Origin: Planctomycetota bacterium
GTDB lineage: Bacteria > Planctomycetota > Phycisphaerae > UBA1845
Length of the DNA stretch: 41,831 nucleotides
Direction of reading: 5' to 3'
Assembly: GCA_030622435.1 (NCBI GenBank)
Contig: JAUXGE010000001.1
Span: 1-41,831 of the forward strand
Positions 1 to 41,831 of the stretch are shown here, in pieces. Each line of letters opens with the position of its first letter. Within the stretch, counting starts at the first letter, position 1. Made by a program: the position numbers and the translations under genes. The notes beneath the pieces were generated by a model. The model saw nothing but the letters and a program-made list of their open reading frames with translations, had not been told where the DNA came from and made no database searches.

Positions 1-1796
1 CCGTCGATTCCCAACTGCTGACACTCGCAACGCGAAGCCGTGTCGGAAAGGCAAACATTAGGGCTCGCGCTAATGTTACAGCACCGACCCGTCGGGAAGA
101 TAACATCAGCGCCGACAACACCGAGCAGCGGTAAGAACTCGCTGTTGTTCGGCGGCCCTTGAACCATGTTCGAGTACATGTTCGCCAGCCCCAGTCCGAC
201 GTGGAAGTCGCCGGCCGGGCAATCGCACATCGTCTTTAGCGTCAGCGAACCCAGGTACAAGTCGACGTGCGGACTGGGAATCGCTTCACTCAGCAGCCCC
301 GCGCCATAGCGGTAGTCCAGGGTGCTCATGTCCACGTCACCCCAGTAAATCATACCCGGACCAGAAAAAATCCACCTCCAACCCTGGTTGTCCGCGAAGC
401 CGGCGGCACATACGTCCGGCGGAAGACCGGGGTGGTTACATCCACCCCTCAGCGCGCCGTCACCGATCGGACCCTGCGCAGCGATGCAGTCTTCGTCGTC
501 CGCACAAGCGGGTTGCCAAGGCGTCAGTGTGCACTTCAACCCGGCGCTGTAACCGGAGGCATCAAGAGTGGCCTGAAATGACTTCACGGTGATACCCTCA
601 TAATCCGGATCCCAGTCCGAAACATAAATCTCGAACCACAAGTGGCGTTCGGAACCAGGATAGGACTGATCGATCGTGACCGAATTGCCGTCGATCGTCA
701 CGTCGACGGGAGAGGCCCCAGGCGGGATGGCATCGACGCTCATCGGAACCACCTGCATGATGGTGTCCGTCTGAGCAAACGCCTGACCCACGAAGTTGTT
801 GTAGTAAACCGGGGCATCTGGCCCATAGGCAAAGTAGTAATCCGCAGCACCGTCATTACAGAACGTCGGGTGCGGGGCTACACCTGCATTGCAGCCACCA
901 CCGGCCGGAGTCCAGTTGTTCTGATCCGCATCCGTGTGGTCGCAAGCCACCGTCCCGGGGGCGCCGCCCACGTCGTCACAGCAGAAGCCGGCCGTGTAGC
1001 CGGAAGCCGTGGCACAGTAACCGTGCTGATCGCATCCCCAGATCGCACCCAAGAAATCGCCGGCACCAACCTGCGGCTTTGTCATGGCACCGCCAGTGAT
1101 GAAGCCGTCGGACATACGCCATGCCCAACGGCAGACGTCGCCAGGCATAACCACACCAAAGACCTCAGTGCAGTTGACCGGAACCTTCGCGGCGAAGATA
1201 CACTTGAGGTCATAGACAACGGCCTCAGGCAGATCGGTCCACGTGCAACTCGTCCCGGCAATCGGTGCGGGTACCGCCGCGCAGACGGTGCTCTGAGCAC
1301 CGAGCGGATCGCCGTCCCACAGCTCGATCGTGAAACCGCCAGTGCCGTTGAAGGCACCGAAGTTGTAGGTACTGACGTAAACCCTCGCCATCCACGATGA
1401 CAGATCGGTCCCCGGCACAAAGCCGTTACCGAAAATCATCTGCGACCATTGCATCGTGCCGGGCTCGTTGTCGTGAAAGTAGCCGTACCCGGAGTCGAGC
1501 ATCTGTGAAAAGACCACAGCCTCGGCACCGGCACCGGTCGCAGTCACACCACGAGCAAAGGCCTCGTCGTTAATGACCTCGATCACAATATTCTGGGGGT
1601 GGCTAGGCACCTCAGCCTCAGCGTTGGCCTCCCCCCGGGGGTTGATCAACGACGGGGTCTCAACATGGACCACGCGTGCTCTTCCCTGCAACACCTCGGG
1701 GAGTGTGTAGCCATCGTCACCCTGTGGAGCAGCTGATGCAGCAACGCAAAAAGCGAGCACACCAACAGCAGCCACACCAACAAGAATCTTTTTCAT
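1..1796 (-). CDS. secreted Cys-containing surface protein, partial (C-terminus lies beyond the left edge)
   Basis: It is absent from the ORF track because it has no stop in the window. My own minus-strand translation from the ATG at 1796 stays open to position 1 (about 598 codons): MKKILVGVAAVGVLAFCVAASAAPQGDDGY... An AAGGAGG Shine-Dalgarno lies at 1805-1811. The N-terminus looks like a signal peptide. It carries CC-x-G-x-C type motifs like the neighbouring giant gene. The plus-strand ORF 642-1400 is antisense to it. Confidence 0.75.
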   Translation of the reverse strand, partial: MKKILVGVAAVGVLAFCVAASAAPQGDDGYTLPEVLQGRARVVHVETPSLINPRGEANAEAEVPSHPQNIVIEVINDEAFARGVTATGAGAEAVVFSQMLDSGYGYFHDNEPGTMQWSQMIFGNGFVPGTDLSSWMARVYVSTYNFGAFNGTGGFTIELWDGDPLGAQSTVCAAVPAPIAGTSCTWTDLPEAVVYDLKCIFAAKVPVNCTEVFGVVMPGDVCRWAWRMSDGFITGGAMTKPQVGAGDFLGAIWGCDQHGYCATASGYTAGFCCDDVGGAPGTVACDHTDADQNNWTPAGGGCNAGVAPHPTFCNDGAADYYFAYGPDAPVYYNNFVGQAFAQTDTIMQVVPMSVDAIPPGASPVDVTIDGNSVTIDQSYPGSERHLWFEIYVSDWDPDYEGITVKSFQATLDASGYSAGLKCTLTPWQPACADDEDCIAAQGPIGDGALRGGCNHPGLPPDVCAAGFADNQGWRWIFSGPGMIYWGDVDMSTLDYRYGAGLLSEAIPSPHVDLYLGSLTLKTMCDCPAGDFHVGLGLANMYSNMVQGPPNNSEFLPLLGVVGADVIFPTGRCCNISASPNVCLSDTASRCECQQLGID

Positions 1797-2070
1797 CTTC
1801 CAAACCTCCTTAGGGGAATGAATCCCATGTCCCAATCGATACGACTTACGATAACCAAAAAACTCACAAAACGACTGTTCTTGTCCTCCGCTTGTTCTCC
1901 TAAATGAAAGCCCTCCTCGTAGATAACGCCCGCGGCCAGGTTTTTGTAACCTGTCTTACCACCAGAAACCAAACGACACGACACACAACCTCCCTTGTTT
2001 CCGAAATCAGAATGCTTCAGCCAATGTACCTCAATAGCGGACTCTAATCAACCACTAAATTGTCGCCGAA

Positions 2071-2100
2071 TCGGGGTGGGCCAAAATGGGCCCACCCCGA
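2071..2100 (-). terminator. 12-bp GC-rich hairpin about 25 nt downstream of the 1780-aa CDS
   Basis: tcggggtgggcc / aaaatg / ggcccaccccga forms a perfect stem. There is no clear U-tract. A related GGGGTGGG hairpin follows the paralogous gene end at 41637-41662. Confidence 0.5.
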
Positions 2101-2125
2101 CCCGGGACTAACCGGTTGTGCCAAA

Positions 2126-5100
2126 CTAGGGCGCCCCGGCAATGAAACCAGTGCAAGGACGCGGACTCGGCGGCGGGAACCCAGGACCAGGATACTGTTG
2201 GCCCAGGAACGCACCAAGAGTGTACGTCACGTCCGTAATGTTGATTGCCTGGTCCGGAACCCTGTGGTCACCGGCCGGTGATCCTTCCATGTCCGCCCGG
2301 GCCTTCATCAGGTTGCCCGGAAGGTTCTTCCACTTGTCCAGTACCGCTGTAACGTCCCCGATGCCCGTATTGGTTGTTCCAAGCGGGGGCGAGCACGGAA
2401 TCGTTGTGCAGTCCTCAACACAGTCCCCCCACTTGGTTTGCTGCATGACCAACGGATCCGAGAAGCTGCTTTCGACCCCCGTCGAGCAGGAGCTGTCGGC
2501 CATCTGTATGTGGTAGATGCCAAGTGGGACGATGCCCTCGTCGAACACGTGGACCACGCCGGCCGACGCCCAGTCGTATGCCTCGGGCGGTGAGCAACTC
2601 AGAGTCGAGGCCAGGAAGGTGTCAGAGGGCAGACCTCCGACAGCTTCGGGACATTCAGTTGCCGGCGGAACCGGCGTCGATACACCTGCGTTCTCACAGT
2701 AGGGGAGAGGCGGGTTAACGTACATCTCCACGCCGTTCCAGGAATCGTACGGCGCGGGCAGATCCACGAATGTCACCCGGACATACCCCGTATGCCCATC
2801 ATCCTGAGCGATGAACGACAAGTACCTACCCTTCTGGCTGATCGGATTGCCGAAAAGGTCGGGGAGCGTCTCGGGCTCAGGCGGAGTCGACGGGAAGCAG
2901 AGGGATGCCGTGCACGCGATGTCCACGAGCCCTCTTCCGGCCCCTGCCGCGGCTTCGCTGTTGCGTCCCCATCCGCCGAGACGGACCAGGTAGCACTCGC
3001 CTGGGAAGACGATCATCCCGTCCATGTAGCCGGAACCTTCGTCCGCGATACCGTTGCAGCCCTCGTCGCTCACGCCGATCGTAGTCGAGGGCGGCGGACC
3101 CTCGCCGGGACACATACACACATCCGGGAAGTCCGGATCGTGGTACATGGCCATGAAGCTGTCGTAACCACCGTCGCCGTTTCCGCTCATGCACATGCTG
3201 GCGACCAGTTCGCCAGTGCAGGTGGTCGTGTAGGCGAACCAGATGTCCTTCCCGAGCGCGCTTTCACTTCCACCGCCCGCGAACTCAGGACCGTCCGTCG
3301 TGTAGCAGGTCGTGTCGAAGCCGGTAAGTCCGTCGCTGACCACCAACGCGCCTGACTCGCCCGGCGCTGACTGGCAATTCAGCCCGCCCGCGGCGATCTG
3401 ACCTCTGGCGCCCAAGCAATCATCGCCCTCGTTGAAGCAGGTTCCCTCATCCGAGCACAGGGCGTCACGAGTCCAGACGCCACCGAGTTCAAGCTCGCAA
3501 TGGACGAGTGTTACGTTTTCGGTTGTGGTATCCTCGCAATCGCAGCAACAACCCGTCGGGGGATCCGGCAGGGTGAAGGCAAGGGGGCCTGTCGGTCCAC
3601 CCAGGCAGAACTGCACGTCTACCGACTTGCCGCTGCCGTTCACGTAACCACTTCCGATCTCCATGTTCTGATCGGGACGATCATCCGTACCGAACAGGGA
3701 CCAGGCGTTCCCGAAGCCGTCCTCCTGGTAGGTCTGATACCAGGACCACCAGCAGGTGCTATCGGGATTGCAGCTTTGTCCCTCACGATCACCACTGACG
3801 CAATAACCGTCTTCGCACTCTCCGTTCGGACAGATATTCCGGTTGCTGGCAACCTCGAGCCAATGCGTCTCATCGGCGATCAAGGGAATCGCAGTCGGAA
3901 GTTCCAGCGTCCAGCCGTGCACGTTGAAGCCGGTCCAGAAGAAGCCCGGCGAATCGACGGGGCCTCGACCCACGGCGTCACCGTAGACAAGCTGTTCGCC
4001 CACTAGCGCGCCCGGCTGCCCGGGTGGAACGCTGTCCGCATAGACACGAACACGGAAGCTCTCATCCCCATCCGGGACCTTCCACACACACTCGAACTGC
4101 TCGTACCCTTCCGACCCGGTCGGACCGTCACCAAGATCGTCCATGTACGTACCCCAGACGCAAATGGTCTTGAGGCTGTCACCAGACGGGATGAAGTCAT
4201 CCGCGATGGCCGTTCCCGTCGGTGGGATGCCCAGATCGCTCGATCCCGCATAGTTGCCCGCTGCCGCACCCACAGTGGCTTGGCAGTTGGCTTCGCCCTG
4301 GATCTCGCACGTCGGACACGGTTGCTTCGGATAGTCGCACTGGGCTCCGCCATAGTAGGTGCCTCCGAGCGTGGTTACGCACAGATCGCGGTCCATGGCG
4401 CCGTCGTCGTCCTGGCACTGTCCCGGTCCAAGGCAACACGCGCCGAAGTCGCATGCACCGAACTCACACGAGATTACGGGATTGAGATTCGAGGGGAGGT
4501 TGCCGAAGCCGAGCCAGTAGCCGCCGGCCTCGTCGCAATCCAGCTCGTTGTAGAGCTCACAGGACCCGTCCGGCAGGCAACATGCGGCAACAGGACATGT
4601 CACGGCCGTGATGTGGAGCTGGTACTGCCCGAAGTGACCGCCGGTCGCGGTGTAGATCGGGTGGTAGTAGATCCCGTCTCTCAGGCGCGTCCACGTCTGC
4701 CAGAGGTTGTCATTCGGGCAGAAGGGATCGCCGCGGTCGTTGCCGTCGATACCGTTGCCGATCGGCGGCGGGGCGGTCGTGTTGTTGTACACGCCACCGC
4801 ACGGATCACAATCGGAGTACAGGAACGCCCACTGCGGCTGATGGATCGGCTCGGAGCAGCACATGTCGATCCGGATATCGCTGCAGTTGTCGTCTCCGCT
4901 GTCCAGGCTGAACGCGTGCCACCATCCGCGATCGCGAGTGCCGCCGTCCTCGTCGAAGATACCGGCCTCGCACGTTCCACTGGTGTGGTCGTCGAACGTC
5001 GCCTGCTTGTTGTCACCCGTGAAGGTGAGGGTCTGCAGGGTCGTCGTTACATTGAGAACAACCACATTGGTCCTTGCCAGAGCACAGGTATCCCAACCCG

Positions 5101-7468
5101 CGTAGATGGGCTGCTCACAGCAGTTGTTTTCGCAACTGGTTCCGAACCCTTGCGAGATGCTCCCTGGCTCACAGGGAGCCTCGCAGGTTTCAGGATCACA
5201 GTCTACGTCGCTCAGGCAAGTGTCGGCGCCTACGCACGTTTCGCCGGATGGGCAATCCGCAGCGATGGCGCACGTGGTTGCGGTGGTCACGCTGCACGTA
5301 CCGGTGTTCGTGCAGAAGCCACCCGTTGTTTCCAGGCAATCACCTGCCGGATCACAGCACGCGCTCTTCAAGCATGCTTCCCTCGGGCGGTTGCACTCGC
5401 CCGTGGTATCGTCGCACGTGCCACCCGGGCAACCGCACGGATCGCCGAGGCATGTGCCGCCTGCTGGGCAATCGCACGGATCGCCGTCGTTGGCGCCACC
5501 TACGCACTCGGTTCCGTCGCAAGTGCCGGCGAAACATGCGTTGGCGCCGCAAGCCTCGCCGTCGCGGTCGCCGCCCTCACAGAGATCTTTGTCTCCGCCG
5601 ATGCAATCGGTGCCGTTGCATGTACCGCCGTTGGGGCAGAGATCGGGGTTGGCGCCGCAGGGCTCGCCTTCGCGTTCACCGCCGTCACAGATAATGCACT
5701 GTTCATCGGTGGAGCACGAGACGAAGGGATCGTTGCTGCAGACGATGCAGCCCGTTCCGTTGCCCTGGTACAGGTTCCCGGAACCCTCGCAATCCCAGCG
5801 CACCTCCTCGGTGCAAACGCCGGATTCGACATCGCAGCAGGCACCCACAGGTTCAGAGGTGTAATCGCCGACGATCTCGAACGCCAGGATATGCGGGTTC
5901 GGGGAAGTCAGTTCGGCGCACGACAGACAAGGCGCGCCGTCGATCCACAGCCTGGTCGGATCATTGGTTCCGGCCTCGACGACACCCGTCGACCACCAGG
6001 ACGACAGGTTGTCCTGCGAGAATTCCTCCGCCGGCTTCAAGGCCATGTAACCCTCGCACGGGATGACCGGCGACTCAGTGAAGATCACGGTCCGCAGCAC
6101 TTCCGTGCCGCTTTCAGCCGGGGAGGTAATGACGTCCTCGATGAAATTGCCGGCCATGTCATAGAACGTCACGCGCATGCGCGACCCGACACCATCCGGG
6201 AACCCGCCGACAAAGCGGATTGTCGTTGCCGCAAACCACTCGTCGCCCGTGGTGCAGCCCGCCAGCTTGTAGTCGTCGCCGATTTCCTTGTAGGGACGGC
6301 AAGTGCCCACGCCGGCCGGACCAAGCAGCTCGACCACCGACGTACCTTCGACGATTCCGGAGCTGTACTCGGGGCAGTCGTAATCCTCGCCGGCGTTGGG
6401 CAGATTAGGCGCGGCCAGGATGTCACAATCGCCGTCGTCCTCGGTCGTATTCGCCCTGTCGCCCAGCGCCAGCCAATCGCCTGTACAACCGGCGAGTTTC
6501 TCGCGCGAGCAGGCTGGGTCGCAGCACCGGCCCCACCCGCAAGTGTAGGGCGTGCCCTCTTTGCACACCGCGTTGGTACCGCAGGGAGGCGGTGATATGG
6601 TACGGCAGACACCGCCGCACAAGTCACCTACTTCCACCCCGCACTCGGCATTTGTCGTGCACGAATTGCCCGCGAGCGAACCGACACACTCCTGGGGTGT
6701 GCACTGCTCCACACCGTTGCAGTCCATCCCGTCGTCGCACGTATCAACGACCGCCTCCGGATCGCACGGCGTCACACAGGCGCCGGTTGCTGCGACTGAG
6801 CCTGTTACCGCGTCCTCGTCGCAGATCAACGCCGGGAACCGGTCGCACGGATCGGTCGGCATCTTCTCTTCGACGCAGTGGCCGTCAGGACAATCCTCGT
6901 CAACAGCGCAACCGAGCCCCTCTTTCGCGCCGGCATCGCACGCCAAACGTACCTGGCCCGTGATGTCGACACACAGCCCAAACCCGTCGCATAGCTCGTA
7001 CCCGTTGCAGAAGAATGGGTCGTTGCAAGGAGCGCATTCCACTGCGTCGGAAATCACGCACCCACCGGAAACACACTCGCCGACGAGGCACGGATCGCAT
7101 GCGTCGCACTCGATATCGAGCTCACACTCACCTTCAGCCGGACCGCCCGTACGCGCGGCGATCATTCCGGCGCTCGGCTGGTCCACGCCCTCGAGAATGA
7201 GCAACGGGACCTCCCCATTCACTCGGAACAACTCTGCCGCCGAACTTGTCGCATAAACAGGCGCAACACGGCCGATACGACTGGACGGTATCCCGTCCGG
7301 GTATGCCACCAAGCTGGATTGCAAACCCCTGGAGCCTACCTTAGCACCCCGCGTTACACCGTCGTTGTCCGACGGCGCACCGTGAAGTGATAGGCTGCAG
7401 GCGAGAATACCTGCTGCTACAACGCCCAACACTGGGCGCCATCCATATTTGCCGTTACACGTCTTCAT
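2126..7468 (-). CDS. giant (1780 aa) extremely Cys-rich secreted protein with a dockerin/EF-hand-like C-terminal module
   Basis: ORF from the track. A GGAGGAGG SD lies at 7478-7485. The N-terminal signal peptide is WRPVLGVVAAGILACSLSLHGAPSD. Cys-rich modules recur throughout (GACC..G.C....C..GG.Y, and G(E/D)xCGAN..GTC.GT(D/E)C). The C-terminus IGDVTAVLDKWKN...INITDVTYTLGAFLG resembles dockerin-type helices. Confidence 0.9.
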   Translation of the reverse strand: MKTCNGKYGWRPVLGVVAAGILACSLSLHGAPSDNDGVTRGAKVGSRGLQSSLVAYPDGIPSSRIGRVAPVYATSSAAELFRVNGEVPLLILEGVDQPSAGMIAARTGGPAEGECELDIECDACDPCLVGECVSGGCVISDAVECAPCNDPFFCNGYELCDGFGLCVDITGQVRLACDAGAKEGLGCAVDEDCPDGHCVEEKMPTDPCDRFPALICDEDAVTGSVAATGACVTPCDPEAVVDTCDDGMDCNGVEQCTPQECVGSLAGNSCTTNAECGVEVGDLCGGVCRTISPPPCGTNAVCKEGTPYTCGWGRCCDPACSREKLAGCTGDWLALGDRANTTEDDGDCDILAAPNLPNAGEDYDCPEYSSGIVEGTSVVELLGPAGVGTCRPYKEIGDDYKLAGCTTGDEWFAATTIRFVGGFPDGVGSRMRVTFYDMAGNFIEDVITSPAESGTEVLRTVIFTESPVIPCEGYMALKPAEEFSQDNLSSWWSTGVVEAGTNDPTRLWIDGAPCLSCAELTSPNPHILAFEIVGDYTSEPVGACCDVESGVCTEEVRWDCEGSGNLYQGNGTGCIVCSNDPFVSCSTDEQCIICDGGEREGEPCGANPDLCPNGGTCNGTDCIGGDKDLCEGGDRDGEACGANACFAGTCDGTECVGGANDGDPCDCPAGGTCLGDPCGCPGGTCDDTTGECNRPREACLKSACCDPAGDCLETTGGFCTNTGTCSVTTATTCAIAADCPSGETCVGADTCLSDVDCDPETCEAPCEPGSISQGFGTSCENNCCEQPIYAGWDTCALARTNVVVLNVTTTLQTLTFTGDNKQATFDDHTSGTCEAGIFDEDGGTRDRGWWHAFSLDSGDDNCSDIRIDMCCSEPIHQPQWAFLYSDCDPCGGVYNNTTAPPPIGNGIDGNDRGDPFCPNDNLWQTWTRLRDGIYYHPIYTATGGHFGQYQLHITAVTCPVAACCLPDGSCELYNELDCDEAGGYWLGFGNLPSNLNPVISCEFGACDFGACCLGPGQCQDDDGAMDRDLCVTTLGGTYYGGAQCDYPKQPCPTCEIQGEANCQATVGAAAGNYAGSSDLGIPPTGTAIADDFIPSGDSLKTICVWGTYMDDLGDGPTGSEGYEQFECVWKVPDGDESFRVRVYADSVPPGQPGALVGEQLVYGDAVGRGPVDSPGFFWTGFNVHGWTLELPTAIPLIADETHWLEVASNRNICPNGECEDGYCVSGDREGQSCNPDSTCWWSWYQTYQEDGFGNAWSLFGTDDRPDQNMEIGSGYVNGSGKSVDVQFCLGGPTGPLAFTLPDPPTGCCCDCEDTTTENVTLVHCELELGGVWTRDALCSDEGTCFNEGDDCLGARGQIAAGGLNCQSAPGESGALVVSDGLTGFDTTCYTTDGPEFAGGGSESALGKDIWFAYTTTCTGELVASMCMSGNGDGGYDSFMAMYHDPDFPDVCMCPGEGPPPSTTIGVSDEGCNGIADEGSGYMDGMIVFPGECYLVRLGGWGRNSEAAAGAGRGLVDIACTASLCFPSTPPEPETLPDLFGNPISQKGRYLSFIAQDDGHTGYVRVTFVDLPAPYDSWNGVEMYVNPPLPYCENAGVSTPVPPATECPEAVGGLPSDTFLASTLSCSPPEAYDWASAGVVHVFDEGIVPLGIYHIQMADSSCSTGVESSFSDPLVMQQTKWGDCVEDCTTIPCSPPLGTTNTGIGDVTAVLDKWKNLPGNLMKARADMEGSPAGDHRVPDQAINITDVTYTLGAFLGQQYPGPGFPPPSPRPCTGFIAGAP

Positions 7469-8000
7469 CGATTCATACCTCCTCCAAACGCAGACTTACT
7501 GAAAGGCGAAAATGTTCCGTTTGACGCTACCCGCACCTTCCTGGCCTCCTGTTCAAATAGACACCTGATTCACCCAAACTTAATTACCGTGACAACGATA
7601 CAGCTCCGGGAACAATCCGAAGCACAGCATCGCACTGCGATCCGCCGAGGACATACCGACTCCGGCCGACACGAATACGGGCGAAAGAGCAGCGAACGTT
7701 TGGGTTACCGGCTACGGTCCTTCACAGAATCCCACAAATGACGCTGTGTCCACACACAACCGGCACCACTCGTCGTACCGAACGACGAGCAGCGACAGAC
7801 CTCCATTAAATTTGCTGTTTGAATGGAGCTTCTACCCACCTAACGCATTTAGACGCACCTGACGCCAGCCTGCCAAAGCCCTCCCTTGTTGCGAATACCA
7901 CCCGTGCCGGCCTACTCCCACAGGCGACACGACCCACAACCAACGCAGCCTCGAGTTTGATATGAGCCTCGAAGCTAGGTCCCTAATATTGACGAGGCCG

Positions 8001-8029
8001 ATATTACCAGATTCAACATTTCGAGTCAA
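8001..8029 (-). promoter_or_regulatory. near-consensus sigma70-type promoter (TTGACT-17 nt-TAATAT) pointing toward the 1780-aa gene
   Basis: The minus strand reads GCCAAAAAAGA TTGACT CGAAATGTTGAATCTGG TAATAT. The -35 is at 8029-8024, the -10 at 8006-8001, and an A-tract sits just upstream. It implies a leader of about 0.5 kb to the ATG at 7468. Confidence 0.45.
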
Positions 8030-8637
8030 TCTTTTTTGGCTTTCTTTCAAAACGCAACGCGCATCTTGAGTAACACGAGCAATCACGGGTAATGGGTCTG
8101 GCCGTTCTCGCCCCGCGCACAAGGCTACACGGCGTTTGTACCGGTCGGAGGACAGACGAAAGCTACGTGCTCACCTGATCGGGTGCAGTGGCGCACGATT
8201 TTCCAAGGCGCGCCAACCCAATATGAAATCGCCCTTCAAAAAAACAGGTCTGGTCACCTCTATGTCGTGCGTCCGATTCCAATCGAAGACTCGACTGTCG
8301 TGTCCCGATCTCGCACGAGGAGTCGATGCCCATGCTGGACATCCGGAAAAGATTCGCAAGAAAAGTTCCCGATAACCCATGTTTCTCTCCGAATGGTCGG
8401 CAGCCGAACGGTCGGTAGCCTTTGCAGTCCGCCGATGGCCAGCCCATGAAGCAGATCCGAGTTCCACGCCGGTGTATCGATAACCGCGTTCGTACCGAGT
8501 TCCCGGCAAATCTCTCATTCTTCGATGTGACAAACAGGCTCGGTCCGTTACCTGGCCTCGAATAGTCCCTCATGCAGGGTTCGCCGGAGCATGCACGCAG
8601 GAAGGGGGTACACGTTAGCTTCTGACTCGTGGGATTC

Positions 8638-8665
8638 TTGACGTGGCTTCTTCGATCGCTACGGT
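8638..8665 (+). promoter_or_regulatory. possible promoter for tRNA-Ala (TTGACG-16 nt-TACGGT)
   Basis: The hexamers are at 8638-8643 and 8660-8665. The tRNA begins at 8682. The -10 is weak. Confidence 0.25.
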
Positions 8666-8681
8666 GATGCGTCGTACTACC

Positions 8682-8755
<74 letters not shown>

Positions 8756-9405
8756 GTCAACGCAAGTCGCGCCGATCGCTGAATCCGCATCCGATCCGTA
8801 TATCCTCAATAGACGTCTTTCAGCAGGCTCACGGTCGCGGCTCGGGGACATGCACACAACCGTGTTCTCACCGGTCGAGTATCTGTCAGCCTGATCTATG
8901 TCGGGAGTCACTGGCGGGAAACGCCGTACCGTGAGAATCAGAACCACCAGACACAAGCGGTCTTGTCCACACAGGGTTCGATGACCGCTCCATCACGGTA
9001 CTGATCCTACCACGCCTGACGCTAAACACGTACGCGCGTGGGGCATTGCACCCTGCGTCTGGGGCGGCTGGCGGGGTGACGCCGTCCGGGACGACTGCTT
9101 CTGACAGATCGCTTCCACACACGTAAGGCCATACGGTTCGAAACGCTATGCAATGAACGAACCTCAGCGTTCTCCTTATTCTCCGCGGTGAGAAACCCGG
9201 TCAGGCGGTGGTTCATTGTCCGGCATGGTGCGTCTGGGACGCACCCTATGAGTAGGGCTTCTTCACGGCTTGCAGGAGCATGCCCACACTGCGCGTGGAG
9301 CATGCCACCCGGCGCGCGCGAAACAGTCCTGCTACCGGTTGAGGGGACTGTGGGTGTGGCCGAGTTCTGTGGTACTGTGTCATTATCCCGTCCTCATGAG
9401 GTTGT

Positions 9406-9531
9406 GGCGGCCTGCGTCCTCGCAGGCCGTTTTCCCAGGTAGGTGCTGTGGCACACGTCGGCCGGCGGGGACGCCGGCCGCTACGGAAAGACACGAATCG
9501 TTCGCCCTTGCCGCAAACGATGGCCACCCCC
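9406..9531. repeat. dispersed repeat family, copy A (contains 9-bp GC hairpin 9459-9480)
   Basis: It aligns by eye over about 125 nt, with most positions matching, to the reverse complement of 41275-41402. The shared core is cggccggcg-ggga-cgccggccg followed by ctac. A more diverged copy lies at 23775-23862. Confidence 0.6.
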
Positions 9532-9689
9532 GGAAAGCGTTCGAGCAATCCTTGACTATGGTCTAGCTCCCTGGTACCAATTCAGCGCGAGGCACCCGCC
9601 CGGGTTGCGAATCCTGAGCGACTGTGCGGTACCGCGAGATATGGGGCGGCGCATCGGCTCAGTGGGCTGTCGCCCTTCATCGCCCAGCA

Positions 9690-9718
9690 TTGAAGAAACG
9701 ACGTAAGCCGATTATTTG
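9690..9718 (+). promoter_or_regulatory. possible promoter for tRNA-Ser (TTGAAG-17 nt-TATTTG)
   Basis: The hexamers are at 9690-9695 and 9713-9718, 9 nt before the tRNA 5' end. Support is hexamer resemblance only. Confidence 0.25.
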
Positions 9719-9727
9719 CAATAGGTT

Positions 9728-9818
9728 GGAGAGGTGGGTGAGTGGCTGAAACCAACGGTTTGCTAAACCGTCAGACGGGTTTACGCCTGTCTCGGGGGTT
9801 CGAATCCCCCCCTCTCCG
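9728..9818 (+). tRNA. tRNA-Ser (anticodon GCU), class II with long variable arm
   Basis: Acceptor GGAGAGG/CCTCTCC, anticodon arm ACGGT-TTGCTAA-ACCGT, long variable arm CAGACGGGTTTACGCCTGTCTC, T arm GGGGG-TTCGAAT-CCCCC, discriminator G. Confidence 0.95.
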
Positions 9819-10020
9819 TTAGACCCCGCAAAACCAGGTATTCCCGTGGTTTTGCCGGACTTTGGGTTTCGGTCGCATGTCGATTCTCGAGTTGTCCTCT
9901 CCCCTGCGCCTTCCGCGGGGCGTCAAGCTTGCGGCTCGAGTAGTCGCGGGATTCACGAAACACGGTACTGGAAGAACAGGTGCAAGATGAAGAAGCTCAT
10001 GGGATTGCCGGGGCTGGCGG

Positions 10021-10161
10021 CTACTCCATCTCCCAGTTCGGGATGCGACCTGGGGTCCAGTGGGCGCCGGCGGCTTCGAGTCGGGCCTCGAGCCCGGCGA
10101 GATCCTCTTGGACGAGCTTTCGCAGGCCGGACGGTGTGGTTGTGGGCAGCGCTGCGAGCCG
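10021..10161 (-). pseudogene. orphan 3'-terminal fragment of a sortilin/BNR-repeat gene (paralogous to the end of 23892-27182)
   Basis: 10021-10130 is nearly identical to 23892-24001. The minus-strand frame reads YRLAALPTTTPSGLRKLVQEDLAGLEARLEAAGAHWTPGRIPNWEME*, against SGLRKLVQKDLTGLEARLEAAGAPWTPGRIPNWEME* in the full gene. The frame is closed upstream by TAG at 10162-10164, and no N-terminal part is present. Confidence 0.7.
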
Positions 10162-10284
10162 ATACTACTCACTGCTTTGGTGAAATATAGGACCAAGGTG
10201 CGCCGACTTCGGGATGCGTAGCACGTTCAGCGCAACAAAGACGTTTTCGTGACCTGGCCGGAATCCGCTGGAGATACCTTTGGG

Positions 10285-10665
10285 ATGAAAAGACCGCTCC
10301 AAATCATAGGCCGGCGGCTGTGGGGGCGACCGGTCGAAACGGTCGCCCTGATTCTAATCGTGTGGGCTTTGGCACCCTCTGCCGCCCGCGGAGATTACGT
10401 CGAGGTTTTCCAGAGTTGGCAGGCGACGACTGCGGATACCTGAGAGACGAAGGACCTGACCTGTGCCCCGTCCAGCGTGCCGGCCAATGCCGTGGTGGAA
10501 ATCGCCGTGAGAAACATCCGCCACAACAGCGGGCGATGTGGTGTCGTGCGGGCCGTCGGCTCCAGCCTCAGCAGGCGGATCGGCACCTATAAAGCCGAGC
10601 GAGGCCGCAGTGTCTCGGCGCAGTTGACAGCAAGGAGGGCAGTCAGGCATGAGGATCTCAGGTAG
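10285..10665 (+). pseudogene. degenerate N-terminal paralog fragment of the downstream HAF-repeat protein (signal peptide plus first module) with an in-frame TGA
   Basis: MKRPLQIIGRRLWGRPVETVALILIVWALAPSAARG DYVEVFQSWQATTADT*ETKDLTCAPSSVPANAVVEIAVRNIRHNSGRCGVVRAVGSSLSRRI... parallels QYVESFESWSATSADTWQTKDLSGAPFSVPGSVVVEVAIRNVSTSESRFGGVRAVGSSLERRI in the intact gene. TGA at 10441-10443 replaces the Trp codon (TGG at 10931-10933 in the paralog). Confidence 0.6.
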
Positions 10666-13600
10666 GAACACACTTCGTTTGTACGCACGTCGCGCGCGAA
10701 CCGCACGCCATACGGCGTTGACTCTCAACGCACACCGAGGGTCTTTGTTGCACGGGACGATGCACGGCGGAGGCTCTCATGCAATCGATAACTCGAAGGC
10801 TCGCCGGCGAGCGTGTCGATGGAGGGTTCTCTCCGTTTTGGCTACCCTGGCCGTCGTCGGATTGCCTGAATTGGCCAGTGCTCAATACGTCGAGAGCTTC
10901 GAATCCTGGTCCGCAACATCCGCCGACACCTGGCAGACCAAGGACCTGAGTGGCGCGCCGTTCAGCGTGCCGGGCAGTGTGGTTGTCGAGGTCGCAATCC
11001 GGAACGTCAGCACCAGTGAGTCACGATTCGGCGGCGTTCGCGCGGTGGGCTCCAGTCTTGAGCGGCGCATCGATCTGCACGAAGCCGCGGGAGGCGGCAC
11101 CGACGTGCTTGTCATGCACGTTCAAACTGACGCGAGTTCACAAATACAGCATTACGCCGACAATACCGCCGATGTCGACTTCGTCCTGCTCGGCTATTGG
11201 GAGTGCGGAACTTATGTGGAGCTCTTTGGCACTTTTAGTGCCGCATCATCTTGGACGGACGAGGACCTGAACGCGTACGGCCTGGGCCCTGGCGACATCG
11301 CCGAAATCGTCATGACCAACGAGGCAGATTCGCAGGCGTATTATGCGGGCACACGAACCAATGGCTCCAGTCTCGACAGACGCGTCGTCCTGCAATCGAT
11401 CGACGACGGTGTGGACACCATCACCATGTTCGTCCAGGCCGACAACAGCGGGAGTGCCACGATTGAGGCTTACGCAGGTCACGTGATCAAGGTCGATTTC
11501 TACGTCGTCGGGTATTGGAGCCCGGCACCGGGAGTCTATACCGAGACGTTCACCGACATCGACAGCCCGTCCGCCGACGCCACCTGGGAAGATGAGGATC
11601 TCACGGCCTCGGGGGCAAGCGACGGGAGTGTAGTGGAGATTCTCTTCGCCAACAACATAACGACCCAGGAGAATGAACTGGGCATTCGTGCGAACGGGTC
11701 GTCCGTCGCCCGGCTGTTCGATCTGCGGGAGGAGAACGACGGCTCGGGTGGTGGAGACTTTGGACGTATGCACGCGTTGTCTGACGCGTCCGCGGTCATA
11801 GAGCTCCGGCATGAGGACGTCAGCGACGCACACAGCTTTCGCATGATCGGACACTGGAGCATCGGAGCCATTCTCGACGATCAGGTCACGGGCCAGGAGA
11901 CAGACGCATTCACGGAGCAGAGCGGGGAAACGGATGCCGAGCTCTTTGCCTTTGTACTCACCCCGTGCTCTGGAACTCTCACTATAACCGAGATCGTCTT
12001 CCGCCTTACGGACATCGCGGGTTTGACGGACCCCGACTGGGCCGACGTCGAGCTTGTCGTAGATGACAACTACAACGGCGACATCGGCACCGGAGAGACC
12101 ACGACCGTCGGTGGCGCAGGTTCCGTGAACACTGCGGCCGGGACCATCACATTCTCGACGTCCTTTGATATCACCACAGGTACTTCTTACATCCTCCGCG
12201 CCGATTTCGCGTCATTGTCCCTCGGAGATCAGGTCACTATCGGCCTGGATAAGAACGACATAACCGGAAGCGGACCGGTCACGGGGTCCGCCACTTCGGT
12301 GACGCACTTAAAGGGGTGCTATACGGCAACCTTCGAAGCGTGGACGGCCAGCTCCGCGGACACGTGGCAAACGCAGGACCTGAGCGGCCCTCCGTACAAT
12401 GTGCGAGCCAACGCCGTGGTCGAAGTGGCTATAATGAACGGCAACACTTCCAATCCCCGCTGGGGCGGCGTTCGTGCGGTTGGATCCAGCCTGGACCGGC
12501 GAGTGCAGCTTCAGGAGGCGGAAGGCGGGGGAGAAGACGTGTTGGTCATGCACGTCCAGGCCAACGCGAGCTCGCAGATTCAGCATTACTCCGACCTAAC
12601 GACGGACGTTGACTTCGTTCTGCTCGGCATCTGGACCTGTGGGACGTATGTGGAGCTCTTCGACACGTTCACGGCCGGCGCCAGCACATCGTGGCAAGAC
12701 CGCGACCTCTGCAGCTACGGTGTCGGCCCCGAGCATGTAGCCGAGATCATCATGACCAACGGCGACATCGGAAACGAATGGGAGGCCGGTGTGCGGACGA
12801 ATGGGTCGAGCCTCGAACGAAGACTCGACCTCCACGAAGCCGAGAACGGAGGGGTCGATACGGCCACGATGTTCGTGAAGACCGACGCCACGGCCGGCGC
12901 GACGATCGAGCTGTATGCCCAGAGCGACACAAACGTCGATTTCTACCTGGCCGGTTACTGGAGCGTCGCACCCCTTGCTTACAGTGAACTCTTTGCGGAC
13001 ATAGGAAGCCCCTCGATCGACGCCACATGGGAAGACATCGACTTGACGAGCAGCGGCGTGACCAACACCGCCGTGGTGGAGCTTGTACTCGCCAACGAAG
13101 CCCTCGTAGTAAACGTCAGCATGGGCGCTCGCGCGAACGGATCCTCGCTTGGGCGGCTCCTGGATATCCACGAGGCCCAAGGTGGAGGCAGCGACCTCGG
13201 ACATATGCACGTTCAGTCGGACGCAACGGCCACGATAGAATTCTACCACCAGGACGTGAGTGATGCGCATACGTTCCACCTGATTGGGTATTGGACAAAC
13301 TGCGACTCGTCAATTTCTTACAGCATCGCGGACCTGGGGGCCGTGACTCCTGCCGAGTCCAGCCTGGGCTACTCCATTAACGCATCAGGCGACGTGGCCG
13401 GTTACGACGAGGACGCCGGCGGTGACTCCGGTGCCTGGCTGTCGGAGTGCGGCTCATTTACCTCGCTTGGCACATTCGCCGGTGGTAGCGTCGCCGAAGC
13501 ACTGGGCATCAACAGCTCCGGAGAAGTAGTTGGCTGGTCCGACAACGCCGCCGGAAACCGCAAGGCGTTTTTCTACGACGGCAGCCTGACCGACCTGGAT

Positions 13601-15004
13601 ACACTTACCGACCGCACTGACAGCGAGGCCACCGCCGTCAACGCCAGCAGCGAAGTAGCTGGCACTGCCTACAACTCCGGCACACCTCCGACCGATCGGC
13701 TGGCCTTCATCTATCTTCCTGCACCCGCCTACACACTCGGCGCCGGGATCAACAGCCTCGGCACCCTTGGCGGCTACCATAGCGTGGCCATGGACATCAA
13801 CGATTCCGGCCAGGTCGTCGGTGGGTCGGAAAACGCCAGCGAGTACATGCGGCCCTTCCGTTGGCAGAACGGTTCGATGACCGATCTGGGCACGTTGGGA
13901 GGTGAGATAGGTTCTGTCACGCATCGGGCGAACGCCATAAACAGCTCGGGCAACATAGTCGGCACATCCTATACGGCCAGCGGGGATGCGCACGCCTTCC
14001 TCTGGGATGGCGGTATGACGGATCTTGGCGTTCTGACTGGTGGGGACACCAGCTGGGCACTAGGTATCAACGACAGCGATGAAGTTGTGGGCACCTCGAA
14101 TGTCACCGGAGGGGCTTTCCACGCCTTCATCTGGGACAGTACCAACGGGATTCGCAACCTGAACGACCTTGTAGATGCTGGGGAAGGCTGGACTCTGACC
14201 AGGGCGACGGGTATCAACGACGACGGTAGTATCACTGGTTGGGGGACGAACTCGAGCAGCGACGTACGTGCGTTCCTTCTGACGCCGTCATGTAGCGCAG
14301 GTGGGGGGGCAGCAGCCGCTGCCGCCATGATTCTCCTCGCCACAGGGGCGGGCACCACGGACACAGATGGGGTGTTGAACGAGCTCGTTGTCAGCGACGA
14401 GGGGGCACCGCTCGCTCAGATCGTTGTGGCCGACGCTGAACCTGACAAGCACTTCGCACTGACTGTAACGGCTCCAGGACCGGAATCGACCGGGGCTCCG
14501 GGTCCCGGCTTGGGTACCCTGGCGGGTTTCAACGATGGTGTCGCGCTCGACCACACATTGACGGTCGAGAGCCCGGCACTACAGGGGAGCCTCAGCCTCA
14601 CTGTCAGCATGACCTTTCAAGAGTATGAGCTGGACGATTGGAGTATTTCGCCGGCGGATGTCGAACTTCACGTTCTCGACACGACTCAGAGTCCATCACC
14701 GGGCACATGGATACCGGCTGGTGTGAACATCGGTCAGTCCGAGCCCACGGGCATCGTGGGTGAGTCCGGATTCGTGGTGTACACGGATGACAGTGTGGAC
14801 TTCTGGGCGGTGCGTGACGAGCCGGGCGTCTTCGCCGTCGGCGCCAAGTCTTCTACCCAAGACGATGCCGACGACAGCAATGTGACACCCGCGTCACCAA
14901 CGTTTTCACCTGTTTGCGGGCTCGGCATGATTCCTTGCGCTCTGGCCGCCATGGTCACGTTGATCTCGGCAAGAACGCGGCGGCGTCGGTCCCGCTCCCA
15001 TTAA
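10649..15004 (+). CDS. 1451-aa secreted protein: six copies of an unassigned ~135-aa module, HAF-family extracellular repeats, and a PEP-CTERM-like hydrophobic/Arg-rich tail
   Basis: ORF from the track. A strong AAGGAGGG SD lies at 10632-10639, 9 nt before the ATG at 10649. An alternative start at 10760 sits closer to the signal peptide RRRACRWRVLSVLATLAVVGLPELASA. HAF-type repeats (AHAFLWDGGMTDLGVLTGG...GINDSDEVVG) lie at roughly 13318-14290. The C-terminal tail is FSPVCGLGMIPCALAAMVTLISARTRRRRSRSH. Confidence 0.9.
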   Translation: MRISGRNTLRLYARRARTARHTALTLNAHRGSLLHGTMHGGGSHAIDNSKARRRACRWRVLSVLATLAVVGLPELASAQYVESFESWSATSADTWQTKDLSGAPFSVPGSVVVEVAIRNVSTSESRFGGVRAVGSSLERRIDLHEAAGGGTDVLVMHVQTDASSQIQHYADNTADVDFVLLGYWECGTYVELFGTFSAASSWTDEDLNAYGLGPGDIAEIVMTNEADSQAYYAGTRTNGSSLDRRVVLQSIDDGVDTITMFVQADNSGSATIEAYAGHVIKVDFYVVGYWSPAPGVYTETFTDIDSPSADATWEDEDLTASGASDGSVVEILFANNITTQENELGIRANGSSVARLFDLREENDGSGGGDFGRMHALSDASAVIELRHEDVSDAHSFRMIGHWSIGAILDDQVTGQETDAFTEQSGETDAELFAFVLTPCSGTLTITEIVFRLTDIAGLTDPDWADVELVVDDNYNGDIGTGETTTVGGAGSVNTAAGTITFSTSFDITTGTSYILRADFASLSLGDQVTIGLDKNDITGSGPVTGSATSVTHLKGCYTATFEAWTASSADTWQTQDLSGPPYNVRANAVVEVAIMNGNTSNPRWGGVRAVGSSLDRRVQLQEAEGGGEDVLVMHVQANASSQIQHYSDLTTDVDFVLLGIWTCGTYVELFDTFTAGASTSWQDRDLCSYGVGPEHVAEIIMTNGDIGNEWEAGVRTNGSSLERRLDLHEAENGGVDTATMFVKTDATAGATIELYAQSDTNVDFYLAGYWSVAPLAYSELFADIGSPSIDATWEDIDLTSSGVTNTAVVELVLANEALVVNVSMGARANGSSLGRLLDIHEAQGGGSDLGHMHVQSDATATIEFYHQDVSDAHTFHLIGYWTNCDSSISYSIADLGAVTPAESSLGYSINASGDVAGYDEDAGGDSGAWLSECGSFTSLGTFAGGSVAEALGINSSGEVVGWSDNAAGNRKAFFYDGSLTDLDTLTDRTDSEATAVNASSEVAGTAYNSGTPPTDRLAFIYLPAPAYTLGAGINSLGTLGGYHSVAMDINDSGQVVGGSENASEYMRPFRWQNGSMTDLGTLGGEIGSVTHRANAINSSGNIVGTSYTASGDAHAFLWDGGMTDLGVLTGGDTSWALGINDSDEVVGTSNVTGGAFHAFIWDSTNGIRNLNDLVDAGEGWTLTRATGINDDGSITGWGTNSSSDVRAFLLTPSCSAGGGAAAAAAMILLATGAGTTDTDGVLNELVVSDEGAPLAQIVVADAEPDKHFALTVTAPGPESTGAPGPGLGTLAGFNDGVALDHTLTVESPALQGSLSLTVSMTFQEYELDDWSISPADVELHVLDTTQSPSPGTWIPAGVNIGQSEPTGIVGESGFVVYTDDSVDFWAVRDEPGVFAVGAKSSTQDDADDSNVTPASPTFSPVCGLGMIPCALAAMVTLISARTRRRRSRSH
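10883..13300 (+). repeat. intragenic array: 3 + 3 copies of a ~135-aa module separated by an insert domain
   Basis: The recurrent signature is W(Q/E)(T/D)xDL ... VVE(V/I)..xN ... G(V/I)R(A/T)(V/N)GSSLxRRxxLxEAxGGGxD..xMHVQ.D....I(E/Q).Y......VDF.L.GYW. The second triplet starts at 12317 (CYTATFEAWTASSADTWQTQDL). Confidence 0.75.
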
Positions 15005-15070
15005 GGCAACGGGGACGACGCAAACCACGATTAATTCCAAGGACCGTTTGCAGGACAGAACGAGGATCTG

Positions 15071-15403
15071 CTACTGGCAGGCTCCTAGCTGGCAGTCGTT
15101 GGTGCAGCAATCAGAATCGGCGAAGCAAAGACCGCCTGATTCGACGCATACCTCATTCGTACACACACCGCCGCTACAGACCATGTCATCACAGCACAGC
15201 TCTTGTCCCGGACACACATGACCGGCCGGGTAGCAGCTGTGGTTGCTGCCCGCAGCGAGCGCTTCTTGTGGATTGAGCGCAAGCACGGCGGGGGTGACAT
15301 AGGCAAGTTTGACCGCGCCGCGTAAGAAGTTGCGACGGCTGGGTGGGACGTTGGGCTTCGCGCCCCTCGAGGGAGAAATACACTTCGTCCCACTTGTCAA
15401 CAA
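15071..15403 (-). other. C-terminal module of the kinase ORF: twin-arginine-like leader plus tandem knottin-like Cys units (possible separate cistron from in-frame TTG 15403/15400)
   Basis: ...PPSRRNFLRGAVKLAYVTPAVLALNPQEALA / AGSNHSCYPAGHVCPGQELCCDDMVCSGGVCTNEVCVESGGLCFADSDCCTNDCQLGACQ*. The Cys spacing is C-6-C-5-CC-4-C-4-C followed by C-6-C-5-CC-3-C-4-C. There is no stop between the kinase domain and this module, and no in-frame ATG. Confidence 0.5.
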
Positions 15404-16324
15404 TCCGGCATTGTGCGCGGGTTCCGGTGCACGACACAGTGAAGATTCGATAAGGTCACAGGTGTCCTCGATCGCGCCTGCTTCAAGACGGAAGCACTGC
15501 GCTTGACTCACAGCGTCACCCAGGACCGACAGTAGCTGATCGCTGAGCACGTTTCGGTTGAAAGTGCACTCGGCCAGGTCGAGTAGCGCACGGGCACGAG
15601 AGATCGGATACAGATGAGGCCGGTCGGTTCCCGTGTACTTGGGGAAAACGATGTATCGGATCGGGGTCGGATCGGGGGCCATGTACGGCTCGGCAACATG
15701 GGGATTGATATACCCCACCCGTCCCTTGAATCCTTTAACGTAATAACGGTGCCCAGTGAAAGACAGTCCTAGACGTCGGACGACCTCAAAGGAACCGGCC
15801 TTGATACACAAGGCCTTGGGAAACGGGTGTAAGCGCAACGTTTTGCGGTCAATCAGAGCGAATTCATCGGATAAATATGTCCATCCGCGCGCCAACAGCC
15901 CGGCTGCCAGGGTGGATTTCCCGGATCCCGGGGCAGCGGCGAAAACGAACCCGCGCCCCAAGTGCGCCATCGTACCTGCATGTACCTGTAGGTACTCAGG
16001 ATGGTTTGCGATTACTCGCCAGTTGATCCCCCACTCTACAAACGGGAGCACCTCCCGGCGTGAACGTTCCCTGCCGATTTCCTCGCCGTCACCGTAAATG
16101 CGGTAGCGCCGGCCGCGCAGCCTCGAGCGTCCTGTGTCGCGGATCACCATTCGGATGGCCTGCTCCGGCACCGGAGACGGTCGGTCATACCCGTGATAAA
16201 GAACTCTCAAGTCGTCAAGGAGCTTCTGATCATCGCTCTGCACCGTGACGTTGATGGATCCAATCTTGCAGTGGAGATACTGCTCAGTGGAGGCGCCGGC
16301 GGTTTGAGCGACACTGTCGGTCAT
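15071..16324 (-). CDS. HPr-kinase-related P-loop kinase (first ~300 aa), continuous in frame with a Tat-like leader and a 12-Cys peptide module
   Basis: ORF from the track (417 aa). The Walker A region reads GFVFAAAPGSGKSTLAAGLLARGWTYLSDEFALID, which is HprK-like. Its start overlaps the PqqD-like stop by ATGA (16321-16324). Confidence 0.85.
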   Translation of the reverse strand: MTDSVAQTAGASTEQYLHCKIGSINVTVQSDDQKLLDDLRVLYHGYDRPSPVPEQAIRMVIRDTGRSRLRGRRYRIYGDGEEIGRERSRREVLPFVEWGINWRVIANHPEYLQVHAGTMAHLGRGFVFAAAPGSGKSTLAAGLLARGWTYLSDEFALIDRKTLRLHPFPKALCIKAGSFEVVRRLGLSFTGHRYYVKGFKGRVGYINPHVAEPYMAPDPTPIRYIVFPKYTGTDRPHLYPISRARALLDLAECTFNRNVLSDQLLSVLGDAVSQAQCFRLEAGAIEDTCDLIESSLCRAPEPAHNAGLLTSGTKCISPSRGAKPNVPPSRRNFLRGAVKLAYVTPAVLALNPQEALAAGSNHSCYPAGHVCPGQELCCDDMVCSGGVCTNEVCVESGGLCFADSDCCTNDCQLGACQ

Positions 16325-16671
16325 GACTCACGTCCAAGGTCGAGCAATCGCGAGTGGGAGAACATGGCAACAATATGCTCAACGTGAGCGAGCGCATCTT
16401 CTGGTGCCACGTCGTAGGTTTCGGACAACGACTCAGCGACTTGGCGCATCGTTGTCCGGCCGTCACAGTTGCGAAATACAGCCAAAGCTGTCTGGTTCAG
16501 CAGATACATCCCGTGCGTTCTTGTATCGAAAATAACCGCCTCACCGTCGATCTCATAATCGTGAAGTTCGCTCCGCCGAGCGGGGATGGCGATCTCCGTA
16601 TCTGTCAACGGTGGCGGAGTTGCCAGCGCCTGCCCACCTGTTCCGTCTTCTCGCTGCATCAACAGGGACAT
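16321..16671 (-). CDS. PqqD-family peptide chaperone / RiPP recognition element (116 aa)
   Basis: The central region YEIDGEAVIFDTRTHGMYLLNQTALAVFRNCDGRTTMRQVAESLSETYDVAPEDALAHVEHIVAMF has the typical PqqD/RRE pattern. A GGAGG SD lies 6 nt upstream. It is translationally coupled to the kinase. Confidence 0.85.
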   Translation of the reverse strand: MSLLMQREDGTGGQALATPPPLTDTEIAIPARRSELHDYEIDGEAVIFDTRTHGMYLLNQTALAVFRNCDGRTTMRQVAESLSETYDVAPEDALAHVEHIVAMFSHSRLLDLGRES

Positions 16672-16717
16672 TGCGTTGCCTCCGTCGTAATATCAGCGCG
16701 TGACTCGAGCGAGCAAG

Positions 16718-16939
16718 TCATGCTGACTGATCTCCATTCGTCCTCGAGCGTGGTGTGCGTTGCACAGACCACTCCGCGATGACATCCTCGGGCGGACCTT
16801 CCTCGATAACAACGCCCTGAATCACGGGTGGAACAAAAGGCAGCTTGTCACGGAAATCGCCATGCGCGGGTTTGCCTTCGTTCAGAAAACGTTCGATCTC
16901 TCGAAAATCGTCATTCGATTTGGGTTGATTATCAGTCAT
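16718..16939 (-). CDS. small acidic hypothetical protein (73 aa), candidate precursor or partner peptide of the RRE-kinase pair
   Basis: ORF from the track: MTDNQPKSNDDFREIERFLNEGKPAHGDFRDKLPFVPPVIQGVVIEEGPPEDVIAEWSVQRTPRSRTNGDQSA. It is co-directional with, and 46 nt upstream of, the PqqD-like gene. GGAG lies about 13 nt upstream. I recognise no homology. Confidence 0.5.
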   Translation of the reverse strand: MTDNQPKSNDDFREIERFLNEGKPAHGDFRDKLPFVPPVIQGVVIEEGPPEDVIAEWSVQRTPRSRTNGDQSA

Positions 16940-17681
16940 ACCGATCTCGAATCTCCATCACCAGGCACGGCAAGAGCGTCGAAAAATGCAACTACCATTC
17001 GATCCTCCAGCCTGCCCCAATAAAAACACCTTAACACGCGTTGTTTGCAAACGGTTATCACGGACGGACTCGGTGCAGGCCGGGCTCATAATAATAGGCC
17101 CAAGCCGGCATCTTGGCAGGACTTCCATGCCGAGGTGCCCCTCCGTAGCGTGCGGTCCCCCGTGAGATGATATATCGGGTTCTCCCTCACGCCTCATCCC
17201 CAAAAAAAGCAAGCTCTGTCGTCCGATACTCGTTGGCCGGAGGCCATGTTTCGCCGGATGCGCGTCCGTTCCTGACGGTCGCTGTTATGATTGATAGCGC
17301 AGCATATTATTAGGATCACTTTTATAGGCCCCCGGGCGCGGGCATCACGGTGACCCACGCGCAAGACAAATGAGATTGCAGCAATAAGACCTGGTGTTAT
17401 CCGGGCCTGGATAGTAACGGCTAGCTTTGTACGGTCAGCGTTCAAGCAATGTCACCGCACCGAGCACTGGTCCAATATTCCCGCTCGGCCCCTGGGGCGA
17501 AGGGGGATAAGTGAGGTTCGATCCTGTGCATGTCTTCTGCAACCTGGGCGCGTGGTGGTCCATCACGTTTCAGAGCAAGCTCTATTTCCCTGCAGCGGTC
17601 GGAATTCTCTTTTGATCAGCGATTGAGCAGACTCCGGTGCGACACGAAATCCGAGGATGCTCCAGAGCAAGCTCTATCCAA

Positions 17682-17737
17682 GTGTAGCGTCCGATTGCGA
17701 GTTTGACCCATCAGCAAATCGGTTTCCGACGCTACAC
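17682..17737 (-). other. long interrupted hairpin (GTGTAGCGTC...GACGCTACAC, with inner CCGATT/AATCGG)
   Basis: The 10-bp outer arms at 17682-17691 and 17728-17737 are perfect complements, and a 6-bp inner pair also forms. It lies about 70 nt downstream of the dockerin-remnant stop, so it may be a relic terminator. Confidence 0.35.
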
Positions 17738-17809
17738 GTGCATTGAGTGCTCAATAGTGCCAGAGTGTGGCATCAGATAATCACCTCCAGGCGCGGGGTG
17801 ATCAGGGTT

Positions 17810-18022
17810 TCAATCACCTGCGAGCGTTCGCTGGAAGCCGGCGAAGTCTTTGAGGTCGATGTCGCCTGTAACGCTCGCGTCGAAGTCGAAGGCTTCGCAG
17901 CCTGCGTCGAACGGGCCGTTATCGGGGCCCGCGGGATCGCGGTACTGCACGATACCAGCAGCACCTGTCCGTGCCCCTTGACGTTGCAGCGTGACGTAAA
18001 GGCAGGTAGCCGGGGTGGAGAT
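17810..18022 (-). pseudogene. remnant of a dockerin-type C-terminal domain (70 open codons, no start)
   Basis: The minus frame ending at TGA 17810-17812 reads ...GIVQYRDPAGPDNGPFDAGCEAFDFDASVTGDIDLKDFAGFQRTLAGD*. This resembles CDLDKDGDADMTDLRTFQESFTGE* at the end of the 1306-aa protein. The frame is closed upstream by TAG at 18023-18025. The ORF-track entry 17773-18285 is in a different frame. Confidence 0.45.
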
Positions 18023-18092
18023 CTACCAGCTCCCTCGGCTACGAAGCAGGCAGGCCACCCGGGCCTTTGGTTTTGGCGGGAAATGGTTGTTG

Positions 18093-18232
18093 CAGTCACA
18101 CTTTCAGATGGCTTCGTTTGGTATCCTTTTTTCATCGTATCCAGTCCCTCAAGGTGGAAGGGATATGTTGGGATCGGTTGCGGCGTTTTGTTGGAGATGA
18201 CACTGGGCATTGTGGAAGTCCTTTGTTGAGAG
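18093..18232. repeat. intergenic repeat, copy 1 (core plus tail)
   Basis: The core is CAGTCACACTTTCAGATGGCTTCGTTTGGTATCCTTTTTTCATCG. The tail TTGGAGATGACACTGGGCATTGTGGAAGTCCTTTGTTGAGAGG matches the tail of copy 3. Confidence 0.7.
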
Positions 18233-18294
18233 GAAGTTGCGCGCTGTGCGATCCTTCCCTTCGGGATAGGCGAAGGACCTACCAATCGAGCTTA

Positions 18295-18345
18295 CAGTCA
18301 AACTTTCAGATGGCTTCGTTTCGTATCTTTGTTTCATTGTGGTTG
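18295..18345. repeat. intergenic repeat, copy 2 (core only)
   Basis: CAGTCAAACTTTCAGATGGCTTCGTTTCGTATCTTTGTTTCATTGTGG. It shares TCCGTCGAG after the core with copy 3. Confidence 0.7.
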
Positions 18346-18493
18346 GTCCGTCGAGTCGAACGTCGGGGCTGCTGACCACCGCTGTAAACATCTTTGGAAA
18401 GGGGGTATCTCCTTGACTCCACCAGCTGCAGGCACGCCTCCCGATACGAACGTCAGACGCAATGATCCCATTCCCGGCTGGGCATTTGTTATC

Positions 18494-18571
18494 CGCAGAT
18501 TGCGCAGATGACACAGATTGTGCTGCTCGAGTCGCCTTGCTGCTGCGTTTCTGCGCAATCTGCGCAATCTG
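18494..18571. repeat. palindromic array of the 9-mer CAGATTG(C/T)G: two forward, two tandem reverse
   Basis: Forward copies lie at 18496-18504 and 18514-18522. Reverse copies (cgcaatctg) lie at 18554-18562 and 18563-18571. 18494-18508 is perfectly complementary to 18550-18564 (15 bp), and an alternative register shifted by 9 nt also pairs. Confidence 0.7.
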
Positions 18572-18665
18572 TGGATTCTCTCTCGGGACGTTGGACGAGT
18601 ACTGGAGCAAAGCAGATAGCCCCTTAAGCATGATGTCCCCCGATTTCGATGGGGGCGGGTCGTTC

Positions 18666-18839
18666 CAGTCAGACTTTCAGATGGGTTCGTTTCGTATATT
18701 CATTTTTCATTGTGGCTCGTCCGTCGAGGTCGGGAGGGGGCGTTGGGGCGGATTTGGCGCGGCCTTGGGGTGGCGGCAGTTGGCATCGCATTGGATTTTT
18801 GAGACGACTTTGGGCATGGTTGAAGTTCCTTTGCTATGG
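18666..18839. repeat. intergenic repeat, copy 3 (core plus tail)
   Basis: The core is CAGTCAGACTTTCAGATGGGTTCGTTTCGTATATTCATTTTTCATTGTGG. The tail is TTTGAGACGACTTTGGGCATGGTTGAAGTTCCTTTGCTATGG. Confidence 0.7.
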
Positions 18840-19804
18840 TGGGGCGTTTTCCCCCACCCATTCCGGCGATGTGACGAGAAGGCCTTCCGCTTCGTTTGGG
18901 CGCCGGAATGAATGGGGCACCAGCGGTGCGCGCGGCGTCGGGCTCTACAGTAATAACTTCACGGGCGCTCGCTCTGGAAGGTGTGTTTGAGCGATCAGGA
19001 GGAATGGTGAATGCGGAAGGCGGAGGGATGAAGGAAGAAGGAAGGGGAATTACGAAAGGGTTTTTGATGCGAGGGGCGGCTCGAGTACGGCAGGCAACGG
19101 GTGGTTGGTTCGCATGCCCACCAGCGGAGGCAATTATCTCATGAAAGAGGGCGACCCGGCTGATGTGCTGCCCAAGAGCGGCGGCAGTAGAACGATTGGG
19201 AAACGGATTCGACTCCCCCGCCGTTGAAGCGGGCTGGCCACCGGTCGCTAAAGCAAGTCGGCGCTTCGCCCGGGCATGCCACCTGACGACATGGGACCCG
19301 CTGTCCGGCTTTGCCAGTGTGCCCCCCGCCCGCCCGCGCGAGGGCTACACAGGTAATCTAACCCTCTCTCCCCGCGTCGCGCCCCAACACCCAATTTCGC
19401 GGGAATTCGTACGTGGTTGGCACGTGGTCACTGATTTTCGCATCTCCAGCGATTTTGGCCCCCCGCCCTACCCGGCTCCCAGCGTACCTGGAAGCTGGTC
19501 TGGGCGCTGATCCTTCCCATCGAGCGAAATGAAGCCCTCGCGCGCGCGCAAGGTCCGATATTCCGTCTATCCTCCGGCTCCGCATATCTTCCAGAGGGTA
19601 TCACGCACCAAACCGGGGGGCTTGGCTCGGTTTTGGGCCTTCTACGGGGGGCCGTTGGCTTCCTCAACCGCCACTCTCACGCACGTATACGCACGTTGGC
19701 CCGTGCGCCCCTTAACGTCGGGTGCTGCAGCCCACGCTTCGGCTACTCCAACGAAGCTGCATTTGAGGCGACAGCTCGGCGGATTGGCATTCGGAAGAGG
19801 CGCA

Positions 19805-20071
19805 TCAGGGGTAGACGTAGTTGATGATGGCGACGACGCACCTCATGCAATCTTCCTGGAGGTAGAGCGGTTCTTCGCCACAGCCCTCGTAAGCTATTCC
19901 TAGAGCGTCAAGCTTGGAAACCCCCGCGTCTCTTGCGGCATCGAACACCGTAATGCCCTCGACCAGATTGTCGCCCTCCGAGTACCCGGCGCATGCGCTA
20001 GTCACGTTGTTCCCCAGGGCCCCGCACCCCGCTATAAGCAATAACCCGACCAGAACCATCAGTAGTTTCAT
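19805..20071 (-). CDS. small lipoprotein (88 aa)
   Basis: MKLLMVLVGLLLIAGCGALG carries a lipobox (LIAGC). AGGAGAA lies 6 nt upstream of the ATG at 20071. The longer ORF-track start at 20176 reads through the conserved leader and is unlikely. Confidence 0.7.
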   Translation of the reverse strand: MKLLMVLVGLLLIAGCGALGNNVTSACAGYSEGDNLVEGITVFDAARDAGVSKLDALGIAYEGCGEEPLYLQEDCMRCVVAIINYVYP

Positions 20072-20143
20072 CTCGATTCTCCTTCGCTTTCTTTCTGACT
20101 TGTCCTGACGTATCACTTGCATCTGTCCCGATGGTCCAACGTG
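20072..20143 (-). promoter_or_regulatory. conserved 72-nt 5' leader/promoter element, copy 1 (twin at 21643-21714)
   Basis: The minus strand reads CACGTTGGACCATCGGGACAGATGCAAGTGATACGTCAGGACAAGTCAGAAAGAAAGCGAAGGAGAATCGAG-ATG. It differs from the sequence upstream of the 324-aa lipoprotein gene at only a handful of positions. Confidence 0.5.
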
Positions 20144-20179
20144 CCCACGTAGGCCGACTCTCTGCCCATCAGGCACGCA

Positions 20180-20650
20180 TCAGCCGTGATACCACCACCC
20201 GCCGACGCGGCCAATGATGAAGAGCAAACCACTGAACCCAGCAAGAAATATGTACTGCTCGGAACCATCAGCATCGAACCCGCCGCTGGTCATGCAGGCA
20301 CCAACGCTTATCATCAGGCCGATTGCCCCGACCAGTTGACAGGCTTTCCAGCTCTTTCCTGTTCGTTCTATAGTCTGGACTTGCCGCATGGCGGGGACGT
20401 AGGTAACTGGACGGGGCTGATTGTATTCCGTCTGCTGGTGGGTGGCGACCGCCAGCGCCTGGAGGGGCGGAGTTGCCGGCCGAGCCGTCACAACTGGTAG
20501 TGCGTCGGCTACGGCGGGCTCCACCGACTCAACGACCACACCCATATCGTTCACGGTCAATTCGGCCTGCGCAGGCGTAACGGCCTCCAGAATCACTTCG
20601 ACTTCTTCACCTGTTGCCCGCAACGCTCCCTTGGCCAGATACTTAGGCAT
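20180..20650 (-). CDS. hypothetical membrane protein (156 aa; soluble N-domain, two C-terminal TM helices)
   Basis: ORF from the track. It starts 17 nt downstream of the preceding lipoprotein gene, with a GAAAGGG SD. The hydrophobic segments are LVGAIGLMISVGACM and IFLAGFSGLLFIIGRVGGWW. Confidence 0.65.
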   Translation of the reverse strand: MPKYLAKGALRATGEEVEVILEAVTPAQAELTVNDMGVVVESVEPAVADALPVVTARPATPPLQALAVATHQQTEYNQPRPVTYVPAMRQVQTIERTGKSWKACQLVGAIGLMISVGACMTSGGFDADGSEQYIFLAGFSGLLFIIGRVGGWWYHG

Positions 20651-20667
20651 GACCCGCGCCCTTTCCG

Positions 20668-21642
20668 TCAGTCACGGCTAAGAACGCCCGTCGAGTCCCA
20701 GTAGTTGCGTGCGTACTGGTCGATCTGGATGTTGTTCGCGTCGATTACGACACCGTCAAGCGTAACTGCGGACTGGGAGCCATAGAGTTTGACCTCCAAA
20801 AACCTTAACGAGAAAATATCACCGTCCAGAGTGACCGTCCCCTCTCTCCCGAGGTCGTTCTCCCCCGAACAGCTCCATGAGTATCCGATTACCGTTCCAT
20901 GGTCGAACAGGTAGCAGTCTACGCCGCCATACTCGTACCAGAACGTCCAAGCGCCATCGATTTCAGCTACGGTCAGTAGGCGTTCGGGCTCGGGTTCAGG
21001 CTCGGGTTCAGGCTCGGGTTCAGGCTCGGGTTCAGGCTCGGGTTCGGGCTCGGGTTCAGGCTCGGGCTCGGGTTCGGGTTCTGGTGTCGGTGCGGCTTCA
21101 CTGAAGAAAACTCCGACTTCTTCTGAACTATACGACCCGGAGTATCCGGTGTCCGGATCCGTAGCAAGGAGGTCCAACTTGCCGAGATAATCCAGTGCAT
21201 TCGGGGGTGAATACTCATAGGTCCATGAGCCCTCTCCGCTCATGACCAAGTCCTCGTACGTAATTGTCGCCCTGAATGTGATGTGCAGGCGATTGCCTGA
21301 AACCGTGACTGATTCGATAGTCATCGAGACGTCCCAGACAGACAGCTCGCTCTCAATTACAAGACCCTCGCGCGGTGCTTCGCCACCGGGCTGTATCAGG
21401 GGCAGTCCGTTGACATCGACAACTTCCGTTCGCAGCTCCGTCTCTGTCTCCTCATCGTCGATTAGACCACCCGAGCGACCAATGCTGTGCACCACGACCT
21501 CACCGACATAAATGCCTTCGGGGATGGGCGTTTGAACAAGACGCCCCAATTGGGACTCTGCATCTTCACCAACGGGCGCCGTTACCGCACCGCACCCCGC
21601 AAGCAGCAGCCCCCCGACCAGCGACAAGCTCAACAGTTTCAT
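20668..21642 (-). CDS. lipoprotein with an internal (Pro-Glu)17 linker (324 aa)
   Basis: [20 protein letters not shown] carries a lipobox. AGGAGAA lies upstream of the ATG at 21642. The ORF-track start at 21693 lies inside the conserved leader. Confidence 0.8.
20983..21084. repeat. hexanucleotide/12-mer microsatellite (ggctcgggttca)n encoding (PE)17
   Basis: The tandem repeat is directly visible in the sequence. The protein reads [38 protein letters not shown]. Confidence 0.9.
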
Positions 21643-21714
21643 CTCGCTTCTCCTACGCTCTCTTCCTGACTTGTGTTGACGTATCACTTGCATCTGTCCC
21701 GATGGTCCAACGTG
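21643..21714 (-). promoter_or_regulatory. conserved 72-nt 5' leader/promoter element, copy 2
   Basis: See 20072-20143. A run of about 40 nt (gacgtatcacttgcatctgtcccgatggtccaacgtg on the plus strand) is identical in both copies. Confidence 0.5.
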
Positions 21715-22361
21715 TGCAAGTTTCGACCAAAGAACGGTTCAACTAGTGTAACACAAGCGGGCGGATAAACCAAGGTCGAATCGTGCATGGTGCCGGACGG
21801 GAGCTATCTTCGGGAGTCCCGGTTCGGACGGGGTAGGGGCGTGGTTCGGATTCTGAGGGCCGTTGGGGCTCCGGGGCGGACCGTTACCCTCAAGTGGGCT
21901 ACTTTTCCGCCGCCCCTCGCGCGCGCGCCTATAAAGAGCGGGCGGGACGGCTTAGGTGACGGGTCTTATTCCGTCGGAGCAGACTCAGGCGGACAGCTTG
22001 TCACACCGACTGTAGAATCCAGCGGGGGCGGCCGGTTGGTCGGGGCCATTCGCAGAGGAAGGGCACACCCGACCGCCCAGAGCGGATTCTACGGCGCGGG
22101 GCGGCGGTAGGGAGACGATGGGCGGGCGGCTCTTTTGCCGCTCGCCGCCCGGACCGCTTGTCACATCGACTATTCTCATGTCCCGCGAGAGAGGGGGCGT
22201 TGTGGGTTATTTTAGTGCCACTGCGACCGATTCAGCCAGTGCGGAAATATGTGGCGATAGCGGACGGAATATCGGTGGCGGCAATAATCCAGGGTAAGCC
22301 AGGGCTTACAGGAGCAACAAGAAGGCGTCCAGAAAAAGAAGGATGGAGAACATCGAGAGCG

Positions 22362-23108
22362 ATGGTTACTATTATACGAAAGGTACGCCAAATACTTGGA
22401 ATGAATGCTGTGATGTCCGCCATGCCTCAGAATGTTCCGGTCGTTGGCAACGGAATCTACAGCTATCTTGAATGCGCCCGCTTCCTAGGAATTGCACCTC
22501 GCCGACTCCGCGCTTGGTATCGTGGGTGGCCTGACCGACCCGCAGCATTCCTGCAATCTGATTATGCAGGGATGTTCGACGGGGAGGCAATCAGCTTCCT
22601 GGACTTCGTCGATGCTGCCGTATCGGTAACCCTGAGAGTGAAGTATCGCGTGAAGCCATCTCTAATACGTCGAGCGCGGAAGAATCTCGCAAAAGAGTGG
22701 GAAACCAAACACCCGTTTGCGAGAAAGGATTTCTATGCAGGATTGGACGGACAGCGATTCTACTGGTTCGAAGAAAGGGAAGACGAACATGGACCTTGGC
22801 TTGTTGACGCGGTTAATCGACAACATGCTATGCCGGAGATCATGCTTCCGTTCTTGAGTCGCGTTGAATACAACCAGGTCACCGGCATGGCACAAGTCTT
22901 TCCATTGTTAGGTCGCGTCGTTTTAGACCCGCGAAGAAAATACGGCAAGCCGACCGTTCAAGGAACAGGTATGACTACGGGCATTCTACATGATTGCTAT
23001 CGGGCAACGGGATCGGTGGAGGAAGTCGCCGATTGGTACAATGTGACCACGGAGGACGTCGAAGAAGCGATATGCTTTGAAGAAGACTTCTCCGGAATCG
23101 CGGCATGA
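22362..23108 (+). CDS. DUF433-type antitoxin-like protein with an N-terminal HTH-like extension (VapB45-like architecture)
   Basis: The C-terminus DPRRKYGKPTVQGTGMTTGILHDCYRATGSVEEVADWYNVTTEDVEEAICFEE matches the DUF433 pattern. The start is uncertain: candidates are 22362 (GGAGAA upstream), 22401, or the ORF-track start 22158. Confidence 0.75.
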   Translation: MVTIIRKVRQILGMNAVMSAMPQNVPVVGNGIYSYLECARFLGIAPRRLRAWYRGWPDRPAAFLQSDYAGMFDGEAISFLDFVDAAVSVTLRVKYRVKPSLIRRARKNLAKEWETKHPFARKDFYAGLDGQRFYWFEEREDEHGPWLVDAVNRQHAMPEIMLPFLSRVEYNQVTGMAQVFPLLGRVVLDPRRKYGKPTVQGTGMTTGILHDCYRATGSVEEVADWYNVTTEDVEEAICFEEDFSGIAA

Positions 23109-23545
23109 AGTTTTTTTTCGACCGCAACACTTCTGTCCACATTGCACGAATTCTCAGCCACTTAGATCGAAAGAACAACATCGTACACCAGGATGAGGAT
23201 GGTCGTTTTGCAGAGGATGAAGAAGACGTCAACATCATCGACGCGCTTGCCGCAGAGGACCCAAAGCCAGTCTGGATTACAGCAGATCTCGGCCAAATGA
23301 GAAAACCTATAGAACGTGCGGCACTGCGCGACAGCCAGATGACGCTCTTCTTTCGAAAACGAAATAACTTCACACCACACATGCAAGCGATGAAAATGAT
23401 GGCAATTTGGTCAACGGTTGTTGACCTCGCTCAAAACGTGCGTGCGCCAACAGCCTTTGTAATTCCCGGCGGCAGTATTGGAGCGAAGCTGAACAGCAAG
23501 ATCGACCGCCTGGGGAACACAGCCGATCTATTCAGGGACGCCTAG
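23105..23545 (+). CDS. PIN-like (DUF5615/Mut7-C-like) putative toxin, 146 aa
   Basis: MKFFFDRNTSVHIARIL...EDVNIIDALAAEDPKPVWITADLG follows the MKFLxDEN...D(K/E)DF layout of PIN-like partners of DUF433 proteins. The ATGA start/stop overlap with the upstream gene is a typical TA arrangement. Confidence 0.7.
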   Translation: MKFFFDRNTSVHIARILSHLDRKNNIVHQDEDGRFAEDEEDVNIIDALAAEDPKPVWITADLGQMRKPIERAALRDSQMTLFFRKRNNFTPHMQAMKMMAIWSTVVDLAQNVRAPTAFVIPGGSIGAKLNSKIDRLGNTADLFRDA

Positions 23546-23774
23546 TCCTCTTTTGCCTTTGCTACCGACGAACTCTGGTGGGGGGGTACATATACGGGAA
23601 CCCGGTGATGCGGCTTGGGGGTCATTGGCCGTTTGAAGGCCGTTGGACCCTCCGGATTCCGGGTATCTCGGCCGGTTGCAGGTCGCGCCTCTGGCGCCGG
23701 TTTCCTGCCGAAAAACGCCCACTCACACCGCGTCTGACGAGCCTTCTCTTGTTCTGCGGGCACGTAAACCCGCC

Positions 23775-23862
23775 GGCCAGGGCAGTTTCGGGTTTCCTGC
23801 AGCGGCTGTGCTACATGACGGCCGCATGACGGCCGGCGAGACGCCGGCCGCTACCAAGAGGG
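23775..23862. repeat. dispersed repeat family, diverged copy C (9-bp GC hairpin 23830-23850)
   Basis: gctgtgctacatgacggccgcatgaCGGCCGGCGagaCGCCGGCCGctacc parallels gctgtggcacacgtCGGCCGGCGgggaCGCCGGCCGctacg at 9445-9484. It sits about 40 nt downstream of the sortilin-like gene stop, so it could double as its terminator. Confidence 0.45.
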
Positions 23863-23891
23863 CGGACCATCAGCGCAAGCGTGACAGTGCA

Positions 23892-26800
23892 CTACTCCAT
23901 CTCCCAGTTCGGGATGCGGCCTGGGGTCCAGGGGGCGCCGGCGGCTTCGAGTCGTGCTTCGAGCCCGGTGAGGTCCTTTTGGACGAGCTTTCGCAGCCCG
24001 GACAGCACCTCGGTGAACTCGGTGCCCGCGGATCGGTAGGCGTCGCGTTGGGTTTGTGTCGGGGGCGAGGTCACGGACCATTGCATGGCCGAACGGACCC
24101 AGGTCCTGATGGCGGGCGGCGCGGCGTCCTGGCGTTTGCCGATGGTGCGGTCGCCGCTGAGTTTCGTACGCAGTGTGTTGAGCTGCTGCTGTAGTCCGTG
24201 GATCTCCACGAGCATGGCGGGGTCCGCCGCCGGAGTGTCGAGCACTGCCTTGCGAATGTGGTCGATGCGCGTCTGCGCCTCGTTCACCACTCTCATGGCA
24301 CCCCATGCCGCACGCTGCAAACGTGCGACCTTCATACGGAAGGCCATAACCTCGTCACGGTCCTCGGCCGCAAACGTCGCCAGTTCGAGAGGAACAACCT
24401 CGAACGATTCCGGGCCGACTAGTTCGGTGACCTCACCATCGACCTCCTTGACAAACGTGACGGTGTACGTGCCCGGAAGAGCCAGCGGGCCAGCCGGCGG
24501 CTGCCACCAGGGCATGCGATCGGACTCCTTCCTGAGTGACGTCGGCGTGGAGGCCGGGTACCGCAGGTTCCACGACGTCCGGTGAATCCCCTTGTTGCGT
24601 GAACCGGTGATGCGGCGCACAACTTCGCCCGCATCGTCCTTGACGATCAGGAAAACGGAAGGTGCCTTCTCCTGGTCTTCCGCCCGGAGTTCCTCGATGG
24701 TGGCGTAATTGATCGGTTTGCCCGCCTTGTCGGCTTTCTTCTCGGCCTCCTGGCGGCGCTCTTTCCGAGTCGTGATCTTCTCTTTCAGGTAGTAAGTGAA
24801 CACGGCGCCGAAAGGCGGGTTCGGGGCGACGTAGAACGACGCACCCTGAGAGCCTTTACCAGAGGAGCTGCGCAGGCGGCTGGTCTCGATATAGCGCAGT
24901 GCCGTCTTGATCGGAAACATCGCCACGTCACGCCCGAGGAGCTCTTCGTCCGCGACGCGGAGCGGCGTGTAGTCGTCGAGAATGTAGAACCCGCGCCCGA
25001 ACGTTCCCAGAACCAGGTCGTTCTCGCGTTTCTGAATGGCCAGGTCGCGCACGGCTATCGTGGGCACGCCGCTCAGTTTGAGCCAGTGCTTGCCGCCGTC
25101 CAGGGTGAAGTATGCGCCGAACTCGGTGCCCACGAACAGCAGATCCGGTTTCAGGTGATCCTCGACGAGTGCATAGACGACGTCGCGCTTGGGAAGATCG
25201 CCTGCGATGGAAACCCACGTGTCCCCGCGATCCGTGCTCTTTAGGACGTACGGCTTGAAGTCACCGCTCTTGTGGTTGTCGAACGTCGCGTACACGGTAT
25301 CGGGATCATGTTGCGACGCCTCGAGCCGGCTGACGTACGTCATGTCCGGAACACCGGGGAACAAGGCTATGCGGCGCCACGTCTCGCCGCCGTCACCCGT
25401 AACGTGGATCAGACCATCGTCCGTCCCGACGTAGACGAGCCCTTCCACGAGTGACGACTCGGTCAGCGCAACGGCGTTCCCGAAGACCGACGTGTGCAGG
25501 CTTTTGGACACGGCGTCAGGACTTTGGATCTTACCCATGACCTCCAGGGAATTGCGGTCCAGTCCGCGCGACAGCTCGCCGCTGACGACGGTCCAACTGT
25601 TTCCGCGGTCATCGGACCGGAAGAGCTTGTTGGCCGCTACGTACAGGCGCGTGTGGCTGTGTGGGCTGATGATCAGTGGGGTGTCCCAGTTCCACCGGTA
25701 CATTTCCCCGGGGGCTTCGCGCGGTTTGATATCGACGGTTTCGCCGCTGCGGCGGTCATGCCTGACGAGGCCGCCGTACTGCCATAGACTGTAGACGATG
25801 TTGGGATCTTCCGGGTCGATGCGGGACTGATAGCCGTCACCGCCGACCGTGATGAACCAGTCTTCGTTGGCGATGCCGCCCGGGCTGATCGTTCTCGAGG
25901 GTCCGCCTTGCGTGCTGTTGTCCTGGGTACCACCGTAGACGTAGTAGAAGGGCTCGGAGTTGTCGACGGCAACGCGGTAGAACTGCGTCACGGGCAGGTT
26001 GGGGATATAGCGCCAGTTCGACCCGCGGTCGTGGCTCTCGTAAATGCCACCATCAGATCCGACCAGCAGGTGGTCGTTGTTCTCGGGGTTGATCCACAGC
26101 GCGTGGTCGTCCACGTGGCGGAAACGGCGCGGTGCGCGTTTGAACGTCTTACCGCCGTCCTCGGTCACATGCATGATCGTGTCGAGCGCATACACCCGGT
26201 CCGCTTTGATCGGATCGCAGACAATCTCGTTGTAGTACTGCGGGCTGGTCGTCTCGTATTTGCTTCGCTTCTCCCACGTCTCCCCTCGGTTAGTGGATCG
26301 GTAGAAGCCACTCTTGCCGTCGGCGGCCTCGACGATCGCGTAGACGACATCGGGATCGGCAGGGGCAACACACATGCCAATCCGTCCCATGTCCACCTTA
26401 GGTAGACCTCGCGTGAGTTTCCGCCAGGTTGCCCCGGCGTCGTCGGATTTGTAGACCGCCGACTCGGGACCGCCGTTTACCAGCGTCCAGACATGCCGGC
26501 GCCGTTGATACACCGAGGCGTAGAGCACGTCAGGGTCGCGCGGGTCCATGTGCACCTCGTTGACGCCGGTGTCGTCGCTGACGTGCAGGATACGCTCCCA
26601 CGTCTTGCCTCCGTCGGTGGTTTGGTACAGGCCGCGGTCACCGCCGGATCGCCAGAGCGGTCCCTGGGCAGCGGCGTATACGGTGTCCGAGTCTCGCGGA
26701 TCGACGAGTATCATGCCGATGTGCTCGGACTCCTTTAGACCCATGTGGTCCCAGTTCTTACCGCCGTCGCGCGTGCGGTAGACGCCGTCACCGAAGCCGA

Positions 26801-27182
26801 CGCTGCGCTGGCTGTTGTTCTCGCCCGTTCCCACCCAGACGACGTTCGGGTTGTTTGGGTCCATCGTGACACAGCCGATGGAGTACGAACCCTGCTTGTC
26901 GAACACGGGGGTCCAGGTGGTACCGGCGTTGGTCGTCTTCCACACGCCACCGGAACAGACGGCCGCAAAGTAGTGGCTCGGGTTGTCCGGATGTACGGCG
27001 AAGTCGCCGATACGCCCCGACATCAGGGCCGGACCGATCGAGCGTAACTTCAAGCCTGCGAACGTCCCGGCTGACATGAGCTTGTCTTTGGCCGGATCCG
27101 GATCGGAAGCCGGTGTCGCGGTAGCCGCCACCTGCGAGATCAGCACCAGGATCACCGTTACCAGGGTTGATGAGTGTCTCAT
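23892..27182 (-). CDS. sortilin/VPS10-like BNR (Asp-box) repeat protein, secreted
   Basis: It has more than 10 Asp-box-like motifs (TNAGTTW, RDGGKNW, TDGGKTW, DDAGATW, TNRGETW, DDRGNSW, GDGGETW, TDRGDTW, LDGGKHW). The signal peptide MRHSSTLVTVILVLISQVAATA starts from the ATG at 27182, with AAGGGAAAG upstream. The ORF-track start at 27278 is probably too long. Confidence 0.9.
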   Translation of the reverse strand: MRHSSTLVTVILVLISQVAATATPASDPDPAKDKLMSAGTFAGLKLRSIGPALMSGRIGDFAVHPDNPSHYFAAVCSGGVWKTTNAGTTWTPVFDKQGSYSIGCVTMDPNNPNVVWVGTGENNSQRSVGFGDGVYRTRDGGKNWDHMGLKESEHIGMILVDPRDSDTVYAAAQGPLWRSGGDRGLYQTTDGGKTWERILHVSDDTGVNEVHMDPRDPDVLYASVYQRRRHVWTLVNGGPESAVYKSDDAGATWRKLTRGLPKVDMGRIGMCVAPADPDVVYAIVEAADGKSGFYRSTNRGETWEKRSKYETTSPQYYNEIVCDPIKADRVYALDTIMHVTEDGGKTFKRAPRRFRHVDDHALWINPENNDHLLVGSDGGIYESHDRGSNWRYIPNLPVTQFYRVAVDNSEPFYYVYGGTQDNSTQGGPSRTISPGGIANEDWFITVGGDGYQSRIDPEDPNIVYSLWQYGGLVRHDRRSGETVDIKPREAPGEMYRWNWDTPLIISPHSHTRLYVAANKLFRSDDRGNSWTVVSGELSRGLDRNSLEVMGKIQSPDAVSKSLHTSVFGNAVALTESSLVEGLVYVGTDDGLIHVTGDGGETWRRIALFPGVPDMTYVSRLEASQHDPDTVYATFDNHKSGDFKPYVLKSTDRGDTWVSIAGDLPKRDVVYALVEDHLKPDLLFVGTEFGAYFTLDGGKHWLKLSGVPTIAVRDLAIQKRENDLVLGTFGRGFYILDDYTPLRVADEELLGRDVAMFPIKTALRYIETSRLRSSSGKGSQGASFYVAPNPPFGAVFTYYLKEKITTRKERRQEAEKKADKAGKPINYATIEELRAEDQEKAPSVFLIVKDDAGEVVRRITGSRNKGIHRTSWNLRYPASTPTSLRKESDRMPWWQPPAGPLALPGTYTVTFVKEVDGEVTELVGPESFEVVPLELATFAAEDRDEVMAFRMKVARLQRAAWGAMRVVNEAQTRIDHIRKAVLDTPAADPAMLVEIHGLQQQLNTLRTKLSGDRTIGKRQDAAPPAIRTWVRSAMQWSVTSPPTQTQRDAYRSAGTEFTEVLSGLRKLVQKDLTGLEARLEAAGAPWTPGRIPNWEME

Positions 27183-28081
27183 GGTCTTTCCCTTGTTCAT
27201 TACTTTGTCACTCGCATCTTGTGGGAAACCGCAGGCGCGCATTCGTACGCGCGCAGGCCGAAACCCGCAGCTCACCATGCAAAAGTGGAAGAACCTTCAG
27301 TGATAATATCGGACGCTGGTGGCGGGACTTGAGGTGCCATGGATGGCGCGCTTTCTGATTAAGTGAGATAGGCGAGGCAAGGATAGACTGAACCGCCGCG
27401 CGTGCGGCAATGGGCTTCGGCTTAACCGTGCATCCCCGTCCATTGGGTGAGTCCGCGTTCGTTCTTCTGCCTTTCACCCTCCGTCTCCTTCAATCCCACG
27501 GGCAAACTATGTGGACCGCAAGATGTCGTCAACCCTGAGATAACCAGGAGCTTTTCGAACCTAACGTCTGATATTCACCTGCTGAGAAGCAGAAACTGAG
27601 TGTCAGCCACTCATCCCCGTTTGCCGGAGCGTCTGTGAACCACTCGGGCTCAGTCCAGCGTGCCAGGGCTTTGGGCGCCCGTGGGCAGGCGCATCCATAT
27701 TCTCGGACTTGTACGATCTGATGCCGTCAACGGCGACTCGGGGTCTCCCGGTTATGTCTTGATCCGGCGAGGAGAAACTAAGATACTGGTCTTTATAGTG
27801 TTTGCGATGTTGTTTTCGGCCGAGGGGGATGGCGCGCCGGTTTTGACGCGTCTGGTGAAGCTCACGCCACACCGGAAGGTTCCGGTGCCTTTCCCATAGT
27901 GGAGCTGCGAAGAGACTAATGGCCTCCATATAGCGGAGAGGCCGCAGCCACACAGTGTCTTGGCACGCTGGTCTCGCGTCTGGGACAGGTGTGCCACTCC
28001 ATGGATCGGTCGTCCGGGCGTCGCGACATTGACGTGTGTGCAGCAGCCTCAATCAGGCAATACCGGAGAGGAGTGAATAGC

Positions 28082-31000
28082 ATGTTAAGTGTCAGAGAAT
28101 GGCGTATCAGGGCGTGCGTGGGTTGTCTCACGCTGCCGGCGATTCTGCTGTCCGTGTGTGGGCAGGTTCTGGCCGATCCCGTGGATGCCACGTGGACAGG
28201 CGGGGCCGGGACGAGCAACTACTCGGACGACGCGAACTGGGATACGGGCGTCGTGCCGCTCAATGACATCGACACGTACAACGTGTTCATCCTCGGCAGC
28301 GCCACTGTGCTGTTCGACGTCGATGATCCCGGCACCGTGACGGACTTCAGCCTGAGTACCGACAGCACCTTCACGGTGAATCCGGGGCACAGCCTGACTG
28401 TTCTGGACGATGCCACGATCGGGGGGCTGCTCTCGGCGAATGGCACGGGGACCGCCTTCTCGGCGACGGCTGCCGGTGCCGCGTTCTCAGGCAACAAGGC
28501 GCGTCTGTCGGCCTCGGGGGGTGCGGCCATCTCGCTCGGGGCGACGAGCTACTCGACCACCGGCTGGAGCAGCTACGGCGGCAACTACCTGGTGTTGTCC
28601 GTGGACGGTCTGGGATCGGCGCTGAATCTGTCCTCGTTGCAGAGCCTCAATGCCGGGTTCAACGACGGTCGGAACTACACGTTCACGAAGCAGCGCATCA
28701 TGGCGACCAACAGCGGCGTGATCGATCTCTCCGGACTGCAGGAATTGATCGGGCCTTATCAGCGCGATGACCGGCTCGACCTCATCGTCAACACGAGCGG
28801 CACGATCGACTTGTCGGCCTTGCAGTCCATCTACTCCGCCAACTCCGGGAACGTGCGTTTCGATCTCGACGTTCCCACGTTCACGCTGTTGTCGCTGGAC
28901 TCGGCATCGCACGTAATCTTCGAGCTGTTTACGGGTTCCACTTGGGATTTCCCGAACCTGACGAGCCTCGGCAGCGCGACGATCACGATGGACCCCGGTT
29001 CAACGTTGAACATGCCGCTGCTGCTCGAGGCAGACGGCGGCACATACACACTCCCGAACGTCGTTCGCCGTGCGTCCGGCACACCGACTACGATCAACGC
29101 AGAGAGTCTGGTTGCCATCGACAGCGTCACCTTCAACCTGGATGACGGTGGTGTTTTCAACGCTCCAACCGTAACGAACTTCACGAACTCCTCTCTGTCC
29201 CTGACACCCGCGCGGACATTCACCACGGACGTCCTGGACAACATTGACAACTCCCGAATCCAAATGGCTGCCGGGGCCGAGTTCGGAACGTTCTATGGGG
29301 ATCTGGCGGCCACGACCTACTCTTCTACAGGGCTGAACGCTTACAACAGCAACTATTTGCTGTTCTCAGTAACCGGCGCAGGAACGACCCTTGACCTGTC
29401 GTCACTCCAGAGCTTCGATGCCGGATTCAACGACGGGCGCGATTACAATTTCACGCTCCAGCGGATCGAAGCGACGGCGGGAGGCCTGGTCGACCTGTCC
29501 GGGCTGCAGACGCTGAACGGGCCGCACCAACGCGACGACCAGCTCGACATTATCATCAACAGCGGCGGAAGCGTGGACCTTTCCTCACTGGCCTCGATCA
29601 CCTCGGCGCTGAACGGCACGGTCCGGTTCGACGTGAACGAGTTGAGCTTCAGTCTTCCGGCTCTGGAGTCCGCCACGAACGCGCGGTTCGACATGGTGGC
29701 CGGTTCCACCCTCGACCTGACCGCGCTGACCAACCTGACGGGCGCGACCTTCAACATGGGCGTGGGGACTACGCTGAATCTTCCCGCCCTGACGACGCAG
29801 AGTGGCGGAAGCATTACGGTACCGGAGAGCGGCCTCATCAATGCGGTCAACCTTGTGGAACTCAACGCGGTCACGCTCGACATGGGCGACGGCGGGGAGC
29901 TGAACACTCCGAGCCTGACGGTGTTCACGAGTGGTTCCGTTACGCTGACGCCGGATCGCGTGCTCACTAGCGGCGGGCTCGAGAACGTCGATCATTCGAG
30001 ACTTCACGCCCGTGCGGGTGCGGCCTTCGGGTCAACCTACGGCGACGTGACCGCGACCACGTACTCCTCCACGGCGTTGAATTCTTACGACAGCGACTAT
30101 CTGGTGTTCTCGGCTAGTGGAGCAGGGTCGGTGCTGGATTTGTCATCCTTGCAGAGCATCAACGCAGGGTTCAACGACGGACGTGACTACCGCTTCACGC
30201 GCCAGCGGATCGAAGCGACGGCGGACGGTCTCGTCGATCTCTCGGGTGTCCAGTCCATCAACGGTCCGCATCAGCGCGACGACCGGCTCGATATCATCGT
30301 GAACAGCGGTGGGGTTGTTGATCTGTCGTCCCTCATGACCATCACGACGGCGTATGCCGGTATCACGCGATTCGACGTGGACGCTTCGTCCTTCACGCTG
30401 GCCTCACTCGAGTCGGCGACGAATGCGAGGTTCGACATGGTGGCCGGCTCCGTCTTGAACCTGCCGGCGTTGACGACCCTGTCCGGCGCGACGTTCAACC
30501 TCGAGACGGGCTGCACCCTCAATGTTCCCACGCTGACGAACCAGAGCGGCGGGACGATCACGGTCCCGGAGGCGGGTGCCGTCCACGCCGAGAATCTCGT
30601 GGCACTGAGCGGCGTGACGGTCAACATCGGCACCGGCGGTCTGTTCGACGCGCCGGTCCTGACCGATTTCACGAGCAGTGTCGTGAGCCTGACCCCGGAC
30701 GTGACGTTCGGCGCCGGAGAGCTGGAGACAATCGATCACTCGCGGATCGCCGTCAGCGGCGGGGCGGAGTTTGGAACCTCGTGGGGCGACGTCTCTGCAG
30801 AAACGTACGTGTCCACCGCCCTGAACAGCCCGACGAGCAACTACCGGTTGTTCGCGGCGACCGGAGTCGGATCGGTGCTGGATCTGTCGTCCCTCCAGAG
30901 CATCAATGCGGGCTTCAACGACGGGCGCAACTACAACCTCACACGCCAACGCATCGAGGCCACAACCGGCGGTGTCGTGGACCTGTCCGGCGTCGAGTCC

Positions 31001-31909
31001 ATAACAGGGCCCTATCAGCCCGACGACTACCTCGACATCAACATAAACAGCGGCGGGCTGGTCGATCTGTCCGGGCTCCAGGTCGTTACGTCGGCGAACA
31101 CCGGCCGGACCAGTTTCAACGTGCAGTCGGAAGGTACCCTTTTGCTCGGTGACCTGACCGTAACGAACAAGGTATCGATCAGTCTGGCTGATGCGACGAC
31201 GCTGGTGGATGTGAGCGGGAGCCTGCTGTTGGACTCCGGTTCCTCCTTTACGGCCGGTAGCGCCGCGGAAGTATCGATCGGCGGAAACTTCTCCTTTCAA
31301 TACACCAGTGAGAGCGATCTGAGCGCGCAATCCGCCGTCATGCACTTCGACGGCAGCGGCGTTCAGTATCTCGAGGTCGGCGGCGAGGACATCGGGTTCC
31401 CGCTGGATGACAACGCGCTGAACTTCGGCTTCGGGCAGATGATCGTCGGGCAGGACATGGAACCGACGACCGTCGAGTTGTTGGACGTGATCGACAACGG
31501 GAATCGAACGGACGGCGATCCCGAAGCCCTGTATCTCTACGGGCTTGGCGGTCCCAACGGATTGCACATACTCGGCGGCTCCACTCTCGTGATCCACAAC
31601 CTCCAGGTCTACACTCGCGAGAACGGTCTGTGGGTTCACATCAATCGCCTCTTCACTCCGGGCGTCAACCGCATCGACTACGACGAGGGCTACATCGCCA
31701 TCGAGTACAGGCCAGGAGATCTCAACCTGGACGGGGACGTGGACCTCGGGGACTTCTCCTCGTTCATGATTTGCATCGCAGGCCCCAACGTCACTGTCCC
31801 ACCCGTCGGTTGTGACGCGGAAGACTTCGAAAACTGCGATCTCGACAAGGATGGTGACGCCGATATGACGGACCTCAGGACATTCCAGGAGAGTTTCACT
31901 GGTGAGTAG
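28082..31909 (+). CDS. large secreted repeat protein (about 1275 aa from this start) with a C-terminal dockerin-type double EF-hand
   Basis: A GGAGAGGAG SD lies at 28066-28074. The signal peptide is MLSVREWRIRACVGCLTLPAILLSVCGQVLA. It has four ~250-aa repeats. The C-terminus is GDLNLDGDVDLGDFSSFMICIAG...CDLDKDGDADMTDLRTFQESFTGE. Confidence 0.9.
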   Translation: MLSVREWRIRACVGCLTLPAILLSVCGQVLADPVDATWTGGAGTSNYSDDANWDTGVVPLNDIDTYNVFILGSATVLFDVDDPGTVTDFSLSTDSTFTVNPGHSLTVLDDATIGGLLSANGTGTAFSATAAGAAFSGNKARLSASGGAAISLGATSYSTTGWSSYGGNYLVLSVDGLGSALNLSSLQSLNAGFNDGRNYTFTKQRIMATNSGVIDLSGLQELIGPYQRDDRLDLIVNTSGTIDLSALQSIYSANSGNVRFDLDVPTFTLLSLDSASHVIFELFTGSTWDFPNLTSLGSATITMDPGSTLNMPLLLEADGGTYTLPNVVRRASGTPTTINAESLVAIDSVTFNLDDGGVFNAPTVTNFTNSSLSLTPARTFTTDVLDNIDNSRIQMAAGAEFGTFYGDLAATTYSSTGLNAYNSNYLLFSVTGAGTTLDLSSLQSFDAGFNDGRDYNFTLQRIEATAGGLVDLSGLQTLNGPHQRDDQLDIIINSGGSVDLSSLASITSALNGTVRFDVNELSFSLPALESATNARFDMVAGSTLDLTALTNLTGATFNMGVGTTLNLPALTTQSGGSITVPESGLINAVNLVELNAVTLDMGDGGELNTPSLTVFTSGSVTLTPDRVLTSGGLENVDHSRLHARAGAAFGSTYGDVTATTYSSTALNSYDSDYLVFSASGAGSVLDLSSLQSINAGFNDGRDYRFTRQRIEATADGLVDLSGVQSINGPHQRDDRLDIIVNSGGVVDLSSLMTITTAYAGITRFDVDASSFTLASLESATNARFDMVAGSVLNLPALTTLSGATFNLETGCTLNVPTLTNQSGGTITVPEAGAVHAENLVALSGVTVNIGTGGLFDAPVLTDFTSSVVSLTPDVTFGAGELETIDHSRIAVSGGAEFGTSWGDVSAETYVSTALNSPTSNYRLFAATGVGSVLDLSSLQSINAGFNDGRNYNLTRQRIEATTGGVVDLSGVESITGPYQPDDYLDININSGGLVDLSGLQVVTSANTGRTSFNVQSEGTLLLGDLTVTNKVSISLADATTLVDVSGSLLLDSGSSFTAGSAAEVSIGGNFSFQYTSESDLSAQSAVMHFDGSGVQYLEVGGEDIGFPLDDNALNFGFGQMIVGQDMEPTTVELLDVIDNGNRTDGDPEALYLYGLGGPNGLHILGGSTLVIHNLQVYTRENGLWVHINRLFTPGVNRIDYDEGYIAIEYRPGDLNLDGDVDLGDFSSFMICIAGPNVTVPPVGCDAEDFENCDLDKDGDADMTDLRTFQESFTGE
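28541..31150 (+). repeat. four intragenic ~745-770-nt (~250-aa) repeats
   Basis: Repeat anchors A(T/E)(S/T)Y(S/V)(T/S)T(G/A)...LSSLQS(L/F/I)(N/D)AGFNDGR(N/D)Y lie at 28541, 29309, 30053 and 30797. The last copy is partial. Confidence 0.8.
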
Positions 31910-32012
31910 CCGTCCCGGATCGGGACTGCACGGTATTCGAAGTGCCGAACCCAGACCGAACGCGTGGGCTCACCGAATCGGCGGTCCGCGGGCGTTGGAA
32001 AGGTCGATCGAT

Positions 32013-35000
32013 ATGAGCAGTAAAAATCGCTGGATTGTCGGACCGATGTTCATCGCCGGCGCTGCGTCTCTCATGGTTTGCGCCGCAGTATCTGCGCAGA
32101 CGAGACCTCGTCCCGGAACGGATAAGCCTGCGTACTATCCACTGCAAGGTGTTGTCGCCTCGCGGGCGCTGACGTTCACATCACCGGCAGCTGATCAGGA
32201 TCTGATCGACCGGCTGATTCCATCCGTACCACCGGGTGTGACGATAGATGCGTTCGTCTACGAAGGCGCAGGAGATGCCGTCGCTCTGTATGAACAGCTT
32301 GACTGGGACGACGGAACCACGGCGCTGAGCCTGCCGGACGGGATCTTCCTGTGCACCGGGCAGATTCCCGGGGCAGCCAACACGATTGGCAGCTGGAGCC
32401 ATCAGTGGAACCTGCCGGGTGATTCGGGCCTGACGGCCCTGTTGAACCAGTTCACCTACGATGCTTCGTCACTGTCAATCACCTTCACGACGGGCGAGAC
32501 CCTCGACGGCCTGAGCTTCCAGTTCGACTTCGGCTCCGAAGAGTTCCCGGAGTATCTCGGCGGTTTCTACAACGATGCCTTCGCGGTGTTTCTCGATGGG
32601 ACGAACATAGCCTTCGACACGGACGGCGATCCGATTTCGATCAACAGCACTTTCCTCACATACAACAACACGCCGACCGTCGTGGCCGGCACAACGTCCG
32701 TCAACTTCCCCATCGAGTACGACGGCCTGAGCGTGCGCCTGACAACGCAGACAACTGTAACCCCGGGCCAGCACACACTGAAGTTCGTCATCGCCGACGG
32801 TGGGGATGCGAAGTACGACAGCGGTGTGTTCGTGGCCGATCTGTCGTTCGGGCTGGCTTGCGTCGGTACCGGAGTACCGCCCGAATTGGATCCGATTCCT
32901 ACAAGCGAAACGGTGCACATAGGTTCCACATTCGAGCTACCGGTGTCCGCGAGTCACTCTGACGTGGGCGAGACGGTTGACATTCTCACCAACCCGGCCG
33001 ACCTGCCCGACAACATGAGCTTCGTCGTTACACCCGGCAATCCCGCCACGGGGATGTTGTCTTTCACACCGATTTCACAGCAATCCGACACGTCATACGA
33101 CATCACATTGATAGCAATCAGCGACGCACAGGTGTGCGATATGGCCGTGATTCACCTTGACGTGATCACGCCGCTGTCCCCCCTGGCCGATGCAGGCGGA
33201 CCATATGCGTTCAGCGCTGCGACCGACACCGTGATCATTGACGCGACGCGCAGCTACGATCCCGACGGCGAACTCGGCACGTTCGACGACATCGCCGCCC
33301 TGCAATGGGACTTGGGAGACGACGGCATCGCGGACGACCCCGGGCGTGTCAACTCCACCGAAACGATCAGCCGTGACGATGCTCTGGCGAAAGGATTGGG
33401 CATCGGAACCGACGTCCTGATCGGCCTGACGGTACAGGATGTCGACGGCTACACGGGCTCGGACCTGGATGCAATTCAATACGAGAGCACTGCGCCGACG
33501 GCTGACGCCAGTGGACCCTATGGACCCGTCTATCCCGGCGAGAGCGCGCAGCTCGACGGCCTGGTCGATGACGCAGACCTCGGCCTGACTGTCGGGGAGA
33601 TCCTGACAGTCGAATGGGATTTCACACCCGCTGTTGAGGCAGGCGACATCGGCGATGGATTCGCAAACGCCGCGCAAGTGGAATTGACCTACGAAACACT
33701 CCACCCACTGATGAGCCAGTACGGCGAGACGGTATATCTCAACGTCGTTGACGCCGCGGGACTCGTCGCCAGTGCCCAAACGACGATAACGCTGGCCGTG
33801 ACGGATCTGGAAGTCATCGATATAAACGTGCCACCTGCCGGACCGATCGGATCACCGTTCGACGTAACATGGACGGTCAGAAACGGCAGTGACATGGCCG
33901 CCGTCGCACCGTGGCTCGACCGCGTGTACATCTCGCCGGATGCCGAGTTCGGAAACGGGAACGATACGCTGCTGGGCTCCTACACGCACGCCGACGACCT
34001 CGAGCCGACGCTCACCTACGTCGAGGGGGATCAGTTCACATTGCCTTGGGCGGCCGGCGAGTATTGGATCATCGTCTTCACCGATGCGGACGACGTGATC
34101 TACGAGGGCGCCGACGAAGGGAACAATGTCGGCATCTCGACCGGACCTATTGTCGTGCAGACGCCGGACCTTGTCGTGGAGAATATCGATCCCCCCTCTC
34201 CGGCATACGACGGTGAGCCTGCCCAGGTCGAATGGACCGTGCGGAACGTCGGTGACGCCGACGCCGAGCCGGCATGGATTGACCGGGTCTATCTTTCAGC
34301 GGATGACGCACTGAACGGCGGAGACAACTTGCTCGGCGAGTACGAATGGAGCTTCGGGCTCGGGGCCGGCATGCCCTACACAAGGTCCGAGACGGTCACC
34401 ATACCTGCCGGTCTAAACGGCGAGTTCTACATCATCGTCGTCACCGATGCGACGAACGCGGTCACCGAATCCAACGGCGAGGGCAACAACGTCACGATGA
34501 CGCTCGTGCAGATCGTGCAGCTTCTCCTGCCGGATTTCCAGATTACGGAAGTGACGGGCGAGAGCGCCGACTACATCGGGCAACGGTACAACCTTATCTG
34601 GCGGGTCGAAAACCCGGGGCTCGGTACGGCCAATGGAAGCTGGATCGATCGCGTCTACCTTTCCGACGATGACCAGCTCGACACCGAACCGGAAGGCGAT
34701 GAGGTCGTTGCGCAAGTCGGCATAGTCAACATCGTCGAACCTTCCGGCTTCTATGTCCGCACCGCGAGCTTCAACCTGCCCGATGCGCCCGGAGCGTACT
34801 GGTTGTTTGTCGTAACCGACGCACTGAATACGATCCGGGAGGACGATGATGCCAATAACGTGGAACCCAAGCCGGTGGACGTACTCGCACCGGAGTACGA
34901 AGCCACGGTCGAAGCCGACATCACGACAGGCGTGATGGGGCAGCCGGTGACGCTGTTCGGCAAAGCCACGTCCCTCGATACGGGCCTGGGCGAGCCGGAG

Positions 35001-38000
35001 GTGGACGTGGCCATTCGCCTCGACCTGCGCGGTATACGGCGCGTTTACCAGGTACAGACAGACCTTGCCGGCAACTTCAGCTACATCTTCACACCCCTTC
35101 CCGGCGAGGCCGGCGTGTACAGCGTATCGGCCGACCACCCTGCCGTTGAAGACAACGCACGCGAAGACCAGTTCACACTCTACGGAATGGTGGCTGAACC
35201 GGCATCGCGCTTCGCCAATCTCGTCGTCGGCGAAACCTACATCGGAAGCGTGGAACTGCGCAATCCGGGTGACGCAACCCTGACCGGGATCCAGTATGAG
35301 ACGGCCGACCTGCCCGGCAACATCGACGTGCAGATCAACGCACCCTCGAGCCTGAATCCACTTGCCTCGGGAACGGTTGTCTTCAGTGTCACCGCAGCGG
35401 ATACATCAACATCCACCGCCAGCCCTACGGTCACGCTCACGTCGTCTGAAGGTGCGACGGCCGACCTGCTGCTCGAACTTTCCGTCCGCAACCCCTCGCC
35501 GGTTCTGGCGGCCGCACCGGGTTCGCTTGGAAGGGCAATGCTCAGAGGGCAGCGTTCCTACATCGAGTTTGCGGTAACAAATGTTGGTGGTGCGGATACG
35601 GGTGAGATCGAAGTCGAACTGCCTCCCACCGACTGGCTCGCCCTTGCCTCCCCGCAAACCTTCGGACCACTGGCCGCGAACGAGTCGGCAACGGTCGTGC
35701 TCCAGCTTGCACCCGATGTAGACCTGCCACTGGGCCCCTATACGGGCAACCTTTACATCGCCGGTCCTCAGTCAAACGTGTCGGTTCCCTTTACGTTCAC
35801 GGCGATTTCTGAAGCCCTGGGTGATCTACGCATCGAGGTCACCGACGAGTTCTCCTACTACGCCGAGGGGAATCCACGAGTGGCCGACGCCGCGATCACG
35901 CTCAAAGACACCTTCAGCGGTGCGGTCGTGTCGGCGGACGTCACGGACGAGACCGGCATCTTGCTGTTCACGGACCTGACCGAAGCCTATTACGACATCT
36001 CGGTCAGCGCACCCGAGCACGGCAGCTTCCGCTCCACGGTCCGTGTTTCCGGCGGGCAGGAACTGTACGTGGAGGCCTTCGTGCCGCGTCAGGTCGTCAC
36101 GTACGAATGGAGTGTGATTCCGATCGATCTGGAGGACAACTACGAAATCACGATCGATGCTACCTTCGAGACTCACGTGCCGGCTCCGGTGATCACGGTC
36201 GATCCTCCGTTCGTGGACCTGGCGATGCTAGAGTCCGCCTCCACACAGATCGATTTCACGATCACGAATCATGGACTGATCCAGGCCGACGACGTGGAAC
36301 TGCGGTACCAACCGCACCCGCGTTTCGTCATCACGCCCCTCGTGGAGTCACTCGGCAACCTTGGTGCGGAGTCGTCCGTGACAGTTCCCGTGACGATAGT
36401 AGACCTCGAGTTCGGCCGAGACGGCGGCAGCCGAGGCGTGTGTGTCGGCGTGAGCTTCAACGTCAAGTACGGTCTGTTCTGCGGCGTCCCCCTGACGTAT
36501 CTCGTGCCCGTGCTCTTCAAACTTCCACCGGAAGACTGTCCCGGCGCACCGGGCGGCAGCTGGAATCCGCCGCCGGGCTGTGCATGTGACGGTGGTGGAG
36601 CCATCATCGTAAACCCCGTGGCAACCGGTGGGAGCAGCTGCAATCCGTGTTACGTCAAGTGCGCTCTGGCAATCGCCGATTGCGGCATCGGCTTCATCCC
36701 CGGCTTCGGTTGCGCCTGGGGGATCGTACGAAGCTGCTACGGCATCTTCGGGGCAGTCGATCCGGTGGCGTGCGGATTGTCGTACGCGAGCTGCGTACCC
36801 GCATTCGGCACCGCCGCGGGAGTGGCCGGCTGCATGTACGGGGTAATCCCCGCCTGCATGTGCCTGATTACCGGCGAGGACGGCGGATCGGGCGCGGCGA
36901 TGCGCAGCGAGTACGTGTACTACCCGCCCATCGACGTCGGCGTCACAGTAGATGACCCGGCGCTGGCCTACTACATCGAAACGGCCAACCGCCAGCTCGC
37001 CGTCCTCGACTACGTCGCTTACCTGTTCGGTGACACGAGCTGGTTCGACGGTCAGCCCGGCGAGGAGGCGCTGTGGAGTCCGTGGATCGAGGCGGCACGG
37101 GCGGCCGGGCTCGAAACCAGCGACGAGGGCCACACGATCTCCGAGGCCGAGCACGATTCCCTGCTTACGATGCCGCGCCCGAGTCACGTCAGCTACGCGC
37201 TTGTCGACGCATATGTCGAGCGATGGAACCGGACGGTCGACTACGCTGATCAGGGCATCACTACCCTCGCGGACGTTCCGGAGGGTTGGAGCACCGACTT
37301 TATCGCGAGTGACATTCTGGAAGGGAAGCTCGATAGGTCCGTCGGCGGCATCGATGCCGACCAGGCCGAGGGCTTCAGTGAGTTCCTCGAGTCAGCCGAC
37401 TACACCAAGAACTTGCTGCTGCACCACACCACCATGGAGGAGGGAGAGGGCTTCTGTGCCCGCGTCCGCATCCAGATCAGCCAACAGGCCGTTGTCACGC
37501 GGTCGGCGTTCCAGGCAACCCTCACTCTCGAGAATAACGGAGATGCCTACCCGCTCGATCTGGTCGCCGTCGAAATCTACGTCAAGGACGAGAACGGCGT
37601 GCTGAGCAACAAGAACTTCGGCATCCTCGATCCGACCGTGAGCGGCAATCTGTCCGCTATGGACGGCAGCGAATCACTCGGCACACTCAGCGCCGCGACA
37701 GCCGATTGGGTGATCGTCCCGGACGACACGGCCGCCCCGACCGAGCCGACCGTCTACTACGTCAGCGGGCAAATGACCTACGAAATCGACGGCGAGCCGG
37801 TCATTATCCCGCTGTTTCCCGTGGCGATCACGGTCTATCCCAACCCGAGCCTGTATCTGAAGTACTTCCTGGAGACGACCGTCTACAGCAACGATCCGTT
37901 CACGCAGGACGTCGAGCCCCCCGTACCGTTCTCGCTCGGTTTGATGGTCACGAATGAGGGAGCGGGCAACGCGACGGACCTGACGATCGCCTCTGCCCAG

Positions 38001-39683
38001 CCCGAGATAATCGAGAACGAGCACGGTCTACTCATCGATTTTCTCATTATCGGAACGCAACTCGGACTCGATCAGATCTCCCCGTCGCTCACCGTAAACT
38101 TCGGGGAGGTGCCGGCCGGGGCTACGAAGGTCGCACGATGGCTCATGACTGCGTCGCTGCAGGGAGAGTTCATCCGATACTCGGCCACGTTCGAGCAGGT
38201 CGGACCACTTGGCGAACTCGGCCTGTCCCTGATAGACGACCTCGCCATCTACGACCTGAACCACGTCGTCCGCGTCGATGTTCCGGCGGACGACGGCCTG
38301 CCGGACTTCCTCGTCAACGACCTGCCGGATGGGGAGGATCTGCCCGACACAATCCACTCCAGCGACAACACCGTGCTTGATGTCAGCGCGGTTACCTCGG
38401 GCATTGTCGACGGTCCGCCATCCATGGGTGACCTCGAAGTGTCACTGTCGGCCACCACTCCGACGGGCTGGGTGTACCTGCGAGCCGACAACCCAGCCGC
38501 GGATACGTACTTCACCCTCGATCGCGTCGAACGCTCGGATGGACGTGAGATTCTCATGGGTGACAACGTCTGGACCACGCATCGGATCCAGCGACCGGAA
38601 GGGCAAGCTTCCTACACGGAGGACTTCCTCCATCTGGTCGACTTCGACAGCACCGGCTCATACACACTCGTCTACCGGTTGCCGCCCGATGGTGACGGCG
38701 ACGGCGTCCCGGACCATGCGGACAACTGCCCGTCCACACCGAACGAGAACCAGGACGACAACGATAATGACGAAGTCGGTAACGCCTGCGACAACTGCCC
38801 GGACACCGAAAACGCCGACCAGGCTGACACCGATCGGGACGACGTCGGGGATCTGTGCGACAACTGCGTGAATGTCCGAAACAACGACCAGGCCAACAGC
38901 GACAGCGACGAACACGGCGACGCATGTGACAACTGCCCAACCACGCCGAACCCTGAGCAGGATGACGGTGACGGCGATGACGTGGGCGATGCCTGCGACA
39001 ACTGTGTGACCGTCACCAACGCCGACCAGACCGACTTCGATGGCGACGACGTCGGCGACGTGTGCGACAACTGCCCCTGCCTGAGCAATCCGGACCAGAC
39101 CGACGACAACGCCAACGATGTCGGCGACGCATGTGAGATCGATCTGGTGATCCTCTCCAGCTCGCCGGCCGACGGCGTGATCGACGCTCGCCAGCCTTCC
39201 GACCTTGACGGTGTCGAGCCCTTCGGCTGGGACTCGGTCGAAATCACGCTCAGCGGCGACGTGGCCGGCCTGTCTGCCACCGACTTCGCCGTGACCGAGG
39301 TTGGGGGTGACGGAATCGCCCCGGGAATCGCCGACATGACTGCAATCGACACCGATACGCTGCTGGTTACTCTGGACGATCGCCTCGAACCCGGCGCCCG
39401 GACGGTCTTCACACACAGAGCCAGTTGCACGAGGACCTGCCTGGGCTACCTGCCGGCCGACGCCAACGGCGACGGCACAAGCGCAGCTCCGGACATCCTC
39501 GAGCTGATCGACCACCTCAACGGCGTGCTTAATCCGCCGCTCGAGCAATGGCAGTGCGATATGGACCGCAGCAGTGTCTGCACACCGCCGGATATCCTAC
39601 GCCTGATCGACCTGCTCAACGGCGCAGGCCAGTTCGCTCCGTGGCTGGGCAGAGAGCTTCCCGACTGCCCGTCGAGTCCATAA
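32013..39683 (+). CDS. giant (about 2556 aa) multidomain secreted protein: choice-of-anchor-L-like N-domain, CARDB-like repeats, Cys/Gly-rich hydrophobic segment, thrombospondin type-3 repeats, dockerin-like C-terminus
   Basis: The ATG at 32013 has GGAAAGG upstream and gives the signal peptide MSSKNRWIVGPMFIAGAASLMVCAAVSAQ. The ORF-track GTG at 31902 would overlap the previous gene. The motif FGSEEFPEYLGGFYNDAFAVFLDG lies in 32205-32850. There are four CARDB-like units (W(L/I)DRVY(I/L)S.D......D.LLG...; EG.NNV) in 33792-34885. The C-terminus is ADANGDGTSAAPDILELIDHLNG...PPDILRLIDLLNG. Confidence 0.9.
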   Translation: MSSKNRWIVGPMFIAGAASLMVCAAVSAQTRPRPGTDKPAYYPLQGVVASRALTFTSPAADQDLIDRLIPSVPPGVTIDAFVYEGAGDAVALYEQLDWDDGTTALSLPDGIFLCTGQIPGAANTIGSWSHQWNLPGDSGLTALLNQFTYDASSLSITFTTGETLDGLSFQFDFGSEEFPEYLGGFYNDAFAVFLDGTNIAFDTDGDPISINSTFLTYNNTPTVVAGTTSVNFPIEYDGLSVRLTTQTTVTPGQHTLKFVIADGGDAKYDSGVFVADLSFGLACVGTGVPPELDPIPTSETVHIGSTFELPVSASHSDVGETVDILTNPADLPDNMSFVVTPGNPATGMLSFTPISQQSDTSYDITLIAISDAQVCDMAVIHLDVITPLSPLADAGGPYAFSAATDTVIIDATRSYDPDGELGTFDDIAALQWDLGDDGIADDPGRVNSTETISRDDALAKGLGIGTDVLIGLTVQDVDGYTGSDLDAIQYESTAPTADASGPYGPVYPGESAQLDGLVDDADLGLTVGEILTVEWDFTPAVEAGDIGDGFANAAQVELTYETLHPLMSQYGETVYLNVVDAAGLVASAQTTITLAVTDLEVIDINVPPAGPIGSPFDVTWTVRNGSDMAAVAPWLDRVYISPDAEFGNGNDTLLGSYTHADDLEPTLTYVEGDQFTLPWAAGEYWIIVFTDADDVIYEGADEGNNVGISTGPIVVQTPDLVVENIDPPSPAYDGEPAQVEWTVRNVGDADAEPAWIDRVYLSADDALNGGDNLLGEYEWSFGLGAGMPYTRSETVTIPAGLNGEFYIIVVTDATNAVTESNGEGNNVTMTLVQIVQLLLPDFQITEVTGESADYIGQRYNLIWRVENPGLGTANGSWIDRVYLSDDDQLDTEPEGDEVVAQVGIVNIVEPSGFYVRTASFNLPDAPGAYWLFVVTDALNTIREDDDANNVEPKPVDVLAPEYEATVEADITTGVMGQPVTLFGKATSLDTGLGEPEVDVAIRLDLRGIRRVYQVQTDLAGNFSYIFTPLPGEAGVYSVSADHPAVEDNAREDQFTLYGMVAEPASRFANLVVGETYIGSVELRNPGDATLTGIQYETADLPGNIDVQINAPSSLNPLASGTVVFSVTAADTSTSTASPTVTLTSSEGATADLLLELSVRNPSPVLAAAPGSLGRAMLRGQRSYIEFAVTNVGGADTGEIEVELPPTDWLALASPQTFGPLAANESATVVLQLAPDVDLPLGPYTGNLYIAGPQSNVSVPFTFTAISEALGDLRIEVTDEFSYYAEGNPRVADAAITLKDTFSGAVVSADVTDETGILLFTDLTEAYYDISVSAPEHGSFRSTVRVSGGQELYVEAFVPRQVVTYEWSVIPIDLEDNYEITIDATFETHVPAPVITVDPPFVDLAMLESASTQIDFTITNHGLIQADDVELRYQPHPRFVITPLVESLGNLGAESSVTVPVTIVDLEFGRDGGSRGVCVGVSFNVKYGLFCGVPLTYLVPVLFKLPPEDCPGAPGGSWNPPPGCACDGGGAIIVNPVATGGSSCNPCYVKCALAIADCGIGFIPGFGCAWGIVRSCYGIFGAVDPVACGLSYASCVPAFGTAAGVAGCMYGVIPACMCLITGEDGGSGAAMRSEYVYYPPIDVGVTVDDPALAYYIETANRQLAVLDYVAYLFGDTSWFDGQPGEEALWSPWIEAARAAGLETSDEGHTISEAEHDSLLTMPRPSHVSYALVDAYVERWNRTVDYADQGITTLADVPEGWSTDFIASDILEGKLDRSVGGIDADQAEGFSEFLESADYTKNLLLHHTTMEEGEGFCARVRIQISQQAVVTRSAFQATLTLENNGDAYPLDLVAVEIYVKDENGVLSNKNFGILDPTVSGNLSAMDGSESLGTLSAATADWVIVPDDTAAPTEPTVYYVSGQMTYEIDGEPVIIPLFPVAITVYPNPSLYLKYFLETTVYSNDPFTQDVEPPVPFSLGLMVTNEGAGNATDLTIASAQPEIIENEHGLLIDFLIIGTQLGLDQISPSLTVNFGEVPAGATKVARWLMTASLQGEFIRYSATFEQVGPLGELGLSLIDDLAIYDLNHVVRVDVPADDGLPDFLVNDLPDGEDLPDTIHSSDNTVLDVSAVTSGIVDGPPSMGDLEVSLSATTPTGWVYLRADNPAADTYFTLDRVERSDGREILMGDNVWTTHRIQRPEGQASYTEDFLHLVDFDSTGSYTLVYRLPPDGDGDGVPDHADNCPSTPNENQDDNDNDEVGNACDNCPDTENADQADTDRDDVGDLCDNCVNVRNNDQANSDSDEHGDACDNCPTTPNPEQDDGDGDDVGDACDNCVTVTNADQTDFDGDDVGDVCDNCPCLSNPDQTDDNANDVGDACEIDLVILSSSPADGVIDARQPSDLDGVEPFGWDSVEITLSGDVAGLSATDFAVTEVGGDGIAPGIADMTAIDTDTLLVTLDDRLEPGARTVFTHRASCTRTCLGYLPADANGDGTSAAPDILELIDHLNGVLNPPLEQWQCDMDRSSVCTPPDILRLIDLLNGAGQFAPWLGRELPDCPSSP
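38688..39137 (+). repeat. thrombospondin type-3 (Ca-binding) repeat array within the giant CDS
   Basis: DNCPxxxNxxQxDxDxDxVGDxCDNC is iterated about 6 times. The gacaactgc units recur at the DNA level. Confidence 0.8.
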
Positions 39684-39701
39684 TAATCCGGGCTAGACCG
39701 T

Positions 39702-39723
39702 TGGCCGACACGGGAATCGGCCG
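39702..39723. terminator. weak hairpin between convergent genes (giant CDS and glnA)
   Basis: GGCCGA-cacgggaa-TCGGCC forms a 6-7 bp stem. There is no U-tract. Confidence 0.25.
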
Positions 39724-39731
39724 CCACAGGA

Positions 39732-41150
39732 TCATGCATCCAGATAGAGTTGATACTCGTAAGGGTGAGGTCTGGAGTCGACCTCGCGCACGTCGCGGGC
39801 TGTCTTGACGGCTATCCAGCGCTCGAGCATCTCCTCGCTGAACACCTCGCCTTTGCACAGGAAATCGTGATCCTTCTCGAGCGCGGCCAGCGCATCGTGC
39901 AAGGTGCGCGGTAGCGGCGTGATCTTCTTTTGAAACGACTCATCCTGCTTGGCTACATCCATATCGAACGGCCCGAAATGGTGCTGTGCCACATCGAGTT
40001 TCGACTGGATGCCATCGAGCCCCGCCATGAGCATGGCGGCGAGCGTCAGGTAGACATTGCCCGTGAAATCCGGCGGGCGGTACTCGATTCGCTTGTCGCT
40101 CTCGCTGACGGCGTACCGTGGAACGCGGACGGCCGCCGACCGATTCCCCAGCGAGAAAAACAGGTTGACCGGCGCCTCATACCCCTCGACCAGACGCTTG
40201 AAGGAGTTCGTTGACGGATTCGCCAACCCGGCCAGCGCCCCACTGTGCTTCAACAAGCCGACGATGTACTGTAGCGCCAGAGGGCTCAGATTCCCGTAGG
40301 CATCCGGTGCTCCGTCGTAGAAGAGATTCCGCCCGGCTTTTTCCAGCCGCTGGTGCACGTGCATGCCGTTGCCCGCCTCGGCAAACACCGGCTTGGGCAT
40401 GAAGGTCGCCAGCTTACCGTGTCGGTGGGCGATGTTCTTGACAACGTACTTGATCAGCATCGCGCGGTCGGCCACGCAAACCAGGTCAGCAAGGTCGATC
40501 TCGATCTCGCACTGACCCGGCGCCCCGACCTCGTGATGATGATACCGCACGGGGATGCCCAGATCCTCGAGCGTCAGCGCCATGTCGCTTCGCAGGTCGT
40601 GGAACTGGTCGCCCGGTGGAACGCGCATGTAACCGCCATGCCTGGGAATGGCCGGCGTCGCGCCCTCGGTGTCAACCTCGCAGCATCCGATCGTGACACC
40701 CGCGGCATACGGCTCGTTGACGACATCGACCCGGTCGAGAACGTGGAACTCGAACTCGGGGCCCATCATGGCCGCATCCGCAATGCCCGTACCCTGCATG
40801 TACTGCACCGCCCGCCGGGCGATGGTGCGAGGATCGCTTGGCACCGCCTCCTTCGTGTCAGCCGTTACCGTGTCACACAGGAAGCTGATCGTCGGCCTAT
40901 CCCAGAACGGATCGATGAACGCCGTCTCAGCCAGCGGCAACGCGGCGACATCCGAGTCCACCACCTGCCCGAAGCCGGCACCGGACGATCCATCGTACCC
41001 GACACCCTCCTCGAAGTGCTTCGTCGAGAAGCCGCTCGCCGGAAGCGTGATGTGCAGCCACTGCCCTGCCGCACCGGCGACCTTCAGGTCAACCATTGCT
41101 ACATCATGATCGGATATGAACTTGATTGCTGCTTCAGCGCTGTCGAACAC
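39732..41150 (-). CDS. glnA: glutamine synthetase, type I
   Basis: This 472-aa ORF carries canonical GSI blocks (FDGSS-like GYDGSSGAG, MPKP-FAEAGNGMHVHQ, NPSTNSFKRLVEGYEAP, SLGNRSAAVRVP). The start is GTG at 41150, with GGAGAA upstream. Confidence 0.95.
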   Translation of the reverse strand: MFDSAEAAIKFISDHDVAMVDLKVAGAAGQWLHITLPASGFSTKHFEEGVGYDGSSGAGFGQVVDSDVAALPLAETAFIDPFWDRPTISFLCDTVTADTKEAVPSDPRTIARRAVQYMQGTGIADAAMMGPEFEFHVLDRVDVVNEPYAAGVTIGCCEVDTEGATPAIPRHGGYMRVPPGDQFHDLRSDMALTLEDLGIPVRYHHHEVGAPGQCEIEIDLADLVCVADRAMLIKYVVKNIAHRHGKLATFMPKPVFAEAGNGMHVHQRLEKAGRNLFYDGAPDAYGNLSPLALQYIVGLLKHSGALAGLANPSTNSFKRLVEGYEAPVNLFFSLGNRSAAVRVPRYAVSESDKRIEYRPPDFTGNVYLTLAAMLMAGLDGIQSKLDVAQHHFGPFDMDVAKQDESFQKKITPLPRTLHDALAALEKDHDFLCKGEVFSEEMLERWIAVKTARDVREVDSRPHPYEYQLYLDA

Positions 41151-41274
41151 GTCTGATTCTCCGCTTGCGACTTTCCTCTCCCCTCATGCCCGGGCGATTG
41201 CACGGTCTTGTGCTCGCCCATCCTACCTTAAAGAACCACGCACACAACTGCCTCACGTTGATCGGCGACTTGGA

Positions 41275-41402
41275 GGGGTGTGGCCATCATGTGCGGCACG
41301 TGCGAACAATTCGTGCCTCTCTGTAGCGGCCGGCGTCCCCGCCGGCCGTCGTTGTGCACTGGCATCTGCCCGCGAAAACGACCTGCGAGGACGCCGGGTG
41401 CC
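41275..41402. repeat. dispersed repeat family, copy B (inverted relative to copy A; hairpin 41327-41348)
   Basis: The reverse complement reads ggcacccggcgtcctcgcaggtcgttttcgcgggcagatgccagtgcacaacgaCGGCCGGCGgggaCGCCGGCCGctacagagaggcacgaattgttcgcacgtgccgcacatgatggccacacccc, which aligns with 9406-9531. Confidence 0.6.
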
Positions 41403-41527
41403 ATGGCCACGCTCCGAGGAACAACCGTAATTCAAGCCAGTTTCAGCGTGGCCATGCTTAGTCACCATAGCGCAAAGGGATTCGGTTTTCCTCATCCCAG
41501 CATGCCCGCATGCCCGCAGTAACGCGC

Positions 41528-41560
41528 AAAAAAAGAGGCCGCCCGGAATGCGGGCGGCCT
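41528..41560 (-). terminator. canonical intrinsic terminator (10-bp GC stem, 5-nt loop, U7 on the minus strand)
   Basis: The minus strand reads AGGCCGCCCG-CATTC-CGGGCGGCCT-C-TTTTTTT. It lies downstream of the partial gene ending at 41687. Confidence 0.8.
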
Positions 41561-41636
41561 GGAACTCTACTACTTACTCAACTCTCTATTTACTCTCGAA
41601 TCTACTGATTTACAGCCTCCTTTGAACCTCCGAGGT

Positions 41637-41662
41637 GGGGCGGGTCGATTTCGACCCACCCC
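41637..41662 (-). other. 3'-flank hairpin paralogous to 2071-2100
   Basis: The minus strand GGGGTGGGTCG-AAAT-CGACCCGCCCC forms an 11-bp stem with one G:U that pairs only in the minus-strand RNA. It lies 25 nt after the stop at 41687. Confidence 0.5.
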
Positions 41663-41686
41663 GGCCTCGTAGGATCATTTACAGAA

Positions 41687-41831
41687 CTAATCAGAGCATA
41701 CCGGAGGCAAACTCGCCGGCGGGAAGCCGGGACCGGGATACTGATCGCCAAGGAACGCACCAAGAACGTACGTTACGGCGGTGATGTTGATCGCCTGGCC
41801 CGGAACCCTGTGGTCGCCGGCCGGTGAACCC
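41687..41831 (-). CDS. 3' end of another secreted protein sharing the C-terminal module of the 1780-aa protein (partial; N-terminus beyond the right edge)
   Basis: My own translation gives GSPAGDHRVPGQAINITAVTYVLGAFLGDQYPGPGFPPASLPPVCSD*, with the stop (TAG) at 41687-41689. Compare EGSPAGDHRVPDQAINITDVTYTLGAFLGQQYPGPGFPPPSPRPC... at 2126-2290. It is not in the ORF track because it has no start in the window. Confidence 0.8.
   Translation of the reverse strand, partial: GSPAGDHRVPGQAINITAVTYVLGAFLGDQYPGPGFPPASLPPVCSD

Follow-up and report, generated by a model that had tools for sequence, protein, structure and literature searches.

A compact three-gene cassette from a Planctomycetota bacterium (Phycisphaerae; UBA1845) probably represents, at a rough probability of 0.55, the form taken in this phylum by the LPP or HPr-rel-A type of kinase-dependent RiPP pathway, with phosphorylation and export of the peptide inferred. 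The cassette lies in a window of 41,831 nt (GCA_030622435.1, contig JAUXGE010000001.1, positions 1-41,831), which is the whole stretch of DNA that was read, and sequence comparison together with structure models shows a RiPP recognition element (RRE), a P-loop kinase of the HprK/PEPCK fold and, at the C-terminus of that kinase, a precursor peptide module. An earlier note on this DNA had proposed a kinase-dependent peptide-modification system, and this reading is supported because the points on which the note had staked it came out in its favour: profile-HMM searches give significant matches to both the PqqD and the HprK families, lasso cyclase or protease genes are not recurrent beside homologous cassettes (85 loci), and both the small acidic peptide and the Cys-rich module are conserved in related neighbourhoods.

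Organization of the cassette

The three ORFs, of 73, 116 and 417 residues, are co-directional and tightly packed on the minus strand, as the note had placed them. The gene for a 73-residue acidic peptide (orf73, 16718..16939) is followed by a 46-nt gap, in which a GGAGG lies 8 nt before the ATG of the gene for the 116-residue PqqD-type protein (16321..16671); the stop codon of the latter overlaps, within an ATGA, the start of the 417-residue ORF (15071..16324, stop codon included), which is delimited by the ORF call and by homologue clusters. A PqqD gene directly upstream of a co-directional kinase gene is the order of HPr-rel-A, and is likewise found in Sphingomonas (L090). The arrangement is far beyond chance, because 82-85 related loci contain the PqqD-kinase pair and the leader motif described below occurs 70 times in real six-frame translations versus once in reversed controls. 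The cassette is preceded by about 3 kb of DNA that contains repeats and appears to be non-coding, and Rfam models identify only two tRNAs in the window.

On the plus strand, and convergent to the cassette, a gene for a 1451-residue HAF-repeat surface protein (10649..15004) is confirmed by TIGR02913 (E 3e-47), but the PEP-CTERM-like tail ascribed to it by the note is not borne out, no PEP-CTERM HMM matching it. An orthologue of about 50% identity is convergent to the kinase in L001, L004, L009, L012 and L019, and the family is present in 13 related loci; the HAF protein is a syntenic neighbour whose functional link to the cassette is a candidate one.

The RRE and the HprK-related kinase

The 116-residue protein passes the Pfam PqqD model (E 3.9e-13; 50 bits, cutoff 23.4). 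Its score with TIGR04353 is 27.3 bits (E 5.2e-6), below the curated cutoff of 35, and is exceeded by those of lasso_PqqD_Strm (35.2 bits) and ScmD (31.5 bits). The AF2 model consists of three strands and three helices, with pLDDT >90 over residues 30-110, and Foldseek ranks it closest to PqqD (5sxy) and to two lasso B1 proteins with bound leader, 6jx3_B and 5v1u (TM 0.73-0.84); the latter two (TM 0.78 and 0.81-0.84, respectively) support a B1-type RRE fold. When solved structures were searched by sequence, this protein gave weak matches to PqqD and TfuB1 only.

Residues 16-296 of the 417-residue protein (15437..16279) form an HprK-related-kinase-A-like P-loop kinase domain. By far the best-scoring family is TIGR04352 (HprK_rel_A), matched over model positions 2-278 of 280 with an E-value of 4.8e-52, although the 176.8 bits fall short of the curated cutoff of 200. 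The Walker A GxGKST (G133-S-G-K-S-T138, 15911..15928), of which G133, G135, K136, S137 and T138 are invariant among 84 homologues, and the SDEF motif are both present. The domain is modelled by AF2 with pLDDT >90, and Foldseek relates it to ATP-PEPCK (E 5e-6) and HprK/P; by sequence it had no match among solved structures.

A precursor peptide fused to the kinase

The Cys-rich peptide module that the note had recognized is present and turns out to be a complete precursor, with a Tat-type leader and a core, that makes up the last ~90 residues of the 417-residue protein and is fused in frame to the kinase. Such fusions occur in 35 of 120 homologue clusters, in frame every time, through a linker of about 31-43 residues whose sequence varies and whose frame is kept despite indels. 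In the window this linker (residues 297-328, 15341..15436) is variable and disordered (pLDDT below 50) and equivalent to the n-region of free-standing precursors. An internal translation start for the tail was considered and set aside, the linker having no in-frame Met in the window or in L084 and offering a weak TTG candidate only. The fused kinases split into two groups in an NJ tree of kinase domains, a tree judged too unreliable to claim two independent fusion events.

The leader (S329-RRNFLRGAVKLAYVTPAVLALNPQEALA357, 15254..15340) fits a Tat-type pattern, with S-R-R-N-F-L-R-G around the twin arginines (330-331), a moderately hydrophobic h-region and an AxA c-region ending in A355-L-A357, where cleavage is predicted. 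It also contains a YxxPxV motif (Y342-V-T-P345-A-V347), the Tyr of which stands at -16 from the AxA site. Pfam TAT_signal stays below threshold on this leader (E 0.15; 12.5 bits versus 22.7), NCBIfam models match neither precursors nor leader, and AF2 gives the leader low confidence without docking it onto the kinase. The twin-arginine signal is internal in the window protein (residues 329-357 of 417), an unusual place for the signal of a Tat substrate; in free-standing homologues it is N-terminal, after an n-region of 25-30 residues.

The predicted 60-residue core (A358-Q417, 15074..15253), assigned by homology to free-standing precursors, begins with A-G-Ser360 and contains 12 Cys in two C-x6-C-x5-CC-x3/4-C-x4-C modules (C364-C388 and C393-C416). 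Conotoxin and omega-toxin HMMs match it below threshold (E 1.6e-4 to 0.2), and AF2 pLDDT values are 61-80; the C-C-CC-C-C framework, which in knottins (inhibitor cystine knots) carries knotted I-IV, II-V and III-VI disulfides, occurs twice. Free-standing double-module precursors (P0135, P0136, P0138 and P0139) are 49-58% identical to the entire fused module, and the dN/dS of the kinase tail is 0.46, which we count as purifying selection.

Conservation in related loci

Across Phycisphaerae and other Planctomycetota, 67 leader-plus-core modules were collected in 65 loci. In this set, for which the regular expression used already demands the RR, the aromatic residue and the Pro, [S/T]RR occurs in 63 of 67 modules with a fixed RR-to-aromatic spacing of 12-13, Tyr or Phe stands at -16 from AxA in 52, AxA is present in 60, a basic c-region residue in 47, and Ser or Thr at core +1 to +3 in 63. 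A small separate gene directly before that for PqqD usually encodes the module: 37 of the motif matches end within 400 nt upstream of PqqD and 12 are fused to the kinase. These free-standing peptides have 70-125 residues and are, in most loci, encoded by separate genes beside a kinase that lacks the extension. Rosetta-stone fusions also join the module to PqqD (P0175) and to NTP_transf_5-SET (P0188), with P0175, like P0135 above, lying on a short contig that offers little context. Two kinds of core occur, one rich in Cys (6 or 12) and one of 5-8 residues that is rich in Ser, and 18 of 25 short ones end in Ser.

Judged by its sequence, orf73 is a conserved, twin-arginine-less paralogue of the precursor leader, and it occupies the exact slot of free-standing precursors at other loci. 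Its residues 32-41 (KLPFVPPVIQ, 16817..16846) fit the published RRE-binding motif, [Y/W]xxPx[L/V/I/F/A]; a [Y/F]xxPx[V/I]-type motif is kept in all orf73 homologues, and KLPFVPPTV is found within genuine RR leaders (P0141 and P0144). The protein search returned two homologues only, wider conservation being taken from locus DNA; homologues of the same length are P0134 (75% identity) and L084 (53%), and L085 has a 75-residue version. The orf73 module is found in frame at the N-terminus of the PqqD ORFs of L004, L005, L012 and L019, and a PqqD homologue search for natural orf73-PqqD fusions gave 12 close matches, all unextended.

The note's statement that there is no other maturase holds for the window, but not for the relatives, about 69 of 85 of which have an NTP_transf_5 nucleotidyltransferase and some of which have glycosyltransferases. 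Searching the 41.8 kb by tblastn with two NTP_transf_5 (PF14907) proteins revealed no gene or pseudogene (best E 0.23), and yet the 58%-identical relative L085 encodes one; the lineage of the window has lost this step, so that its product may differ from those of its relatives. L084 and six more distant loci of the fused type likewise retain this architecture without the transferase. As the note had observed, the window contains no lasso cyclase, B2 protease, radical SAM enzyme or ABC exporter, and a survey of +/-7 kb in the 85 related loci, several on contigs >100 kb, found no recurrent lasso cyclase, protease, radical SAM enzyme, exporter or signal peptidase.

Comparison with known systems

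The closest characterised system is that of the linear polyphosphorylated peptides (LPP) of Bacillota, which comprises LppA/K/B/S/D/N and is considered by its authors to be restricted to that phylum; LppK phosphorylates core Ser3, a type-I signal peptidase removes the RRE-presented leader, and the geometry of LppA is Y-16, P-13 and phospho-Ser3 (Popov et al., Nat Commun 2026, PMC13381572). Common to both are a discrete PqqD-like RRE and an HprK-like kinase, joined in relatives of the cassette by an NTP_transf_5-type transferase; a precursor whose YxxPxV lies about 16 residues N-terminal to the point of leader cleavage (here predicted) and that has Ser at core +3 (Ser360 in the window, the phosphorylated S3 in LppA); a leader cut of the type-I signal-peptidase type (predicted here); and the lack of a macrolactam cyclase. 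The cassette differs in its phylum and in the absence, from the window and from recurrent neighbours in the 85 loci, of the dedicated archaeal-type signal peptidase I LppS and the MsbA-like ABC exporter LppD; in a leader marked by AxA and a twin-arginine consensus rather than by the ...HQxIxFET motif; in cores that are Cys-rich or very short and Ser-terminal; in the fusion of the precursor to kinase, PqqD or transferase, the window itself having no transferase; and in an RRE for which, among deposited RREs, only PqqD and TfuB1 give a detectable sequence match. Because this functionally analogous system was characterised in 2026 (PMC13381572), the note's description of the system as uncharacterised is partly outdated.

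The HPr-rel-A system of NCBIfam groups the TIGR04352 kinase, the TIGR04353 PqqD family peptide chaperone and a nucleotidyltransferase, with no published substrate or function. It provides the best HMM family for the window kinase, covered at full length, and shares the order of PqqD followed by kinase as well as a nucleotidyltransferase in the cassette's relatives; moreover, canonical proteobacterial HPr-rel-A cassettes are immediately preceded by genes for twin-arginine-leader proteins. In contrast, both window proteins remain under the curated cutoffs (176.8 versus 200 and 27.3 versus 35 bits), the adjacent PF14907 gene is absent from the window, the proteobacterial candidate substrates are proteins of 100-210 residues rather than short peptides, and the sole fusion known there joins PqqD and kinase in Mesorhizobium. 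Distant matches on rhizobial plasmids (E ~1e-5) had no twin-arginine ORF and may belong to another family.

Phosphorylated lasso peptides of the paeninodin/pseudomycoidin type, with their PadeK/PsmK kinases and the PsmN transferase that adds hexose to phospho-Ser, resemble the cassette in an HprK-like kinase that acts on a Ser of a ribosomal precursor, as the window kinase presumably does, in a B1-type RRE, theirs recognising [Y/W]xxP, and in the C-terminal phospho-Ser that recalls the Ser-terminal short cores of the relatives. Unlike them, the cassette has no lasso cyclase, B2 protease or ABC exporter, and has a Tat-type leader. In borosins (OphMA-type), the modifying enzyme and the core peptide form one polypeptide with the core at the C-terminus; the enzyme is a fungal or bacterial N-methyltransferase, with neither RRE nor export signal, and the analogy is one of architecture only. 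Bufferins are MNIO-modified, Cys-containing RiPPs in which the leader is a Sec signal peptide, so that housekeeping machinery carries out export and leader removal (10.1101/2024.03.18.585515). Their precursors thus share a secretion-signal leader with the cassette, but the Sec signal is dispensable for modification and the chemistry is that of thiooxazoles, whereas the Tat-type signal of the cassette embeds the RRE-binding motif and the modification is presumed to be phosphorylation.

Proposed pathway and alternative explanations

In the pathway that we propose, the YxxPxV stretch of the leader would first be bound by PqqD as an added beta-strand, and the kinase, acting in cis or within an oligomer, would then phosphorylate a Ser close to the N-terminal end of the core (Ser360, core +3). 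The leader would next serve as a Tat-type export signal, by which the core would be translocated while the kinase remains cytoplasmic, and housekeeping signal peptidase I would cut after the AxA, releasing a disulfide-rich, knottin-like phosphopeptide into the periplasm or the medium. The product of orf73 may compete for or regulate the RRE, or may itself be a second, non-exported substrate. In most relatives, the phosphate would be elaborated further by NTP_transf_5, in some cases together with glycosyltransferases. A general Tat-type leader appears to take the place here of the dedicated peptidase and exporter of LPP.

More tentatively, the leader may be Tat signal and RRE ligand at once, with PqqD masking the signal, in a manner reminiscent of Tat proofreading, until the core has been modified by the kinase and, in relatives, the nucleotidyltransferase. 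The fusion would accordingly be an enzyme used only once, which passes its own C-terminal phospho-knottin through Tat before signal peptidase I cuts the two apart, and, by extension, all HPr-rel-A systems of Proteobacteria and Planctomycetota would carry out the pre-export modification of Tat substrates.

It is somewhat unlikely, although an explanation of some weight, that the pathway is of the RiPP kind but its leader is no Tat signal, the RR and the hydrophobic stretch being recognised by the kinase or the nucleotidyltransferase and the product being either processed and exported by unlinked proteins or kept inside the cell. The sub-threshold TAT_signal score and the internal position of the leader in every fusion form agree with this; against it, the near-invariant [S/T]RRxF[L/V], the basic c-region and the AxA at fixed distance, all typical of Tat signals, are not readily explained as elements of enzyme recognition, an oxidising compartment is required for Cys-rich cores, and a dedicated peptidase or exporter is not linked.

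The C-terminal extension could instead anchor a signalling kinase in the membrane and supply it with a Cys-rich periplasmic domain for sensing or binding, the real target of the kinase being another protein, for example orf73 or HAF. Such an arrangement, in line with a hydrophobic segment that could span the membrane, with the RRE-type motif and Ser/Thr-containing tail of orf73 and with the synteny of the HAF neighbour in six fused-type loci, is nevertheless improbable, given that the tail is homologous over its full length to free-standing peptides, encoded in most loci beside extension-less kinases, that PqqD and NTP_transf_5 have the module fused to them as well, and that conservation extends to the AxA and to the Ser at +1 to +3.

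Quite implausible is a decaying remnant without functional product, in which NTP_transf_5 and the twin arginines of orf73 were lost and the fusion arose by loss of a stop codon. The missing transferase, the apparently non-coding upstream DNA and the dN/dS of orf73 (0.69 versus L084) could be read in this way, but dN/dS values of 0.22 for the kinase and 0.24 for PqqD indicate purifying selection, the catalytic motifs are intact, NTP-less loci persist, and the reading frame of the fusion is preserved in 35 clusters although linkers differ by indels.

That the cassette is a tailoring part of a paeninodin-type lasso cluster with cyclase and protease outside the window is scarcely credible: the RRE does most resemble lasso B1 proteins, and an HprK-like kinase and an NTP-transferase are typical tailoring genes of that type, but no Asn-synthetase-like cyclase or B2 protease recurs in the surveyed neighbourhoods, and neither the 60-residue Cys-rich nor the 5-8-residue Ser-rich cores have the lasso Gly/Asp-Glu ring pattern. 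Readings as a lasso cluster, a defence system or a pseudogene were rejected on this neighbourhood and dN/dS evidence.

Discussion

Kinase-dependent RiPP pathways as such are already known, and what is new about the cassette is a Planctomycetota variant in which the kinase has its own precursor fused to it. The HprK-related kinase A/PqqD chaperone cassette has stood in annotation databases for years without a substrate, and our analysis points to peptides or small proteins with twin-arginine leaders, adjacent to or fused onto the enzymes, as the substrates of HPr-rel-A systems. Natural enzyme-substrate fusions are, moreover, convenient for biochemical reconstitution.

If the proposed pathway is correct, the phosphorylated-peptide chemistry of LPP would extend from Bacillota to Planctomycetota and Proteobacteria, and the leader would be the first RiPP-type leader found to serve as a Tat signal as well, with bufferins as the Sec precedent. 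It would also predict a family of bacterial phosphorylated, knottin-like secreted peptides.

A PqqD-type RRE and an HprK-like kinase

As the earlier note had described, three tightly packed, co-directional minus-strand ORFs encode orf73 (16939-16718), a PqqD-like protein of 116 aa (16671-16321) and a 417-aa protein (16324-15071). GGAGG lies 8 nt before the PqqD start codon, and the PqqD stop overlaps the following start as ATGA. The proposed PqqD identity is confirmed by Pfam (PqqD, E 3.9e-13); moreover, the AlphaFold model of the 116-aa protein (pLDDT >90 for residues 30-110) has the topology of a RiPP recognition element (RRE), with three strands and three helices, and its top structural matches are PqqD (5sxy) and two leader-bound lasso B1 proteins, TfuB1 (6jx3_B) and TbiB1 (5v1u) (TM 0.73-0.84). 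Assignment of the 417-aa protein to the HprK-like kinases also holds: residues 18-293 cover the whole of NCBIfam HprK_rel_A (E 4.8e-52), with a score of 176.8 bits that is below the curated cutoff of 200. Modelled with pLDDT >90, this domain is matched by Foldseek to ATP-dependent PEP carboxykinases and HPr kinase/phosphatases, two branches of a single P-loop kinase fold; Walker A residues G133, G135, K136, S137 and T138, as well as D153-E154, show no variation across 84 homologues.

A precursor peptide fused to the kinase

By sequence comparison, the tail of the kinase is a predicted precursor peptide fused to the enzyme. All homologues of the kinase come from Phycisphaerae/Planctomycetota assemblies and are either ~295-310 or ~385-420 aa long. 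In the long form, a variable linker of ~31-43 aa connects the kinase domain to a twin arginine that is invariant and set in [S/T]RRxxL; after it come conserved K-L-A-Y-V-x-P-x-V, a hydrophobic segment, AxA and a Cys-rich domain. Such fusions make up 35 of 120 homologue clusters, contain 6 or 12 Cys and are in frame every time despite linker indels. At short-form loci, the same module of leader and core is a small gene of its own between PqqD and the nucleotidyltransferase NTP_transf_5 (PF14907), as in related locus L002 (MSNRPV…TRRSFLGKSGRKALYLTPVILSLTARQAKAA/SVSITPG). A survey of 86 loci yielded 67 distinct modules in 65 loci, which end ≤400 nt upstream of PqqD in 37 cases, lie further upstream on the same strand in 14 and are fused to the kinase in 12; the leader motif matched 70 times in real translations versus once in reversed controls. 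When window residues 318-417 were used in an exhaustive phmmer search, 80 relatives came up, mostly 70-125-aa proteins; among them are free-standing double-module precursors (P0135, P0136, P0138 and P0139) that share 49-58% identity with the whole query. Fusion partners of the module also include a PqqD domain (P0175) and, in P0188 (the L014 ORF 2057-3988), an NTP_transf_5-SET protein. That different lineages have joined it to all three proteins of the cassette is strong Rosetta-stone evidence that it is their shared client.

The window leader reads S329-R-R-N-F-L-R-G-A-V-K-L-A-Y342-V-T-P345-A-V347-L-A-L-N-P-Q-E-A355-L-A357 (minus strand), and the predicted 60-residue core (A358-G-S360-N-H-S-C…) contains two C-x6-C-x5-CC-x3/4-C-x4-C modules. 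Among the 67 modules, [S/T]RR occurs in 63, the RR-to-aromatic spacing is 12-13 in all, the aromatic residue lies at -16 from the best AxA in 52 and at -17 in 9, AxA is found in 60, K/R/H in the c-region in 47 and Ser/Thr at core positions +1 to +3 in 63; since the counting pattern itself demands RR, an aromatic residue and Pro, what is informative is that the motif recurs, where its parts lie, and that AxA and Ser follow at a fixed distance. Short, Cys-free cores have Ser as last residue in 18 of 25 cases. Pfam TAT_signal matched the precursor module below threshold (E 0.15), as did conotoxin and omega-toxin models (E 1.6e-4 to 0.2). The first Cys module of the window (15161-15235; SNHSCYPAGHVC…CC…C…C) is close to free-standing cores of five loci (L063, L073, L074, L067, L082) whose kinases are only ~40% identical, and the second (C.[ST]D.DCC…C.LG.C) is similar to the one module that the other fused clade has; such resemblance to different relatives suggests that Cys modules were shuffled among cores.

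A possible leader paralogue

The small acidic ORF is conserved in related neighbourhoods, with homologues of the same length (P0134, 75% identity; L084, 53%), a 75-aa version in L085, upstream of NTP_transf_5, and another in L001. Its conserved module, K-[L/R]-x-[Y/F]-x-x-P-x-[V/I]…L-P-x-D-V-x-A-E-W, includes the RRE-type aromatic-x-x-Pro motif and has neither twin arginine nor AxA. Because KLPFVPPTV sits inside bona fide RR leaders (P0141, P0144), orf73 looks like a paralogue of the precursor leader; its role may be that of a second substrate, or else of a competitor or regulator of the RRE. Modules of this type also occur in frame at the PqqD N-terminus (L004, L005, L012, L019). Relative to L084, overall dN/dS is 0.69 for orf73 and 0.22-0.24 for the enzymes. 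In P0140 (181 aa, from a representative search), an orf73-like KRPFVPPSL is followed ~50 residues on by a full RR leader and a double Cys module, so that both leader types can share one polypeptide.

Gene neighbourhoods

The conserved core of related loci consists of PqqD (82 loci), the kinase (85) and NTP_transf_5 (~69), the last upstream or downstream on the same strand. The earlier claim that no other maturase is present stands for the window, where searches found no lasso cyclase, B2 protease, radical SAM enzyme, exporter, signal peptidase or glycosyltransferase, but not for the relatives, given NTP_transf_5 and, in some, glycosyltransferases. Besides this core, only GT2 and GT4/GT1 glycosyltransferases (in 16 loci each, on the same strand) and a HAF protein (in 13 loci) recur. 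Cyclases, proteases, radical SAM enzymes, ABC transporters and signal peptidases are not among the recurrent genes, and homologous cassettes are not regularly found beside lasso cyclase/protease genes. The glycosyltransferase genes come after those for the kinase and NTP_transf_5 (for example L040 4796-5857 and L011 9595-11187). They fit a phosphorylated peptide that is further glycosylated, like pseudomycoidin, and agree with hexose transfer to phospho-Ser by PsmN, a lasso-cluster homologue of the NTP-transferase.

NTP_transf_5 is absent from the window and L084 and present in the 58%-identical L085, so its loss in the window lineage is recent; it is also missing from several more distant fused-type loci. 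In some cassettes, NTP_transf_5 ends in a SET (lysine methyltransferase-type) domain (L002 6151-7440; P0188, Pfam SET E 1.7e-11), which hints at an extra modification in those lineages.

The HAF-repeat giant protein (10649-15004, plus strand; L001 counterpart 9225-13319) has at its end conserved P-x-C-G-[L/V]-G-M-[I/V]-P, followed by a hydrophobic helix and then a tail rich in Arg (…SPVCGLGMIPCALAAMVTLISARTRRRRSRSH). This architecture resembles a PEP-CTERM-type sorting signal, as had been noted, although no PEP-CTERM HMM matched. In six loci of the fused type, with kinases that share only 41-50% identity, an orthologue of this protein lies convergent to the kinase.

A stretch of ~3 kb of apparently non-coding DNA (17000-20000; no Rfam match) lies upstream of orf73, in the place that NTP_transf_5 takes in relatives. 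It holds three copies of a 64-nt direct repeat (18090-18153, 18292-18355 and 18663-18726; 61-80% identity); inverted repeats lie at 17672-17747 and 18491-18576. The window is also rich in giant predicted surface or secreted proteins (2126-7468 and 23892-27278, minus; 27989-31909 and 31902-39683, plus), of which those of 1780 and 1306 aa have no Pfam match, that of 1128 aa matches Sortilin/BNR and that of 2593 aa has CARDB and thrombospondin type-3 repeats. It further encodes two tRNAs (8682-8755, 9728-9818) and a glutamine synthetase (39732-41150).

A predicted variant of a known pathway

The original observation and its core interpretation, a kinase-dependent peptide-modification cassette, stand. 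The term "HprK-related kinase" is absent from the searchable literature. The description of the cassette as uncharacterised is partly outdated, since the functionally analogous linear polyphosphorylated peptide (LPP) family of Bacillota, to which its authors consider LPPs restricted, has been characterised (PMC13381572) and is the closest such system. There, precursor LppA carries Y-16, P-13 and V-11, LppB is the RRE, LppK poly-phosphorylates core Ser3, LppN is the NTP-transferase, LppD the exporter and LppS a dedicated type-I signal peptidase that requires RRE presentation (PMC13381572). The window cassette shares the RRE, kinase, motif geometry and Ser at +3. In place of LppS and LppD, which it lacks, it has a leader that carries AxA and features of the Tat consensus.

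Sequence and models together identify the cassette as a predicted variant of the LPP/HPr-rel-A-type pathway in which the leader is Tat-type, the core knottin-like and the substrate fused to its enzyme. Established here are the family assignments, the predicted folds, the conservation, geometry and fusions of the precursor module and the absence of other maturases. In the proposed mechanism, the RRE would bind the leader, the kinase would phosphorylate Ser and the core Cys would form a disulfide knot; as LppS and LppD are absent and the leader has Tat-consensus features and AxA, the core would be exported through the general Tat pathway and the leader cleaved by housekeeping signal peptidase I. 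Our literature search found no papers linking twin-arginine signals with PqqD-type RREs. Bufferins are a precedent for a RiPP with a general (Sec) signal peptide, and borosins for an enzyme-core fusion.

The same leader theme is found in annotated proteobacterial HPr-rel-A cassettes (TIGR04352 kinase, TIGR04353 PqqD chaperone). In Sphingomonas, a hypothetical protein starting …TSRRMLMLGAVGASTVIAVRPALA/QTTAS precedes the PqqD chaperone, kinase A and nucleotidyltransferase; in Vibrio, …FSRRRFIRSAAISSPILLSIKSPSAWA/GGYNSS precedes kinase A and nucleotidyltransferase; and in Mesorhizobium, a PqqD-kinase fusion is followed by an unannotated ORF (…QRRQFLQNCGRFAVATPPTVVLMLSATGSARAALA/TSAGSSS…). In Mesorhizobium sp. 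INR15 (plasmid NZ_CP045497, locus L091), the kinase (4449-5615) bears a PqqD-like domain at its N-terminus, and the unannotated ORF (5643-6017, plus strand), which combines a twin-arginine leader with a repetitive, Thr-rich core, overlaps an annotated "hypothetical protein" on the minus strand that is probably a mis-annotation. Three more distant rhizobial matches have no twin-arginine-leader ORF. Small as this sample is, it suggests that twin-arginine-leader clients are a general property of the HPr-rel-A system.

What the first reader, a model, noticed from the sequence alone, without database searches (positions are those of the whole stretch)
15071..15403. Twin-arginine-like leader and tandem knottin-like 12-Cys peptide encoded in frame at the 3' end of the kinase ORF
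After the kinase domain (...AIEDTCDLIESSL) the frame continues without a stop. It first encodes a near-consensus Tat motif with an h-region and an AxA-like site (PPSRRNFLRGAVKLAYVTPAVLALNPQEALA). A 60-aa peptide with 12 Cys follows. Its two units have spacing C-6-C-5-CC-4-C-4-C and C-6-C-5-CC-3-C-4-C, which fits the inhibitor-cystine-knot spacing pattern twice. A signal peptide located ~320 residues into a cytoplasmic kinase cannot work as such. Three explanations seem possible: (a) a separate small cistron initiated at in-frame TTG 15403/15400, (b) a precursor peptide genuinely fused to its modifying enzyme and released by proteolysis, or (c) a lost stop codon or assembly error. A tandem double-knottin with a Tat leader would be unusual for bacteria under any of these.
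Basis: partly seen in the sequence, partly recalled or inferred. Interest (0 to 1): 0.75.

Follow-up and report, generated by a model that had tools for sequence, protein, structure and literature searches.

The report
Kinase fused to its exported peptide substrate
The tail of this kinase gene is a real, conserved peptide-precursor module: a recognition and export leader followed by a serine site and two knottin-like cysteine domains, fused to the enzyme predicted to phosphorylate it, in an undescribed Planctomycetota relative of a peptide family first reported in 2026.

Summary
ORF 15071-16324 (-) encodes an HprK-like kinase (residues 1-296), a 32-aa linker, the leader S329-RRNFLRGAVKLAYVTPAVLALNPQEALA-357, and a 60-aa core with 12 Cys.

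It is not an assembly error or a lost stop. Thirty-nine distinct database homologues carry the same fusion, with no in-frame stop in 450 linker codons and a linker fixed at about 35 aa.

In 80 related Planctomycetota loci the same leader module usually sits on a free-standing small gene upstream of PqqD and the kinase. In some lineages it is fused to the C-terminus of the nucleotidyltransferase or of PqqD instead.

The leader matches the register of LppA, the precursor of the linear polyphosphorylated peptides (LPP; Bacillota, 2026): Y-16, P-13, V-11, then core A1-x-S3-N4, where S3 is the phosphorylated residue. It adds an invariant twin-arginine motif and an AxA site. The LPP peptidase and exporter genes are absent.

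Free-standing Cys-rich cores co-occur with VKOR-DsbA genes (23/28 versus 0/33), which implies export.

Best reading: a precursor fused to its enzyme, phosphorylated in cis with PqqD bound to the leader, then exported and cleaved. Phosphorylation, Tat use and cleavage are inferred, not shown.

The parts
16718..16939 (-). 73-aa ORF upstream of PqqD. It carries a second leader-like motif (KLPFVPPVI, i.e. [Y/F]xxPx[V/I]) followed by LPxDVxAEW, with no RR motif and no Cys core.
   Evidence: Conserved in L082 and L085. An HMM built from it hits only loci where the precursor is fused to an enzyme (WIN, L082, L001, L003, L004, L011, L018, L013). It sits where free-standing precursors sit in other loci. 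In L003 it forms one 175-aa ORF with PqqD. Its role is unknown.
16321..16671 (-). PqqD-family RiPP recognition element (RRE), 116 aa. Its stop overlaps the kinase start codon (ATGA).
   Evidence: PF05402 E 3.9e-13. Best NCBIfam hit is the lasso PqqD chaperone NF033530 (1.1e-8); TIGR04353 scores 27.3 bits, below its cut-off of 35. Weak PDB matches to PqqD and the lasso RRE TfuB1. A PqqD ORF precedes the kinase in essentially all 80 related loci.
15437..16324 (-). HprK-like (ScmC/LppK-type) P-loop kinase domain, residues 1-296.
   Evidence: TIGR04352 E 4.8e-52, 176.8 bits against a cut-off of 200. Precomputed Pfam PF27840 (ScmC). P-loop G133-x-G-K-S-T138 and D153/E154 are invariant in 67 homologues. 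AF2 pLDDT >90 over residues ~12-300. Foldseek finds the PEPCK/HprK fold.
15341..15436 (-). Linker, residues 297-328. It is not conserved in sequence and contains the two in-frame TTG codons (15398-15403).
   Evidence: Linker length is conserved: median 35 aa, and 32-39 aa in 34 of 39 fused homologues. There are 0 stops in the ORF frame against 7 and 11 in the other frames over 450 codons in 13 loci. AF2 pLDDT is 31-63. No start codon is conserved.
15254..15340 (-). Leader, residues 329-357: S-R330-R331-N-F-L-R-G-A-V-K-L-A-Y342(-16)-V-T-P345(-13)-A-V347(-11)-L-A-L-N-P-Q-E-A355(-3)-L-A357(-1). It is both twin-arginine-signal-like and RRE-ligand-like.
   Evidence: RR and Pro are invariant in 54 relatives. 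[ST] at -1 of RR in 70/79, F at +3 in 51/79, aliphatic at +4 in 79/79. Y/F-16 in 125/133, V/I/L-11 in 129/133, A-3 in 91/133, A-1 in 106/133. The register is the same as the LppA leader Y-16/P-13/V-11 (PMC13381572).
15236..15253 (-). Start of the core, A358-G-S360-N-H-S363 (A1-G2-S3-N4-H5-S6). S3 is the predicted phospho-acceptor.
   Evidence: LppA core begins A1-Q2-S3-N4-W5-K6, and LppK polyphosphorylates S3 (PMC13381572). In this family S is at +3 in 69/133 (at +2 in 37) and at +6 in 65/133. Phosphorylation here is inferred.
15161..15235 (-). Cys unit 1, residues 364-388: C-x6-C-x5-CC-x4-C-x4-C.
   Evidence: Read from the sequence. AF2 pLDDT 71-75. The same unit occurs in free-standing relatives L064, L068, L074, P0121-P0123 and P0141.
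15077..15148 (-). Cys unit 2, residues 393-416: C-x6-C-x5-CC-x3-C-x4-C.
   Evidence: Cys columns are invariant in 39 homologues. AF2 pLDDT 85-89. The top Foldseek PDB hits are all inhibitor-cystine-knot toxins (1hvw TMt 0.83, rmsd 0.8 A; 5fzv prob 0.98), but E-values are 0.4-10.

Best explanation
The 3' end of the kinase gene encodes a complete precursor module of an LPP-like peptide-modification system, covalently fused to the C-terminus of its own HprK-like kinase through a flexible tether of about 35 residues.

Proposed mechanism:
1. The PqqD-type RRE encoded just upstream binds the Y342-x-x-P345-x-V347 stretch of the leader.
2. The kinase domain phosphorylates Ser360, which is Ser3 of the core in the motif A-G-S-N, in cis or within an oligomer.
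3. Once PqqD releases the leader, the same stretch acts as an internal export signal with N-in/C-out topology. It has the twin-arginine motif S-R-R-N-F-L, an 11-13-residue hydrophobic region and A-L-A before the cut site.
4. The 60-residue core crosses the cytoplasmic membrane while the kinase stays inside. Housekeeping signal peptidase I cuts after A357. The two C-C-CC-C-C units are oxidised in the periplasm into two knottin-like domains.

Basis for each step. Shown by sequence comparison: the fusion is real and under selection; the module is homologous to free-standing precursors of the same system; the leader and core register matches LppA; Cys-rich cores co-occur with VKOR-DsbA genes. Inferred: phosphorylation of S360, RRE binding, use of Tat rather than Sec, cleavage at AxA, and disulfide connectivity. 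The biological role of the product is unknown.
For: The fusion is conserved and selected.
- 39 of the top 120 kinase homologues carry it.
- 33 single-knot fusions form one clean clade in a kinase-domain tree, and the 6 double-knot fusions form a second group.
- Linker: 0 in-frame stops against 7 and 11 off-frame in 450 codons. Linker length is 32-39 aa in 34 of 39 despite no sequence conservation.

The module is the system's precursor.
- An HMM of the module finds it in 70 of 81 loci, always on the PqqD-kinase strand, and mostly as a free-standing small ORF just upstream of PqqD.
- Free-standing double-knot proteins are 54-70% identical to the window's tail.
- The module is also fused to the C-terminus of NTP_transf_5 (L013, L083, L084, P0194) and of PqqD (L042, L055, P0181). 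All three system proteins have therefore been joined to it independently.
- Kinase-fused loci contain no other RR-leader ORF.

Link to LPP (PMC13381572).
- The LPP core set is an HprK-like kinase, a discrete RRE and an NTP transferase. The precursor has Y-16, P-13, V-11 and core A-Q-S3-N, with S3 polyphosphorylated.
- The window has Y-16, P-13, V-11 and core A-G-S3-N.
- LppA still bound its RRE and was cleaved with MBP fused to its N-terminus.

Export.
- RR is invariant and the S/T-R-R-x-F-L consensus holds. A-x-A sits at -3/-1.
- The minimal operon in a complete genome (L040) has only NTP_transf_5, precursor, PqqD and kinase, with no dedicated peptidase or exporter.
- A VKOR-DsbA gene lies in 23 of 28 loci with non-kinase-fused Cys-rich precursors and in 0 of 33 loci with Cys-free precursors (Fisher p 2.6e-12).
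- An internal Tat signal has precedent (PMC5449189).

Knottin-like fold.
- AF2 mean pLDDT is 74, and 85-89 for unit 2. The Foldseek top hits are exclusively cystine-knot toxins.
Against: - No biochemical data exist for any member. Phosphorylation, RRE binding, export route and cleavage are all inferred.
- Kinase-fused Cys-rich loci have no VKOR-DsbA within +-5 kb (0 of 9). The window has neither VKOR nor NTP_transf_5 anywhere in its 41.8 kb. The strongest export argument is therefore borrowed from relatives.
- The Tat profile PF10518 scores only 12.5 bits against a cut-off of 22.7.
- Two basic residues lie between RRxFL and the hydrophobic stretch, and that stretch is short (11-13 aa).
- The RR motif could instead be a contact for the kinase, the RRE or the nucleotidyltransferase.
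- Close relatives express the same core as a free-standing gene (P0121-P0123, L081, L087, L088). An internal TTG start in the window cannot be excluded in a phylum that makes little use of Shine-Dalgarno sites.
- AF2 gives low confidence for the leader and linker.
- Foldseek E-values for the knot are not significant, and disulfide connectivity could not be examined.
- A kinase consumed once per exported peptide is costly, which makes the uncleaved-anchor alternative attractive.
Confidence: 0.6

Rival explanations
1. In-frame internal initiation. The leader-core peptide is translated separately from an internal start such as TTG 15403/15400. The read-through from the kinase is incidental, so functionally this is an ordinary free-standing precursor overlapping the kinase 3' end.
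For: Close relatives encode the same double-knot core as free-standing genes with their own ATG (P0121-P0123). Free-standing precursors have N-regions of median 28 aa, similar to the linker. Two in-frame TTGs lie 21-22 codons before RR.
Against: No start codon is conserved in the linker. L006, L008 and L018 have no ATG/GTG/TTG in the last 17-25 codons before RR, and no Shine-Dalgarno-like motif precedes the window's TTGs. If read-through were incidental, frameshifts and stops should be tolerated. Yet all 33 members of the single-knot clade and all 6 double-knot members stay fused, with 0 in-frame stops where ~9 are expected and a fixed tether length. Independent fusions to NTP_transf_5 and PqqD argue that the covalent linkage itself is selected.
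Confidence: 0.12
2. Membrane-anchored kinase. The hydrophobic stretch is an uncleaved signal-anchor, so the protein is a type II single-pass protein with a cytoplasmic kinase and a small periplasmic double-knot ectodomain that acts as a sensor or tether. It would not be a released peptide.
For: The topology obeys the positive-inside rule, with RR and K before the hydrophobic stretch. The architecture resembles receptor-type bacterial Ser/Thr kinases (own knowledge). It avoids sacrificing one kinase per peptide. Cleavage has not been shown.
Against: The hydrophobic stretch is only 11-13 residues, contains Pro, and is bounded by K and N/R/Q. This is too short for a stable transmembrane helix. 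A-x-A at -3/-1 is strongly conserved. The homologous free-standing versions are 62-64-aa peptides with only 5-8 residues after AxA, which makes no sense as ectodomains. In the related LPP system the leader is removed at the homologous position by a signal-peptidase-I-like enzyme.
Confidence: 0.13
3. The leader is only an RRE/enzyme recognition sequence and the twin arginines are not an export signal. The modified peptide stays cytoplasmic, or leaves by an unlinked transporter or by lysis.
For: The YxxPxV stretch lies inside the putative hydrophobic region and is a documented RRE ligand in LPP and lasso systems. PF10518 is below threshold. No tat genes are in the window.
Against: VKOR-DsbA, whose active sites face the periplasm, is tightly linked to Cys-rich cores only (23/28 against 0/33). 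The S/T-R-R-x-F-L motif, a hydrophobic stretch, a basic or polar c-region and AxA together reproduce a full signal-peptide architecture that LppA leaders lack. The dedicated peptidase and exporter of LPP clusters are missing.
Confidence: 0.12
4. Artefact or decay: mis-assembly, a lost stop codon or a pseudogenised junction joining an ordinary kinase to unrelated sequence.
For: This is a single metagenome-derived contig, and read-level support was not available.
Against: The same fusion occurs in 39 distinct protein clusters from many samples and assemblers. Examples include a 74%-identical relative with identical gene order (L082), L085 and L086, and 8 GTDB species genomes.
Confidence: 0.01

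Closest known systems
Linear polyphosphorylated peptides (LPP; LppA/K/B/S/D/N) of Bacillota, Popov et al., Nat Commun 2026 (PMC13381572)
   Same: An HprK-like kinase, a discrete PqqD-type RRE and (in relatives of the window) an NTP_transf_5 nucleotidyltransferase, with no lasso cyclase. The precursor leader has Y-16-x-x-P-13-x-V-11. The cleavage site is of signal-peptidase-I type at the same distance. The core starts A-x-S3-N, and S3 is the phosphorylated residue in LppA.
   Different: The phylum differs: LPPs were reported as restricted to Bacillota, and this system is in Planctomycetota. There is no SipW-like peptidase LppS and no MsbA-like exporter LppD. Instead the leader carries an invariant twin-arginine motif, a hydrophobic stretch and AxA. 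Cores are Cys-rich knottin-like domains (with VKOR-DsbA in many loci) or 5-8-residue Ser-terminated tails. In this window the precursor is fused to the kinase and no nucleotidyltransferase is present. The kinase and PqqD score below the NCBIfam cut-offs of the nearest curated families.
Tailoring module of paeninodin/pseudomycoidin-type lasso peptides (HPr-kinase homologue, nucleotidyltransferase, B1 RRE)
   Same: The same enzyme trio. The kinase acts on the linear precursor and phosphorylates a Ser, which is the C-terminal Ser in paeninodin. The nucleotidyltransferase adds hexose to the phosphate (review PMC8498205). Cys-free relatives here end in Ser in 36 of 47 cases.
   Different: There is no lasso cyclase (C) or B2 protease in the loci inspected. 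The product cannot be a lasso peptide.
HPr-rel-A system of NCBIfam/TIGRFAMs (TIGR04352 HprK-related kinase A, TIGR04353 PqqD family peptide chaperone)
   Same: These are the best-scoring curated families for both proteins.
   Different: Both scores are below the curated cut-offs (176.8 against 200; 27.3 against 35). No curated family exists for the precursor, and database copies are named 'hypothetical protein'.
Borosins (OphMA-type), with the core peptide encoded at the C-terminus of its own modifying enzyme
   Same: An enzyme-substrate fusion with the core at the extreme C-terminus, modified by the enzyme to which it is attached and released by proteolysis.
   Different: The enzyme is unrelated (an alpha-N-methyltransferase, mostly fungal). 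There is no RRE, no export signal and no Cys-rich core. This is an analogy only.
Twin-arginine signal peptides, their signal-binding proofreading chaperones (TorD/DmsD/NapD; own knowledge) and the internal Tat signal of the actinobacterial Rieske protein Sco2149 (PMC5449189)
   Same: The S/T-R-R-x-F-L motif, a moderately hydrophobic stretch and AxA. A small cytoplasmic protein is predicted to bind the signal before export. The signal is internal rather than N-terminal, as in Sco2149.
   Different: The signal follows a soluble 330-residue enzyme rather than transmembrane helices. The cargo has no known cofactor. The Pfam/TIGR Tat models do not reach threshold. Tat dependence is untested.
Inhibitor-cystine-knot (knottin) toxins, including the double-knot toxin DkTx
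   Same: C-C-CC-C-C spacing, twice in tandem. The AF2 model superposes on omega-atracotoxin and U3-scytotoxin at 0.4-0.8 A over 25 residues.
   Different: There is no significant sequence homology (Pfam E 0.03-0.2). This is probably convergent. The origin is bacterial, connectivity is unverified, and the domain is part of a kinase-linked precursor.

Membership tests
LPP RiPP family (PMC13381572) | HprK-like kinase encoded with a discrete RRE (PqqD-like) | tested here: met
   Kinase TIGR04352 E 4.8e-52. PqqD PF05402 E 3.9e-13. The genes overlap by 4 nt.
LPP RiPP family (PMC13381572) | Precursor leader with the YxxPxV(L) RRE-binding motif at -16..-10 relative to the cleavage site | tested here: met
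   Y342(-16), P345(-13), V347(-11), L348(-10) relative to the A355-L-A357 site. The family of 133 sequences keeps this register.
LPP RiPP family (PMC13381572) | Ser3 of the core is (poly)phosphorylated by the kinase | not testable with these tools
   The sequence has A1-G2-S3-N4, against LppA A1-Q2-S3-N4. Phosphorylation itself needs mass spectrometry.
LPP RiPP family (PMC13381572) | SipW-like signal peptidase I (LppS) in the cluster | tested here: not met
   The operon here is the 73-aa ORF, PqqD and the kinase fusion. Pfam scans of the other window ORFs found no signal peptidase. None is present in the 4-gene operon of L040.
LPP RiPP family (PMC13381572) | MsbA-like ABC exporter (LppD) in the cluster | tested here: not met
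   No ABC transporter was found among the window ORFs scanned or in L040, L074 and L001.
LPP RiPP family (PMC13381572) | NTP transferase (LppN, NTP_transf_5) in the cluster | tested here: not met
   Absent from the whole 41.8-kb window. Present in 65 of the 80 related loci and in the close relative L085.
LPP RiPP family (PMC13381572) | Free-standing precursor gene | tested here: not met
   Here the precursor is fused in frame to the kinase. It is free-standing in 62 related ORFs.
HPr-rel-A system (NCBIfam equivalogs TIGR04352/TIGR04353) | Scores above the curated cut-offs | tested here: not met
   176.8 bits against 200, and 27.3 bits against 35. The proteins are related but outside the curated equivalogs.
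Twin-arginine (Tat) signal peptide | S/T-R-R-x-F-L-K motif followed by a hydrophobic stretch and an A-x-A site | tested here: met
   S-R-R-N-F-L-R, then LAYVTPAVLAL, then A-L-A. RR is invariant, [ST] at -1 in 70/79, and F/aliphatic at +3/+4.
Twin-arginine (Tat) signal peptide | Profile match (PF10518/TIGR01409) above threshold | tested here: not met
   PF10518 scores 12.5 bits against 22.7, E 0.15. There is no TIGR01409 hit.
Twin-arginine (Tat) signal peptide | N-terminal position with a free N-terminus | tested here: not met
   RR is at residues 330-331 of 417. In free-standing relatives the N-region has median 28 aa. An internal Tat signal is documented only for Sco2149-type proteins.
Twin-arginine (Tat) signal peptide | Export depends on TatABC and on the RR pair | not testable with these tools
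   This needs genetics or fractionation.
Inhibitor cystine knot (knottin) | Six Cys with C-C-CC-C-C spacing within the accepted loop lengths | tested here: met
   The two units are 6-5-0-4-4 and 6-5-0-3-4. The Cys columns are invariant in homologues.
Inhibitor cystine knot (knottin) | Knotted I-IV, II-V, III-VI disulfide connectivity | not testable with these tools
   Model coordinates and disulfide geometry are not returned by the tools. This needs disulfide mapping or NMR.
Inhibitor cystine knot (knottin) | Fold similarity to solved knottins | tested here: inconclusive
   All top Foldseek hits are knottin toxins (TMt up to 0.83, rmsd 0.4-0.8 A over 25 residues, prob 0.94-0.98), but E-values are 0.4-10. 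Model pLDDT is 74.
Lasso peptide | Macrolactam synthetase (C) and B2 leader protease | tested here: not met
   Neither is in the window nor in L040, L001 or L074.

The most novel reading that the evidence does not exclude
A RiPP leader peptide that doubles as a twin-arginine export signal. The PqqD-type RRE would act like a Tat proofreading chaperone that masks the signal until the kinase has phosphorylated Ser3. The signal would remain functional when placed internally, behind a whole folded enzyme (kinase, nucleotidyltransferase or PqqD). These fusion proteins would then be single-use carriers that modify their own C-terminal cargo and hand it to the general export and signal-peptidase machinery. 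This would replace the dedicated peptidase and ABC exporter of the Bacillota LPP system and deliver phosphorylated bacterial knottins to the periplasm.
Probability: 0.35. Interest if true: 0.85.

Novelty: new variant of a known kind. Interest (0 to 1): 0.72.

Why it matters
If correct, this extends the LPP class (a kinase, RRE and nucleotidyltransferase acting on a linear peptide), first described in 2026 and thought restricted to Bacillota, to marine and freshwater Planctomycetota. There the precursors have gone unannotated, appearing as 'hypothetical protein' or as an unexplained tail on a kinase.

It offers three testable ideas.
1. A RiPP leader can be merged with a general-secretion (probably Tat) signal, which dispenses with a dedicated protease and exporter.
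2. Precursors can be fused repeatedly to any of their three processing proteins. This is a natural Rosetta-stone experiment that identifies the interaction partners and shows the leader works when internal.
3. Bacteria make tandem knottin-like disulfide-rich domains as cargo of such a system, paired with VKOR-DsbA oxidases.

The fixed ~35-residue tether gives a simple handle for probing how far the substrate Ser must reach. The fusion proteins are convenient one-polypeptide substrates for biochemical study of HprK-like peptide kinases.

Tried and rejected
- Pfam and NCBIfam scans of the tail and of free-standing relatives gave only sub-threshold hits: TAT_signal 12.5 bits, conotoxin/omega-toxin families at E 0.03-1, and no NCBIfam precursor family.
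- The search for homologous proteins with the 100-aa tail alone or with the 54-sequence leader alignment returned few hits (3 and 20) because of its word index. The exhaustive representative search gave 80 clusters, mostly 70-130-aa proteins.
- Literature searches for 'HprK-related kinase' and for 'knottin' with 'Planctomycet' found nothing relevant.
- The internal start codon hypothesis was tested on 10 fused loci. No position or Shine-Dalgarno motif is conserved. It is not supported but not excluded.
- Assembly error or lost stop was rejected on conservation.
- A lasso-peptide cluster was rejected because no cyclase or B2 protease is present.
- A transmembrane anchor was considered and judged less likely. 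The hydrophobic stretch is 11-13 aa with Pro, AxA is conserved, and free-standing homologues have 5-8-residue tails.
- Rfam on the whole window found only two tRNAs.
- The full-length AF2 model could not be used to ask whether Ser360 reaches the P-loop, because coordinates are not returned and the leader and linker have low confidence.
- I could not check for tat genes in the source genome, because only this contig is available.
Full report
**1. What is in the window.**
ORF 15071..16324 on the minus strand is 417 codons long with no internal stop.
- Residues 18-293 match NCBIfam TIGR04352, 'HprK-related kinase A' (E 4.8e-52; 176.8 bits, below the equivalog cut-off of 200). The precomputed Pfam label on homologues is PF27840 (ScmC).
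- The stop of the upstream ORF 16321..16671 overlaps the kinase ATG. That ORF is a PqqD-family protein (PF05402, E 3.9e-13). Its best NCBIfam hit is a lasso-peptide PqqD chaperone.
There is a 32-residue linker (297-328) and the leader S329-RRNFLRGAVKLAYVTPAVLALNPQEALA-357. A 60-residue core follows: AGSNHS plus two C-C-CC-C-C units with 12 Cys in all.
- The two in-frame TTG codons are at 15403-15398.
- The Cys pattern occurs twice in the window, both times here, against 0.03 per dinucleotide shuffle.

**2. The fusion is real and selected.**
- A search of 5.8 billion proteins with the full ORF returned 259 homologues. Of the best 120, 39 carry the same C-terminal extension and 81 are kinase-only proteins of about 295-300 aa.
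- In a neighbour-joining tree of the kinase domain, 33 fusions with a single Cys unit form one clade with no unfused member. The six double-unit fusions, including the window, form a second group.
- In 13 fused loci for which I hold DNA, the non-conserved linker has 0 stops in the ORF frame over 450 codons, against 7 and 11 in the other two frames.
- The linker length is nearly fixed: median 35 residues, and 32-39 in 34 of 39.
- The closest relative (74% identity, L082) has the same gene order: 73-aa ORF, PqqD, fused kinase.
- An assembly error or accidental loss of a stop is therefore excluded.

**3. The tail is the precursor of the system.**
I fetched 80 loci encoding kinase relatives from GTDB species genomes. 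All are Planctomycetota, mostly Phycisphaerae. A profile built from the tail finds the same module in 70 of 81 sources, always on the PqqD-kinase strand. There are three layouts.
- Fused to the kinase.
- A free-standing small ORF immediately upstream of PqqD.
- A free-standing ORF about 2 kb upstream, with a VKOR-DsbA fusion gene in between. In L074 the order is precursor, VKOR-DsbA, PqqD, kinase, NTP_transf_5.

Further points:
- In the complete genome behind L040 the operon is just NTP_transf_5, a 64-aa precursor, PqqD and the kinase, flanked by unrelated genes.
- About half of the free-standing precursors have no Cys and only 5-8 residues after the A-x-A site. Of these, 36 of 47 end in Ser.
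- Free-standing double-knot proteins 54-70% identical to the window's tail exist (P0121-P0123). Three of them sit convergent to a homologue of the window's 1451-aa neighbour, so they are syntenic with the window.
- The module is also fused to the C-terminus of the NTP_transf_5(+SET) protein (L013, L083, L084, P0194) and of PqqD (L042, L055, P0181).
- Repeated independent fusion to each of the three system proteins, always with the module at the C-terminus, argues strongly that these proteins act on it. It also shows that the leader tolerates a large N-terminal extension.

**4. Relation to known systems.**
- In lasso clusters an HPr-kinase homologue phosphorylates the C-terminal Ser of the linear precursor, and a nucleotidyltransferase glycosylates that phosphate (PMC8498205).
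- A 2026 paper (PMC13381572) defines 'linear polyphosphorylated peptides' (LPP) in Bacillota. The core genes are an HprK-like kinase LppK, a discrete RRE LppB, an NTP transferase LppN, a SipW-like signal peptidase LppS and an MsbA-like exporter LppD.
- The LppA leader carries Y-16, P-13, V-11, L-10 and F-3/E-2/T-1. The core begins A1-Q2-S3-N4, and S3 is polyphosphorylated. The authors state that LPPs are restricted to Bacillota.
- The window's leader has Y342 at -16, P345 at -13, V347 at -11 and L348 at -10 relative to A355-L-A357. The core begins A1-G2-S3-N4.
- Over 133 family members the register holds: Y/F-16 in 125, V/I/L-11 in 129, A-3 in 91, A-1 in 106, S+3 in 69 and S+2 in 37.
- The module is therefore an LPP-type precursor, and Ser360 is the predicted phospho-acceptor.
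- The Planctomycetota loci lack LppS and LppD. They add the invariant twin arginines within S/T-R-R-x-F-L upstream of the RRE motif. The cleavage site is a classical A-x-A.

**5. Export.**
- The leader reproduces a full signal-peptide architecture: a positively charged RR motif, an 11-13-residue hydrophobic stretch, a polar or basic c-region and A-x-A.
- A VKOR-DsbA gene, whose redox sites face the periplasm, is present in 23 of 28 loci with a non-kinase-fused Cys-rich precursor. It is present in none of 33 loci with a Cys-free precursor (Fisher p 2.6e-12). Cys-rich cores are therefore expected to reach the periplasm.
- With no dedicated exporter or peptidase in the minimal operon, the simplest inference is that the general machinery is used: Tat, given the invariant RR, or otherwise Sec, together with signal peptidase I.
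- An internal signal is topologically acceptable because the N-terminal domain stays inside. An internal Tat signal is documented for Sco2149 (PMC5449189).
- The RRE-binding stretch lies inside the hydrophobic region, so PqqD binding and export should be mutually exclusive. This suggests an order of modification first and export second. This step is inference.
- Caveats: PF10518 is sub-threshold. Kinase-fused loci have no VKOR nearby. The window has neither VKOR nor NTP_transf_5.

**6. The Cys-rich core.**
- AF2 with 39 homologues gives mean pLDDT 74, and 85-89 for unit 2.
- Foldseek against the PDB returns only cystine-knot toxins at the top: omega-atracotoxin 1hvw (TMt 0.83, rmsd 0.8 A), U3-scytotoxin 5fzv (prob 0.98), conotoxin, ProTx-I, and more weakly the double-knot toxin. 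E-values are 0.4-10, as expected for 25-residue domains.
- 'Knottin-like' is therefore reasonable for the fold. Connectivity is untested, and there is no significant sequence homology to animal toxin families.
- The full-length model is confident for the kinase (pLDDT >90, PEPCK/HprK fold) and poor for the linker and leader.

**7. Rivals.**
- Internal initiation is not supported. No start is conserved, and the frame and tether length are maintained. It remains possible because close relatives are free-standing.
- An uncleaved membrane anchor is possible. It fits poorly with the short Pro-containing hydrophobic stretch, the conserved AxA and the tiny tails of free-standing homologues.
- A purely cytoplasmic role for the leader conflicts with the VKOR-DsbA linkage.

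**8. Verdict.**
The system is a new variant of a known kind: an LPP-like kinase/RRE system in Planctomycetota with a signal-peptide-type leader, knottin-like or Ser-tail cores, and recurrent enzyme-precursor fusions. The window shows the kinase-fused, double-knot form that lacks the nucleotidyltransferase. The chemistry, the export route and the biological function remain to be shown.

Noticed in passing
window 16718-16939 (-); also L082 2112-2333, L085 1093-1320, L003 4490-5017: The 73-aa ORF upstream of PqqD carries a second [Y/F]xxPx[V/I] leader-like motif (KLPFVPPVI) followed by a conserved LPxDVxAEW. It has no RR motif and no Cys. An HMM of it hits only loci where the true precursor is fused to an enzyme. 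It occupies the slot of the free-standing precursor, and in L003 it is the N-terminus of a 175-aa PqqD protein. P0146 has this motif and the RR-leader plus double knot in one 181-aa protein. It could be a relic of the ancestral precursor, a second RRE ligand or a regulator.
   Followed up: partly
L013 57-1988 (-), L083 1838-3610, L084 1-855; L042 2669-3343, L055 2604-3497; P0194, P0181: The same leader-core module is fused to the C-terminus of an NTP_transf_5+SET-domain protein in three loci and to the C-terminus of a PqqD domain in two loci. All three system proteins have therefore been fused to the precursor in different lineages.
   Followed up: yes
L074 3073-4464 and 29 other loci: A VKOR-DsbA fusion gene lies inside the operon in 23 of 28 loci with free-standing Cys-rich precursors and in none of 33 loci with Cys-free precursors. 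Seven further loci have VKOR, but no precursor was detected within the fetched range.
   Followed up: yes
L012, L014, L022, L027, L028, L035, L040 and others; P0126-P0140: Cys-free precursors of 62-80 aa end 5-8 residues after the AxA site, and 36 of 47 end in Ser (for example ...AFGSGGSGVS). This recalls the C-terminal-Ser specificity of lasso-associated HPr-kinase homologues. P0131 is recorded on 84 contigs, including Tara samples.
   Followed up: partly
window 10649-15004 (+); L081 502-2106, L087 521-1000, L088 ~811-981 (reverse strand): The convergent 1451-aa protein ends in a conserved C-terminal signature, C-G-L-G-M-I-P, then a hydrophobic helix, then R/K-T-R-R-R-R. This looks like a sorting or anchor signal. 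Homologues of it lie convergent to free-standing double-knot precursors in three other contigs, so the pairing of the knottin gene with this large protein is syntenic.
   Followed up: partly
window 18090-18153, 18292-18355, 18663-18726: Three copies of a ~64-nt direct repeat (61-80% identity; core TTTCAGATGG(C/G)TTCGTTT) lie in a ~3-kb stretch (about 17000-20100) that has only short overlapping ORFs. Rfam has no match there.
   Followed up: no
window 8682-8755 (+) and 9728-9818 (+): Two tRNA genes (Rfam RF00005, 65.7 and 58.1 bits). The ORF 8163-8747 (-) listed mechanically overlaps the first and is probably not a gene.
   Followed up: no
P0170, P0175, P0187, P0189, P0190 (representative search): Larger proteins (330-884 aa) match the Cys units 4-6 times. 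Only P0175 was read: it carries a short four-Cys repeat (GGRCYSDRxCxGGVCRSGxC) six times. Arrays of Cys-rich modules therefore exist outside this system.
   Followed up: no
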